DNA of 64,000 nucleotides. Origin: Phaeosaccion multiseriatum (lineage: Eukaryota > Protista > Ochrophyta, other classes). The DNA is taken from contig OZ218957.1 of assembly GCA_965112735.1 (NCBI GenBank), forward strand, positions 1,426,001 through 1,490,000. Direction: 5' to 3'. The notes beneath the pieces are model-generated. The model ran no database searches and had not been told where the DNA came from. It saw only the letters and a list, made by a program, of their open reading frames with translations. The position numbers and the translations under genes are program-made. Each line of letters begins with the position of its first letter. The first letter of the stretch is position 1. This document shows, one piece after another, positions 1 to 64,000 of this stretch.

Positions 1-176
1 CTGCCGCCACCGTCCCCAGAGCGGCCAGCAGCGGAAGCGGAAACTCCATCCCCTTCGCCACCCTGTAGTCCCGCCTACTCTTCAAAGGAAGAACCGTAAT
101 AAAGACGGAGAGAGAGAGGAGAGAGAGAGGGATCAGAAGGGAAAGGGAAAAAGGGAAAATTGAACAGGGACAGCCG

Positions 177-2142
177 ATGGTCCTTCCTTCGAGTGCCATC
201 CGAATCAAGAGATGGAGTGCTTCAAAGAAGCATTCAGGAGACTCCGTTGCCGAGGCAGCAGACTGGGATGGAGTGAAGGTGCTGACCCTCAGTGTTGCAA
301 ACGTGGGCTCCATCAAGAGTCTGTGGGGCTTGTCCAGAGTGGTGGATGCAGTCGTGGGGAGGCGAGTTGTTCTACACTGCTACCTGAAGCGGTCCAGCAG
401 AGAATGCTGAAGATGCTCGAGCACCAGCAGCGACTTGAGCTTGAGCCATCTGGGGAAGGAGGAGCATCCTCTGCTGGTGAGGCTGGACAAAGACCATGCG
501 TCGAGGAGGAGCAGCAGCGGGCCCAGCAGTGTGGAGAGGGAGGAAGGGAGATTCCCAACGAAAGGCATTTTCCGGTCAGCGCTGTCACGCTGGGCTTTGT
601 ACAACCGCAGCACTTTCCATTGGGTGATATTTTGGCGGCGGACTTTGCCCTTGTCCAGGAAGGGCTGAGAGTGCTCCCTCCCTCGTGAGGCACATTCGCT
701 TGGGAGATGCTTTCAGCTTTCTTTCCTTTTTGGGAGACGGTTTTCCGAAGAGGTCAACCTTCCGCACGCCTTGAGGGAGTTGAGCTTCCATCCTGAGTCC
801 ATTTACAATCGTCCTTTGGACCTCCCCCCATCGCTGCGGAAGATCACGTTTGGGTGCTTGTTTGACCATGACGTGACTCTTCCCACCTCTCTTGAAGAGC
901 TGAAGTTTGGCGGCCAGTTTAGTCGTTTCAATCGTCCATTGAAGCTTCCTGCCTCTCTTCGGACTCTGCAGCTGGGAATGCAGTATGACCAGCCCCTATC
1001 GGATCTGCCCGACGGACTGAAGGAGCTGAGATTTCCCTATATCTCGAGGTTTGATCATCCGTTGATCCTGCCTGCCACTCTTGGGACTCTGCGGCTGGGA
1101 AAGTGTTACAGTCACTCTTGGGACTCTGCGGCTGGGAAAGCGTTACAGTCAGCCCCTATCGGATCTGCCGGATGGGCTGAAGGAGCTGGTTTTTTCCTAT
1201 ATGTCGAGGTTTAATCATCCGTTAACCCTGCCTGCCTCTGTTCGGACTCTGAAGCTGGGAATGGAGTATAACCAGCCCCTATCGGATCTGCCGGACGGGC
1301 TGAAGGAGCTGGAGTTTCCCGATGAGTCGGAGTTTAATCATCCGTTGATCCTGCCTGCCTCTCTTCAGACTCTGCAGCTGGGGATGAAGTTCACGCAGCC
1401 CCTATCAGATCTACCGGACGGGCTGAAGAAGCTGATATTTGCCAATGACTCGGTGTTTAATCATCCGTTGATCCTGCCTGCCACTCTTCGGACTCTAAAG
1501 CTGGGAGAGGAGTATAACCAGCCCCTATCGGATCTGCCGGACGGGCTGAAGGAGCTGGAGTTTTCCGATGAGTCGATGTTTGATCATCCGTTGATCCTGC
1601 CTACCCCTCTTCGGACTCTGCAGTTGGGATGGGTGTATAATCAGCCCCTATCGGATCTGCCGGACGGGCTGAAGGAGCTGAAATTTTCCTATGACTCGAT
1701 GTTTGATCATCCGTTGATCCTGCCTGCCACTCTTCGGACTCTGCGGCTGGGAAAGTGTTACAGTCAGCCTCTATCGGATCTGCCGGATGGGCTGAAGGAG
1801 CTGGATTTTTCCAAGTGGTCGAAGTTTAATCATCCGTTAACCCTGCCTGCCTCTGTTCGGACTCTGAAGCTGGGAATGGAGTATACCCAGCCCCTGTCGG
1901 ATCTGCCGGACGGGCTGAAGGAGCTGAAATTTTCCGATGAGTCGGAGTTTAATCACCCGTTAATCCTGCCTGCCTCTCTTCGGACTCTGCAGCTGGGGTG
2001 GGAGTACAAGCAGCCGCTCCCACATCTACCTGCAGATCTGGAGCGACTCGTGGTTTGGAAGGGATACAAGCTACCTGCTCAGCTGCCCGAGGGTCTTCTA
2101 GTGGAGGTCATCAAAGAATTTGAGAGTGAGGATGATGAGTAG
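177..2142 (+). pseudogene. FNIP-type repeat protein, intronless, broken by several frameshifts (pseudogene or assembly errors)
   Basis: ORFs 771..1214 and 1081..2142 consist of 41-aa (123-bp) units, FNHPLxLPAxLxTLxLGxxYxQPLSDLPDGLKELxFxxxSx, i.e. paired FNIP-like repeats. A 37-bp duplication (1076-1112/1113-1149) shifts the frame. Further shifts near 685 and 745 link the upstream ORFs (LPPS-VRHIRLGDAF, EVNLPHALRELSF). The 5' extent is uncertain. Confidence 0.7.
927..2040 (+). repeat. 123-bp coding tandem repeat array (~9 units) with a 615-bp higher-order repeat
   Basis: TTT(A/G)ATCATCCG recurs at 1210, 1333, 1456 and onward; the variant TTAACCCTG...GTTCGG occurs at 1222 and 1837 (5 x 123 bp apart). 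Confidence 0.9.
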
Positions 2143-2261
2143 AAGGAGGAGGAGTACTCTTAAGGCGGCGCGGACACAGTGATGATATGAAGGAGGAGGA
2201 CGGCGGGAGGGAGGGGGGAGAGGAAAAGGGGATATGACGGGACGAGTTGAGGAGATGAGAT

Positions 2262-2913
2262 GTGCCCAACTTGATTACGGTGACTGCAAGGACCGGCTAC
2301 GACGACAAGGAGCTGTCGCATATTGTGGACCGGCGCTTCGGCGATATGGTGGCAAGCATGCACCTTTCCGATCTGGAGAGCACTGCCCTGCAGCTGTGTG
2401 TGCAGAGGTCGGATCCGTCCATAGCCGCCCTTCTTGAGGTGGCTGTTCCGTCTGGAGAAGGACGAGACCGACTTTAAGGACACTCTCCGGCGGCTGGCCA
2501 GGGTGACGCTGGAGCAGCTGCAGCCCCCCCCCTCCTCCTCCTCCTCCTCCTCCTCCTCCTCCTCCTCCTCCTCCTCCTCCTCCTCCTCCTCCTCTTCCTC
2601 CTTGCGGGGAGTGCCGCTTTCAGGAGGAGGAGCGGCATCAGCAGGCTACGAAGAGGAGGGAGGGGAGGAGGGAGGCAGAGCACGAAGGGTGGACATGACG
2701 TCTGCGGGCCGGGAGAGCTTGTTCCAGACGCTCGTGGCGGACTTGGTGAAGAACGCCATTGTGCCCTCTCCGGCGGCAGGGGTGGCTCTGCTGGCCATGT
2801 TCGACGCTCGCGACTCGAGGGTCATGGCTGCGCTGCACGGCTGCGAGGAGAGCGCGGACATGGAGCAGCTGGTGGTGGACCTGCACGCTGTGTTGGGGGC
2901 CGTGCAGCAGTAG
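2262..2913 (+). pseudogene. Frameshifted fragment of an unknown helical-repeat protein
   Basis: ORF 2262..2477 (...RSDPSIAALLE) continues in another frame as LFRLEKDETDFKDTLRRLA and later RVMAALHGCEESADMEQLVVDL, two similar helical motifs. The upstream acidic region contains stops. Confidence 0.4.
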
Positions 2914-3316
2914 CTCTGGAGGGCAGAGGGGAGGTGGCCACTATTAACCACTGGCAGGTAGTGGCAGGATAGCAGCAGGAGGAGGAGGAGGCGGAGGAGG
3001 ACGAAGAGGACGAGGAGGAGGAGAAGGCGAGAGAGAGGGACAGCCCCCATGCCTTTGTTGTATAGCAGGAAAGGTTTTACTCATAAATTGAGAAGGAATA
3101 CAAAGACTCCCCAGGTGGTGCGTGGTGCGTGGGCGCGAGTGACGATGTAGTATGTCAATGGGGGAGGCCGTCCTGGTTTCTCCTCTTCAAAGCTCTGTGG
3201 TATCGTATAATAAAATTAAGTTAAATACTTGGGTTTAAAAAAATGAAAGGCCTCATTCGGCCTTCCTCTCCCTCCCTCCTCGTCTCCTCTCCTCCCGCCT
3301 CACAACAAGGCAGAGC

Positions 3317-5565
3317 TCACAACAGCACACGCGAGCTCTTCCTGCCGAGCGCGTGTGACCTATCGGTAAGGCCGCTCTGCGCCGGGCTGTGTACCGCACT
3401 ACTGTTCCCTCGTGCCTCACCGAGCTCCGCAAGATACCCCACCATACCCGGGCCTCTCCCCTGAAGCACAATGTCGCTGTCGTCGTCGCCGTCTCCACCG
3501 TGCAGGCGCTGGAACGGCACCGAGCCGAGCCCGTTGGAGCCTGCCTCTCCATTCCCTCCTCCATGGGATCCCCCACCCCCTCCTCCTCCTCTCGACCCAC
3601 TCCCTCCCCCCCCTCCTCTTCCTCCTACTGTCATGTACTCTGGGGAGAATAACCTCTCAATCTCCTCCAGTGAGAGGCCCTTGGTCTCGGGCATGACCGC
3701 CACCACCCAAAGCCACCCGGCGGCCCCAATGCCGCAGTAGAACCAAAACGCGCCGTACTTACCCAGCATGGCGGGGTTCGCTAGTGACAAAAAGGTTGCT
3801 GAAACAAACACGTTCGCCAACCAATTCACAGAAGTCGAGATGGATACACACATACTCCGCACATTGGTGGGGTAGATTTCCGCGTTGACCGTCCATGGCA
3901 CCGAGCTCATCCCAAACCCGAAGGAGAGGAGATAGACCATGAGAGACACCACCGCTGGCCACCCGTTGCTCCCTGGGCAAACCTCGGTGGACCACTTCTC
4001 CCCCGGTTCCGTACACCTATCCCCCACCGCGGCTCCTGCCCCCCCCGCGAAGCAATACCCAGCGTCCGAGCCTGTCGCTGCCCGTACATCGCAAAAGCCG
4101 CACGATGACAACTCTATACAGCGATAGCACGAGTCGATGACTTCGTGACGACCCGTCAATACGTTGTTAATACCCGCAAAGCAAATGCCGTCCGCGTCGA
4201 GCTCTGCGCTTTCCTTGGACACGGCGATGGAGCCCTTCATTTCCGTGTAAAAGCTTGCTCCCAAACACGCCAGGGACACGGTCACCAGCCCGAGAGAGCA
4301 TAGCAGGAGCGGCCGCCGCCCACTTCGCTCAATGAGAAACAGTCCCAACCCCACCCCCATGGCCTGGGCCAGGGCAGACAAGGCAGCCAGCCAAATGGCC
4401 GTGTTCTCCGGGAACCCGCTCATTTCGAAGATGGTAGCCTTATGGGGAAGAGAGAGAGGAGTGGTTGTATATAAGCAGCGGAGGACGAAGACCAGGAGCA
4501 GCAGCTCGGCACGGGGCTCCGGCGATGGCGTTCGAATCGATCCCCTCATCCCCTTCTTCTCTTCCATCCCCCCACCCACCCGCCACTTACCGAGTAGTAC
4601 ATGACCGTGTTGATGCCGCTGAGCTGCTGGAGTAGCTGCAGCCCACAGCCCAGGATGAGCGCCTTGCGGACGGCGGGCATTCGGAATATAATGTCAAAGA
4701 AGCTGTAGTGCGCATTGCCGTGTTTCTCTGCGGAGAAGAAGGAAGGGGGGTGGACAGAAGTCGAGAAGGGTAAGAGACAGACAGAGAGAGAGAGAGTATA
4801 TGTGCGAGCTTACGAGTTTGCACACACACCTTCCTCCCTCCCTCCCTCCCTCCCTCCACTCTTCCCACCCATCTATCTGCAGGGCACCCCACTCCACTCA
4901 CCCGAAGCACTGATCATCTCTTCGAGCTCCTCCCACACGTCCACCTGCCCCCTGATCTGCTGCAGTACGGGCACCGCCTTCTCCACCAGGCCCTGCTGAG
5001 CCAGCCACCTCGGAGACTCCGGCAAGAAGCAAAAGCCCACCGCCATAATGAGGCTCGGGACGGCAGCGAGGCCCAGCATATACCTCCACCCGTCGGGCAC
5101 ACTCGCAAACACCCCATCTACCACGCACGCCACGACTTGACCCGAGCAGATGAGCAGGGTGTTCAAGGTGAGCAGCTTTCCTCTGAGTTGGGCGGGAGCC
5201 GCTTCGCTAATGTAGATGGGGACCACGAGCGATGCCAGGCCGATCCCCAAGCCCACAATCGCCCTCCCCACCAGCAACACCGAAAAGCCTGGGGCGGCGG
5301 CCATCAGTAGTGCGCCGAGCGTGAACGTGACGGCGGCGGTCATAATGCAGCGCCACCTGCCGTACCTGTGGCTGCAGGGTCCGCCCACCACAGCCCCACA
5401 CACCGCCGCCGCCACTGTGATGCTGACGAGCACTTCCTCCTCAACTTCCGAGAGGCCCAAGTCCGTCTTGATCTTGAGCATCGCCCCGGACACCACTCCC
5501 GTGTCATAGCCAAACAGGAAGCCGCCGATGGCCGAGATGATCGTGAGGAGCACCACGAAGCTCAT
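3317..5565 (-). CDS. MFS sugar porter, proton/myo-inositol symporter (HMIT/INT-like); exons 5565-4902, 4727-4591, 4438-3317
   Basis: Motifs [52 protein letters not shown] and [12 protein letters not shown]; Cys-rich loop (CYRC..CGFC..GYC..CP) as in INT/HMIT; GT-AG introns keep the frame. Confidence 0.93.
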
Positions 5566-5803
5566 GTTATCATTGCTTTAGAGCGCTCAATAATTCCGCG
5601 GGGGCAGAGGGATGAGCGTTGGGTCGTGGAGCATTCCCCCCATGTCAATGGGGGTCTTCCGTTTTTTCAAAGAGGAGCACTATACACTAAATCAGCGTCA
5701 TGGGGGAGGAGGAGGTGGTGTACACGACGTGAACTTCCAGTGCCGAAGAGGGTGTGAAAGAGGAGATAAAGCGCACCAAGAACGCCCCAAAACAGGGAAG
5801 GAC

Positions 5804-7659
5804 ATGGAGGGAACAGATGCTCTTCAGAGAGAGCAGGCCAGGCTCCGACTGCTGGAGGAACTTTCCTCCGTCCTCTTTCAGACCAATAGTAGGCAAAGGG
5901 GGCTTCGCCACTACGCACAGCCGCTCGGCGATGCTGCACTTGATACCAAGGGGAAAAGCGTGGCTGCCCAGCTGCGAGCCAAGAAGGTGGAGATCTTGGA
6001 GCAGGAGAGAGCTCGCCTCCGGAGGGAGACAGAGGCCGAGTTGCAGGCCCTGCAGTGGGAGGCTCGAGACAAGAAGGAGGAGAGGGCCAAGCAGGCATAC
6101 GCCATGGCCCTCAGCGAGATGCGAGAAACGCTGAGAAAGAAGGAGGCAGAAGCCAGAGACCTCTTGGCGCAAAGGTGGGTAGGGTAATGCACTCGAGTAC
6201 CTCCTCGCACACTACAGGGCCAGGCAGAGCGCGGCTGTAACCCTATCACCCCATCCACCTCTTAACGTTTTCCGTGGCGAGAACTGTAGAGACCACAAGC
6301 TGCTGACCGAAGAGCTGTACGAAGACATGGCCATATTGTACCACAAGGAGCGGGAGACGACGATGGATACGCTGGGACGAAGCTTAGGTGAGAATGGGCA
6401 CAGCACATGGTGGGTAGCCGAGCCGAGCCGCTCCGCGCCACACTGGCTCCGTGCGGGCACTTGCTAGCTATCCTGCCAGTGCGTCGGTCCTCTCCCCTGC
6501 CGCTGAGCACGCGCCTGATATGCTCGTCTCTTCTCGCATGTCTCGCTTCTCTCTGTCGCCCCCTCAGACCAAGGTGTTCAGCATAGCCTCCTTACCCTGC
6601 GCGAGGAGGTGCAGGCCGAGCTGCTACAGCAACGCACCGGGGAGCACAGGCAGGGAAGGGCCGCACTGGAGGCCGCCAGAGAGCAGCTCCAGCAGCAGCT
6701 GCGCTCGGAGGCGCAGGTGCGGTGTGCGCGGGTGTGGCATGGCATATCAGCCGTAAACCTTCATACTTGCGCCCCCAGGGCTCCGCCTCACTCCTTCACT
6801 CTCCGTGCCCTCCTATGCGGCTGCTTTGCTTTCTCTCTCACTCTCGCTCTGTCCAAGGCGAGTCTTTCTGAGCTGTGCCGCAGAAGGGAGGAGGAGCTTG
6901 CCGGGGAGGTGGAGCACACGCGGACGACGCTCCGAGAGCAAACGGCGAAGCTTCTCCGGGACAAGGAAGAAGTGTTCTTGGAGGAGAGTCGGGCTTTGGA
7001 GGCCGGACTCAGGCAGCAGCTGCAAAGAGAATGTATGTTTGTAGTTGTTGGTGCGTGTGGTGGTGGTGCAAGCCAAGTTACCATTGTCCTCCTCCCTGTC
7101 CTAGCTCTTAACTACAGCCACGCATACCACACCCGACCCCCATTCATGTCTCCCTCCCTTCGCTGCGTTGCTGTGCCTGCTGGCAGATGAAATGGCGCTG
7201 GAGGGGACGGAGGAAATAGGAGGAGAAGGAGGAAGGGAGGAGCGACCACGTGGTGGAGAGGGTGGAGAGGGTGCGGGCAGGAGTGGTAGCAGTAGGAGCA
7301 ACAGCGGCAGTCACATTGACAGCGGCGAAGGGAAGAGCGACAGGATGGTGAAGGAGCTCGCGGTGCGGCTGAACGAGGAGCTGGAAACCCAGAGAAAACA
7401 GAGCAGCGCGGAGGTGGAGCGCTTCACGCTTGGACTGCAGCAGCGCCACGAGCACACCTTACAGCACCTGCGAGCCCTACTGGCCAAGTGCCAAGTGCCC
7501 CTGGCCGTACGCCAGGAGGAGGAGACGGAGGGGGACCCCGCCGCCGCCCTAGAGACGCTCCAAAAGAAGGTGCGGGAAGGGCTCGAGGGGCTCCGTAGCA
7601 GGTCCGCTCAGCTGCAGTCGCACATACACGAGGCGGAGGCGTCGCTGCCAGCCTCCTGA
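5804..7659 (+). CDS. Multi-exon coiled-coil protein of unknown function
   Basis: E/R/K/Q/L-rich heptad segments in ORFs 5612..6187, 6609..7190 and 7168..7659, separated by GT-AG introns (first donor after 6174). Internal exon limits are approximate. Confidence 0.65.
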
Positions 7660-7867
7660 GCCCCCGGAGCGACTCAAGGCTCCTCTACCTTGTCGAGTGT
7701 GTGCGGGTGTCTCTCTCTCTCCCAACAAGGCGTTTGGGTGGCGTGTGGGGGGTGGGGCGTGACTGGCATGGGCCGACGACTTGCCTCCAGGCGTTGGTGG
7801 ACCTCCCTCCTGCGTTTGGGGGGGGAGAGAGAGGGTAGTGGGCATGTGGAGTTTGCATTGCAGCACC

Positions 7868-7990
7868 TGGGTTACCGTCGATTACCATCGGCTGCCATCG
7901 GGCACCATCGGGTACCATCGGGTACCATCGGGTACCATCGGGTACCATCGGGTACCGTCGGGTACCATCGGGTACCATCGGTTGCCATCA
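7868..7990. repeat. 10-bp minisatellite (GGGTACCATC)n, about 11 units
   Basis: Direct tandem copies with degenerate edges (GGCTGCCATC, GGTTGCCATC). Confidence 0.95.
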
Positions 7991-8904
7991 GGCCAGTCAG
8001 GGTGAAGCGACGCTCTGCTCCCTCCGAACAAGGCAAGGGTCTTTCTCATCACGTCTAGCGGGGGACACGCGCAAGCTTCTCTTCTCCTGAGAGGCGATTC
8101 CCCCCGAGGGGGGGGTGTCAAAGGTCAAGGACTACCATCGATTTTGAGCGGAGTGAGGAGCCTGTATCCAGGCTTCCACCGGCTGCTCTCGCTTGTCTTC
8201 TGGTGGGCGTTTGAGCGTCCAATCTGCTCCAGCCAGCAAGCCCCGCCCCTTCCCCCCCCTCGCCGCGACGCTGGGCCCTGCCTGCTGCGGATGGTGGATG
8301 TGAGAGAGAAGACAAGGAACGACGGAAGGAGGGGCTCACCGCGGAAACGTCTCTCCTTTCTTCGAGGGGTCAGTGTGTAGTGTGTGCCGCCGGCTACGTC
8401 CGGTCGACGGCTCTTCCCGAGCGCAACAGCAGATCGCTTGACGTTTGACAAAACAGAGAGTGCAATTGCAGAGTGTTTGACATGGGCACACATACAGAGG
8501 GGAGAGGCTCGGCCTGCAGTGGGGCAGTGGGAGGCTTCAATGCTCTGCCTCCGCCACAGAGTCTGCATTGCGCAGCGTAGAGAGTCCGTCAAGTCAGGCA
8601 GTCACACGGTCAGCCGTCCCGGAGCGTAGCGCCGCAAGTTGGGGAGGCTCGAAATGGGTATCCGAAATGGGTATCCGACGGGGCGGTCCCTTACGTATAC
8701 GATTACGTGTTTTTAGTTAGTCAATGATGGAGTGAGAACTGTTGAGCCCCTTGCGAGAGAAGCGAGAAGCTAGTGCCTCTCCTCTACGATCTGTGCATCG
8801 CATGTATATACCAGCATACGCCATTTGTATCCACAACACCAGCCTGGCTGCTTCTTGCCTGACGCTCTCGGTGCGGTCCACATACACGCAATCTCTAGGG
8901 CGGC

Positions 8905-11112
8905 TTAGCTTGACGGCACAGCGGGAAGGGCAGGCTCGAGCGGAGCTTCGACCAGCTTGTCCAGCGACTGACTGTCGTCCCCCCCCATGCTAATTTCCGA
9001 CACGAGAATCTCCCGCAGCTTCTTCTTCTTCAAGTCCGGCAGGAACTACTCCACATCGCAGCACAGAAGGGTCAAGGGGGAAGCAGAGGGGAGCGATGAG
9101 TGAGCAGAACTTTATGTGGGCAAAGGCGTCTGAGCCAGCGAGTGCAACGGCCAGCAGCGGTCTCTCTCTATGTGTAGAGTACTTTCTTTCTCTTCTGCAG
9201 CCACTCTCTCTACTACGTCGAGATGCGAGATTCAGCGAATCCATCCATTGCAGTCAGTCACCATTCTCCCTCTCTTTCTTAATTAACAAATACATGTATC
9301 CAGGAGTAACCACATCCTTCTCTTAAGTCGCCACACCCTTCTCTTCCCGTCCGTCCCCTTCCCATCCCGGCCGGGCGGGAGGACTCCATACAGATGGCAC
9401 TAGAGGGTGCATAGAATCCAGCCTACCCACACTGACACACACACACAGACATACCTTGGGGAAAACAATGTTGAATCGGATGACGAGGTCTCCTCTTTGC
9501 CCCTCGCTCTTGCTGAGGGGCATCCCCTCCGCCTCGATGAGCTTCTCGTAGCCTGGAGACACCACCTCTGGGCAGGGGATGTTAAGCACGCGACCGTCGA
9601 GGGTGGGCACCTAAGGACGGAAGGAGACGACAAGGGAGGAAGGAGAGCGGTGAATAAGAGAGGAGGGGGGGGTGAGGCAGCGAGTGAGTGGGTGAGTGAG
9701 TGAGTGGGTGGGTGAGTGAGTGAGTGAGTGGGTGGGTGAGTGAGTGGGTGAGGGAGCGCCTGTACCCACTTGCCCACTTCACTAACCTCGATGATGCAGT
9801 CGGTGATGGCGTCTGCAAGAGAGAGCTTGTGTGTGAAGATGAGCGAGTTTCCCTGCCTAGAGAAGAGCGCGTGAGGCACCTCCTTGATGCAGAACACCAC
9901 GTCTGCGGGCACAACACCGGGGTTCTCGTCGCCCTCGCAAGGGAAGGTCACCTTCGTACCTGCCTTCCAGCCTACGGAGGAGGAGGAAGACGAGAAGGAG
10001 GAAATGGTGTCAAGAGGACGCAGGAGGAATTTCTCTCCTCCTCTCCTCTCCGGTCTCTCTCTCTCCCTCTCTGTCCCCATGAGTCATGACTGCTGTCAGG
10101 CACGCATCGTTAGTGCGAAGTAGGTCCTACTCACCAGGCTTCATGGTCACTGTCAACTCTTTTGATTGCGGCTCCAGATCTCCGGCGGGGGTCATGCGCT
10201 GAGGGGGTGGCGCAGGAGAAGGGGGGGGCAGGGAAGAGCAGGAGAAGCGGGTGAATGGGTGGTGGATTGTGAGTTGGATCACAAGGCCAGCACAGCTCAA
10301 CCACCCACGCCCTCACCCACCCACTCACACATACACCCATAGAGAGAGAGAGTCTGAGCGTACAGAGGCTATGCATGCCGAGAGGAAGGGGGGAACGCAT
10401 CAATCAATCCAACCCGCATACTGTACAGTAATAAAGCGCACCTTTCTCGTTATCCTAAGCTTCTTTGTGCACCCGTTAAACAGCTCCTCGAGTGTGCAGG
10501 GAAGGTCCTTGACAATGTCGCTGGCCTTGTTGGGGCCCGGCTTGTTGAGGCGGGAGGCAAAGGGCATGGAGTCGCCGAACCCAAAGTCGGCGAAGGGGTT
10601 GCGTGTACCGAAGAAGTTTTCGAAGATCTCCTTGGCGTTCTGTGTGTAAGAGTAGCCTGCGCTCATGCCGCCATCCTAGAGTGAGCGGGGGAGGGGGGGT
10701 GGGCAGTAAGAGAGTCAGAAGGAGGGGGGGGGCGAGAGCACGGTTCGTTTAGGTAAGAGAGGAGCGCGAGGGGAAGGAGGGCAGGCCCAGAAACGGCCAT
10801 CACCACATGCATACATTCTGTCTGTTCGAGCGCGGCCATTCTGTCTCGCCTTTTCCACTCTCCATACGCCGAGCAACAGAGGATGGACGCCCAGTGCCCA
10901 GAAAGGACAATGTGCATGCGCGAAAACTCCATCACCCCCCCCCGAGACAGACCCCGAGGCTCAGCGCACCTTGTCTGGCACCCCGTCCCGGAGGCCCTCG
11001 TAGCCGAACTGGTCATAGATGGCCCTCCTCTGGGGGTCGCTCAGCACGTCATACGCCTCCCCAATCCTCTGAAACATTTTTGCCGCTTCCTTCTGCAGAG
11101 TACACAACAAGC

Positions 11113-11148
<36 letters not shown>

Positions 11149-11568
11149 TGAAGAGATTTTAAGTTACACAACGGTAACCTAATGATCTGTAAGCGAGCAT
11201 AAGAGAAGCCCAGGTTACGCCATCAGTGTCCAGGGGAAGTAGAAGTGCCCGGCTATGCTACTCGAGTGATACTCAGTGTAAACGGGTATAAAACCACCTC
11301 CGCCCAATCGCACCCAAGGCAGCTAGCAATCATGGCGCATGTTCTTCAGACAGGTCTCGAGAAGTAAGGCATTTAGCGGTGGGGCCTCAGCTCCTCTGCC
11401 TCTGCTCTGTCCGCCTCGGAGCGGCATGGCACGTACCGCCTTGTCCCTGTTCTTGTCGGGATGCCACTTCATAGCGAGTTTGCGGTACGCCTTCTTGATG
11501 TCTGCCTCTGACGCCCCCCTACCCAGACACAGCACATCATAGAGGTCTGCGATTTCATCCGAAGCCAT
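8905..11568 (-). CDS. DNAJB13: Class B DnaJ/Hsp40, DNAJB13/RSP16-like; about 7 exons
   Basis: J domain with KWHPDKN and EAYDVLSDP; [11 protein letters not shown]; [19 protein letters not shown]; [16 protein letters not shown]; VPTLDGR...GMP...[12 protein letters not shown]; no Cys-rich zinc finger; last exon [14 protein letters not shown] ends at TAA 8905. Orthology is inferred. Confidence 0.85.
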
Positions 11569-11944
11569 GGTGTATTATTCTCCTATCTTGAGAGAGGGCC
11601 TATATATTTTTTCACAAAGGGGAGGGCGCCCTCTGCCGAGAGGTAGGCTCTGCCCAAGACCACCTCCTCCTCTTCCTCTGGCGTCTGCTGCTGCTCCTGC
11701 AGTGCCTCCTTTCTCCCTTCCTGATGTATTACTTATTGGCCCTTCCTGGTATATTTTTGCTTTCCTGCTGCTCTGTCCGATAAATCGGCCGTTACACCTA
11801 CGTAAGTCAGTAACATGTCCACTGAAACTCAAATCCTACATTGTGGGCATGCACCACCCTTCAGCGTTCCCGCAGCAGCAGCCCCCTCCAGTTGTGGTGA
11901 AGTTCGGCTGCTGAGAGGGAGGGAAAGAGCGAGCGAGAAACAAG

Positions 11945-12146
<202 letters not shown>

Positions 12147-12694
12147 GAATAGAAGAGCAGAGAGAGATCGAGCGTGGCAAGAGGAGTACCGCCCTGGAAA
12201 GAGAAGGAAAGGTTACACCGCCTGCTCCCAAACTTTAGGCTGGGGGTCTGTATTTTCCCTCTCTTTACAACGGACTGGAGAGTGATACGCTAGAGGCGCT
12301 AAGCTAAGGCCTTCAGCAGGGTTTCCCGGAGGGAGAGGAGGGGAGGAAGTGGTGGTGGGAGAGGTTGTCTCCCAAGGACGACGACATCCTGCGTAGGATT
12401 CATCGATTCAACCTTCAGCCAAGTCCTCCCACTTTTTTTGTGAGGAGCCACTCAGAGCTGGTGAGCGTTAACGGGCGAGACTTCTGTCTTTCAGGACTAC
12501 GGCGAGAACTCTGAGGGAAAGGCCCTGAGGAGAGGTAATCTTTGTTTTGTGTTGAAGGGCCTTTTCCTCAGAGCTGGGGTTCCCTTCACACCCTAATCTC
12601 TCATCCCTTTGATCTGTTGAAGAACTCTCTGAGGAGAAGACCCTCTGTCTCGCAGCCGGGATCCAAAAACGGTGGACTGGGGAGGGGTGGGAAA

Positions 12695-15600
12695 TGTATA
12701 TTAGAGCTTATGGGCTCAGTATTGGTGCGCTCGAGGTAAGTTGTAACCATGTGTAGATGCGTGTATGTGTGGTATTGATGGAGCGTGATGTGGAGGGGAA
12801 GAGGATGGTAAGGGTGGTAGAGTAGAGGATAATGGGGAATGGGAAGGGAGTGAGGGGGGGAGGAGGAGATGAAGGGGTGTGGGAAGGAGTGAGGTGGTGG
12901 AGGTGATATGTGAACTATCCTACTGTGGGTGGTGCGGGTGACAAGGCGTGACTAACTGTGGTTGCTATGCTGTGTGCTGATGGTCTCGCTGTCTGCTGGC
13001 TGGTGTACTCCTGCTCCTCAGGCGGCCGCTCCGTCGATGGCTCCCATGAGCCCCCAGTCGAGGGTTTCTGCTGCTTCGTGCTGCGTCATCGTGGCTCGAA
13101 GGAGGGTGCCATACCTGATCTCCCGCTGTGAGAGGGCGCGTTGAAGGGCGAGGGACAGTTGTTGGCGCAGGAGGCCCTTGATGGGGCCCGTGGCTGCCGC
13201 CGCTGCGGGGCCGAGCCCTCTTGATGCCTTGTGGATGGCCATCGCCTCGATGAGCTCGTCCGTTTGGTGGCCCAGTCTGCCGTACGTCTCGATCGCAATG
13301 CACTTGAGGGTTGAAGTCCCGGGCAGAAAACTGCCCAGGTAGTGCGTGCGCTTGCGCTCTTCGGCGGCGGCTGCTGCGTGGCCTGGCGTGGTGGAGGCCC
13401 GTCCCACGTGGGTGGGGGCGGTGGGGTTGGTGACGGTGATGTCGCAGAGGAGGTTTCTCCGCAGGGGTGCGTCCGCTCCCGGGAAGCTACCTGCGGGATA
13501 GGTCAGATCCATGCGTAGGTCTCGGCCTGCTCGGGTGCCCGTGGGGCCGTCGAAGCAGGTCTGGTCCTCTACGCGTGCTCCTCCAATGCCCACGCTGTGC
13601 ATCATCCTCCCGAAGGCCTTGACGAGGAGGTGGTGTGTGTGGTTGTGGAGGCCGGTGCGGGGGCAGATGGTGGCGTGGGTGGTGCTTGCCGTGCGGGCGC
13701 AGCCTGTGCCGAGGCAGGGTGGGGGCGGGTCCGCGTATGGCGTGTTGACACCGAGGTTGCGACGAAGGGCCATGGTCCATTCTGCGGGGGCCATGGTGTT
13801 GTGGCCGTGGGGGGAGCGCTCCGAGGAAGGCCATGGCGCCCCCTTCCTCGCTGTGAGTGGAGTCGGGCTGTTGCCATTTCCTGTGTCTCCTCTCCCCTCT
13901 GTGCCTCTGCCGGTGTGACGTCGATGGTGGCGATGCTCTGCGTCAGCTCCTCATGGCGGCGTTTGTGGATGAAGGTGGTGAGGGCCTTCTGGACGCCGTG
14001 GGTCGGTTGACGGCCTGCCTGATGGCTCCTGCGCACGTTGCGTCGCGCTGTGTCTTGGGCTTGGTGGTCAGGCGGCTCGAGTACGCGTGAGCGGGCCTCG
14101 TCGAACTGTGCCTGACCCACTGCTTGGATGAGGGGGGCCTCAGGGACCCCCTCCTCGTGCAGGGAGGTTGACGCTGTCGGCGACGCTCTTGAGGGCTCCG
14201 TTGGTGAACAGCTGGTCCGGTAGGGCGCTCTCTTGGGAGCCTTCCCGGCGTGCGGTGCGGCTGAGCAGGGGGGAGGGTGAGCATCTTGTTGCCAAGGTAT
14301 GCTGCTGGGGCGATGTCATGGAGGCTGGTGAGGCCGAGGCCGCCGAAGCGCCGTGCCGTATGCATTTGTAGGCGCTGTGTCTCCGTCCATGGCTCCTCTT
14401 GTGCATCTGCGGCCTGCTCCAGAGGGGGCATCGGGGAGTCGCATGATGTGGGCCAGTGTCGCCCTGTTGGTGCGGTCTGCCCTGCTGCCGAGGGCGCGTC
14501 GGAAGATGGAGGGGTCAATGGCTCTCGCCAGGTGTGTGAGCCTGGCTGGGAGGCATTGGAGGAGGACGAGGGTGGCCGCCTGGGTGTTGTCCCACTCGCT
14601 GCAGTGTTTGGCGAGTTGGAGGTAGCCCCTGGGGTCTTCTTGGCCGAGGATGTTGCGGAGGTACTCTTCGATGTACTCCTCCGTGCCGACGGGGATGCCG
14701 GCTACCACGGTACCCTCGGTGGCTAGTGTGGCGCCCTGCCGTTGGGCGTGGTCCCTGTCAGCCTGTGTTGGCTGCTTGCCTTTGCCCATGAGGTAAACCG
14801 TTTTCCTCTCGTTGAACTCGAGGCCCAAGCCTCGGAATTGGGCTTGGAGATGGGCATGTCGTGGGGCGTAGGTCTCTAGGGGTGCGTCGGGTTCCAGCTG
14901 GTCCATGAGGTCGTCTGCGTAGGCGGAGATGGTGGGGCGGTTCGCTGCGGTGTCGGCTGTGTTCTGAACTTTCAGCACTGGGTGGATGGCGGCTGCGAAC
15001 ATGAGAGGCCCTTCTGGTGCTCCTTGGTTGACTCCGGAGCTCTGGTGGATGGTCTGGGTGCCGTCTGGTGTGAGGGCGTTGTGGGCGGAGGCGTGGGAGA
15101 GGCTGGCGATGGCGTAGTTGATGCCTGCTGGGTCGATGGTAGGGAGTGCTCCTGAGGCTAGGACGCCTCTGGCACGCGACACGCGGGTGTAGGCCTTGGT
15201 GATGTCATGCAGCACGACGGTTTTGCCGGCATCGTGCGCTAGCTGGGCTGCTGCGGCGTGTGTTTCCCCTCCGCCTCTGACCGCTACCGCTAGCTGTCCT
15301 GCGCTTCTGAGCTCTGGGCCCACCCTGTCCGCGATGAGCTTCATGTGACAGCTCTCCACGAGGCTGCGGTAGAGGTTGGGGGATGTCACAGGACGCGCTT
15401 TCTCGCCGAGGGCTGCGGCGCTGGTGCTGAACCACCGTTTGGCGAGCTGTGGAGGCAGTGGAGTGTCCCCCGTTCGGAGCAGCTCGTAGGTGTCAGTCAG
15501 AGCCTCCACGATTGCGTACTCCTGGGGGCTGTCCGGGGGTACTTGACGTGGCTCGCCCTGCGCCCGTCTGCTCCTTGGCCCTTCCAGAAGTTGACCCTCC

Positions 15601-18600
15601 GGTAGGTCAGCAGCATGGCTGTGCTGATCTCCTCTCTGGTGACGTCGTTGCCATTCTCGGGGTGCTCCTGCACCTGGGTTCTGGCGTACTCCCCTGGCTG
15701 CTGCTGCTGCTGTGTTGATCTCTTCGAGGCTCTCGTCGACGTGCGCTTGCTGGAGGCGTCTAAAGGTCTCGTGTGTGTGGGAGGGAGGTGGCCGTCTCTG
15801 CTCTTTGTGCTGAGCCTCGCGGCGGCCTTGTGCAGGCCTCCGGGTTTGGTGAGCAGGTGGGCGCAGGTTTCTCTCCGTCGCTCCTCTGTCTGTGCCTGTG
15901 CTGGGGGTGGTGGGCGGCGTGCGTGTGCTGTGGCTATCGCTGCTTGTGCGAGTGGGGCGATGTCGAGGTCGAGGACCATCTGTATCCGCTGCTGGCGGCT
16001 GTAGGCTCCGTCTTTAGAGAAGAGCATGGCAGGGAGGAGGTGGTGGAAGACATCCCATGCCAGAAGGGTGTGGAGGGTGGCGTCGGTGGGGCCGTTCTTG
16101 TGGGCCCTCAGCGCCCTGTTCCAGTTGTTGAGCGCTCTTTGCTGTAAAGCTGATAATCGAGCTGACGTGGCGGGGGTTGCACTGCGCTACTGTCTCAAAC
16201 ACGAGTGTTGAGAGGATGGTACCCTGCGGGTCCAGGGCCCCTAGGCGGAGGACGTTTGGGTGCTGCATGGGCCATCCTTCCTCGGGGTGTATCGTCGTTG
16301 GCTGGCCCTTCTCCGTCCCCTCCGTCCCCGCCGCTACCTCCTTGGCCTCTGCTCCGTCCTCCTCCCCCCTCGTCTCGCTGCTGCTGCTGTGGTTCCTTGC
16401 GTGCGTGTGCTATCTCCCCCTGCCCTTTCTCTCTGAGGTCCCCTCTCTGCTGCTGCTCCTTGTCCGTTTCCTTCCCCCCTCCCTCGTCCTCCTCTTCCTC
16501 CTTCTACTCCACTTGGCGCTGCTGCGATTGCTCCTCCTCCTCCTCCTCCTCCTCCTCCTTCCGCGTGCCCTCGCCCTCCTCCTCTGCCCGTGGGGGTGGT
16601 GGGTTGGTACGGGTTGAGCCTGGCCGTTTGCTGTCGTGTGCTGGGGCGTTGCCGTACGCGACGGGTCCCTCGTTTGGGTCTGGGCCTAGATAGGCGTTCT
16701 CGAGGTCGTTGAGGGGGCCTTGGTAGGCCGATGCTGCGTTGCCTTGGGTGAGGATGGTCCTGAGGGCGGGGATGGCTCGTTGAGCTTGGTAGCCAGCCAT
16801 GCAGCCTTGCGCGGGGCAGGGGAGGTTGCCTGGTGGTATGACGGGCTGCTGGTTGGCTCTCCTCAGTGTGGCTTGGTCGTTCAGGTGGTGAAGGAGGCAC
16901 GCGGGGTGAACGGTGTGTTGGCAGCGTCGGGTGCGTACTGGCCACTCCGTGGTTGGTGCGATGAAAGGGGGGTCCGCGTCTGACATGCATATGCAGCATA
17001 TCGGGGCTGGGGGGGCGGTAGGTTGGGGTGGGGGTGTGTGTCGGGTGGTGGGGGGTGGCTGGGACTGGCGGCGTCGCCCTTGGCTGGCCTGCGCGTGCTG
17101 CTGATGCGACTCTCTGCGCTCCCTCGCTAGGCGATCCCTTGCGCGGCCCATAGCTCTCCCTCCTTGTGCTGTGATGGCCTGCTCGATCGTGTGCCGGTAG
17201 CAGGGGTTGCGGCAGTAGGGGCAGAGGTGGTCGTTGCGGTTGGGGTACCTGCTCATGACTCCCAATGCGCAGTGGTTGTGCACGTGATGTTCGCCTTCGT
17301 GCATGGCGACTTGTGCTTGGCCAGTGAGCGGTTCCATACACACCGGGCAGTTGGGTAGCTCCTCGTTGTTGGTGGGGTCGCCTCCTCCTTCTCCTTCGTC
17401 ACCTCCTCCCGCTGCTTGCCCTTCCCCTCCTTCTGCCGCTGCTTCCCGTGCCAGTGCTGGGCGCTCTCCTCCGCCTCTGCTGTTTTCGCCCTCTTCCCCC
17501 CTGCTACTACTCTTCCTTCGCGGTCTCCTCGTCCCCCTCCCCTGTGTCCCGCTCGCTCTCCTCTCCCTCCTCCCTCCTGGTCGTGCTCTCGTGTAGTGTC
17601 TGTCCCACCTGCTCTTGTCGGTGGGGGCATGCTTCGAGCTCGTTGGATGGTTGGCGGTGCTGGTAGGCTTGCGGCTTCGTGTGCTCGTATGCAGGCGTTG
17701 CATAGGGGTTGTCGTAGGCCTGATTGCGGGAAGCGGGTAAGGAAGGATCTGCCGGAGTTTCGGTGGGCCAGGTTGCCGCATCCACTTGTGCAGTCCCGGA
17801 GCTGGTACGTATTATTCTGTGGTCCGCTCTGTGGGCCGTTGGCGCGGTACCACAGGATTGACGCGGCCTGGGGGTGGTGTTCGCGCATCCATCGGTCCCA
17901 CTCTCTGCCGCGGTTCGGGTGGTGGCTCGACTGGTGCCTGATGAGGCGGTCTCTTGTGTTGCCTACCGTGACGAAGGTGTCGTGGCATTCGCCAAAGTTG
18001 CAGAGGATGCCCCCTTGAATGTTTCCATTGTCGGGGTGTCTTCGGTACACTCGGGCGTTGTTGGGGTTGTCCTCCGGTGTTGGTGGGCTGGGTGTGGTTG
18101 CGTCGCTTTGGGCGGGGGGTGGTGGCGGTCCTGGTGCGGTTCCCCGGGGGGCCTGTCTCGTGCGTAGGGCGAGGGCTTGCCCCGGCGCCCACCACGGTGT
18201 GGCCATGGTGTTGGCGAAGGGGGAGGTGGTGGTGTTGTTGGTGTGGTCGCGTAGGGCGTGGCCGTAGCGCTCAACGATGGCTTGGACGTCGGGTAATACC
18301 GCGATGAGTTCCTCCTGTCGTGAGGCGGTGATGTAGTCGTTGACCAACTCGTTGGAGGTGATCTCTTGGCCTGCGAGCGTGTGGGCATAGGCCTCCACGA
18401 TCTGTTGCCATCCAAGGGGGTAATCTCCTCCCCCATGTGGTCTTCCGGGGGTGGTGGGGGGGCCTCCGCTCCTTAGAGCTTGTCTGAGGAGGGGCATATA
18501 GAAGTGCGAGTTGGTAGGCGGGAGCGCCGCGTCGCGCTGGTGGCGTATGGTGTTGCTCCATGTCGTTGGTGCGTGTCCATGCGTGTCTGTTTCGAGTGAT

Positions 18601-19440
18601 GCTGTCTCTTCCTCGTGCGTCGTGGGGGGTGGTCGTACGAGGTCGGCGATGGCCTCGGCCGTGTTGTGGTGGGTCAGTTCCGTCGCGGTGAGGTTTAGGC
18701 TTGCGAACTCAGCGCTGATGCGTCGGCTGGCGGATGCTGGCGCTTGTTCGTTGAAGAAGAGGTTCGGGTGTTGCCGTATGGGGGTCGTGGCTGTGAGGTG
18801 GGTGTCTTCGTATTCGTCTTGGAGGATGGAGACGATTTGCTCTGTGATCCCGTGTGCGTTTCTGTGAGTTGACGCGTTGGTGGTTTGGGCTGGATCTGAG
18901 GCTCGGAAAGTGGCGGTTGGCCTTTCCGGGCTGCGTGCTCGGGGGGTCCTGCTTCGTCCCCTTGGCCTCGTGGTTGGCTGCATGGGTGCTGGGCTGGTCG
19001 CTGTGGGGGGTGGTGCTGTTGTAGGGCCTGTTGTCTCGCTGGCGGGCGTGGTAGATCTCCTGGCGGCTGGTGCTGTTTGTTGCCGTGTCGTTGAGATCGG
19101 TTGTGGTTGCTGCTGCTGGGGGTGGGCTTCCGCTGCTGTTGCTGTGGGTTCCGTGAGTGCTGGTGGGAGCTGTGGGTCCTGCGGGAGGGTGTTGCGGGGT
19201 GCTGCGGCCGCTGGTGGAGCCGTGATGGGGGTGGGCACGCCTTCCCGTGCTGGTGTTTGGCGAATTGCTGCTGCCGCTGCCCGTCTCTCCCTTCTTTCGA
19301 GCCGCTGCTGATCGCGGCTCATAGGTGGCTCCTGCTGGGTTGCTGTGAGGTTTGCTGGTGTCTCCTGGGCTCCGGGGGGCCGCGTGGCCCCCCTGTCGTC
19401 CCCTTCCATGGTGGCCCTGTCTTAAGCAGAAAAAAAAGAA
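12695..19440 (-). mobile_element. Full-length CRE-like non-LTR retrotransposon, copy 1 (~6.7 kb)
   Basis: RT motifs QLAVAVRGGGE, HDITKAYTRVSR, GVNQGAPEGPLMF, AYADD. RLE motifs C..C......H...C, RMDL, CDITV, AEERKRTHY, IAIETYGRL. Flanked by degenerate target copies GAGGGGTGGGAAA (12682-12694) and GAGGGGTGTGGGAAA (19441-19455). Confidence 0.93.
13018..19409 (-). CDS. Probable single long ORF (~2,100 aa): low-complexity N-terminus, C2H2 finger, two RING fingers, reverse transcriptase, CCHC knuckle, restriction-like endonuclease; split by 1-2 bp indels
   Basis: ORF pieces 17253..19409, 16504..17781, 16014..16268, 15497..16027, 14316..15509, 13943..14518, 13602..14120 and 13018..13794 join at short indels. 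Many of these junctions read through in copy 2 (ORFs 21055..24009 and 19935..21434). Confidence 0.8.
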
Positions 19441-19611
19441 GAGGGGTGTGGGAAAAGCATTCGCAGCAGGGCGGACTTTGCTCGGGCCACGGAGCTGTGA
19501 GAATGCGTAAGACGTGCACTGTGGAGGGGTGTGAGAAGCAGTCACATCAGGGAGGATTATGCAGGAGGCATGGAGCTGTGGTCAAGAGGTGTACCGTGGA
19601 AGGGTGTGAGA

Positions 19612-22600
19612 TGTATATTAGAGCTTATGGGCTCAGTATTGGAGCGCTCGAGGTAAGTTGTAACCATGTGTAGATGCGTGTATGTGTGGTATTGATGGAG
19701 CGTGATGTGGAGGGGAAGAGGATGGTAAGGGTGGTAGAGTAGAGGATAATGGGGAATGGGAAGGGAGTGAGGGGGGGAGGAGGAGATGAAGGGGGGTGGG
19801 AAGGAGTGAGGTGGTGGAGGTGATATGTGAACTATCCTACTGGGGGTGGTGCGGGTGACAAGGCGTGACTAACTGTGGTTGCTATGCTGTGTGCTGATGG
19901 TCTCGCTGTCTGCTGGCTGGTGTACTCCTGCTCCTCAGGCGGCCGCTCCGTCGATGGCTCCCATGAGCCCCCAGTCGAGGGTTTCTGCTGCTTCGTGCTG
20001 CGTCATCGTGGCTCGAAGGAGGGTGCCATACCTGATCTCCCGCTGTGAGAGGGCGCGTTGAAGGGCGAGGGACAGTTGTTGGCGCAGGAGGCCCTTGATG
20101 GGGCCCGTGGCTGCCGCCGCTGCGGGGCCGAGCCCTCTTGATGCCTTGTGGATGGCCATCGCCTCGATGAGCTCGTCCGTTTGGTGGCCCAGTCTGCCGT
20201 ACGTCTCGATTGCAATGCACTTCAGGGTTGAAGTCCCGGGCAGAAAACTGCCCAGGTAGTGCGTGCGCTTGCGCTCTTCGGCGGCGGCTGCTGCGTGGCC
20301 TGGCGTGGTGGAGGCCCGTCCCACGTGGGTGGGGGCGGTGGGGTTGGTGACGGTGATGTCGCAGAGGAGGTTTCTCCGCAGGGGTGCGTCCGCTCCCGGG
20401 AAGCTACCTGCGGGATAGGTCAGATCCATGCGTAGGTCTCGGCCTGCTCGGGTGCCCGTGGGGCCGTCGAAGCAGGTCTGGTCCTCTACGCGTGCTCCTC
20501 CAATGCCCACGCTGTGCATCATCCTCCCGAAGGCCTTGACGAGGAGGTGGTGTGTGTGGTTGTGGAGGCCGGTGCGGGGGCAGATGGTGGCGTGGGTGGT
20601 GCTTGCCGTGCGGGCGCAGCCTGTGCCGAGGCAGGGTGGGGGCGGGTCCGCGTATGGCGTGTTGACACCGAGGTTGCGACGAAGGGCCATGGTCCATTCT
20701 GCGGGGGCCATGGTGTTGTGGCCGTGGGGGAGCGCTCCGAGGAAGGCCATGGCGCCCCTTCCTCGCTGTGAGTGGAGTCGGGCTGTTGCCATTTCCTGTG
20801 TCTCCTCTCCCCTCTGTGCCTCTGCCGGTGTGACGTCGATGGTGGCGATGCTCTGCGTCAGCTCCTCATGGCGGCGTTTGTGGATGAAGGTGGTGAGGGC
20901 CTTCTGGACGCCGTGGGTCGGTTGACGGCCTGCCTGATGGCTCCTGCGCACGTTGCGTCGCGCTGTGTCTTGGGCTTGGTGGTCAGGCGGCTCGAGTACG
21001 CGTGAGCGGGCCTCGTCGAACTGTGCCTGACCCACTGCTTGGATGAGGGGGGCCTCAGGGACCCCCTCCTCGTGCAGGAGGTTGACGCTGTCGGCGACGC
21101 TCTTGAGGGCTCCGTTGGTGAACAGCTGGTCCGGTAGGGCGCTCTCTTGGGAGCCTTCCCGGCGTGCGGTGCGGCTGAGCAGGGGGGGAGGGTGAGCATC
21201 TTGTTGCCAAGGTATGCTGCTGGGGCGATGTCGTGGAGGCTGGTGAGGCCGAGGCCGCCGAAGCGCCGTGCCGTATGCATTTGTAGGCGCTGTGTCTCCG
21301 TCCATGGCTCCTCTTGTGCATCTGCGGCCTGCTCCAGAGGGGGGCATCGGGGAGTCGCATGATGTGGGCCAGTGTCGCCCTGTTGGTGCGGTCTGCCCTG
21401 CTGCCGAGGGCGCGTCGGAAGATGGAGGGGTCAATGGCTCTCGCCAGGTGTGTGAGCCTGGCTGGGAGGCATTGGAGGAGGACGAGGGTGGCCGCCTGGG
21501 TGTTGTCCCACTCGCTGCAGTGTTTGGCGAGTTGGAGGTAGCCCCTGGGGTCTTCTTGGCCGAGGATGTTGCGGAGGTACTCTTCGATGTACTCCTCTGT
21601 GCCGACGGGGATGCCGGCTACCACGGTACCCTCGGTGGCAAGTGTGGCGCCCTGCCGTTGGGCGTGGTCCCTGTCAGCCTGTGTTGGCTGCTTGCCTTTG
21701 CCCATGAGGTAAACCGTTTTCCTCTCGTTGAACTCGAGGCCCAAGCCTCGGAATTGGGCTTGGAGATGGGCATGGCGTGGGGCGTAGGTCTCTAGGGGTG
21801 CGTCGGGTTCCAGCTGGTCCATGAGGTCGTCTGCGTAGGCGGAGATGGTGGGGCGGTTCGCTGCGGTGTCGGCTGTGTTCTGAACTTTCAGCACTGGGTG
21901 GATGGCGGCTGCGAACATGAGAGGCCCTTCTGGTGCTCCTTGGTTGACTCCGGAGCTCTGGTGGATGGTCTGGGTGCCGTCTGGTGTGAGGGCGTTGTGG
22001 GCGGAGGCGTGGGAGAGGCTGGCGATGGCGTAGTTGATGCCTGCTGGGTCGATGGTAGGGAGTGCGCCTGAGGCTAGGACGCCTCTGGCACGCGACACGC
22101 GGGTGTAGGCCTTGGTGATGTCATGCAGCACGACGGTTTTGCCGGCATCGTGCGCTAGCTGGGCTGCTGCGGCGTGTGTTTCCCCTCCGCCTCTGACCGC
22201 TACCGCTAGCTGTCCTGCGCTTCTGAGCTCTGGGCCCACCCTGTCCGCGATGAGCTTCATGTGACAGCTCTCCACGAGGCTGCGGTAGAGGTTGGGGGAT
22301 GTCACAGGACGCGCTTTCTCGCCGAGGGCTGCGGCGCTGGTGCTGAACCACCGTTTGGCGAGCTGTGGAGGCAGTGGAGTGTCCCCCGTTCGGAGCAGCT
22401 CGTAGGTGTCAGTCAGAGCCTCCACGATTGCGTACTCCTGGGGGCTGTCCGGGGGGTACTTGACGTGGCTCGCCCTGCGCCCGTCTGCTCCTTGGCCCTT
22501 CCAGTAGTTGACCCTCCGGTAGGTCAGCAGCATGGCTGTGCTGATCTCCTCTCTGGTGACGTCGTTGCCATTCTCGGGGTGCTCCTGCACCTGGGTTCTG

Positions 22601-23846
22601 GCGTACTCCCTGGCTGCTGTTGCTGCTGTGTTGATCTCTTCGAGGCTCTCGTCGACGTGCGCTTGCTGGAGGCGTCGAAAGGTCTCGTGTGTGGGAGGGA
22701 GGTGGCCGTCTCTGCTCTTTGTGCTGAGCCTCGCCGCGGCCTTGTGCAGGCCTCCGGGTTTGGTGAGCAGGTGGGCGCAGGTTTCTCTCCGTCGCTCCTC
22801 TGTCTGTGCCTGTGCTGGGGGTGGTGGGCGGCGTGCGTGTGCTGTGGCTATCGCTGCTTGTGCGAGTGGGGCGATGTCGAGGTCGAGGACCATCTGTATC
22901 CGCTGCTGGCGGCTGTAGGCTCCGTCTTTAGAGAAGAGCATGGCAGGGAGGAGGTGGTGGAAGACATCCCATGCCAGAAGGGTGTGGAGGGTGGCGTCGG
23001 TGGGTCCGTTCTTGTGGGCCCTCAGCGCCCTGTTCCAGTTGTTGAGCGCTCTTTGCTGTAAGCTGATAATCAAGCTTACGTGGCGGGGGTTGCACTGCGC
23101 TACTGTCTCAAACACGAGTGTTGAGAGGATGGTACCCTGCGGGTCCAGGGCCCCTAGGCGGAGGACGTTTGGGTGCTGCATGGGCCATCCTTCCTCGGGT
23201 GTATCGTCGTTGGCTGGCCCTTCTCCGTCCCCTCCGTCCCCGCCGCTACCTCCTTGGCCTCTGCTCCGTCCTCCTCCCCCTCGTCTCGCTGCTGCTGCTG
23301 TGGTTCCTTGCGTGCGTGTGCTATCTCCCCCTGCCCTTTCTCTCTGAGGTCCCCTCTCTGCTGCTGCTCCTTGTCCGTTTCCTTCCCCCCTCCCTCGTCC
23401 TCCTCTTCGTCCTTCTACTCCACTTGGCGCTGCTGCGATTGCTCCTCCTCCTCCTCCTCCTCCTTCCGCGTGCCCTCGCCCTCCTCCTCTGCCCGTGGGG
23501 GTGGTGGGTTGGTACGGGTTGAGCCTGGCCGTTGCTGTCGTGTGCTGGGGCGTTGCCGTACGCGACGGGTCCTCGTTTGGGTCTGGGCCTAGATAGGCGT
23601 TCTCGAGGTCGTTGAGGGGGCCTTGGTAGGCCGATGCTGCGTTGCCTTGGGTGAGGATGGTCCTGAGGGCGGGGATGGCTCGTTGAGCTTGGTAGCCAGC
23701 CATGCAGCCTTGCGCGGGGCAGGGGAGGTTGCCTGGTGGTATGACGGGCTGCTGGTTGGCTCTCCTCAGTGTGGCTTGGTCGTTCAGGTGGTGAAGGAGG
23801 CACGCGGGGTGAACGGTGTGTTGGCAGCGTCGGGTGCGTGCTGGCC
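19612..23846 (-). mobile_element. CRE-like retrotransposon copy 2a (3' end through RT; stops in the second RING region)
   Basis: Near-identical to 12695-16943. Preceded by target GAAGGGTGTGAGA (19599-19611) and followed by GGGGGGGGTGTGAGA (23847-23861). Confidence 0.9.
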
Positions 23847-23861
23847 GGGGGGGGTGTGAGA

Positions 23862-26101
23862 TGTATAGCAGGGGTTGCGGCAGTAGGGGCAGAGGTGGTC
23901 GTTGCGGTTGGGGTACGTGCTCATGACTCCCAATGCGCAGTGGTTGTGCACGTGATGTTCGTCTTCGTGCATGGCGACTTGTGCTTGGCCAGTGAGCGGT
24001 TCCATACACACCGGGCAGTTGGGTAGCTCCTCGTTGTTGGTGGGGTCGCCTCCTCCTTCTGCTTCGTCACCTCCTCCCTCTGCTTGCCCTTCCCCTCCTT
24101 CTGCCGCTGCTTCCCGTGCCAGTGCTGGGCGCTCTCCTCCGCCTCTGCTGTTTTCGCCCTCTCCCCCCCCTGCTACTACTCTTCCGTCGCGGTCTCCTCG
24201 TCCCCCTCCCCTGTGTCCCGCTCGCTCTCCTCTCCCTTCTCCCTCCGGGTCGTGCTCCCGTGTAGTGTCTGTCCTACCTGCTCTTGTCGGTGGGGGCATG
24301 CTGCGAGCTCGTGGTGGGATGGTTGACGATGCCGGGAGGTGTGCTGCTTCGTATGCTCGTATGCATGTGTGGCATATGGGCTGCCGTAGGCCTGCTTGCG
24401 GGAAGCTTCTGAGGAGGGATCTGCCGGAGTTTCTGTGGGCCAGGTTGCCGCATCCACGTATACAGTCACGTAGCTGATACGTTCTGTTCTGTGGTCCGCT
24501 CTGTGGGCCGTTGGCGCGGTACCACAGGATTGACGCGGCCTGGGGGTGGTGTTCGCGCATCCATCGTTCCCACTCTCGGCCGCGGTTGGGGTGGTGGCTC
24601 AACTGGTGCCTGTTGAGGCGGTCTCTGGACCTGCCGACCGTGACGAAGGTGTCATTGCACTGTTCGAAGTTGCAGAGGACTCCCGTGGCGATGTAGTTGT
24701 TGTCAATGTTCCTGCGGTACGCTGTGGTGTTGTTGTGGGTGTCGTCCGTCTGTGGCGTGGTTGTGTCACTTTGGGTGGGGGGTGTTGGCGGTCCTGGTGC
24801 GGTTCCCCGGGGGGCCTGCCTCGTGCGTAAGGCGAGGGCTTGCCCCGGCGCCCACCACGGTGTGGCCATGGTGTTGGCGAAGGGGGAGGTGGTGGTGTTG
24901 TTGGTGTGGTCGCGTAGGGCGTGGCCGTAGCGCTCAACGATGGCTTGGACGTCGGGTAATACCGCGATGAGTTCCTCCTGTCGTGAGGCGGTGATGTAGT
25001 CGTTGACCAACTCGTTGGAGGTGATCTCTTGGCCTGCGAGCGTGTGGGCATAGGCCTCTACGATCTGTTGCCATCCATGGGGGTAATCTCCTCCCCCTTG
25101 TGGTGTTCGGGGGGGGGGGGGGGGGCCTCCGCTCCTTAGAGCTTGTCTGAGGAGGGGCATATAGAAGTGCGAGTTGGTAGGCGGGAGCGCCGCGTCGCGC
25201 TGGTGGCGTATGGTGTTGCTCCATGTCGTTGGTGCGTGTCCATGCGTGTCTGTTTCGAGTGATGCTGTCTCTTCCTCGTGCGTCGTGGGGGGTGGTCGTA
25301 CGAGGTCGGCGATGGCCTCGGCCGTGTTGTGGTGGGTCAGTTCCGTCGCGGTGAGGTTTAGGCTTGCGAACTCAGCGCTGATGCGTCGGCTGGCGGATGC
25401 TGGCGCTTGTTCGTTGAAGAAGAGGTTCGGGTGTTGCCGTATGGGGGTCGTGGCTGTGAGGTGGGTGTCTTCGTATTCGTCTTGGAGGATGGAGACGATT
25501 TGCTCTGTGATCCCGTGTGCGTTTCTGTGAGTTGACGCGTTGGTGGTTTGGGCTGGATCTGAGGCTCGGAAAGTGGCGGTTGGCCTTTCCGGGCTGCGTG
25601 CTCGGGGGGTCCTGCTTCGTCCCCTTGGCCTCGTGGTTGGCTGCATGGGTGCTGGGCTGGTCGCTGTGGGGGGTGGTGCTGTTGTAGGGCCTGTTGTCTC
25701 GCTGGCGGGCGTGGTAGATCTCCTGGCGGCTGGTGCTGTTTGTTGCCGTGTCGTTGAGATCGGTTGTGGTTGCTGCTGCTGGGGGTGGGCTTCCGCTGCT
25801 GTTGCTGTGGGTTCCGTGAGTGCTGGTGGGAGCTGTGGGTCCTGCGGGAGGGTGTTGCGGGGTGCTGCGGCCGCTGGTGGAGCCGTGATGGGGGTGGGCA
25901 CGCCTTCCCGTGCTGGTGTTTGGCGAATTGCTGCTGCCGCTGCCCGTCTCTCCCTTCTTTCGAGCCGCTGCTGATCGCGGCTCATAGGTGGCTCCTGCTG
26001 GGTTGCTGTGAGGTTTGCTGGTGTCTCCTGGGCTCCGGGGGGCCGCGTGGCCCCCCTGTCGTCCCCTTCCATGGTGGCCCTGTCTTAAGCAGAAAAAAAG
26101 A
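23862..26101 (-). mobile_element. CRE-like retrotransposon copy 2b (6-nt 3' tip fused to the 5' third of a variant subfamily)
   Basis: Begins with the element 3' tip TGTATA, jumps to the equivalent of 17198 and runs to the same 5' end as copy 1 (CTTAAGCAGAAAAAAAGA). Its C2H2 region is divergent from copy 1. Confidence 0.85.
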
Positions 26102-26109
26102 TGGGGTGT

Positions 26110-26294
26110 CACGACCCGGAGGGAGAAGGGAGAGGAGAGCGAGCGGGACACAGGGGAGGGGGACGAGGAGACCGCGACGGAAGAGTAGTAGCAGGGGGGG
26201 GAGAGGGCGAAAACAGCAGAGGCGGAGGAGAGCGCCCAGCACTGGCACGGGAAGCAGCGGCAGAAGGAGGGGAAGGGCAAGCAGAGGGAGGAGG
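26110..26294 (+). mobile_element. 185-bp inverted fragment of copy 2b at its 5' junction
   Basis: Reverse complement of 24070-24254 carrying 2b-specific bases; overlaps the target copy AGGGTGTGAGA (26292-26302). Confidence 0.9.
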
Positions 26295-26383
26295 GTGTGA
26301 GAAGCATCGGGTCCAAGGAAGATTATGCACTAGGCATGGAGCTGTGAGGACACGTAAGAGGTGTACTGTGGAGGGGTGTGAGA

Positions 26384-27379
26384 TGTATATTAGAGCTTAT
26401 GGGCTCAGTATTGGAGCGCTCGTCTCGATTGCAATGCACTTCAGGGTTGAAGTCCCGGGCAGAAAACTGCCCAGGTAGTGAATGCGCTTGCGCTCTTCGG
26501 CGGCGGCTGCTGCGTGGCCTGGCGTGGTGGAGGCCCGTCCCACGTGGGTGGGGGCGGTGGGGTTGGTGACGGTGATGTCGCAGAGGAGGTTTCTCCGCAG
26601 GGGTGCGTCCGCTCCCGGGAAGCTACCTGCGGGATAGGTCAGATCCATGCGTAGGTCGCGGCCTGCGCGGGTGCCCGTGGGGCCGTCGAAGCAGGTCTGG
26701 TCCTCTACACGTGCTCCTCCAATGCCCACGCTGTGCATCATCCTCCCGAAGGCCTTGACGAGGAGGTGGTGTGTGTGGTTGTGGAGGCCGGTGCGGGGGC
26801 AGATGGTGGCGTGGGTGGTGCTTGCCGTGCGGGCGCAGCCTGTGCCGAGGCAGGGTGGGGGCGGGTCCGCGTATGGCGTGTTGACACCGAGGTTGCGACG
26901 AAGGGCCATGGTCCATTCTGCGGGGGCCATGGTGTTGTGGCCGTGGGGGAGCGCTCCGAGGAAGGCCATGGCGCCCCTTCCTCGCTGTGAGTGGAGTCGG
27001 GCTGTTGCCATTTCCTGTGTCTCCTCTCCCCTCTGTGCCTCTGCCGGTGTGACGTCGATGGTGGCGATGCTCTGCGTCAGCTCCTCATGGCGGCGTTTGT
27101 GGATGAAGGTGGTGAGGGCCTTCTGGACGCCGTGGGTCGGTTGACGGCCTGCCTGATGGCTCCTGCGCACGTTGCGTCGCGCTGTGTCTTGGGCTTGGTG
27201 GTCAGGCGGCTCGAGTACGCGTGAGCGGGCCTCGTCGAACTGTGCCTGACCCACTGCTTGGATGAGGGGGGCCTCAGGGACCCCCTCCTCGTGCAGGAGG
27301 TTGACGCTGTCGGCGACGCTCTTGAGGGCTCCGTTGGTGAACAGCTGGTCCGGTAGGGCGCTCTCTTGGGAGCCGTCCC
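26384..27379 (-). mobile_element. CRE-like retrotransposon copy 3, 5'-truncated and internally deleted
   Basis: Perfect 13-bp TSD GAGGGGTGTGAGA at 26371-26383 and 27380-27392. Retains the terminal ~38 nt, then lacks the 553 bp equivalent to 19651-20203. Confidence 0.93.
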
Positions 27380-28516
27380 GAGGGGTGTGAGAAGCAGCGG
27401 ATTCAAGGAGGATTGTGCACTAGGCATGGAGCTGTGGTCAAGACTTGTACTGTGGAGGGGTGTGAGAAGCATGCAAGAGGTGGATGTGATGGGATGTGTA
27501 CACGCCATGCTCGAATGAAAAGGGAGGGAGCGGAGCAAGCGGGGAAGATAACCCAGGGCACGCCTAAACCCAAGCGAGGAGCTGCCACCGACATCGACAC
27601 GAGAGGCAGGAAGAGGGCGAAGTTCGCCCCTTCAGTTGAGGGAGGGGAGAGGCAGCAGGAAGAGAAGGAAGCAGCGGAGGAGGATGGGGATGGAGTAGGC
27701 TTGCTTGCGAGGCTGGGGCTTCATGTCGGGGATGAGATTCAGCTTCCCAATGGCCTGTGGAGAGAGCTGGAAGATGCTGCTGCCGACGCTGCCATAGCCT
27801 GCTGGGGCCACCAGGATAGGCAGCTGTCGAATGGCGTGGTGGTGTCTGTGGGCCAGAGTAAGGTGTTGCTGCTGCCCCACTACGCTGTGCGCACGAAGAG
27901 GAAGGGGACCAGCCTGGAGAGTACGATTCGAGGCTTTGTGTCTGCCTACCAGCGCTATCGCTCAGGAGGAGGAGGGGGTGACGAGGATGACGAGAAGCAG
28001 CAGGACGAGTGGGAGGTGCTGGAGGAGGGCATGGTGGTGGCGAGTGAGAAGAAGAGGCGGGGACGGAAGGCGCTGCGAGCGTGCGTGCGTGTGGGGGGAG
28101 TGGCAGGGGCTTGTGCTGGTGCTGATACCTCGGGACTGGGGATGTAGTGACGCGAAGCCGTCCGCCTCATCGCCTGCCAATCTTCGCCGCGGTGAAGCTT
28201 GGCTTGCACCATCGTACCATGAGCGAGTCGTAAGAGCAATTTGTTTATGACTCGCACCAGCTTATTGTAAGTAATGTACAAAAGGAAATTTACGGAAAGA
28301 AGAGTGGAAGAAATGCCTTTTGATGGTGTCGACCCCCAGAGGGCGACCGAGGAAACGGAATCGTGCAGAGCAAGAGGGGCAATTTTTTTAGAAGATGTGA
28401 TTGTACAGTGGGGTGTGGATTGGGTTTAGCATTTGGAAGGGGGGTGAGAGGAGCTTGGGGGAGAATGAGAGAACCACCGCTGTACCGAAGGGAACCACCA
28501 GAGACAGGATGAAGTC

Positions 28517-28768
28517 GGCCCTGGAAGAGGTTACAGTATTCGCCGACCATAATCAGTAATCAGGCCGGCTGGCGCCAATAATCAGTAATCAGGCCGGCTA
28601 GCGCCCGTCATAATCAGTAATCAGGCCGGCTGGCGCCGGTCATAATCAGTAATCAGACCCGGCTGGCGCCGGCCATAATCAGTAATCAGGCCCGGCTGGC
28701 GCCATAATCAGTAATCAGGCCGGCCGTAATCAACAGTAATCAGTAATCTGATAACCTCTGCCAGGGCC
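28517..28768. mobile_element. MITE-like element: 17-bp terminal inverted repeats enclosing ~30-bp tandem repeats
   Basis: GGCCCTGGAAGAGGTTA (28517-28533) versus TAACCTCTGCCAGGGCC (28752-28768), one mismatch; about six internal ATAATCAGTAATCAGGCCGGCTGGCGCC units; a related copy lies at 56360-56487. Confidence 0.75.
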
Positions 28769-28951
28769 ATGAAGGGATTTTCCAATTTCAGTTTCAACTA
28801 TGTGATATGAATGGATCGATTTCTTACGGTTTCAGGAAAGTCGAGGAAAGGCAGCTTCTTTTTTCTTCCCCTTCCACTCTCTCTTTCCTTATGAGACGCT
28901 TCCTGGGCGAAAAGAGTAGGAGGTAGAAGGAGGCCGAGTGCGCCGTCCACA

Positions 28952-29647
28952 ATGTATAGGTCGAGGGTAGGGATCGACGCTCAACGCCAAGGGACGCTGA
29001 AGGACAAGGCGCTGAAAAGGCAAAAGGCCGAGCACCGGGCGCGTCTCGAGACGATTAAAAGTAGACAAAATGGTTCTGGCGTGGATAATAGTATGCCCAA
29101 GAGTAAGGGCATGCTCCATATGCAGAAGAGATGGAAGACCCAGGCCATCAAGAAGCAGCGGAGTGCGGACATTGAAGCCGATAATCTGAGGCTGCTGGGG
29201 ACCATGACCAAGGTGAGGAAGAGGGAGGGAGCGAGGGAGGGTGGGTGGAGGAGGGAGGAGGCTCTCTGGGAATATATGACGCCTACCTGTGAAAGCAAAC
29301 GAATGTCTGAGAAGCGAGAGAGAGTTCACGTGTCCCCGTTTTCATTTTGGTCTCTCCGACCTTCCCGTCCGCAGATAATGACGTCGCCTTCAGACCTCGC
29401 TCCCGTGGCGACATGGACAGCGAAGAGCCTCAATAGGTAAAGGTACAGAATGGGATAACTCTGCCTTCCCCTACGACTGCTTCTTTGCTGAATCTTTTGC
29501 TGTCTCTCTCTCTTCTCTCTCTGTCTCTCTTTCACTCGCTCTCGCCCTCTCCCTCTGTCGGTCTCTCTCTTCTGTCTCTCTCGTACTTTCTTTCTCATTC
29601 TCTCATTCTTCTGCTACCCGCTCCCGGCGGCTCTCCCTCTCCTGCTC

Positions 29648-29694
<47 letters not shown>

Positions 29695-30248
29695 CTACAC
29701 GCACACTTACACACAAACAGTATTCTACGGCGAAGAGAGCTGGAGCGAATAGATATGGAGAATCGCATCCTGTTGGAAGGACTCTGCCATACCAAGGGCT
29801 TTTACCACTGCGAGGAGTGGAGGAAGGACAGGGAGCGCAACGAGCAAGTGATTCGACGGCTCCGAATGGTCAAGCACGAGCCCAGTGAGACGTGCGTGGC
29901 AGCGGTGAGCAGGAAGGGCATGAGGGACTTAAGGAAGGAGATGGAGAGGAAGGACAGCAAGGCACTCATCAAGGCCATGGGCTGCTTTGCTGAGGGAGAT
30001 GACTCTGACAGGAGCGGCAGTAGCAGCAGGGGCAGCAGCAGGGGAAGCGGCAGGAGTGGGGCCGGCAGCATGAAGGGAAGCAGCGAGTGGAAGCTGAGAG
30101 AGAGTGCAGGAACCGCTCCAGAAGCAGGAAGAGGAGGAAAGGGTCGGCGTAGTAGACCAGAGCAGAGCGACGGTGGTGGGTCAGGTTCGAAGGCGAGTGG
30201 GAGGGCTACTGCCGGAGAGGCTCGACCAGGGGAGAGGGGGCGGCGGCC

Positions 30249-30292
<44 letters not shown>

Positions 30293-30921
30293 GGAAGGGG
30301 AAGAAAGAGGAGAAGGAGAAGGAGAAAGAGAAGAGTGAGGAGAAGGAGAAGGAAGAAGGGGCAGACGAGGGGGACGAGTATAGTGACGACGAGGACGAGG
30401 CTGGCGAGGAGGAGGAGCAGGATGAGTATGAGGAGAGTTTTGAAGGCTCTACGAAGGAGGAGCACGTGACGCGGAAAGAAGGCGGGGGGGAGGAGAGAAA
30501 AGGACAGGGGAAAGGGGACGAGAAGGACAACGCTGATGATGAGTACGGGCAAGAGGATTCCTTTGAGGAGGACACAGAAAGCAAGGGCGTGGCGCAGAAG
30601 GAACAGGGGCAGGAGGCGGGAGGCGGGGACGAGGAGGACGATGAGTATAGCATGGGTAGTTTGGATAGCAGCGAGGATGAGGAGACAGCAGCGGCCAAGG
30701 TGGTGGCCGGGCAACTGGCGAGTGGCAGCACGGAGCGGGGGAGACAGAAGCCCCTCGCACCGCCGTCGGCGCTCGCCAAGGAGAAGGGCACCAAGGGCGC
30801 TAAGGGCAAGGGCAAGGAGGGGGGTGGAGGTGGTGGAGCATCATCATCGTCCATAGAGGAGAATGATGGAGGCTCCCAGTACGATGCGGACTTTGATATT
30901 GACGAGGACTCTGCCGCGTAG
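28952..30921 (+). CDS. CFAP97/Hemingway (KIAA1430) domain protein with acidic tail; exons 28952-29212, 29375-29436, 29721-30921
   Basis: HRARL...VDNSMPK...IEADNLRLLGTMTKI...KSLNSILRRRELERIDMENRILL...Y...EWRKD matches the family pattern; canonical introns keep the frame. Confidence 0.85.
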
Positions 30922-31592
30922 TGAGGCAGTCTTGGCTTTTTGCTTTCAGTTTAGGAGTAGGATAGGATTATGGCTCGTTCACTTTTGCCCTACTCCCATT
31001 TTTTTATTTTTTTTTTTGTTACTCAGATGGATAGGCTGGATGCTCGCGTCTTTTCACTTATCCTTTTCTTCGTTGCTTTCCCGCCGCGTGCGTGCTCTCG
31101 CTGCTCCACGGCAGCAACCTCAGAGCTCTCCCCCAAATGCTCTCATGTAGCGTAGCTCAGAGCCAGCCTTTTTCTTTTTTGTGAGAAACTGAAAAAACCC
31201 GGGGGGCGAGCCTTTAACGCTTTGGAATTGGGTCCTGGCCCCAATTCTACAAATGTAATGCGAGGAGATTCAGGCCACTCCCTGTACTTGAGAGAGAGAC
31301 GCGCTAAACTGCTGTTGTCGGTGTATTAGCATCCCAGCGAGAGCAGTCTCGCCCGATTGGGGAGTAGCAACAGCACAAGCAAGGGCGCTGGAAGAAAAGG
31401 GGCTGCAGCAGAGCAAGCCACGCCACGTCGAGGCATTCAAAAATAGACACAAGGCAGCGCCAGCTCTGAGAGTCAAAGGGGCAAGCGCTGCAGCCCAGCG
31501 AGCTACCGAGCAAGGCGAGCAGCGGAGCTGCAGAGAGGGCCAAGGTCGGTGCTGACGGGGGGGGGTCTCACTACTCTCAATCAGAAGCAAAT

Positions 31593-34500
31593 ATGAGCTC
31601 CAGGGCCAGGAGGGCTGCGAGTGGGAAGAGAAAGGGCACCGCAGATGGCCTCAAGAAGGGCGACGCCCCCGCACCCGGCCGCCGATCGGAGAGGTCTCTG
31701 GAGACTCTGAGCGCGAGCCTGCTGGAGCTCTGCAGAGGTCTGCAGCAGGGGCAGCTCATCCCTCTGGAAGAGGCCGGCAGGCAGCTGCAGATCGAGCGGA
31801 GGCGGCTGTGCGACATTCTCCACATCCTGGAAACCATTGCCCTGGTGAAGCGCGAGGGCAAGACCTGCAAGTACTTTTGGAACGGGTACGAGTTTCTCTT
31901 GCCCGTCCTTGTCGTGCTGCAGCAAGGTGCCATCGCGCGCTACCCAAGTAAGGCCAAGGCATCATGTGTGGCCAAGGCTATGCGCGAGCAGATGGACCAG
32001 ATACAGGCCAGCCCCCTGCCCCAGCGCCGTTACCTGACCGACGTGCTCAAGCAAGCCAGCTGGGAGAGTCCCTCCGTACGTTTCGTGCTGAAGGAACAGA
32101 CGGCCGAGGACATCGCTGCCTATGACACACGCCCACCGCACGAGCGACCGCAAGAGCAGCAGCAGCAGCACCAGCAGCAACATCAGCAGCAGCAGCTGCT
32201 GCTGCAGAAACAGAAGAAGCAGCAGCGCTCCAAAGCCGCACGCTCCTCCTCCTCCTCCTCCTCCTCCTCCTCCTCCTCCTCACGCGGAGGTTACGCACCA
32301 GGCGCCGACCCTTTCCCTGGAGCCAGCGTGGAGAAGCCTCTGGGTGCGCTCTGTCGCGAGCTGCTGGAAGTGTTTCTTGTACACGGGCACCACTCCATGA
32401 GCGTCAAAGATGTGGCCGCTGCCCTCTGTGGCTTTGAGGGGGAGGACACAACCGACGACTTCGTCGTCGGCGGCGGCGGCGGCGGCGGCGGCGGAGGAGG
32501 AGGAGGAGGAGGAGGAGGAGGAGGAGGGGACGGGGGGCGCCGACTGAGCAAGCAGCAGGAGGAGGAGAAGGAGGCGTCTATGAAGGCCAAGCTGCGGCGC
32601 CTGTATGACGTCATCAACGTGCTCACCACGGCAAAGCTCGTGGTCAAAGACTTCCAGGTACGATGCAGTAGGGGGTACGATAGGGGGCATACGGTATGGC
32701 CAAAGAAAGGGGGGTGGAAAGAACCGCTGACCATGGTCATGGTCATGTCATTCGGTAGGCCGACTTGGAGACACTCGGGCACGTCCACTTTTGAAGTCTC
32801 TCGGATTTCATCTCAGTCACTCTGACTGACTCGTTACTCGCTGAAAACTCTCCATATCTTGCCGAATGCAAACGCTCCTTCCTTCCTTCCTTCCTTCCTT
32901 CCTTCCTTTTTTTCTTTCTTTCTTTTTTTCTTCCAGGGAAACTCGCGCACCAAGTTGCTCTTCTCGTGGAACCCTTTGCTCAACATGTTTCAGTTACCTA
33001 CCAAGGTCATGGCCCAGTGCAACGACGCGAGTAACAACACGTCCACTTTGGTTGCCAGCCTCTTCGCGACCCCCGGAGGAGGGCCTCCCCCGGCAGCGAC
33101 CACGCGTCTTCCTTCTCTTGCTGCTGCTGCTGATGCTGCTGCTGATGCTGCTGCTGGAGCCGCTGGTGTTGGTGCTGCAGCCACGCCCAGGAGACATGTA
33201 GCAGGTCTCAAAGACTCGGCCTCCTCTTCTTCTTCTTCTTCCTCCTCCTACGCTCGCGGACGCGTGGTCGGGCGAGCAGGGGCTGCTGAGCGCCGTCCGC
33301 AGAAGGGCACAACAGCCAAAAGGAAGCAGCCGTCCCGGCAGCAGACCAAGAAGAAGAAGAAGAAGAAGAAGGCGATGAAGTACTATGACAGCGACGAAGA
33401 TGAAGAGGAGAGCACCAGCAACTACAGCGACAGCGACAGCGACAGCAGCTACAGCGAAGACGATCGCCGCCACAACAAGAAGCACGCCTCTTCCTCTTTG
33501 TCCTCCCCCTCCTCCGCCTACACGAGCAACCCCATGCCCGAAGAGGAGGAGAGGGAGGAGCCGCCCAACCATTCCCTGCAGGACCTCTCCTTCCTCTACA
33601 ACGCGAGGAGGAGGACCACTGACGCGCCAATGCACGCCTCCCACCGAGGACAGGGCCCGAGGGGCGCGCGGGGAGCAGCCTACCCCGGGGGATACCCAGG
33701 GGGAGCAGCCTACCCAGGGGGGGAAGCCTACCCAGGGGGAGCAGTCTACGCAGGGGGGGAGCACCCCCTGTTCGACTCTGCAGGGCATGAGTTGGCGCTG
33801 CCGTCCACTTCCTGTGGTCCGCTCATGTCCACCGCCAGAGAGTGGGCGATGATGGGCGGGGCGGCGGCGGCGGAGGGGGGGGGGCGTACGATGGCACCGT
33901 CGGCGCTCTTTGGGCAGCGCGTCGCGAGCAGCATGCAGCAGCAGTTGGTGATACAGCAGCAACAGTCGATGGTGCAGTCGCGCTTCGATGAGCAGCAGCA
34001 GGAGGAGGACGAGGCGGATAACGATGACGACGACGACGACGACGACGAGGAGGAGGAGGAGGAGGAGGAGGAGGAGGAGGAGGGACCTCGCGGCAAGCGG
34101 CGCAGGACCGGCGCCGGACCCTTCCCAAGGGGCATTAGGACTGCGGGTCCTCACGGGCAGCATGCTGTGTCCCCATCACCCACCGGCGAGGTGCGTCACC
34201 AGCTGTTGCTGCCTCATCACCAGCCTCGTGATCATCCTCGTCATCATCATCATCAACAACAGCAGCAGCAGGAGCAGCAGCCTCAGCATCAGCTGTTCCA
34301 CTCTGCCAGCGACGTGCCCACCCTCCACCCTCACCACGGCCATCCCATGGCTGACTCTCAAGCCCATGCTCAAGTAAGAGGGGGGCGTCGCGAACAGGCA
34401 GAAGGGGCAGGGGCATTGTTTGGGGCAGGGGCAGGGCCAGGGGGGGGTGTGACCCTTATCAGGGACCTTGAGGTACCCGAGCCGGTCACAGATGGTGACG

Positions 34501-35591
34501 GAGCCCAGAGCACCAACGACCCTCTCAGTGCGGATACGGACGGCGCCTTCTACAGCGCCGCAGGAGGTGACAAGAGCGTCACCTTCATTGACAAGAGACA
34601 GCAGTTGGTGATACCCCAGCAGCACCACCAGCACCAGCAGCACCAGCTCGGCACCGAGCGTCCTGCATCTGTATCACCAACTGCTGCTGATGGGGCGGCC
34701 GCTCTCTTGCATGTGCGAGAAGATATGCCCCACGGAGGAGGAGGAGGAGGAGGAGGAGGACGAGGAGGAGGAGGAGGAGGAGGAGGAGGAGGAGGAGGAG
34801 GACGAGGAGGACGAGGAGGGAGGGGTGCAGGAGGGGGACAGCATCTCCTCCACTACCGCAACCACCCCCCTCAACGCCACCAGCAGCAGCCACCGCAGCC
34901 ACCGCAGCCACCGCAGCCACCGCAGCATTCTGTGGTCCAGCACGAGCAGGAGGAGGGGGAGCCTGGACACAACGGCCACACAGCGGGGGAGGAGGGGATC
35001 AGCAACTGTGCGGTGCTCTCTTCCACAGCCATGGCGATTGCCCTGGATGACCACCCTGTCCAGCACCCCGCCAGCACCGAGATGAGGCTGATCATCGGCC
35101 GCGACGGCGGGGACGGTGCATCCGGCAAAGAAGGAGAGAGAGACGCCACCAGCTTGGTCTTTGGAGTGGGGGGGCGATCATCCTCCTTCTCCTCCTCCCC
35201 GGGCGGCGGCGCTGCCGTGTCCGACCGCCGGAGCAGTGGTGGCGTCAGTAGCATGAGCGGTATCAGTGGGATGAGCAGCGGCAGCTTTTCCAGCCCTGGC
35301 ACCGGCACCGCCTCCGCCCCTGCTGGTGGTGCTGCCTTCGCGCCCCACCACCGCCGCCTTCGCACAGACTCCATTTCTTCCTTGAATCTGAGTCAGGGTT
35401 CGGATGGGGCGGAGAGCGCAGCACTTGCAGCGCTAGGAGGAGGAGGAGGAGGAGGAGGAGGAGGATGTGGTGGGGGCTTCTCATCCCGCCGCTCCTCTTC
35501 TATTCCTTCCATGGGCTCCTTCCCCCTCATCGAGCTGTTGGGGGAGGGAGGCACCGACAGCCCGGTGCTTGAGCACTACATGGAGGCGTAG
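31593..35591 (+). CDS. Atypical E2F (E2F7/8, DEL-like) with two winged-helix DNA-binding domains; exons 31593-32657, 32937-35591
   Basis: DBD1 SLETLS...ERRRLCDILHILETIALVKREGKTCKYFWNG; DBD2 EKPLGALC...LRRLYDVINVL...LFSWNP (split by a phase-0 intron); long low-complexity tail. Confidence 0.85.
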
Positions 35592-35715
35592 GATGGCAGT
35601 CCACGTCTGGCTGCTTGACCACTACATGGAGGTTAGCAGCAGCGTAGACAGCAACGTAGGTAGCGTACTATAAATAGCAGCAGATGGATGGCTGCTGGTA
35701 GAAGTGTAGTTGTGC

Positions 35716-35746
<31 letters not shown>

Positions 35747-36416
35747 ACGCGCGTCGTAGTAAGACTGCCTGTCTTCACGCACGCACTTGCACGGACGCAC
35801 ACGCACGCACACACACACACGCGCACGCACGCACGCACGCACAAGCAGGACTTGTTCCTTGGTTTAGTAGGGGCGCTTTCGTTCCGTTGTGATGTACCTT
35901 TTTTTTCCTCGCTTGCTGTTGGTGTGGGCAGGGCATGCAGCCTACCATTGGCTGGTGGCTGTGTGGACGGCTTTCGGCGTGTTGATTTGATGCAGCAATG
36001 ATGTGTCGTTGATCATTTCTAGTGAAAGCTAGCAGCCAGACAGCAGAGAAGACAGGCCCACACCCGCCCCCCTCTTTATATCTATAACATACTATATGTA
36101 GAAGAAACTCGTGACCCAACCCACCCCCTGAAGAGTAGACCAACCACGACCAAGTCATGCCAAACGGGCTGATCCGCGTCGATGCAGAGCAAAGCAAAGC
36201 AGAGCTAAGCAAAGCAATGCTACTGCCTTCCACTGCCTTCCACTGGTGTTGTAAGCACACCTCCGCTTCATTCAGGTCTTTAGCCGCAACGCGCACGCTC
36301 CTCCTACGGGAAGGGAGCCTGACCACGAACCTTTTCCACTACCTGCTGGACGCTGCGTACGCCTGGGTCATCGACTTATTTCAGGGAGTGCGGCTCTTAC
36401 GTCTGGAGCGACAGCG

Positions 36417-36472
36417 CTGCCTTCCACTGCCTTCCACTGCCTTCCACTGCCTTCCACTGCCTTCCACTGCCT
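36417..36472. repeat. 10-bp minisatellite (CCTTCCACTG)n
   Basis: Five tandem units; two more units at 36224-36245. Confidence 0.9.
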
Positions 36473-36570
36473 CCCGCTTAATGCATATATATGCACTGCG
36501 GCCTTCCACTCGGAGAAGGGTTCTTCCCGGTCTCGCGTGTGGAAGGTACATTGGCCTAGAGCCTGTTGCG

Positions 36571-39500
36571 TCAAGTCTGTTGGAGGCTCAAGTACATCTT
36601 CCTCGCTGCGTGGTGCTTCGCCTCCTTCTTCGTCCTTCCCACCCCCACCTCCGCGCGCTGCTGTATCACCAACTGCTCCGGCGGCCTCCGAATGTCCCCT
36701 CCCTCGATAACGATAACTCTGCAATGGAAGGTGGGTTGGTGTGACTGACCATCCCTCTGCATGGTGTATATGGGGGGCTGCCACCTCAGCCGCTGACATA
36801 ACGTGTTGAGAAGCGATACTGGAGTACGCACTCCCCCACCCGCGCCAACCACGTCTCCTCTCCCTCCTCCTCCGGCGCCGATCATCGCGGATCCCGAACC
36901 CTGCCTGCCCCCCTGGGGAGCCCGCACACCCCCGCCTCCCCCGATGAGGTCGTCTCCTCCTCCTCCTCCTCCTCCTCCTCCTCCTCGTCCTCCTCGTCCT
37001 CGAGCGAATAGGCCACCACCGCTAGTGCTCCAGCTGCTGCTGCGGCTGCTGTACGTGGCCGTGGCGTGGGGACCAGCCGCTGCTGCCGCTGCTGCTGCCG
37101 CTGCTGCTCCCGCCACTGGGCCAGCCATGTTTGTATCCCCTACACGTACGTCATCCACCCTCTGCGAGCGCTCATCTCTCTGGGAGGAGTCAGCTCTTTG
37201 GGAGGACTCAGTCCTCTGGGAAGAGGAGGAGGGGGAGGGGGAAGGGGGGGAGGAGTCCATGGCCCAGCTCGCCCAGTTCCTGGATGACCCCTCCTTAGGC
37301 CCTATGACGCCGGAGCGGCCTGCAGCTGAGCGGTCCGCTGCCACTGAGCCAGCGGCGGCGAGGGCTCCTTTCTGCTGCTGCTCCGTCTCGAGAAAGGGCT
37401 GAACAAGGGCTACTTCCGCTGCCGCTGCTGCTGCTCCTCCTCCTCCTGCTGATGCTGTATCACCAACGGTTGCCACTGGAGCCATGGCGCTGCTCAGAGG
37501 GGATAACAGCCCTGCCTCTGAGGTGGTTGAAGGCGGGGATGAGGAAGTCGGTAATGACGACGGCGAAGACGACGTCATCAGTTGATGAGACGGGGGCATC
37601 GATAGAGGCATCGATAGAGGCATCGATAGAGGCATCGTCATGAGGTTGCTAGCAGATGCAGCTTCAATCAGCCCCCCCAGCCCTGCCAGCTCCCCAACAA
37701 GACCGTCCTGGGGGTAGGCGGAGAAGGAGGGAGAGGACGAGGAGGAGGCTGCGGAGGAGGAGTAGGAGGAGGAGGTGGTGATGCCCTGTCTCCGCCTCCG
37801 TCTCTGTCTCTGGTGGGGCTCCGAGTAGTCATAGTCTTTGCTGCCCGTCGGTTGCCATTCCCCCGTCTGCTGCCATCCATCCCCTCTGCGTAGCGCCTTT
37901 GCGTGGCCGGCCCCCTGCCTGAGGAGAGGCGTTTCGTTGTCGAGCAGTATCATGGAGAAGGGGGGTAAGAAAAAAGGTTTGTCCCAATGGTCACGGGGGG
38001 AGTGGGGGCTGAAAAGCCCCGGCCAATCCGTCAGTCAGTCAGTCAGCCTTAGAGGCTTCAGAGGGCTCAGGGGCTCGGCCAGCTTGCCTCGTGTTTGCTT
38101 GCTTGCCTTGCTTGCCTTGCTTTCCTTCCTTGCCTTGCTTGCCTTGCTTTCCTTCCTTGCCTTGCTTGCCTGGCTTGCCTCGCTTGCCTTGCATGGCTTG
38201 CCTTCTTCTGCTCTGTTCTCTAATCGATGCAGCTCATACACCTTCGCTCTGCCCATACACCTTCGCTCTGCTCATACGCCTTCGCTCTACCCATCCACTT
38301 CGCTCTACCCTGCCCTTCTCTCTAACCTGTGCTGCTGGAAACTTGCTTCTCCCGTGCTCCATACGTTGCACACGTCGCAATATAAGTTGTGCCCAATCAG
38401 CCGTATCACCTGTGCTCATGGATGGCAGCGGATAGATCGTGGTGCATGTATGAGATTAAACATGAGTCAGTGGGTGAGTGAGTGAATGAGTGAGTGAGTG
38501 AGTGAGTGAGTGAGTGAGTGAGTAAGTGAGTGAGTGAGTGAGTGAGTGAGTGAGTGAGTGAGTGAATGAGTGAGTGAGTGAGTGAGTGAGTGAGTGAGTG
38601 AGTGATTGAGTCATTGAGTGATTGAATGAATGAGTGAGTGAGTGAGTGAGTGAGTGAGTAAGTGAGTGAGTGAGTGAGTGAGTGAGTGAGTGAGTGAGAA
38701 GTGAGTGGTGAAAGCATCACTTACCTCGCACTTGCAGGAGTCCCCACCACCCCTCCTGACACAAGGATCCTCGCGGTTCTTGTCCTCCTCGTCCTCCCCT
38801 CCACCAGCAGTTGGTGACACAGCAGCACCAGCAGCACCAGCATCACCAGTAGAAAGCTTAGCACCAGCCCTATGGCTGGAATGGTCCCGATGATTTCTCC
38901 GCCGTCCGCAGCCGTCCTCTCGGACGATGAGAGCAATGGAGTGCGTGCTGCAGAAGTGCTCCAAGCTTGGCAATGCCGGGGTACGGCTTGCAGTGCGCGA
39001 TGCCAGTGCGGTGTCCGTGTCGACCCACCCTTGTTCTCCTCCTCCTCCTCCTCCTCCTCCTCGTCCTCCTCCTCCTCCTCCTCCTCCTCCTTCTCTTTCC
39101 ACCCCACCTCCTGCTCCACCACCTCCTCCCCTTCTCCTTCTGCCGCTCGCCGCCGCGTCAGCAGAAGGAGCAGTAACGACAGCAGCAGCAAGAGCCCTTT
39201 GCACACTCTGTGCCCTCTGATGAGCGCTCTGTGTGCTCTGTATATGGCGCAGGCACTGCACCGCGGCCTCTCTCCGCCACTCTACGCACGACAGAGTCTT
39301 ATCAATGCTGCGAGCTCGGAACCCCTCCGGGCTGAACTCCTTCGCGTCCAGGCTCTGCAGCTCCGGCGGCAGCTGTTGCACCATCACTGACATAGTAGTG
39401 GCACCGCTGCCGCTCCTTGAGGGCACAGCCGCGTACGTCGGACCAGCTCCAGCCCCGGCTCGAACCCCAACACCGCTGATGGCCGCGCAGTAAGCCAAGA

Positions 39501-40664
39501 GTAGACCGGGGGCCTCTTCGTCTCTCAGCCACCGGCGGAACGACGGGCAAACGCACTCCTTGTCTCTGCCCAGCTCGCCCGCGACATTCACCATGTTCAT
39601 CTCCCCTGCACTTGTCCATGAGTTGCCATCGAGCACGGCAGTAGAGGTCAAGTGGAGTAGAGTGGAAAGGAGTGAGCGCGGAGCCTAGCCATAGGCCCGA
39701 TCTAGGCCCAGGCCCTCTCCCTCCAAAACCCACATGCACTCACATGTACTCAAAGTACTCACTCACTCACTTACACACTCACTTGCACGCACACACACAC
39801 ACGCACTCACATGTCCTCAAATCGCACGCGCACAAACACCCTCACCTCTCATTGCCTTACTGGCGAGCCTCATAAGCTCCGCCTCCATCGCCTTAAACAG
39901 CTCGAGCTGCCGGATTTCTGCCGTCCCAGGGCGACCCAAGATGACGTACACACCTTGACGAGCCCTTGCCCTCCCCCTGCTCTGTATCCAGGCGGCGATG
40001 CTCGACGGCATGTCGTATCTGTTGGACAGGAAGACCGAACGGTTACATGGCGGTTACAAGACGGCAGCCAGTACCTGACGGAGAGGCTCTGGCGGCGGCC
40101 ATCTATTGCCATCCATTGCCGTCCGTTCGCAGAGAGAGGGAGAGAGAGAAGAGGGAGAGAGGGGGTCGTACCTGACCACGTGTCGACACGTGGAGATGTC
40201 GAGTCCCTCCTCCCCGACACTAGTGGCGACGAGGACGTTGCACATGCCCGCTCGAAAGTCGTCCAACACGCTGTGCTGCCCCACTGCTCCCATCCCGCTT
40301 CTCCTCCTACTCCGTGTGAGGCTACTCATGCTGCTCGTGATGGTGGACATTTCGGACACACTGCTGCTTCGGCCACTCACGCTCAGCGGCCTCCCCTCCT
40401 CCTCATCCTCCTCCTCCTCATCGTCGTCGTCGTCCCCCTCGTCGCCCCCCTCCTCGTCCTCCTCCTCGTCCCAGCCACCGTGGCCTAAAAGCACGCCCAC
40501 ACGTGCCCCACGCTGCTGCAGCTCCGCGTCTCGCTCCACGAGAGCCTGCAAAGCCATGGCAGTGCGCTTACGCTGCGTGAACACCATCACTCTATGGGTG
40601 GATGGCAGTGGGTGGGCGGGAGAGGCGGTAGTGCCAGGCTCTGCCTCCACAAGCGCATGCACAT

Positions 40665-40710
<46 letters not shown>

Positions 40711-41196
40711 GCACACATGGAGCAGGATACACACACATATGGCACACAAAAGGGACCGTGGGGGGGGGTACTCATCAGCATCGACACACGCGTTTCACGG
40801 CCCCCTCTTCTTCTTTTTCTACTCTTGCTTGCTCGCCTCACCTCTCTCGTCCAACACAAGCTTCAGCTCCTTCAAAAGCGCGTCCGTCTTTGGAGATCCA
40901 TGGCTGTGCTGGCGTGAGTCGGAGCCAGCTCCTTGCCTTCCTCCTCCTCCACCTCCTCCTTCCCCTCCTTCCCCTCCTCCTCCCCCTCCTCCACCTCCTC
41001 CTTCTCCCCGCCTCGAAATGCGTCGCGGCCCTGTAGAGGCCTCTAAGTCGTGGCCATGCCGCAGCGGGTCCTCCAGCGGCTCGAGCAGCACCTCCCGCAG
41101 CAGTCGTAGATGCTCGTCCTCCTCCTCCTTGACTCGGAAACCCTCCTCCTCCTCCTCCTCCTCCTCCTCCTCCTCCTCCTCCTCCTCCTCCTCTTC

Positions 41197-41227
<31 letters not shown>

Positions 41228-42821
41228 ACATAGCCTTCCTCCACCGCCGCCATCGCCACCGCCAGGCCGCGTGCCTCCTCCCTCCACCCCGTGCCTTCTG
41301 GCGAGGCGTCGGATCGCCCTCCTGCTTGCCCTCCTGCTTGCCCTCCTGCTTGTGAGGAGGAGACCCCCCACCGCTGTCGCCGCCGCTGAAGAGCCTCGCT
41401 CACCTCCCGATGGAGGAGGAGGGCGCTGTCACGGACTCTTCTACGCACGTTGTCGGGGTTACCGCCGCAGTCGAACCACTCTCCCATCTGTACGTGAATC
41501 GGTTCCATGCATGCAAACAGACAGAGAGAGATAGACGGAGAGACAGAGAGCGCGCGCGCAAGAGAGAGAGAGACAGAGAGGGAGAGAGACAAAGAGTGTC
41601 GGGGTTACCGCCGCAGTCGAACCACTCTCCCATCTGTACGTGAATCGGTTCCATGCATGCAAACAGACAGAGAGAGATAGACGGAGAGACAGAGAGCGCG
41701 CGCGCAAGAGAGAGAGAGACAGAGAGGGAGAGAGACAAAGAGTGAGAGACAGAGATAGACAGAGAGAGGGGGCGAGACACACAGCCGCACACACACAGAG
41801 AGAGAGACCAAAAGTCAAAGCCGCCACCCCTAGATTGATAGATCATAGATAGACAGAGAAGAGAGGGTATTCAAGTCGGTCAATCGAGCGAAGACAGACA
41901 ATCTAGCCGTGAGCGGTCCGGCACCTCGACCTTTCACTGCCTTCCCTTCTCTCTCTCACAGCTCCACCACTTAGTGTATGCCCTCCTGTCAGTCAGTCAC
42001 TCAATCAGTCACTTACTCCATCACTCACTCACCACTCACTCACTCACTCACTCACTCACTCACTCACTCACTCACTACCTCACTCACTATCTTACTCACC
42101 AGCTCGACCACTCTGGTCAGGTGCCGGACGGCTGACTCTGAAAGGGTCGGTGCGTAAGCCCTCGCTGTATCACCAACTGCTGCTGCTATCTTGCCCTTCG
42201 CAACGCCTCCTCCTTCTCCCCCTTGTGCTTCCGTCGCTTCACCTCCCATCCCAGCCGCCATCGTGCCCTTCCAGCCGCTCAGCCACACCCGCAGCTCCTC
42301 CACTTGGAAGCTACACTCTGCCTTGCCACATCCGTCTCCACTCTCATTCTCATTTGGCGACGACGACAACGTCGACCACGTCTTTAGCAGTATGGGCACG
42401 TCGCCTTGGCTCTGAAGCACCGCAGCCTCCTCCACTGGGAGCACGCCCCCTGTTGGTGGATCCCCTTGTTGCGCCACTCTACGTCGCGGTGAGAGGAGTT
42501 CGAGAAGGCGCAGGAAGTGCTCACTCATCATTCTGTAGGTGCGCGTGTTGGTCGTTCGTATGGGCCAGTTGTTAGTTGTTTGGGTCATTCGCGCCAGTGA
42601 GTCAGTGCCGTGGAGGGATGTGATGGAGAGGTAGGGACGGCGGGCAAACGAAGCAAGGCAGGAAAGGAGGAGGGAGCGGGGGAGGGGGATGGGTTAGTTC
42701 CATCGAAGGATAGGAGCGAATGATAAGAGTGCGACCAAACCATCACGCATTCACACGGACGGCGGAACAGCCCCAAGCCTCCCCTCCTGTCCTACCATGC
42801 ACGCGCGCACGCACACACCCA

Positions 42822-42857
<36 letters not shown>

Positions 42858-44506
42858 CTCACCGGTCCAGCTGCCATGCCGCACTGCCTACCTTGCAGTA
42901 GAGAAGTGACACACGGGTCAGGGGCTCCACCACATGGCGCTGTAGATCGCGGACGTCGTGGTCTGACTCGGGGGTGAGAAGGGCTGCCTTGTCGAGCTGC
43001 CAGCAGAGACGGGACATGTTCAGCTTGAGTCGTTGGAGGGCATGTCTGAGGCTGGGGCGAGAGGAGGAAGAGCCACTGCCCTTCTGCACGGGGGAGGCGG
43101 ACATTCCGAACACTTTGGGCCGCTGAGGAGAGGGGAGATAGAGGAAAGGAGAGAGAGAGAAGGGGGGGGAGGGGAGAGCGAGAGAGAGAGAGAGGGAGTG
43201 TGAGTTTCTTCGCTTCCCTGTTAGGGGTTGCTGTTTCGCCATCTGTGAGTGTGCTTGGCTTACCATCTCCTTGGGAAGAGGCTCGTAGTGCCTTCGCATG
43301 AGCTCCGAGAAGGGGTGCTTCTTACCGCAGTGATGGACCTCGTCGATGACTGCAGAGCAGATTCGCAGATGGCAGCGTCGGGGGGGGGGGGGGAGGAGGG
43401 GTCAGTTGATTGTGGGTAACAACATGTTAAGGGGCCGGGCCGTTGGATAAGTTCCCCTCCCACTCCTTCCTAACTCCCACTCACTCCCACTCACTCCCTT
43501 TGACTCCCACTCAGACCCATTCACTCCCACCCACACTCACCCTCCCACTCCCACTCTCACTTCCTTCCACTCAAACTCCAATTTATTTACACTTCCACTT
43601 CCACTACCGCTCCGACTCCCTCCCTCCCACCCAAGCAACCCCACTCACCCAAGAGCGACACCTCTCTAAGACTGAGCAGCGCTCCTCCCTCCGCCCCCAA
43701 CAGGGTCAACAGCAGCCCTGCCGTAAGAACTACGCAGTCCGCTTCGGCCCAGATACGTGCCCAGCAAGCCGCGCCACCGGGGGGAGCGGTTCCTCCGCTA
43801 TAACCCTCCACCTGCGTGCAGTTTCGAGGGTTTCATTGTGTGTATCAGATCACCGTGCCCGCGTCCCCACATACCCGATTAGTCTATCAAGAGGTTGGTG
43901 ACGAGGTAGGCGCCCACCGGGTAGAGAAGAAGCGAAGCAAGACGTCCCTCCCAGCTAGCAAAGAGAGTGAAAGTGAGACAGTGGATGGTGGAGAGCGAGG
44001 GGAGAGTGGAGAGTGGAGGGAGGATGTGTATGTCGAGTACCCCGTGTCCTCCTGCTACCTTCCTGCCTTGCTTGCCTGTACTAGCTCCGTCTGGTCGTAG
44101 AGTGCCTTCTGCTGCTGCAGGACCAGGGGGACTCTGTCCACCACAAACAGCGTGAGCTGAGAAGGCCGTACCGACTCCACCATCCACTCCACAAGCTTGG
44201 CCGCGATTAGGGTCTTGCCCGTGCCTATTCAGGAGGGTAGGGGTAGGGTAGGCTGGGTTAGTAGGGAGGTAGATAGGAAAGGAAAGTCAGGCATTGGCTG
44301 ACCGAATGACAAACGGACTCATTGACACCAGGTACTGACTGATGGACTGACTGACACCAGGTACTGCCTGATGGACTGACGCCAAGATACTGACCTGTGG
44401 GTAGCGCTAGAATGTGGTTGCTCCGTATTTCTTCCTGCGCCCGCTGCGACGACAAGAGAGAGAGTGGGAAGAGAGAGAGAGTGAGAAAGACAGACAGAGG
44501 GAGAGG

Positions 44507-44541
<35 letters not shown>

Positions 44542-46691
44542 GTAGAGAGAGTAGAAAGCGAAGGAGAGAGGAGGAGGGAAGGAGAGAATGACGGTGACGC
44601 GCTGGCTGTGCGCTCTCTTAACCACCGACACTCACAAGCGCTCAACCCCCCAAACCCCCACCACACCAGAAGTCTCCAAACCTTTCCACTACTTCATACC
44701 ACACCTGCAGCATCGAGCGCTGATAGTCTCTCAGCTCATGTGTGGGAGCGTGGCGGCGTCGCTGCTTCTCGGCCTTCTCCTCCGCCTCTTTGCTTCCCTT
44801 TCTCCTCCCCTCTCTACCCTCTCTGCCTTCCCTTCTCCCCATGCTGTCGTCCTCCTGCTGCCATGGCCCACCATTGTACTTTGTCTTCCTTCGGTTATTG
44901 CGACGCAAGGCGAGCAGAGCGCGTCCTTGCTCCTCCTTCCTCCGCCTCTCCGCCTCTTTCCTCTCCCTCTCCTCGGCCTCTGCCTTCTCCCGCTCCTCGC
45001 GCTTGTCCCACAGGAGCTGAGCCTGGGTCAGGACAGGGGGGGTCAGGGGAGGGAAAGCCACGCACGTCAAGCATGTACGTGAGTGGTGGTGCGCGCGTTC
45101 CAAGAAACAAGAAACAAAAGAGAGATGGGGGAAGGGAGAGAGGGCACTACAGTTGGCAACAATCGATGCACAAAACATGAGGAACGCGGCCGAGACAAGA
45201 GGTCCATCCGTCAGTAGCACGGCGCGCCGTCTCAGCCGCCAGAGCCAAAGGCTCAAAGGGCATCGAGCGAGTGGCGGTAAGCGATGCCAGGCAGCACCAC
45301 AATGCCAGCACCTTTTCGTTCATTCAGCGCTGCTGTCTTGCTTCTGGGAGGGGGCATGGCGCTCTTCTCTCCTTCCCTCCGCCTCTTCCTCCCTCCTTCC
45401 CTCCCTCCCCGCTCCTTACCTGTTTGCTCCCCTCCGCCACCCACTCCCCGTCTGCGTGGGTCAAGACCGTTTCGCCTCTGAAGAGCGTCGCCGCGGCTCT
45501 CTTGGCGATGGTCGCTCGTAACTTTACATGACCTCCGAAGGCGGAGCTGTGTCGGCTTTCTCCTCCCTCTTCTTCTCCTCCTCCTCCTTCTCCTCCTCCT
45601 CCTCCTCCTCCTCCTCCTCCTCCTCCTCCTCCTCCTCCTCCGCCGCCGCCGCCGCCGCCTTCTTCTGTGCTAAGACGAGACCACCACAGCTCCTGCACTG
45701 CCTTCTCCAAGTGAGAGATGCGCGAAGCTGTGTCCATACCTCTGCTCAACTCTGCCGACAGTCGGGACCATCCCTCCTGCGGTCTCCTTATGCCATTCGG
45801 TCTATCATCAGCAGCATCAGCATCAGCATCAGCATCAGCATCATCATCATCGTCTCGGGAGGGGTCTGCAGAGCAGGGAGGGGCCACAACAAGGAAGGTA
45901 TCTTGGTCCGTCGCCTGCTCTAACCGCTTGCAAATACTCTCCCCGACGCTGCGAGCCATCGTACACCCCAGCGCATCCTCCTGAGGCGCCGTGACGAGGA
46001 CAAAGATGTCTGGCAGCGAAGGGATGGGGGGCACACTTGCAGATGATTCGGCGGCCCCACCCCCAACCCCGCCCCCACTACTGGCGCTGCTGCCTCTCCG
46101 GAGATGTCTTGTTGCTGAGGCGGGCTCTTGTGCTCCTTCCTCTTTCGTCGAGGGAAGAAGCTTGTGCTCCCAGCCTCTTCGCTGCGCGCGTGATAGAGCT
46201 CGAAAGAGCAGCACCATGCCCTCACTGGCCTCACGTAGGCGCGGATCTCCTTCATCGGAGGGGTCAGTTGAGGTTTCCTCTTCTGCGCCGTGCTTGAGGA
46301 ACACGGTAAGCAGCACTACCTCTTTCCGCAACACCTCCTCCATTGTCAGGTGCTGAGGAGGCGGAGGGGGCGGAGGAGGGTCTTCGGTCGTCCTGTTTTC
46401 AGCAGCAGGGGCCTTCAAGCGTAACACGTCGCGCAGGCACTCTGCTAAGCTTACTCCCTTAGTATCAGCCGCACTCGGAGGCGAGCTCTCTAACGCCGAC
46501 GAGTCAAGAAGGCCCAAGGAGCCGGGGGAGCGTTGTGGTGGTGGAGAAATGTCGTGATACACGTGGAGGACAGAACCACCCCCCACCTCCTTTAGATCGT
46601 CATCAAGCCAATTCGCGCACAGAGCTCGCGACGCGTGCGGTGTCTCATTCCAGTCTGCCCGAAGGCTCCGCACAGCGCCTCCGCGGTTCAT
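36571..46691 (-). CDS. Dicer/RIG-I-family DExH helicase with DUF283-like region, matrin/JAZ-type zinc finger and C-terminal dsRBM; multi-exon; 5' end uncertain
   Basis: LRDYQ; LPTG|TGKT; FVVDRVPLVLQQ; VDEVHH; GMSASP; SPKTDAL; VMVFTQRK; VLVATSVGEEGLDISTC; AWIQSRGRARA. Exon 38409-38327 splices in frame to 37918, giving YCDVCNVWSTGEASFQQHRQGAGH. The terminal dsRBM reads PVSLLNTLCQ...F.C.V...GVGRTKKEAKHHAA. Inclusion of exon 46691-45420 is inferred. Confidence 0.8.
38464..38706. repeat. (GAGT)n intronic microsatellite
   Basis: Long TGAG tetranucleotide array; similar arrays at 9683-9750 and 41990-42090. Confidence 0.95.
41451..41742. repeat. 146-bp tandem duplication spanning an intron/exon boundary
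   Basis: TGTCGGGGTTACCGCC... starts at both 41451 and 41597, and the copies appear identical. Confidence 0.9.
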
Positions 46692-46994
46692 CAGGCCCCG
46701 TCGAGCTCGCTCCCCCGCTCCTCTTGCGTGCTCGTCCTACTGCCTCCTTTTCCGCACCTCGGCGTGACTCATGTAAGAAAGCAGGTTTGCGTCTAAGGCA
46801 GATACAGTAGCGGGGGGAGGAGGGAGCGAGCGCGCGAGGAGGAACGAAAGGAACTTGTTCCAACAAAGGGCGACGACCTTGCAAGATTCGAATCCGCCCG
46901 CCTCCACCATCATCCCCCTCCATTTTTTTATTTTTTTTTCCTCTCTTCCTTCGAAGATATATACTCTTCTCCTCTTCTTTCCAGGCAGTTGGAC

Positions 46995-48214
46995 ATGAAG
47001 GAGGGAGTCCTGCTACTCACTGCTGCTGTAGCTTTTTCTGCGGAACGTGTGGGTGGCTTCTCTTCCCCAGCGACTACTTTACTTCCAGCGCCAGTTCAGA
47101 GCAGCAGGAACAACAACAGGGCCCTGGCCTGGGACTCTGTCGGACTCCCTTTGCAAAGGCGAAGGCCGTCAATCGGAGTGTGGGCTGCCTCGGAACAGCT
47201 CTCTGATGAGAAGGGCGGGAGCAAGCCGCGAGTAGCACGATGGTATTCGGATCCGAGGCTACAAGTGTGAGTGGGATTGGACCATAAGAGTTTTTTTTTA
47301 AGCCCAGACCATACAATATGACACCTCCCCCTCCTCTCGCCCCCCCCTCTCCCTATCAAATCTGGGGATATCCCTCTTTCTTCCTTCCCCCCCCCCCCCT
47401 CTCTTTCCAACCCTCTCTCCGTTTTTTGGCGTCCTTCCCCGTTTCTCTGGCACCACTCTCTCTCAACTCTCTCTCCCTCTCCCCCTCCTTCTCTCTCTCT
47501 CACACACGCGCTCGAATTATCTCTCTCCCTCCCCCTCTCTCTCCCTCTCTCTCACTCTCTCCAACCCCCCGCTCCCTCCCCTCCTCAGGCTGAAATACTC
47601 AGCCCTCCAAATCCTCCTCATCCCCTTAACCCACGTGCCCGGAGTATTATTATTATCATTGGCAGGAATAGGGCAGCTGACGCAACTGCTGGGGTTCGAG
47701 GGGCTGACGCAAATGCTGCTGCGCCTATTCTGCACCGCCCCTGCCTTTGGCGTGGTCATGGCGCTGGACGGACTCCGAGGCGCTGCCAGGAAGAGGAACC
47801 TCTCCTCAGACACCTATCGGAGGCTCAACCTCGGCCTGGTACGTCCATTGAGTGCCATCCTTTCTCTGGCTGACTGACTGTCTGTCGATCTGTGTGTACT
47901 ATCCTCTCTCGTTCATCCTTTGGTGTGGGCGGTCGGGTCCATCATCCTCCCTCAATCACCCCAGCCCCCGTCCCTCCCCGTCCTCCCCCCCCCCCCCACT
48001 CTCCTCTCATTCACCTCAGGCGGCGCTAGGTGTGGGGCACTTTCTAATATCGCTCCTACTGCTGCTCGACGATGTCCCGTCGTGGAGAGACTGGCGGAGG
48101 GTGTTGCGATTCACCTCCACCCTCGTGCCTTCGCTCCTCATGATAGACCTCGGCCTGTCTGCGTGGTACTTTTCCCTCACCAGCAGGGGAAGCAGTACCA
48201 GTAGTAGTAGTGGT

Positions 48215-48246
<32 letters not shown>

Positions 48247-49985
48247 CAGTAGTAGCAGTAGTAGTAACGAAGCGGCACCAGCAATAGCAGTAGCGACAGC
48301 AGCAGCACCAACCTCACCATCCTCACCAACTGCACCACCACCACCACCAGCAGCAGAAGGATCCGGAGCCGGAGGAGGGCGAGGAGGAGGAGGAGGAGGA
48401 GGAGGAGGAGGAGGAGGAGGAGGAGGAGGAGGAGGAGGAGGACAACGAGAAGGAATAGAAGTGGCCGTAGAAGGGGGGGGGGTCGGAGTGGAAGGAGGAG
48501 TGGGACTCTCCGAGGCGTGGAGGACCCTGACGGAGGGTACCAGAGAGAGCCTGAAGATACTCGGCTCGGTGGTGCCAACCTCCTCTCGTCCCCTCTCCCC
48601 GTCGGCGCTGCTATACGGAGTGGTGACTGTCCATGGGGTGCTGGGGGCCCCGCTAGTGTTGCTTACCCCCGCACTCACCGTGTGTCGGACCATGCTGCTG
48701 CCGGCCATGTCGTTGGAGGTGCGTGTGTGTGTGTGTGTGCGTGTGGGTGTGTGCGTGCGTGCTGTGTGTGTGTGTGCGTGTGTGTATGTGGGCATTTGTC
48801 TGCTTGCGTGCGTTTGTTTTACGTATTACTTTATACCCGTGGATGGCAGTGGATGGCAGTGTTGGTTGGGGGAGGGGGTGGACGGTGGGTCAGAACAGAG
48901 AATTGGTTACGTAAGCTGTATCTTACGATGGCAGCCACCCCCCTTCTGCTCACCTAACCCCTCTCCTACCCTCCCGTCTCCTTCCCTATCCTCCCCTCTC
49001 CTCCCCTATTCTTCCCTCCCCAAATATGTCTCCACCCCTCCCCTCCCCTCCCCTCCCCTCCCCGCCCCTCCCCTCCTCTCCCCTCCCCTCTTCTTTCTAC
49101 TGCAGTCGTTCATTTACGCGTGGATCTCTATCAAGACGTATGGCGTTAACCTTCTCATGGAGGTAAGCAAGGAGGGAGGAGTGAATGCTGCCCACAGGCG
49201 GAACTGGGGATACGTAGCACTAAAGACAGGCACAAGATGTTCGGAATACGCACAGACGGTGTTCTATTGACTTACAAGATTCAACCTAAGAATTCGAAGT
49301 ACGCATGTATGTGTGTGTGAGAGAGAGTAAAGTCCACCAAGAGAGGCGAGTGAGACTGCCGACACTGTGAATATCACAGTCAGAGAGATCTGCAGAGAGA
49401 GAGAGAGAGAGTCACGCAGAGGGAGAAGGCCCGGTGGAGCAGTGAGCTCTCCGAGGGATGAGGAGCAGTTTGGGGTCGGTCCCGTGGCACTGTACCCACA
49501 CATCCATGCACGTACGCACGCACGCACGCACGCACGTAACCCACCTAACTACACAACGAACGCCCCTCAGTAACACAACGCGTAACGACACGTAATGACA
49601 CGTATCAACACGTAACGACATGTAACGACACAACCCTCTCGCCCTCTGCCATGTCTGTCCCTGTCCGGATGTCTCTGCTGCCCCTGTCTCTTGTCTCCCC
49701 AACGAAAGGGAGTGGTGGGCCTGACCCTGCTCGACGCTGCCAATCGCTCTCGCCTCAACGGCACCACCTTTCAACAACTGAACTTGGGGCTCGCATTATC
49801 GGCTTTTGCCCGGCTGGGCTGCCTCGTGCGGGCCCTCCATTCGGGAGAAGTGGTCGTGCGCAAGTTGGGTCTCTGCGCTGCCGGCCTGTGGGCTGCCGTC
49901 GGAGTGGGGGCCTACGCCAATTACGCGCTGGCCGTGCACCACAAGGCAAGACTCTCCATTGCAAACATGAAGCAAAGCCAAAGCA

Positions 49986-50020
<35 letters not shown>

Positions 50021-50053
50021 CGCAGTGACGGCAGCAGCGAGGAAGGCGCCTAA
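46995..50053 (+). CDS. Multi-exon, probably plastid-targeted membrane protein with an internal repeat
   Basis: Hydrophobic N-terminus followed by GG-FSS and an S/R-rich transit-like stretch; repeated motif AARKRNLSSDTYRRLNLGL / AANRSRLNGTTFQQLNLGL between hydrophobic helices; exon limits approximate. Confidence 0.65.
49570..49632. repeat. 10-bp minisatellite (CACGTAACGA)n
   Basis: About six degenerate units in an intron. Confidence 0.85.
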
Positions 50054-50294
50054 TGAGGTGGGCGACTGTGCTGCCCCTGGTGTTTGCTTTGGCGAAGCGA
50101 CGGCATATCGCAAGCAACACGAGAACGGAATCCCTTCTGCATGCCCTAACCACCTCCAAACACCGTGAGAGTCCTGTGCCCAATGAGGGATGTCGCAGAG
50201 GTGCATCCTGCTTTAGCTGGGCGACTAAGTGTTGTTGCCATCACCTAGTAATGTTCACCTTAATCAACGATTCAACATTCCGTGGTGTCAAACA

Positions 50295-51272
50295 TAGGGA
50301 CCAACCGCCGATTTCGCAGACGCAGCTGTTGCCCAGACGACCAACACGCCCACCAAGACTCACAGCAACCCCGACAGCATCACAGCGCAAATCGTCGCAA
50401 TACTGAGAGAGGAATGCGACGACGTACACCTCACAGCCACCACCCCACTCACCTCACACACCATCTACTCCTCTGACGACCAAAGCGCCAGCCCGCGCCG
50501 GTCGATGCATCAGCGCCATGTTTCCCAACCTCAACCTCACGGCGAAGGAGCTGATACACCACAACACCGCAGAGGTCATCGCCGACCTCGTACGACCACC
50601 CCCCACGCCAACTGAGGAAGGGACAGCCGCACAGACAGAAACAGACACGCACGGACACGCACCAACGACATGGACGAACACCATACGCCACACCCAGCAT
50701 CTCCTCCCTGTACATTCATGCCCCTACTCAGAGCGGCTCTAAGGAGCGGAGGCCCACCAACACCCCCGGAAGAGCACAGGGGGGAGGAGATTACCCCCAC
50801 GGATGGCAACAGATCGTAGAGGCTTATGCCCATACGCTTGCAGGCCAAGGGATCACCTCCAACGAGTTGGTCAATGACTACATCGCCACCTCACGACAAG
50901 AGGAACTCATCGCGGTATTACCCGACGTCCAAGTCGTCGTAGAGCGTCGCGGCCACGCCCTACGCGACCACACCAGCAAGAATACCACCTCCCCCTTCGC
51001 CAACACCATGGCCACAGCGTGGTGGGCACCCGGCCAAGCCCTCGCCCTACGCACACGACGGGCCCCCCGGGGAATTGCACCAGGACCACCAGCACGCCAC
51101 GCCTAAAGTGACGCCACCACACCCAGTCCACCAACGACGAAAGACGCCCCCAACGACCCCCGAGTGTAGCTACCGAAGGAATCAAAGCAACGTATACGTT
51201 CAAGGGGGCGTCCTCTGCAACTTCGGCGACTACCCGCCCCAACACTTTCGTCACGGTCGGCGCCACCAGAGA
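50295..51272 (+). mobile_element. Old, diverged fragment of the same retrotransposon (N-terminal region)
   Basis: Translates to NLTAKELIHHNTAEVIADLVRPPP, VNDYIATSRQEELIAVLPDVQ and GGVLCNFGD, matching copy 1 at 18900-17950, with frameshifts. Confidence 0.9.
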
Positions 51273-51906
51273 CGCCGCTGGACGGAGGAGGAGGGGGCGT
51301 CGACGACGAAGGCGAGGACAGAGGTGCTGCTGCTGCCGATGATGTTGTTGGCGGCGAGGAGGACAAACTGATGCCGTCATGAGAGAGAGGGAGAGAGAGA
51401 GCGGAGAACGGAGAGGGTCTGATGGGGGCCTTGAGAGAAGGTACCGTCGTGCGAAGGAAGGCATCGGTGGTTGGAGACGACTCCTTTATTTACGGGCGGA
51501 GGGCGCAGAGGGGCGAAGGGAGGGACCCCTCTATTGGTATCTGTCGCCTGCTCTCTCTCTCTCTCTGAGTAGCGGCGGTCATGCTCTCTCTCTTTGCGTG
51601 CGTATGTGGGTGTGTGGGACAGCCAGGCAGACCTCCTTGTCAGACGTACCTCCTCTTGTCTCTTCGCTCATCGCACATCGTGACCGCCTCTTACCTCTGC
51701 CCCCCCGAACCGTAGACTTGACCATACGCCACCACCCGAACCCACACCCTGTACATTTGTCCGTGGGGCCGGCGGCCCTCTCAATGTATGTATCTGATTG
51801 AGGACGCCGAGATGGGGAGATTCTAATCACAATAGACTACACTGAAACTGCGCATCCTATCGCCATGGCCTGCGTGAGAGGTGTGAGGTGTTTGCGTAAA
51901 TGATAC

Positions 51907-53910
51907 TCATTGGCTGCTTCCCTCCCGGCCCTTGGGGGTGGTCTGGCAAGGGCGCCTGTTCTGCGCGTGGATGGCATCGATCTTCTGCAGCACCTCCGGC
52001 TCCAGCTTGACGGAAAAGGCGTCAATGTTCTCCTTGAGCTGCTCTATGGAGGTGGCGCCGATGATGGTGGACGCCACGAAGGGATTGGTCGCCCCCGTCC
52101 ACGCCAAGGCAAGCTGCGCCGTGCTAATGCCCAGCTCCGCCGCTAGCTCCGCGTACTGGATGCAGGCTTCCGTGGACGCTTCATTGTGGTAGCGAGCCTG
52201 GAAATTGGGGTAAACGTCGTGGCGCCCTCTCTTCCCTTCGCCGACCTTCTTTCCAGAGGAAGGGAGGTACTTGCCGCTCAAGAAGCCCCCTGCCAGCGGC
52301 CCGTACGCGAGGAGGCCGAGGTTGCAGTGATGCGCGGAGCAGGCCTCTGCGGTGCCCGTGTCCTCGAAGGTGCGCTGCAACAGGCTGTAGTCGTTCTGGA
52401 TGGACACGGGGGGCGGCACACCGAGCCGCTTGGCTGCCTCCGACATCATGGCCACCCCGTAGGCGTTCTCGTTAGACACGCCCCATGCCTTGATCTTGCC
52501 CTGCGCATGAAGCTCTCCCATGGCAGCCACCTGCTCGTCGAAGGATGTCATGCCCTCTCGCTCTTGGGCGTGAGAGTAAGAGGGCTGCAACAAGAAGAGA
52601 GAGAAGATCAAGGGGGAAGGGCACGGAAAGGAAAGGAGTGAGGGAAGAAATGGCCGGCAATGAGATGGAGTGGCAATGCTTCAGCAGAGCGTTGTGACCC
52701 GCACATAGGCACGCACCTCGTCGAACAGGTTGGTGTACCGGGCGGGCCAATGAATCTGATAGAGGTCAATGTAGTCCGTCTGGAGCCGCTGCAGACTCCC
52801 TTCGCACGCGCTCAGAATGGCCCGCCGATCGGTCGTCTCCACCTCCGGCCGGTTGGTGGCGTCGAAGCCGGGGCGGCGCTCGTAGCAATAGGCGCGGCCC
52901 CCGCTGTAACCGATCACCTTCGTCGCTATTGTTACCGAAGACCTATCCTGATGGGGTGGAGCAGCAGCGGTGTTGGGGATCGAGAGAGACAAGGTGTGTT
53001 AAGTTGTATACATGAAGAGTAGGGGGCCAGCGAGAGGTGTTTTCGGAGGCGCTACGGCTCGCACTTGCCTGCTTTGCCAACCATCGCCCGATGAAGTCTT
53101 CCGTATGTCCCTGGGTCTCTTGCCGCGGCGGCACTACACGTAATGTCGAAAGGGGACAAGGGGAAGGACACCCAGCGTTTGTCAAGGCGGCAAGGCTCAC
53201 TTCCAAATAGGCCATAAAGGGTTGCACCCACCGGGATAAATCTCTGCGGCGTCTACAAAGTTGAGCCCCCTCTCCATGGCGTAGTCGAGCTGCTCCACCG
53301 CCTGTGGGATTGGAGAGAGTCCGTAGCCCCGAGAGGGGCCATGCAAGGGAGAAAGGGAGGGAGGGATGAAAGGGGTACGGACGAGGAGCGGCCTGTGGTA
53401 TTCGCTGTTCAAAGCACAAGACAAGTAACGTCCACCGTCGCCTCACCTCCTCCTCTGAGTTCTGCTCCCCCCAGGTCATCGTCCCCAGGCATGCCTCCGG
53501 GACCACGAGATCGCTGCTCCCTAGTGGGCTTGTGCGCAGCGCTCCTCCTGCGTGCCTGATGGCGATGGCGTGCGTAGGGAGGGAGGGAGGGAGGAGAGAG
53601 GGAGTGAGTCAGAAGAGGATCTTGGCACAGGAAAGTGCAGATCTGCTGTTGCTAGTGAGGGAGGCACGACGCTGCATGACAGATAGAGAATCACTACCGT
53701 GAATGTGGAATATGTATTCAGAGGTGGCAAGGAGGGCCGCGGAGGGAAGAGGGGCCCAAGTACACACATGGCTGTGGATCGGCGTGGGGAGGATCCCAGT
53801 CCATGGCGTCCATGGCGGTGGAGAGGACCGCAGAAGCCCAGCGCAGTAGGCAAGGCACACCAGTACAGGCACCACGCCAGTAGCGCACCGATCCAAGGAC
53901 CCGAGGCCAT
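51907..53910 (-). CDS. Aldo/keto reductase, Tas-like, with bipartite plastid presequence; multi-exon
   Basis: [15 protein letters not shown]; [10 protein letters not shown]; IATKV; [18 protein letters not shown]; GVSNEN; SIQNDYSLL; [16 protein letters not shown]; [16 protein letters not shown]; signal peptide ending ALG-FCG. Confidence 0.92.
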
Positions 53911-54428
53911 GAGAAGGAGGGATAATCGAGAGAGGAAGGGGGGAAATTACTATAAGACAGGATGGTACTCTACGGACCGAAACGCCATATTTTTTTCCCC
54001 CCTTTCCCCCCCGCTCTATGTTTTACTTATGCCCCGCCAAGAGCGGCATCCCCACAAAGAGGCAGCCTTGCTGGGTCAGACCCGTTCCACTTAATTCACT
54101 CTTGCTCAGTCAAAAGTACTCAGGGTGTTGGTGCAACGAGTCGCAGTCGCAGCTGTCGCCCCCCTGTGAGGGCACGGGTTGCACCCTGCTGGGCAGATCG
54201 AGTAGCCACTGCCCAACGCTCTGTCTCACGCTCTGGAGCCTCGCTCCACCTGCTTCGAGAAGCAGTCCCGCCGCCCCTCCTCCTCCTGCGCTTCCTTCCT
54301 CCACAAAGCCTGTGTGCGCTGCGGCCATGACCATGTGCTCTAGACCCGAGGCCGGCCTCTGCTGCAAAGGGGAGGACGAGGAGGAGGAAAGAAGGGGAGG
54401 AAGGGAGGGGAGGAGGGAGTTTTGTGGA

Positions 54429-54779
54429 GAGGAGGAGGAGGAGGAGGAAGAGGAAGAGGAGGAGGAGGAGGAGGAGGAGGAGGAGGAGGAGGAGGAGGAG
54501 GAGGAGGAGGAGGAGGAGGAGGAGGAGGAGGAGGAGGAGGAGGAGGAGGAGGAGGAGGAGGAGGAGGAGGAGGAGGAGGAGGAGGAGGAGGAGGAGGAGG
54601 AGGAGGAGGAGGAGGAGGAGGAGGAGGAGGAGGAGGAGGAGGAGGAGGAGGAGGAGGAGGAGGAGGAGGAGGAGGAGGAGGAGGAGGAGGAGGAGGAGGA
54701 GGAGGAGGAGGAGGAGGAGGAGGAGGAGGAGGAGGAGGAGGAGGAGGAGGAGGAGGAGGAGGAGGAGGAGGAGGAGGAG
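54429..54779. repeat. (GAG)n microsatellite, ~350 bp
   Basis: Nearly pure trinucleotide run. Confidence 0.98.
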
Positions 54780-56359
54780 CACTACTGGTACCTGGTACTG
54801 CTTGTTGCGCTGTGCTATGTATGTGCTGAGACGAGGTGATGGTGTGTATTGTGCGATGTGGCGGCTCTGGCGGCTTTCACACACAGCTTGTCCTTGACTC
54901 TCTTCCCCTGTCTCTCCCTCTCCCTCTCCCTCTCTCGCCTCCCCTCACCCCCCCTCTCTCTTTCGCTATCGCTGTCCCGCCTCCTCTCTTCCCTTCCCCA
55001 CTCTCTCTCTCTCGCTCTCTATCCCCCTCTCTATTTCTCCCTCTGCTAGGAGTGGCTTGATGACAACGACACTTCGCCCCTAACGAACCAGAGGCTGCCC
55101 GGGAATGTCCTCGTACCCAACAACGCGATTAGGAGGCGCATTCAGGCCATGCGGGAGCTGCAATCGAACTCTTAGGCTGTACTCGTATGCGGAGCGAGGA
55201 GAGGCAGGACCGTCAGTCAGTGACCAGAGCAGCGTCCAAAGGGTGACAGTAGCAATCTTAAGCGGAGTGAGGATGGGCTTCTTCAGTGGCCACAGCAGCA
55301 TCCAAAGTATGCAGCAAGCGGCGGGTTGTGCGGGCGGCCGTGGCCCTCGTCACGTCAAGATCACGGAGGGCGCATGTACTTGGTAGTAGTATGACTTACG
55401 TAACAATCGATACTCACACAACACATTGCACCTTGGACACGGTACCAATGCGCTGCCCCAGCCACAAGCCCGCCCCCCCCCCGAGCTGCTCAATGGGATT
55501 CTCCGTCATTGCGGGGACCCTATGGATGACACATGCAAGCCGGCTTGCGTTTTGAGGTGTCCCTTGCATCAAACGCAAACTGGACGCGCAAACCCTTGCC
55601 CCTCCATAGAGATGACCACATCGCAATGACTCAGGTGGTGACCAAGGGCCAAGGGCCAAGCGTCGTTGGTCAGGGCTGGGGTGATAAGGTGATGAGGGTT
55701 GACTGTTGCTGGCTCTACGAAACGGCTCTGCGTATCCTCAACCCTCCGATCCGATGATCAAGAACAGCCGCTGTCAGCCCCTATCAGCCCCTACTATCAG
55801 GCCACACATGTACACGCCATTGCTCGGCGACGCGCAGACATGTACCGTGCACACCAGCACAGCTCACGCACCCTCTCGTTGACTTCGTCTCCTGTTGGCG
55901 AATAGGCTGGACTGGGGAGGGGCTGACCACTCGAAGGATGAAGTGATGGGCGCCCTTGACATAGGAGGGGGCGGCACGATGCTCACCATACGCACAATAC
56001 GCTCCTTGCCCTCCCTGTGGGCACTGCCGGGGGCTCAGCAAGGGCAGCACACGCATTGTGCCACTACCGAGGGAATGTGGGGGCATCTTGCCGCCGCTTT
56101 GCCGCCGCTTTGCTCCCCCTGCGGTGCTGTTGTTGCTGCAAGACCAACTCCTTGCTGCTGCTGCTGCTGCTGCTGTATCACCAACTGCTGCTGCTGCTGC
56201 TGCTGCTGTATCACCAACTGCTGCTGCTCCGTCCTTCATGGTGACAAGACACAGAGAGAGAAGGGGTCTTTCGCTTGTCTGCGCAGCCTGCTCCCTTATC
56301 AGACACCGCCTGGAGTAGATTCCAGTGCTCTCTAATCGATCCTATAGTTTCATATATCG

Positions 56360-56487
56360 TCGACGCTGGACCAAGGTTATCTGATTACTGATTATGGCGC
56401 CAGCCGGGCCTGATTACTGATTATATGCGCCAGCCGGCCTGATTACTGATCATGGCCGGCGCACACTGTAACCTTGTCCAGGGTCGA
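56360..56487. mobile_element. Second, shorter MITE-like copy in opposite orientation
   Basis: CTGGACCAAGGTTA (56366-56379) and TAACCTTGTCCAG (56469-56481) enclose three CTGATTACTGAT(T/C)AT units. Confidence 0.7.
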
Positions 56488-56490
56488 ATA

Positions 56491-57781
56491 TCGGGGAGTC
56501 GCATGATGTGGGCGAGGGTCGTCCCGTTGATGCGGTCTGCCCTGCTGCCCAGGGCGCGCCTGAAGTTGTTGGAGGCTATGGGTTTCGCTAGGTGGGTTAG
56601 CCTGGCTGGGAGGCATTGCGTGAGCATGAGGGTGGCCGCTTGGGTGTTGTTCCATTCGCTGCAGTAGTACAACACGCAAGGAGCCACCCTCATGCTTACG
56701 CAATGCCTCCCAGCAAGGCTCACACACCCAGCGACAGCGATGGACCCAACCATCTTCAGACGCGCCCTGGGCAGCAGGGCAGACCGCGTCAACAGGACGA
56801 CCCTCGCCCACATCATGCGGCTCCGAGACACACCCACTCTCGAACGGGCCGCAGACGAACAAGAGGAGCCCTAGACGCCCCCACAACGCCTTCGAATCCA
56901 CACGGCAAGGCGCCATGGACGCCTCGGCCTCACCAGCCTCGACGCCATCGCCCCCCCCAAGCGGCACACCTCGGCAACAAAATGCTGACCATCCCGCCCA
57001 TACTCTGTCGCATCGCACGCCCAGGAGGGCCCCACGAACACGTCCTACCGGAGCAGATGTTTGACGACGGCGTACTCAAGAGCGTCGCAGACAGTATAAA
57101 CCTCCTAATGCGGGGAGGGGATCCCCGACGCCCCCCTCATCCAAGCGGTAGGGCAAGACCACTTCGACGAAGCACGCTCACGTGTACTGGACTCGCCCGA
57201 CCAATACGCCCAATGCACAGCGAGACGTACCATCCACAGGCCACGTCAGGGGGGCTGCCCATCGACCCGTGGAGTACAAAAGGCCCTCACCACCCACATC
57301 CAAAAACGCCGCCAGCAGGAGCTGGTGCAGAGCACGGCCACTATCGAGGTCACAACCGCAGAGGCACAGAGGGGAGAGGAGACGCACCAATGGCAGCAGC
57401 CCGCCTTCCCTCCCAGCGAGGGGGCGCCGTGGCCTTCCTTGTAGCACTCCCCCACGGCCCCAATACAATGGCCCCAGCAGAATGGACCATGCCCCTGCGT
57501 CGCAACAATGGCATCACCACCGCAATACGCAGACCCGCCCCCACCCTGCCTCGGCACAGGCTGCACCCGTACGGCAAGCACCAGCCATGCCATCATCTGC
57601 AAGCACCAGCCATGCCATCATCTGCTCGCGCACCGAGCTCCACAATCATACCCACCACCTCCTCGTCAAGGCCTTCGGGAGGATGATGCACAGCGTGGGC
57701 ATCGGCGGAGCGAGAGTGGAGGACCAGACCTGCTTCGACGGCCCCACCGGTACCAGAGCGGGACGAGACCTCAGGATGGAT
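56491..57781 (+). mobile_element. Diverged retrotransposon fragment (post-RT to RLE) with a fold-back inversion at its 5' side
   Basis: 56670-57781 encodes QCLPARLTH...FRRALGSRADR...HHLLVKAFGRMMHSVGIGG...GRDLRMD; 56491-56665 is the same region on the minus strand. Confidence 0.9.
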
Positions 57782-58064
57782 ATGGCAGTAGACGGCAGTG
57801 GATGGAAGGGATGGAGAGAGGGGGGGAGGTGGGCGGAGGGAGGGAGGACGGCGAAGGAAGCCTCTCCTTGCCCCTTCCATCCTGGACCGCCCCTCCATTC
57901 GGTGCTGCTATATCACCCGCTCCCCCTCTCCCCCTCTCCCTCCTCTTCCCCTTCCTCCCCCTCAGCCCCCTTTTCCGTTCCCCTCCTCCTCCTCCTCCTC
58001 CTCCTCCTCCTCCTCCTCCTCCTCCTCCTCCTCCTCCTCCTCCTCCTCCTCCTCCTCACCCCTC

Positions 58065-58250
58065 ACCCTCCCCCTCAAGGCTGCTATGGTCTCAGCCGCC
58101 CTCTCTATCTGCCGTCCCCTCCCCCCCGCCTCTGCCCTGCTCTCCAGCAAGGCCCTTCGCAGGTCTCTAACCTCCTCCAAGTGAAGCAATGCCTCTTCCT
58201 GCCTGCGCTGCTCAGAGGCGTAGGACAGCATGCTGTCCAAGGAGAGCACC

Positions 58251-58297
<47 letters not shown>

Positions 58298-59462
58298 CGC
58301 GTGTGTGTGTGTGCGTGCGTGTATGTGCGTGTGTGCGTGTATGTGCGTGTGTGTGCGTGTGTGTTGCGTGTGCACAGGGTGGTTTCATTCGTGGGTTGTG
58401 TCAAGTTGTTGCCAGCTGTTGCCAGGGACCGGGGTCGTCCACTGCCATCCACCCCTGCCTACTTCCCTCTACCCCCTCTCCCCTCACCCTCTTTGCCCCA
58501 CCTCACCGCCCGCCCCCCCCATCCACTGCCATCAACCTTACCTCCTCCGCCTGCATGGCGGCCCTGCCCCTCGCCTCCCGCACGGCCTCCTCCGCACTCC
58601 GCTCAACCTCTTCCCTCTCCCTCCGGCACAGCGCAAGCAGGCTCCTCCTCGCCTCCCTGCCCGTGTCAGAGAGGAAGAAAAAAGAAAGACGGATCATGAC
58701 GGTTACATCATGGCTACAGCACCAGGGGAGGCAATATACCTATAGATCAACCCATAGTACTACAACTACAACTGGCTTTCCAAGACAAGTGACTCTGTCT
58801 CTCTCTCTGACTCATCACACCTGCCCGTGGTGATACTCCTCTCGGCGCTCTGCAGCTTCTCGCGCAGGATGGCGGTGCTGTGCCTTGACGCAGCAAGGGC
58901 CTGAGAGGGAAGGAGGGAGAGGGGGGGGGGGGAGTAGTGTGTGGAAGGTAGTATGGTGTGAGAGGGTGAGGGGAGAGGGTAGGATTAAGGCAAAGCACGG
59001 TGGCGTGAGAACGTGTGGTGTCCTCTGCGCTCTGTGCTGCTCTGCCCATATGCCTACCCACATGCCCCTGCCCATATGCCTGCCCATATGCCTCTGCCCA
59101 TATGCCTATACGCAGCCCATATGCCTCTGCCCATATGCCTATACGCAGCCCATATGCCTCTGCCCATATGCCTATACGCAGCCCATATGCCTCTGCCCAT
59201 ATGCCTCTGCCCATATGCCTATGCCTACATGCCTTAAACCCCTCCCCTCCCACCGCACCTCCTCTGCTGCCTGGAGGTCTTCAACGCGACTGTCTACATC
59301 GGCCTGGCACACACGGAGGCCCTCCTCCATGGCGTCTGCTCGCTCCCGCTCTGTAGAGGGATGGATGGCAGAGGATGGAAGGGGATGGGGAGGGATGGCA
59401 GCGGATGGAGGGGATGGGATTGCTGATGATTACAACCAAACAACAACAACAACAACAACAAT

Positions 59463-59512
<50 letters not shown>

Positions 59513-61925
59513 CCAACCAACAAACAACCAACAAAAATAACTAACACCCAATAACCACAACTGTCCCCTCCCCCCTACCCCACTCGCTCCACTTGCCTGC
59601 CTCGAGCTCCCGAGTGAGGCTCTGTATCTGCCTCCGTCCGTCCCTGACTCTTGCCTCGCAGTCCCTGAGTCTGGCCTCCGCCCCTCCCGCCCTCTCCTCC
59701 ATCAAACTCGCCTCCCTCTTCGCCGCTCGAAGGGCCACGTCCTGTACGAAAAGACCCTTCCCGTTGAGTCCCTCCACTTGTTTCAAGGGCACTGACACTG
59801 ACACTGGCGGTGGTGATGGTGGTGGTGCGGGTGTTGGTGGTGCGCCGTCGTCGTCGTCGTCGTCGTCGCCGTCTCCAGCGTTCGCCACGTATTTGCTTGC
59901 CCTTGCCTTTGCCCCTGCCCTTGCCGGCGCCTCTGCAGCATCCAACGCAGTCCCTTCCCCACTTTCATTGTAGACATCAACATCGATATCAATTTCACTG
60001 CCATGGTCGGCACCGGGCATGACGTGAAGTGGGGGGGTTGCTCTCAGCGCTCCCTCCACCTCCCCCTTCCCCTCGCCCTTCCCCTCGAGCCTTAGTGGCA
60101 CGAGTGTGTCTATGAGTGTGTCAAGCTGTGTGGCGAGGGCGTACTGCCCGTCGAGAGCCTCTACGAGTTGCGCGTGCTTGCCCTCACACTTGGCAGTCTC
60201 GGCAGCCAATTGCACTTCGAGCTCGTTCACCTGTGGGTGATAGAAGCAGCAGTTGGTGATGCAGCAGTTAGTAATACAACAGCAGCAGTAGTCCGCAACC
60301 CAATCCCCCAACCCACCTAGCCACTCACCCACCCACTCACCCACCCACCCACCCACACCGCATCCATACCTCACCTTCTTCTCCAGGTCTCTGCCTCTTG
60401 CCCGTGCGTCCCTTACTGCCTGCTCCTCTGCCCTCAGCCGCTGCTCGAGCCCCCCCGCCCTTCTCCTAAACTCCTCGGCTTCTCTTCGCGCCTCCCGCCC
60501 CTCCCTGCCTGCTGCATCCACTGCCATCTGAAACCCCCCCCGCTCCCTGCCCGCCGCATCCAGTGCCATCTGAAGGCGCTGGCTCCGGGCGCACCAATGA
60601 GAGGCTTCGAGTCTGCTTGTGCGCAGCTGTGCCGTCAAGGCTTCGAGTCCTGTATCACCAACTGCTTCGTTTGGTTGTGGTTCAGGCCCCAGCGGGTACG
60701 GGACGGGTTCACGCGGCGCGCAAGGAGAGGGTGCGGCTGACAGCAGCTTCAGCGGGGGAGAGGCTCTTCCTCCTCCTTCCTCTTCGTCTTCTTCTTCGCC
60801 CGCTTCCCCCGCTGCTTCTCGCGCTCCTGCCCCTCGATCCCTCGACACAGCAGAAGAGGAATCAGCCGCCGCTGCCGACGGATGGCCTAAGCCAACGCCA
60901 AAGCCAATACCGAAGCCCAAATCACCCTCTTTGGTACCCGCACAAGCAGCAGTAGCACCAGCAGCACCAGCAGCACCAGCCGACGGCAGCGATGGCGGCG
61001 GCGAAAGGGACGAAGGGGGCCCGGAAGAAGCAGAGGAGGAGAACAAGTCTCCCCCCCCTGGCGCTAGTCTCGGTACAGGGGGTGGTGCCTGCACGGCTAA
61101 GGAGCTCCGGAGCTGATTGGCCAAAGAAAAGAGTGACAGCGATGAAGACGGGGGGGCGGAGGAGGAGGAGGAGGAGGCCTGGTGGCCGACAACCCGTCGG
61201 GGGTTGTCCCCTTCTCCGGTGGTGCCCCCGGTGGTGCGCCGCGCGCTCCCGTCTACTCCTGCCGCCGCTGTTCCCGCTACATGCCCTCCTCCTACTGCGC
61301 CTCCTACTACTGCTGCTGATAGTGGGGTAGTGAGAGAGTAGGCAGAAGAGAGGTCGGCAGCGTACTTGTCCTCCAGGCCTCGCAACAGGCTGTCCTCCCT
61401 CCCTGCATACTTGAGCAGGATAGAGTCGATGGAGGCCAGTTTGTCGGGGTTGTATCTCTCATAGAACGCGGTCAGTACCTCGCGTAGATTGCGACCTTCC
61501 GCCGCCCCCCCCCTCCCGCCGTTGTTGCTGCTGGTACTGTTGCCACTGCTACTTGGGAGGGCACCGGCAGAGGCTCTGTGGACTCTGCTCCTGCTGTTCT
61601 TGGCGCTGCTGCTGCTCCTGCTGCTGTTGTTACTGTTACTACCATCAGGCCCGTCTTTGGTGGCGGTCGCAGCAGCTGCCTCTCCGTTCTCGGCAGTCGA
61701 GCCGGATGTCTGAGACGTCTCGGCCTGGTCGTCATCAGCAGCATCAGGTGATGCTATGTCGTCGTCCCCCTCCTCCCCCGCAGCAGACGCAGGGACAGTG
61801 GGAGGGATCCCAAGGTGGGGTGAGTGGCTTGTGTCACGCTTCTCGCTGGTGTTGACGGTGTCCTCGGCCTTATCTTCTCTGTCCTCCTCCTTGCCTCCTC
61901 GATCTGTTGCCACCGGAGGATCCAT
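58065..61925 (-). CDS. Multi-exon coiled-coil protein with a 'FYERYNPDKL...KYAGRE...LEDKY' domain; 3' end uncertain
   Basis: 794-aa ORF 59541..61925 plus coiled-coil exons near 59350-59257, 58890-58820, 58666-58540 and 58250-58065. Confidence 0.65.
59042..59232. repeat. GCCCATATGCCT-based intronic minisatellite
   Basis: Alternating 14-bp and 19-bp units forming a 33-bp higher-order repeat. Confidence 0.9.
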
Positions 61926-62244
61926 GCCCTTGCTCGCTCCATACGGACGCTTCTCGTCCTACGACGCTACGGAGCTCCTTTTTGCCCTTCCCGGTCCTTG
62001 CGTTCAAGCTCTAGGTCCATCCCCCGTTGAGAAGGGGGCTCTTTTCTTGAGCGGGACCGGCCGTGATGGATGATAGAAAAAAATCATTTAGAGGCATACG
62101 TTGGCGTTTCGATTTCAGGGTGCGCTGCATTCATCTAAAACTTGAGCTCAAGCGAAAGAGCAAGCACATAACTACCGTGGACTCGGAAGCATACGCCGGC
62201 TTGTAGAACTTAGTCCAGCGGCATAGGACGCAGCAAAGGCGACC

Positions 62245-63996
62245 ATGACGGGAGCCAATGCTTCGGCCAGCAAGGGATCCAACAGAACGGGAAGGATGAA
62301 GAGCACAATGGTTAAAACTGTAGTGGGTAAGGTCAAGACAAGTACCTATGACCTCCCAAAGTCTGACCACGTGTATGGTGCTACTGTAATAAAGGATGAG
62401 TACGCTGCCGGAGACGGTGAGTTCTCACGGGAGGCGGAAAGAAGGGGGAGAGATGGAGAGGTAGAGGGCGTGGGTTGACAAGCGACTGGTACTGTCTTGC
62501 GCGTGTGCCGATCATGTCCTCTCCGCACGCTACGTGGTCTCGCTACTCCGCAGTAGACCGATACAACACACGCCCCCACCCACCGTCACCCCCATATCCA
62601 CCCCGCAGTCATCAGCAAGTGGCAGGTATCGAAGCCTTCCGAAGCCAAGAAGAGCGACCGAGACTTGATCCGGACCAACGTCATGGCCATTGAGGCGGGA
62701 AACCTCACGGCGAAGGACATGCGCATCTTCCAGCAGGCCCACCCGGATGTGCGCGTGAAGCAGTCCGTGTCCAAGCTCAAGAGAGAGGAGGACGGGCGGC
62801 GGACAGTCACGCTTCCTCCAGGTAAGAAAGGCCTACACACAGACAAACCATAGGCTGCAGCCATATAGGTGGTAGGGTGCATGATTCCGTCGCTGCTACA
62901 ATACCATAACGTTAGGGGCGGAAAAGCGAAGTACTGCCTGATGGCTTTTCTGCTGCGGCCCTCGTCTACCTCTCTATCTCTCTCTCCTTCCATCCTCATC
63001 GGCCCGCACCTGCCCCCCCAACCCCCCACACCCATGCACCAACGCAACACCAACCAACCACCCACTCACTCACACACACAGGTGCAGGCGGCAAGGATCG
63101 CATCTACGGTGTGGTGACGAAGAAGACGGAGCCCCCTCTCAGCCACTTGATCGAGGCCCGTTATACAGACATGACTCGGGACGAGATGGACTATCCCGAC
63201 GTCATGGTCCTCAGGAAGAAGAACGTAAGTAGTGTATCATTGGCACCTGCCACTTTATTCCATTGTTTACATTTTAGACAGAGACAGCCCAGACAAACTC
63301 TCGATGACATTGACTCAGTGGTGGACGCAGTGGGTGACAGACTGAGAAGAGAAGGAGAAGGAGAAGCTTGGCGGGGGGGCTGGGCCGCGAGCCCTGGCCA
63401 CACAATTCACCACAGAGGCAGAGAGGAAGAAGCAAACGGGACAAGGTCAAGGCAAGCGCGCCCAAACCACAACCAGGTCCATGTCCGGCTTCTCTCCTTC
63501 CAGCCGGCGCAATCGAGCGATGGCATCTGCTCACCCCTCAGACTAGCGCAGCTCCCTCATTACGCGCTCACTCTCCCTCTCTCCGTGTGTGTGTGTGTCT
63601 CTCTCTTCCCCTCCCTTCCTCCTTCCCTTCATCCTTCCTTCCCCTCCCCTCTCCCTCCCGCCCTCCCTCCTCCTCCTCTTCCCCTCCCTCCCTCCCTCCC
63701 TGCAGCGCATGCCCGAACCCCGACCCACTCGAGCGTCAGAGGGTCACTCTCTGCGAGCACGCCTAAGTGCCATGGGCCTTGAGGAACACGGCTACGGTTA
63801 CGGACCGCCAGAGAAGGAGCGTTTCGTCATCTCGCGTTTCAGAAACATCCCTTCCAAGTACGGCATTGGCGTGTTCGACACCAAACCGACAGCAGCAGGA
63901 GCTGTATCACCAACCGCTGCAGCAAGAGGAGGAGAGGAGGCCCCTGAGTCCCATGAGGAGCCAAGCTGCCGAGCGGAGGCTGTCCCTGCGTGCTGA
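62245..63996 (+). CDS. CFAP77: Cilia- and flagella-associated protein 77 (DUF4483 family); about 4 exons
   Basis: GKVKTSTYDLPKSDHVYG...AGD|VISKW...DLIRTNVMAI...IYG...PPLSHLIEARY...PTRAS...FVISRFRNIPSK follows the CFAP77 pattern. Confidence 0.8.
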
Positions 63997-64000
63997 AGCT

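Follow-up and report, generated by a model that had tools for sequence, protein, structure and literature searches.

Introduction

Site-specific retrotransposons are thought to survive in targets that are redundant, non-coding or RNA genes. R2 elements, which are under development for gene insertion, are specific for 28S rDNA and carry an N-terminal Myb domain, and in some of them a target-derived 5′ leader aids 5′ joining. Tx1L, equipped with an AP endonuclease, targets another repeat. To our knowledge, the relatives of the element described here land in RNA genes or simple repeats, and no coding motif within a protein domain is targeted by Tx1L or Dada. The Dada DNA transposons use a multicopy sequence (PMC3706591). 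Utopia, NeSL and CRE-SLACS are restriction-like endonuclease (RLE) elements whose targets are U2 snRNA or spliced-leader genes, and in some species the disrupted targets outnumber the intact ones; Utopia is present in stramenopiles (oomycetes), where it has an RNase H, and NeSL has an Ulp1 protease (PMC4640811).

In the 64,000-nt stretch of DNA from the stramenopile alga Phaeosaccion multiseriatum analysed here (the window), four minus-strand insertions of a single non-LTR retrotransposon family were identified, and the family very probably represents a sequence-specific RLE-type element that homes to the codons of WRKY19-type zinc fingers. Similarly to R2, the element combines a reverse transcriptase (RT), downstream of which come a linker, a CCHC knuckle and a PD-(D/E)XK endonuclease, with N-terminal zinc fingers, precise target-primed insertion, absence of poly(A) and 5′ truncations, and R2 proteins were its best structural match, with marginal sequence similarity (E 0.47, phmmer). 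Unlike R2, the element targets a protein-coding repeat and is flanked by finger codons instead of 28S rDNA, it has RING-type fingers and a 700-aa N-terminal extension with no Myb domain found by Pfam, and no HDV-like or other ribozyme or known RNA motif was found by Rfam in its full-length window copy (copy A) and the flanks, which gave only two chance-level hits. Co-transcription with the target is also unlikely, in contrast to R2, because the element lies antisense to target transcription. With Utopia, NeSL and CRE-SLACS it shares a moderately repeated gene family as home and target arrays filled by several copies, but their targets are small RNA genes; no RNase H or Ulp1 protease was found in the element (Pfam), and no snRNA or SL RNA at the junctions (Rfam). 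As for Tx1L and Dada, the multicopy sequence presumably offers a safe landing pad. The first-pass annotation of this DNA, made from the letters alone, knew of no described case, and a literature search including the October 2026 R2 review likewise yielded no site-specific retrotransposon with a protein-coding repeat as its target. A repeated protein-domain codon string can serve as a landing pad, which widens the known target space.

Insertions in the window

The 25-nt 3′ terminus TGTATATTAGAGCTTATGGGCTCAG was located at 12695, 19612 and 26384 (chance expectation 0 matches in the window), and at the fourth junction, 23862, TGTATA alone is followed by element-internal sequence. The common 3′ junction of target followed by TGTATA had been placed at exactly these four positions by the first-pass annotation, which also correctly described the insertions as always antisense to the host gene: all window elements are antisense to the finger frame. 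The sequence GRRGGGTGKGARA was present eight times in the window (0.07 expected), in full agreement with the coordinates of the first-pass annotation.

Copy A (12695..19440, minus strand) is full length with about 6.74 kb, and at its 3′ junction lies target site S0 in a degenerate finger, GAGGGGTGGGAAA (12682..12694, plus strand). It ends in ...TATACA without poly(A), has an ATG at 19409 and several frameshifts, and its 5′ leader comprises a terminal T run and target-like bases. On the minus strand, copy A contains the linker, CCHC knuckle and PD-(D/E)XK endonuclease (13018..13794; alignment invariants C, H, C, E, D, D, K, AF2 model and Foldseek), the RT core (RVT_1, 14787..15311; E 8.8e-8, 32.5 bits against a cut-off of 29.6), a RING-type finger upstream of the RT (17209..17352), and a variable cassette composed of a C2H2-like finger and a CxxC...CxxC module (17641..18140).

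The adjoining target-gene fingers F1-F2 (19441..19611, plus strand) include the S0 duplicate (19441-19455), the empty site S1 (19524-19536) and the occupied site S2 (19599-19611). Copy B (19612..23848, minus strand), 5′-truncated at element position 4249 as counted from the 3′ end, is separated by the target remnant GGGGGGTGTGAGA (23849..23861, plus strand) from copy C (23862..26109, minus strand), where the 3′ tip TGTATA is followed immediately by the element's 5′ 2.24 kb, so that 4.5 kb is missing and the 5′ end is complete with the leader GATGGGGTGT. The 5′ junction of copy C bears an element fragment of 185 nt in inverted, twin-priming-like orientation (26110..26294, plus strand), and the right junction of this fragment is spanned in public reads by a 112-nt contig of unique-level depth, depth in such contigs not being readable as copy number. 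Finger F3 (26290..26383, plus strand) carries the occupied site S3 (26371-26383) and is followed by copy D (26384..27379, minus strand), 5′-truncated at position 1553 and with an internal deletion of 551 bp. The remainder of the target gene (27380..28147, plus strand) contains the second copy of a 13-bp duplication (27380-27392), fingers F4-F5, the empty site S4 (27455-27467) and, extending as far as the stop codon, a C-terminal domain specific to the family. Older element fragments are situated at 50.3-51.3 kb and 56.5-57.8 kb of the window, with junctions that are not recognisable.

Once the duplicated target copies are removed, the gene has five landing sites (S0 at 12682=19441, S1 at 19524, S2 at 19599=23849=26290, S3 at 26371=27380, and S4 at 27455). 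S0, S2 and S3 are occupied, S2 having been struck twice, and S1 and S4 are identical and empty, as stated in the initial count of three occupied repeats out of five; the duplication at 26371-26383/27380-27392 is indeed perfect over its 13 bp. The plus-strand flanks translate as CTVEGCEK..GGLC..HG repeats, and the 29-aa repeat at 19524-19610 matched the Pfam family Zf_WRKY19 (PF24906) with 29.4 bits against a cut-off of 27, which bears out the earlier reading of the target as the E-G-C-E-K codon string of these repeats. No 5′ half of the target gene is visible, and the gene was possibly dead before the insertions. No empty allele of the window sites was found among public reads (short assembled contigs), and no RNA run contained the element; element-skipping joints in these reads were rejected as empty alleles of this locus, as they derive from other loci.

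Genome-wide insertions and junction precision

In total, 131 occurrences of the 25-nt 3′ terminus were found in the 67-Mb genome (reversed control 0), with insertions spread over 13 contigs, and the exact terminus was absent from JGI metagenomes. Flanks were read for 72 of the at least 131 termini, and 65 of these flanks were distinct. Positions -9 to -1 read GGTG[C/T]GA[G/C]A, the fixed positions being conserved in 59-65 of the 65 distinct flanks, which contradicts the alternative of unrelated flanks at other copies. Finger codons, C-x-V-E-G-C-E/D, make up 46 of the 65 flanks, with the element antisense in every one, and in 12 others element DNA is accompanied by a target remnant, mostly 6-15 nt long. 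Most of the non-finger flanks are head-to-tail or inverted pile-ups, and the few true off-targets outside finger genes still have the core GTGTGAGA. The proposal that a protein-domain codon motif is the landing pad thus holds across the genome, where the same flank recurs with nucleotide precision in many different finger repeats. Exact consensus sites, for which a count of filled against empty had been suggested, numbered 62 filled and 251 empty (control count 1); filled sites are therefore a minority, unlike in some species with Utopia, NeSL or CRE-SLACS.

Element copies are 97-100% alike, and the first element base at the 3′ junction is always identical. At least 31 distinct 5′ end positions were counted, and target duplications range from 0 to 13 nt with a mode of 11-13. 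The marks of target-primed reverse transcription are accordingly present, i.e. a fixed 3′ end, variable 5′ truncation and short variable duplications, and the number of truncation points together with the range of duplication lengths identifies the insertions as independent target-primed events. One duplicated or misassembled insertion, which the first-pass annotation had named as a possible refutation, is contradicted by this variation. At locus L005, an 11-nt duplication precedes the target-like leader, which makes the leader part of the RNA. Sites ending in GAGA were filled more often (40/69) than GAYA sites (8/35; p=8e-4), fitting sequence reading at position -2.

Element protein and relatives

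HMMER retrieved 826 RT-bearing relatives, the nearest of which are metagenome proteins with at most 32% identity, and a word-based homologue search with the RT returned a single match. For four distant relatives (L051-L054), the contig flanks are without finger codons, and element ends are not recognisable there. In an alignment of 25 sequences of the endonuclease downstream of the RT, C68, H81, C85, D137 and D159 were invariant and E117 and K189 nearly so; the AF2 model reached a pLDDT of 89.5, and Foldseek ranked R2 proteins 1-7, followed by cap-snatching nucleases and Prp8. The proposed assignment to the restriction-like endonuclease type agrees with these results, and no AP-type endonuclease was detected, Exo_endo_phos being unmatched in any ORF at E up to 0.1. 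The N-terminal finger region, modelled by AF2 without an alignment, had a pLDDT of 37.

At least one frameshift was present in each of five full-length copies examined, and for every pair of neighbouring ORF segments there is at least one copy in which the two share a frame. These frameshifts could be assembly errors. A programmed -1 frameshift between ORF1 and ORF2 was rejected, as the shifts vary among copies and each junction is in frame somewhere.

Proposed mechanism

On the basis of the junctions, the element protein would recognise its target and nick a WRKY19-type repeat on its coding strand, between the adjoining A's of GAGA|AG, within the Glu/Asp-Lys codons just after the Gly-Cys codons. 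The freed 3′-OH would then prime reverse transcription of an element RNA ending in ...UAUACA without a poly(A) tail, and priming from the nicked coding strand would place every copy in antisense orientation relative to the finger gene. A cut in the opposite strand is predicted about 11-13 nt upstream, giving duplications of up to 13 nt (GAGGGGTGYGASA), and incomplete reverse transcription would leave the 5′ truncations. The first 11 or so bases of full-length RNAs are probably target-like (CACACCCC[T/A]TC) and may assist in closing the 5′ junction. Such a protein is a predicted natural DNA-reading, nick-and-copy enzyme to be compared with R2.

The landing pad is a coding motif present in many copies, and some 250 of its consensus sites stand empty in a set of clustered paralogues that numbers about 70 or more. 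Its invariant core overlaps the zinc-ligand Cys codon, and we infer that such a target is hard to mutate away and that a single insertion in it is not costly. The element is a clear example of mobile DNA that both shapes and erodes a gene family from within, its copies promoting tandem duplication of target genes.

Alternative explanations

The target could itself be another selfish or lineage-specific repeat, the whole being a transposon within a repeat like Tx1L in Tx1D, in which case site-specific insertion would stand and the term protein-coding host gene would be overstated. In accordance with this, the C-terminal domain has 128 genomic matches in few dense clusters, no homologue of the target protein was found among 5.8 billion public proteins by word-based search, Pfam detected the fingers alone, and dN/dS was 0.93 between the two closest copies compared. 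However, about 70 copies have frames of 250-610 aa that stay open across the entire domain, the copies stand in tandem arrays and are not dispersed, the finger itself belongs to a Pfam family, and the loci read showed no transposase, RT or terminal repeats next to target copies. Moreover, dN/dS of 0.38-0.58 between subfamilies points to protein-level constraint, and the family shows moderate purifying selection. We consider a selfish target improbable.

Choice of target could also depend mainly on base pairing, a target-sequence tail or leader on the RNA or cDNA annealing to nicked finger DNA, and the 11 target-like bases at the start of full-length copies as well as the 6-15 nt remnants between tandem copies are as expected of target-carrying templates. 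The leader belongs to the TGTG type, and a pairing tail would mismatch TGCGAGA, TGCGACA, TGCGATA and TGTAACA sites, but insertion into such sites on contig C1 is equally precise; with a constant element base opening every 3′ junction and position -2 affecting filling, pairing as the main determinant is rather unlikely, and reading by the protein is probable. The spread of one or few old insertions by tandem duplication, unequal crossing-over or gene conversion, with no targeting involved, has in its favour that some copies were duplicated together with their flanks, that C1 contains a fourfold repetition of a 4.1-kb unit (678-694 kb), and that truncation points 949 and 608 recur. As a general account it is nevertheless highly improbable, considering the diversity of truncation points and duplication lengths, the distinct upstream finger sequences, the distribution over 13 contigs, and the core retained by off-target copies outside finger genes.

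Variable zinc-finger cassette

The cassette of the codon-homing element (17641..18140 in copy A) occurs in the genome in two discrete forms, between which dS is 0.33 in the cassette versus 0.015 in the rest of the element. Positive selection on the cassette was rejected, since its dN/dS is 0.45 and the signal lies in the high dS, i.e. old divergence; both versions would be under constraint. An arms race between element and target, with the two forms as natural specificity modules and the protein as a swappable-reader insertion enzyme, seems doubtful. Under such a scenario, the target would possibly be a fast-expanding clustered family of zinc-finger repressors of mobile DNA, by analogy with vertebrate KRAB zinc-finger clusters, and the element may home to zinc-ligand codons that the family cannot change.

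The two forms are unevenly spread over the two target subfamilies that differ at the wobble base of the Cys codon: form 1 was found in 12 copies on C1 and 7 on C8, and form 2 in 2 and 11 copies, respectively (p=0.012), a distribution on which the forms could be two natural specificity modules. A strict match between cassette form and Cys codon was not supported, both forms being found at TGC-type and TGT-type sites. With its two forms, the cassette offers direct access to the question of how such enzymes alter or retain specificity.

Insertions in the finger gene

All coordinates of the first-pass annotation were borne out, and the 25-nt element terminus was located at 12695, 19612 and 26384 (0 by chance); the 13-nt target pattern occurred eight times in the window against an expectation of 0.07. 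At the further 3′ junction annotated at 23862, TGTATA alone follows the target, and beyond it comes element-internal sequence. The insertions comprised the full-length copy A (12695–19440), copy B (19612–23848), which ends 4249 nt from the 3′ end, copy C (23862–26109), in which the last 2.24 kb are joined to the 3′ tip, and the short copy D (26384–27379) with an internal deletion. Behind copy C lies an inverted 185-nt element fragment (26110–26294), the right junction of which was spanned by a public-read contig of unique-level depth. The duplication at 26371–26383 and 27380–27392 is perfect. The CTVEGCEK..GGLC..HG repeats are indeed the translation of the plus-strand flanks, and exceeded the Pfam Zf_WRKY19 threshold. 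Two identical target sites carry no insertion, as claimed, and, once duplicated target copies were subtracted, three of five sites were filled in one gene, one of them having been hit twice.

Since only a degenerate finger, without an open frame, was found upstream of copy A, the finger gene is a wreck at present, and its 5′ half may have been missing beforehand. At 23849–23868, a target remnant and a 6-nt element tip are fused to an internal element position, a structure that fits re-use of an occupied site and template jumping equally.

Site preference and spread of the copies

When the whole genome (67.1 Mb, 22 contigs) was searched, the element terminus occurred 131 times at ≤3 mismatches, the reversed control returning 0, and 65 distinct 60-nt flanks were obtained from 72 termini. 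Nearly without exception, positions −9 to −1 upstream of the 3′ junction read GGTG[C/T]GA[G/C]A. The finger codons C-x-V-E-G-C-E/D were present in 46 of the 65 flanks, in many different repeats and in one orientation throughout. In twelve flanks a target remnant, mostly of 6–15 nt, comes after element DNA in direct or inverted orientation, and these are head-to-tail or twin-priming-like pile-ups; seven were degenerate fingers or true off-targets, with GTGTGAGA retained.

Exact consensus sites in the genome were empty in 251 (control 1) and filled in 62 cases. In sampled neighbourhoods, which were biased towards places with insertions, sites ending in GAGA were filled more often (40/69) than those ending in GAYA (8/35; p = 8e-4), and filling was rare where the Gly codon was not GGG (1/10; p = 0.05). 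In a comparison by eye, the element termini listed fell within or next to clusters of the target family in about nine cases out of ten.

Among the 39 copies with both ends known, at least 31 different stop positions were recorded, with target-site duplications of 0–13 nt, most commonly 11–13. Some copies had plainly multiplied along with their flanks, such as at C1:678774–695044 (loci L018–L025), where a 4.1-kb unit of two truncated element copies and fingers forms four tandem repeats, and element copies therefore seem also to promote unequal crossing-over in the target arrays. Searches of public reads yielded neither an empty allele nor an RNA run containing the element. At loci L006, L018, L020 and L022 the 5′-junction target (GCGACA/GCGATA) was unlike the 3′-junction target (GCGAGA), which suggests 5′ joining in a neighbouring finger, or later conversion.

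Target gene family

Genome-wide, 128 matches to the C-terminal domain encoded by the gene in the window were found; about 70 keep the whole domain open, within open frames of 250–610 aa. The family was clustered on contigs C8, C1, C13 and C2, in subfamilies 62–96% identical to the window's copy. On the basis of these open frames, of dN/dS values of 0.38–0.58 between subfamilies (0.93 for the two closest copies), and because no homologue was found in public protein sets, the family is coding and constrained, yet lineage-specific.

Encoded proteins and comparison with known elements

RVT_1 was found in the element together with one clear RING finger and a second RING-like motif, and a C2H2-like finger and a CxxC...CxxC module lie upstream in the protein. 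Domain searches of the element ORFs found no AP endonuclease, RNase H, protease or Myb domain, and an Rfam scan of copy A and its flanks detected no ribozyme. An alignment of the last 299 residues to 24 relatives showed C, H, C, D and D as invariant, and E and K as nearly so. In a PDB comparison of the predicted model of this region (pLDDT 89.5), R2 retrotransposon proteins took the first seven ranks, and other PD-(D/E)XK nucleases and Prp8 came next. At the sequence level R2 was scarcely detectable (E-value 0.47), and the closest relatives among 1.8 billion representatives were unnamed metagenome proteins of ≤32% identity. Frameshifts were present in all five full-length copies; as no segment junction was out of frame in every copy, the family plan is probably a single ORF of roughly 2,100 codons.

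Targets of such elements have been described as repetitive sequences, e.g. rRNA genes and microsatellites (Kojima and Jurka, PMC4640811), and an October 2026 review of R2 has rDNA and specificity loss as its only target topics (PMC13580325). Literature searches found no published site-specific element of this type with a coding target. The enzyme layout and precise target-primed insertion are already known from R2, Utopia, NeSL and CRE, the closest known systems, which, like this element, make their home in a target present in many copies. Unlike these, the present element uses a protein-domain codon string, is placed antisense to its target, and has an unusual N-terminal half.

Two-form zinc-finger cassette and 5′ end

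The zinc-finger region (element nt 1301–1800; 17641–18140 in copy A and 24313–24790 in copy C) differed by 18–30% between copies otherwise 98–100% alike. Across the genome this cassette came in two discrete forms: form 1 was found in 20 copies (12 on C1, 7 on C8) with 99–100% identity to that of copy A, and form 2 in 15 copies (2 on C1, 11 on C8) with 82% identity. As dS was 0.33 within the cassette and 0.015 upstream of it, with a cassette dN/dS of 0.45, the forms are two modules of old divergence and under constraint, whereas the rest of the element has been homogenised. Fast positive selection on the cassette was ruled out by the same dN/dS and dS.

The two forms were unevenly spread over C1 and C8 (p = 0.012, with counts inflated by tandem pairs), and the Cys codon of the target was TGC at C1 sites and TGT at C8 sites. 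The skew would equally be produced by local hopping, and both forms were present at both site types; for these reasons, and because of the tandem pairs, a link between cassette form and target specificity is only a lead.

At the 5′ end of full-length copies, read on the target sense strand, ...CTTAAGCAG is followed by 7 or 8 A's, GA[A/T]GGGGTGTG, and the target again. At locus L005 this leader, which is of the TGTG type, comes after a TGC-type site duplicated over 11 nt, and the leader is therefore part of the element RNA, originating in a TGT-type site. Transcription would begin within the upstream target copy, a few bases in, and the target-like leader could aid cDNA annealing for second-strand synthesis.

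Other sequences in the window

Older fragments (78–85% identity to the element), one of which has an inverted duplicate, were located at 50301–51273 and 56490–57784, outside finger genes and without recognisable junctions; an earlier family, or a related one, may have left them as relics. A single 225-nt contig of very low depth in X7, a sequencing run labelled as a different organism, was identical to the element at 26751–26975, which either cross-contamination or sharing of the element could explain. Two long microsatellites, (GA)n and (CA)n, were present at 11893–12150 and 58260–58390, the (GA)n run a short way upstream of the wrecked finger gene.
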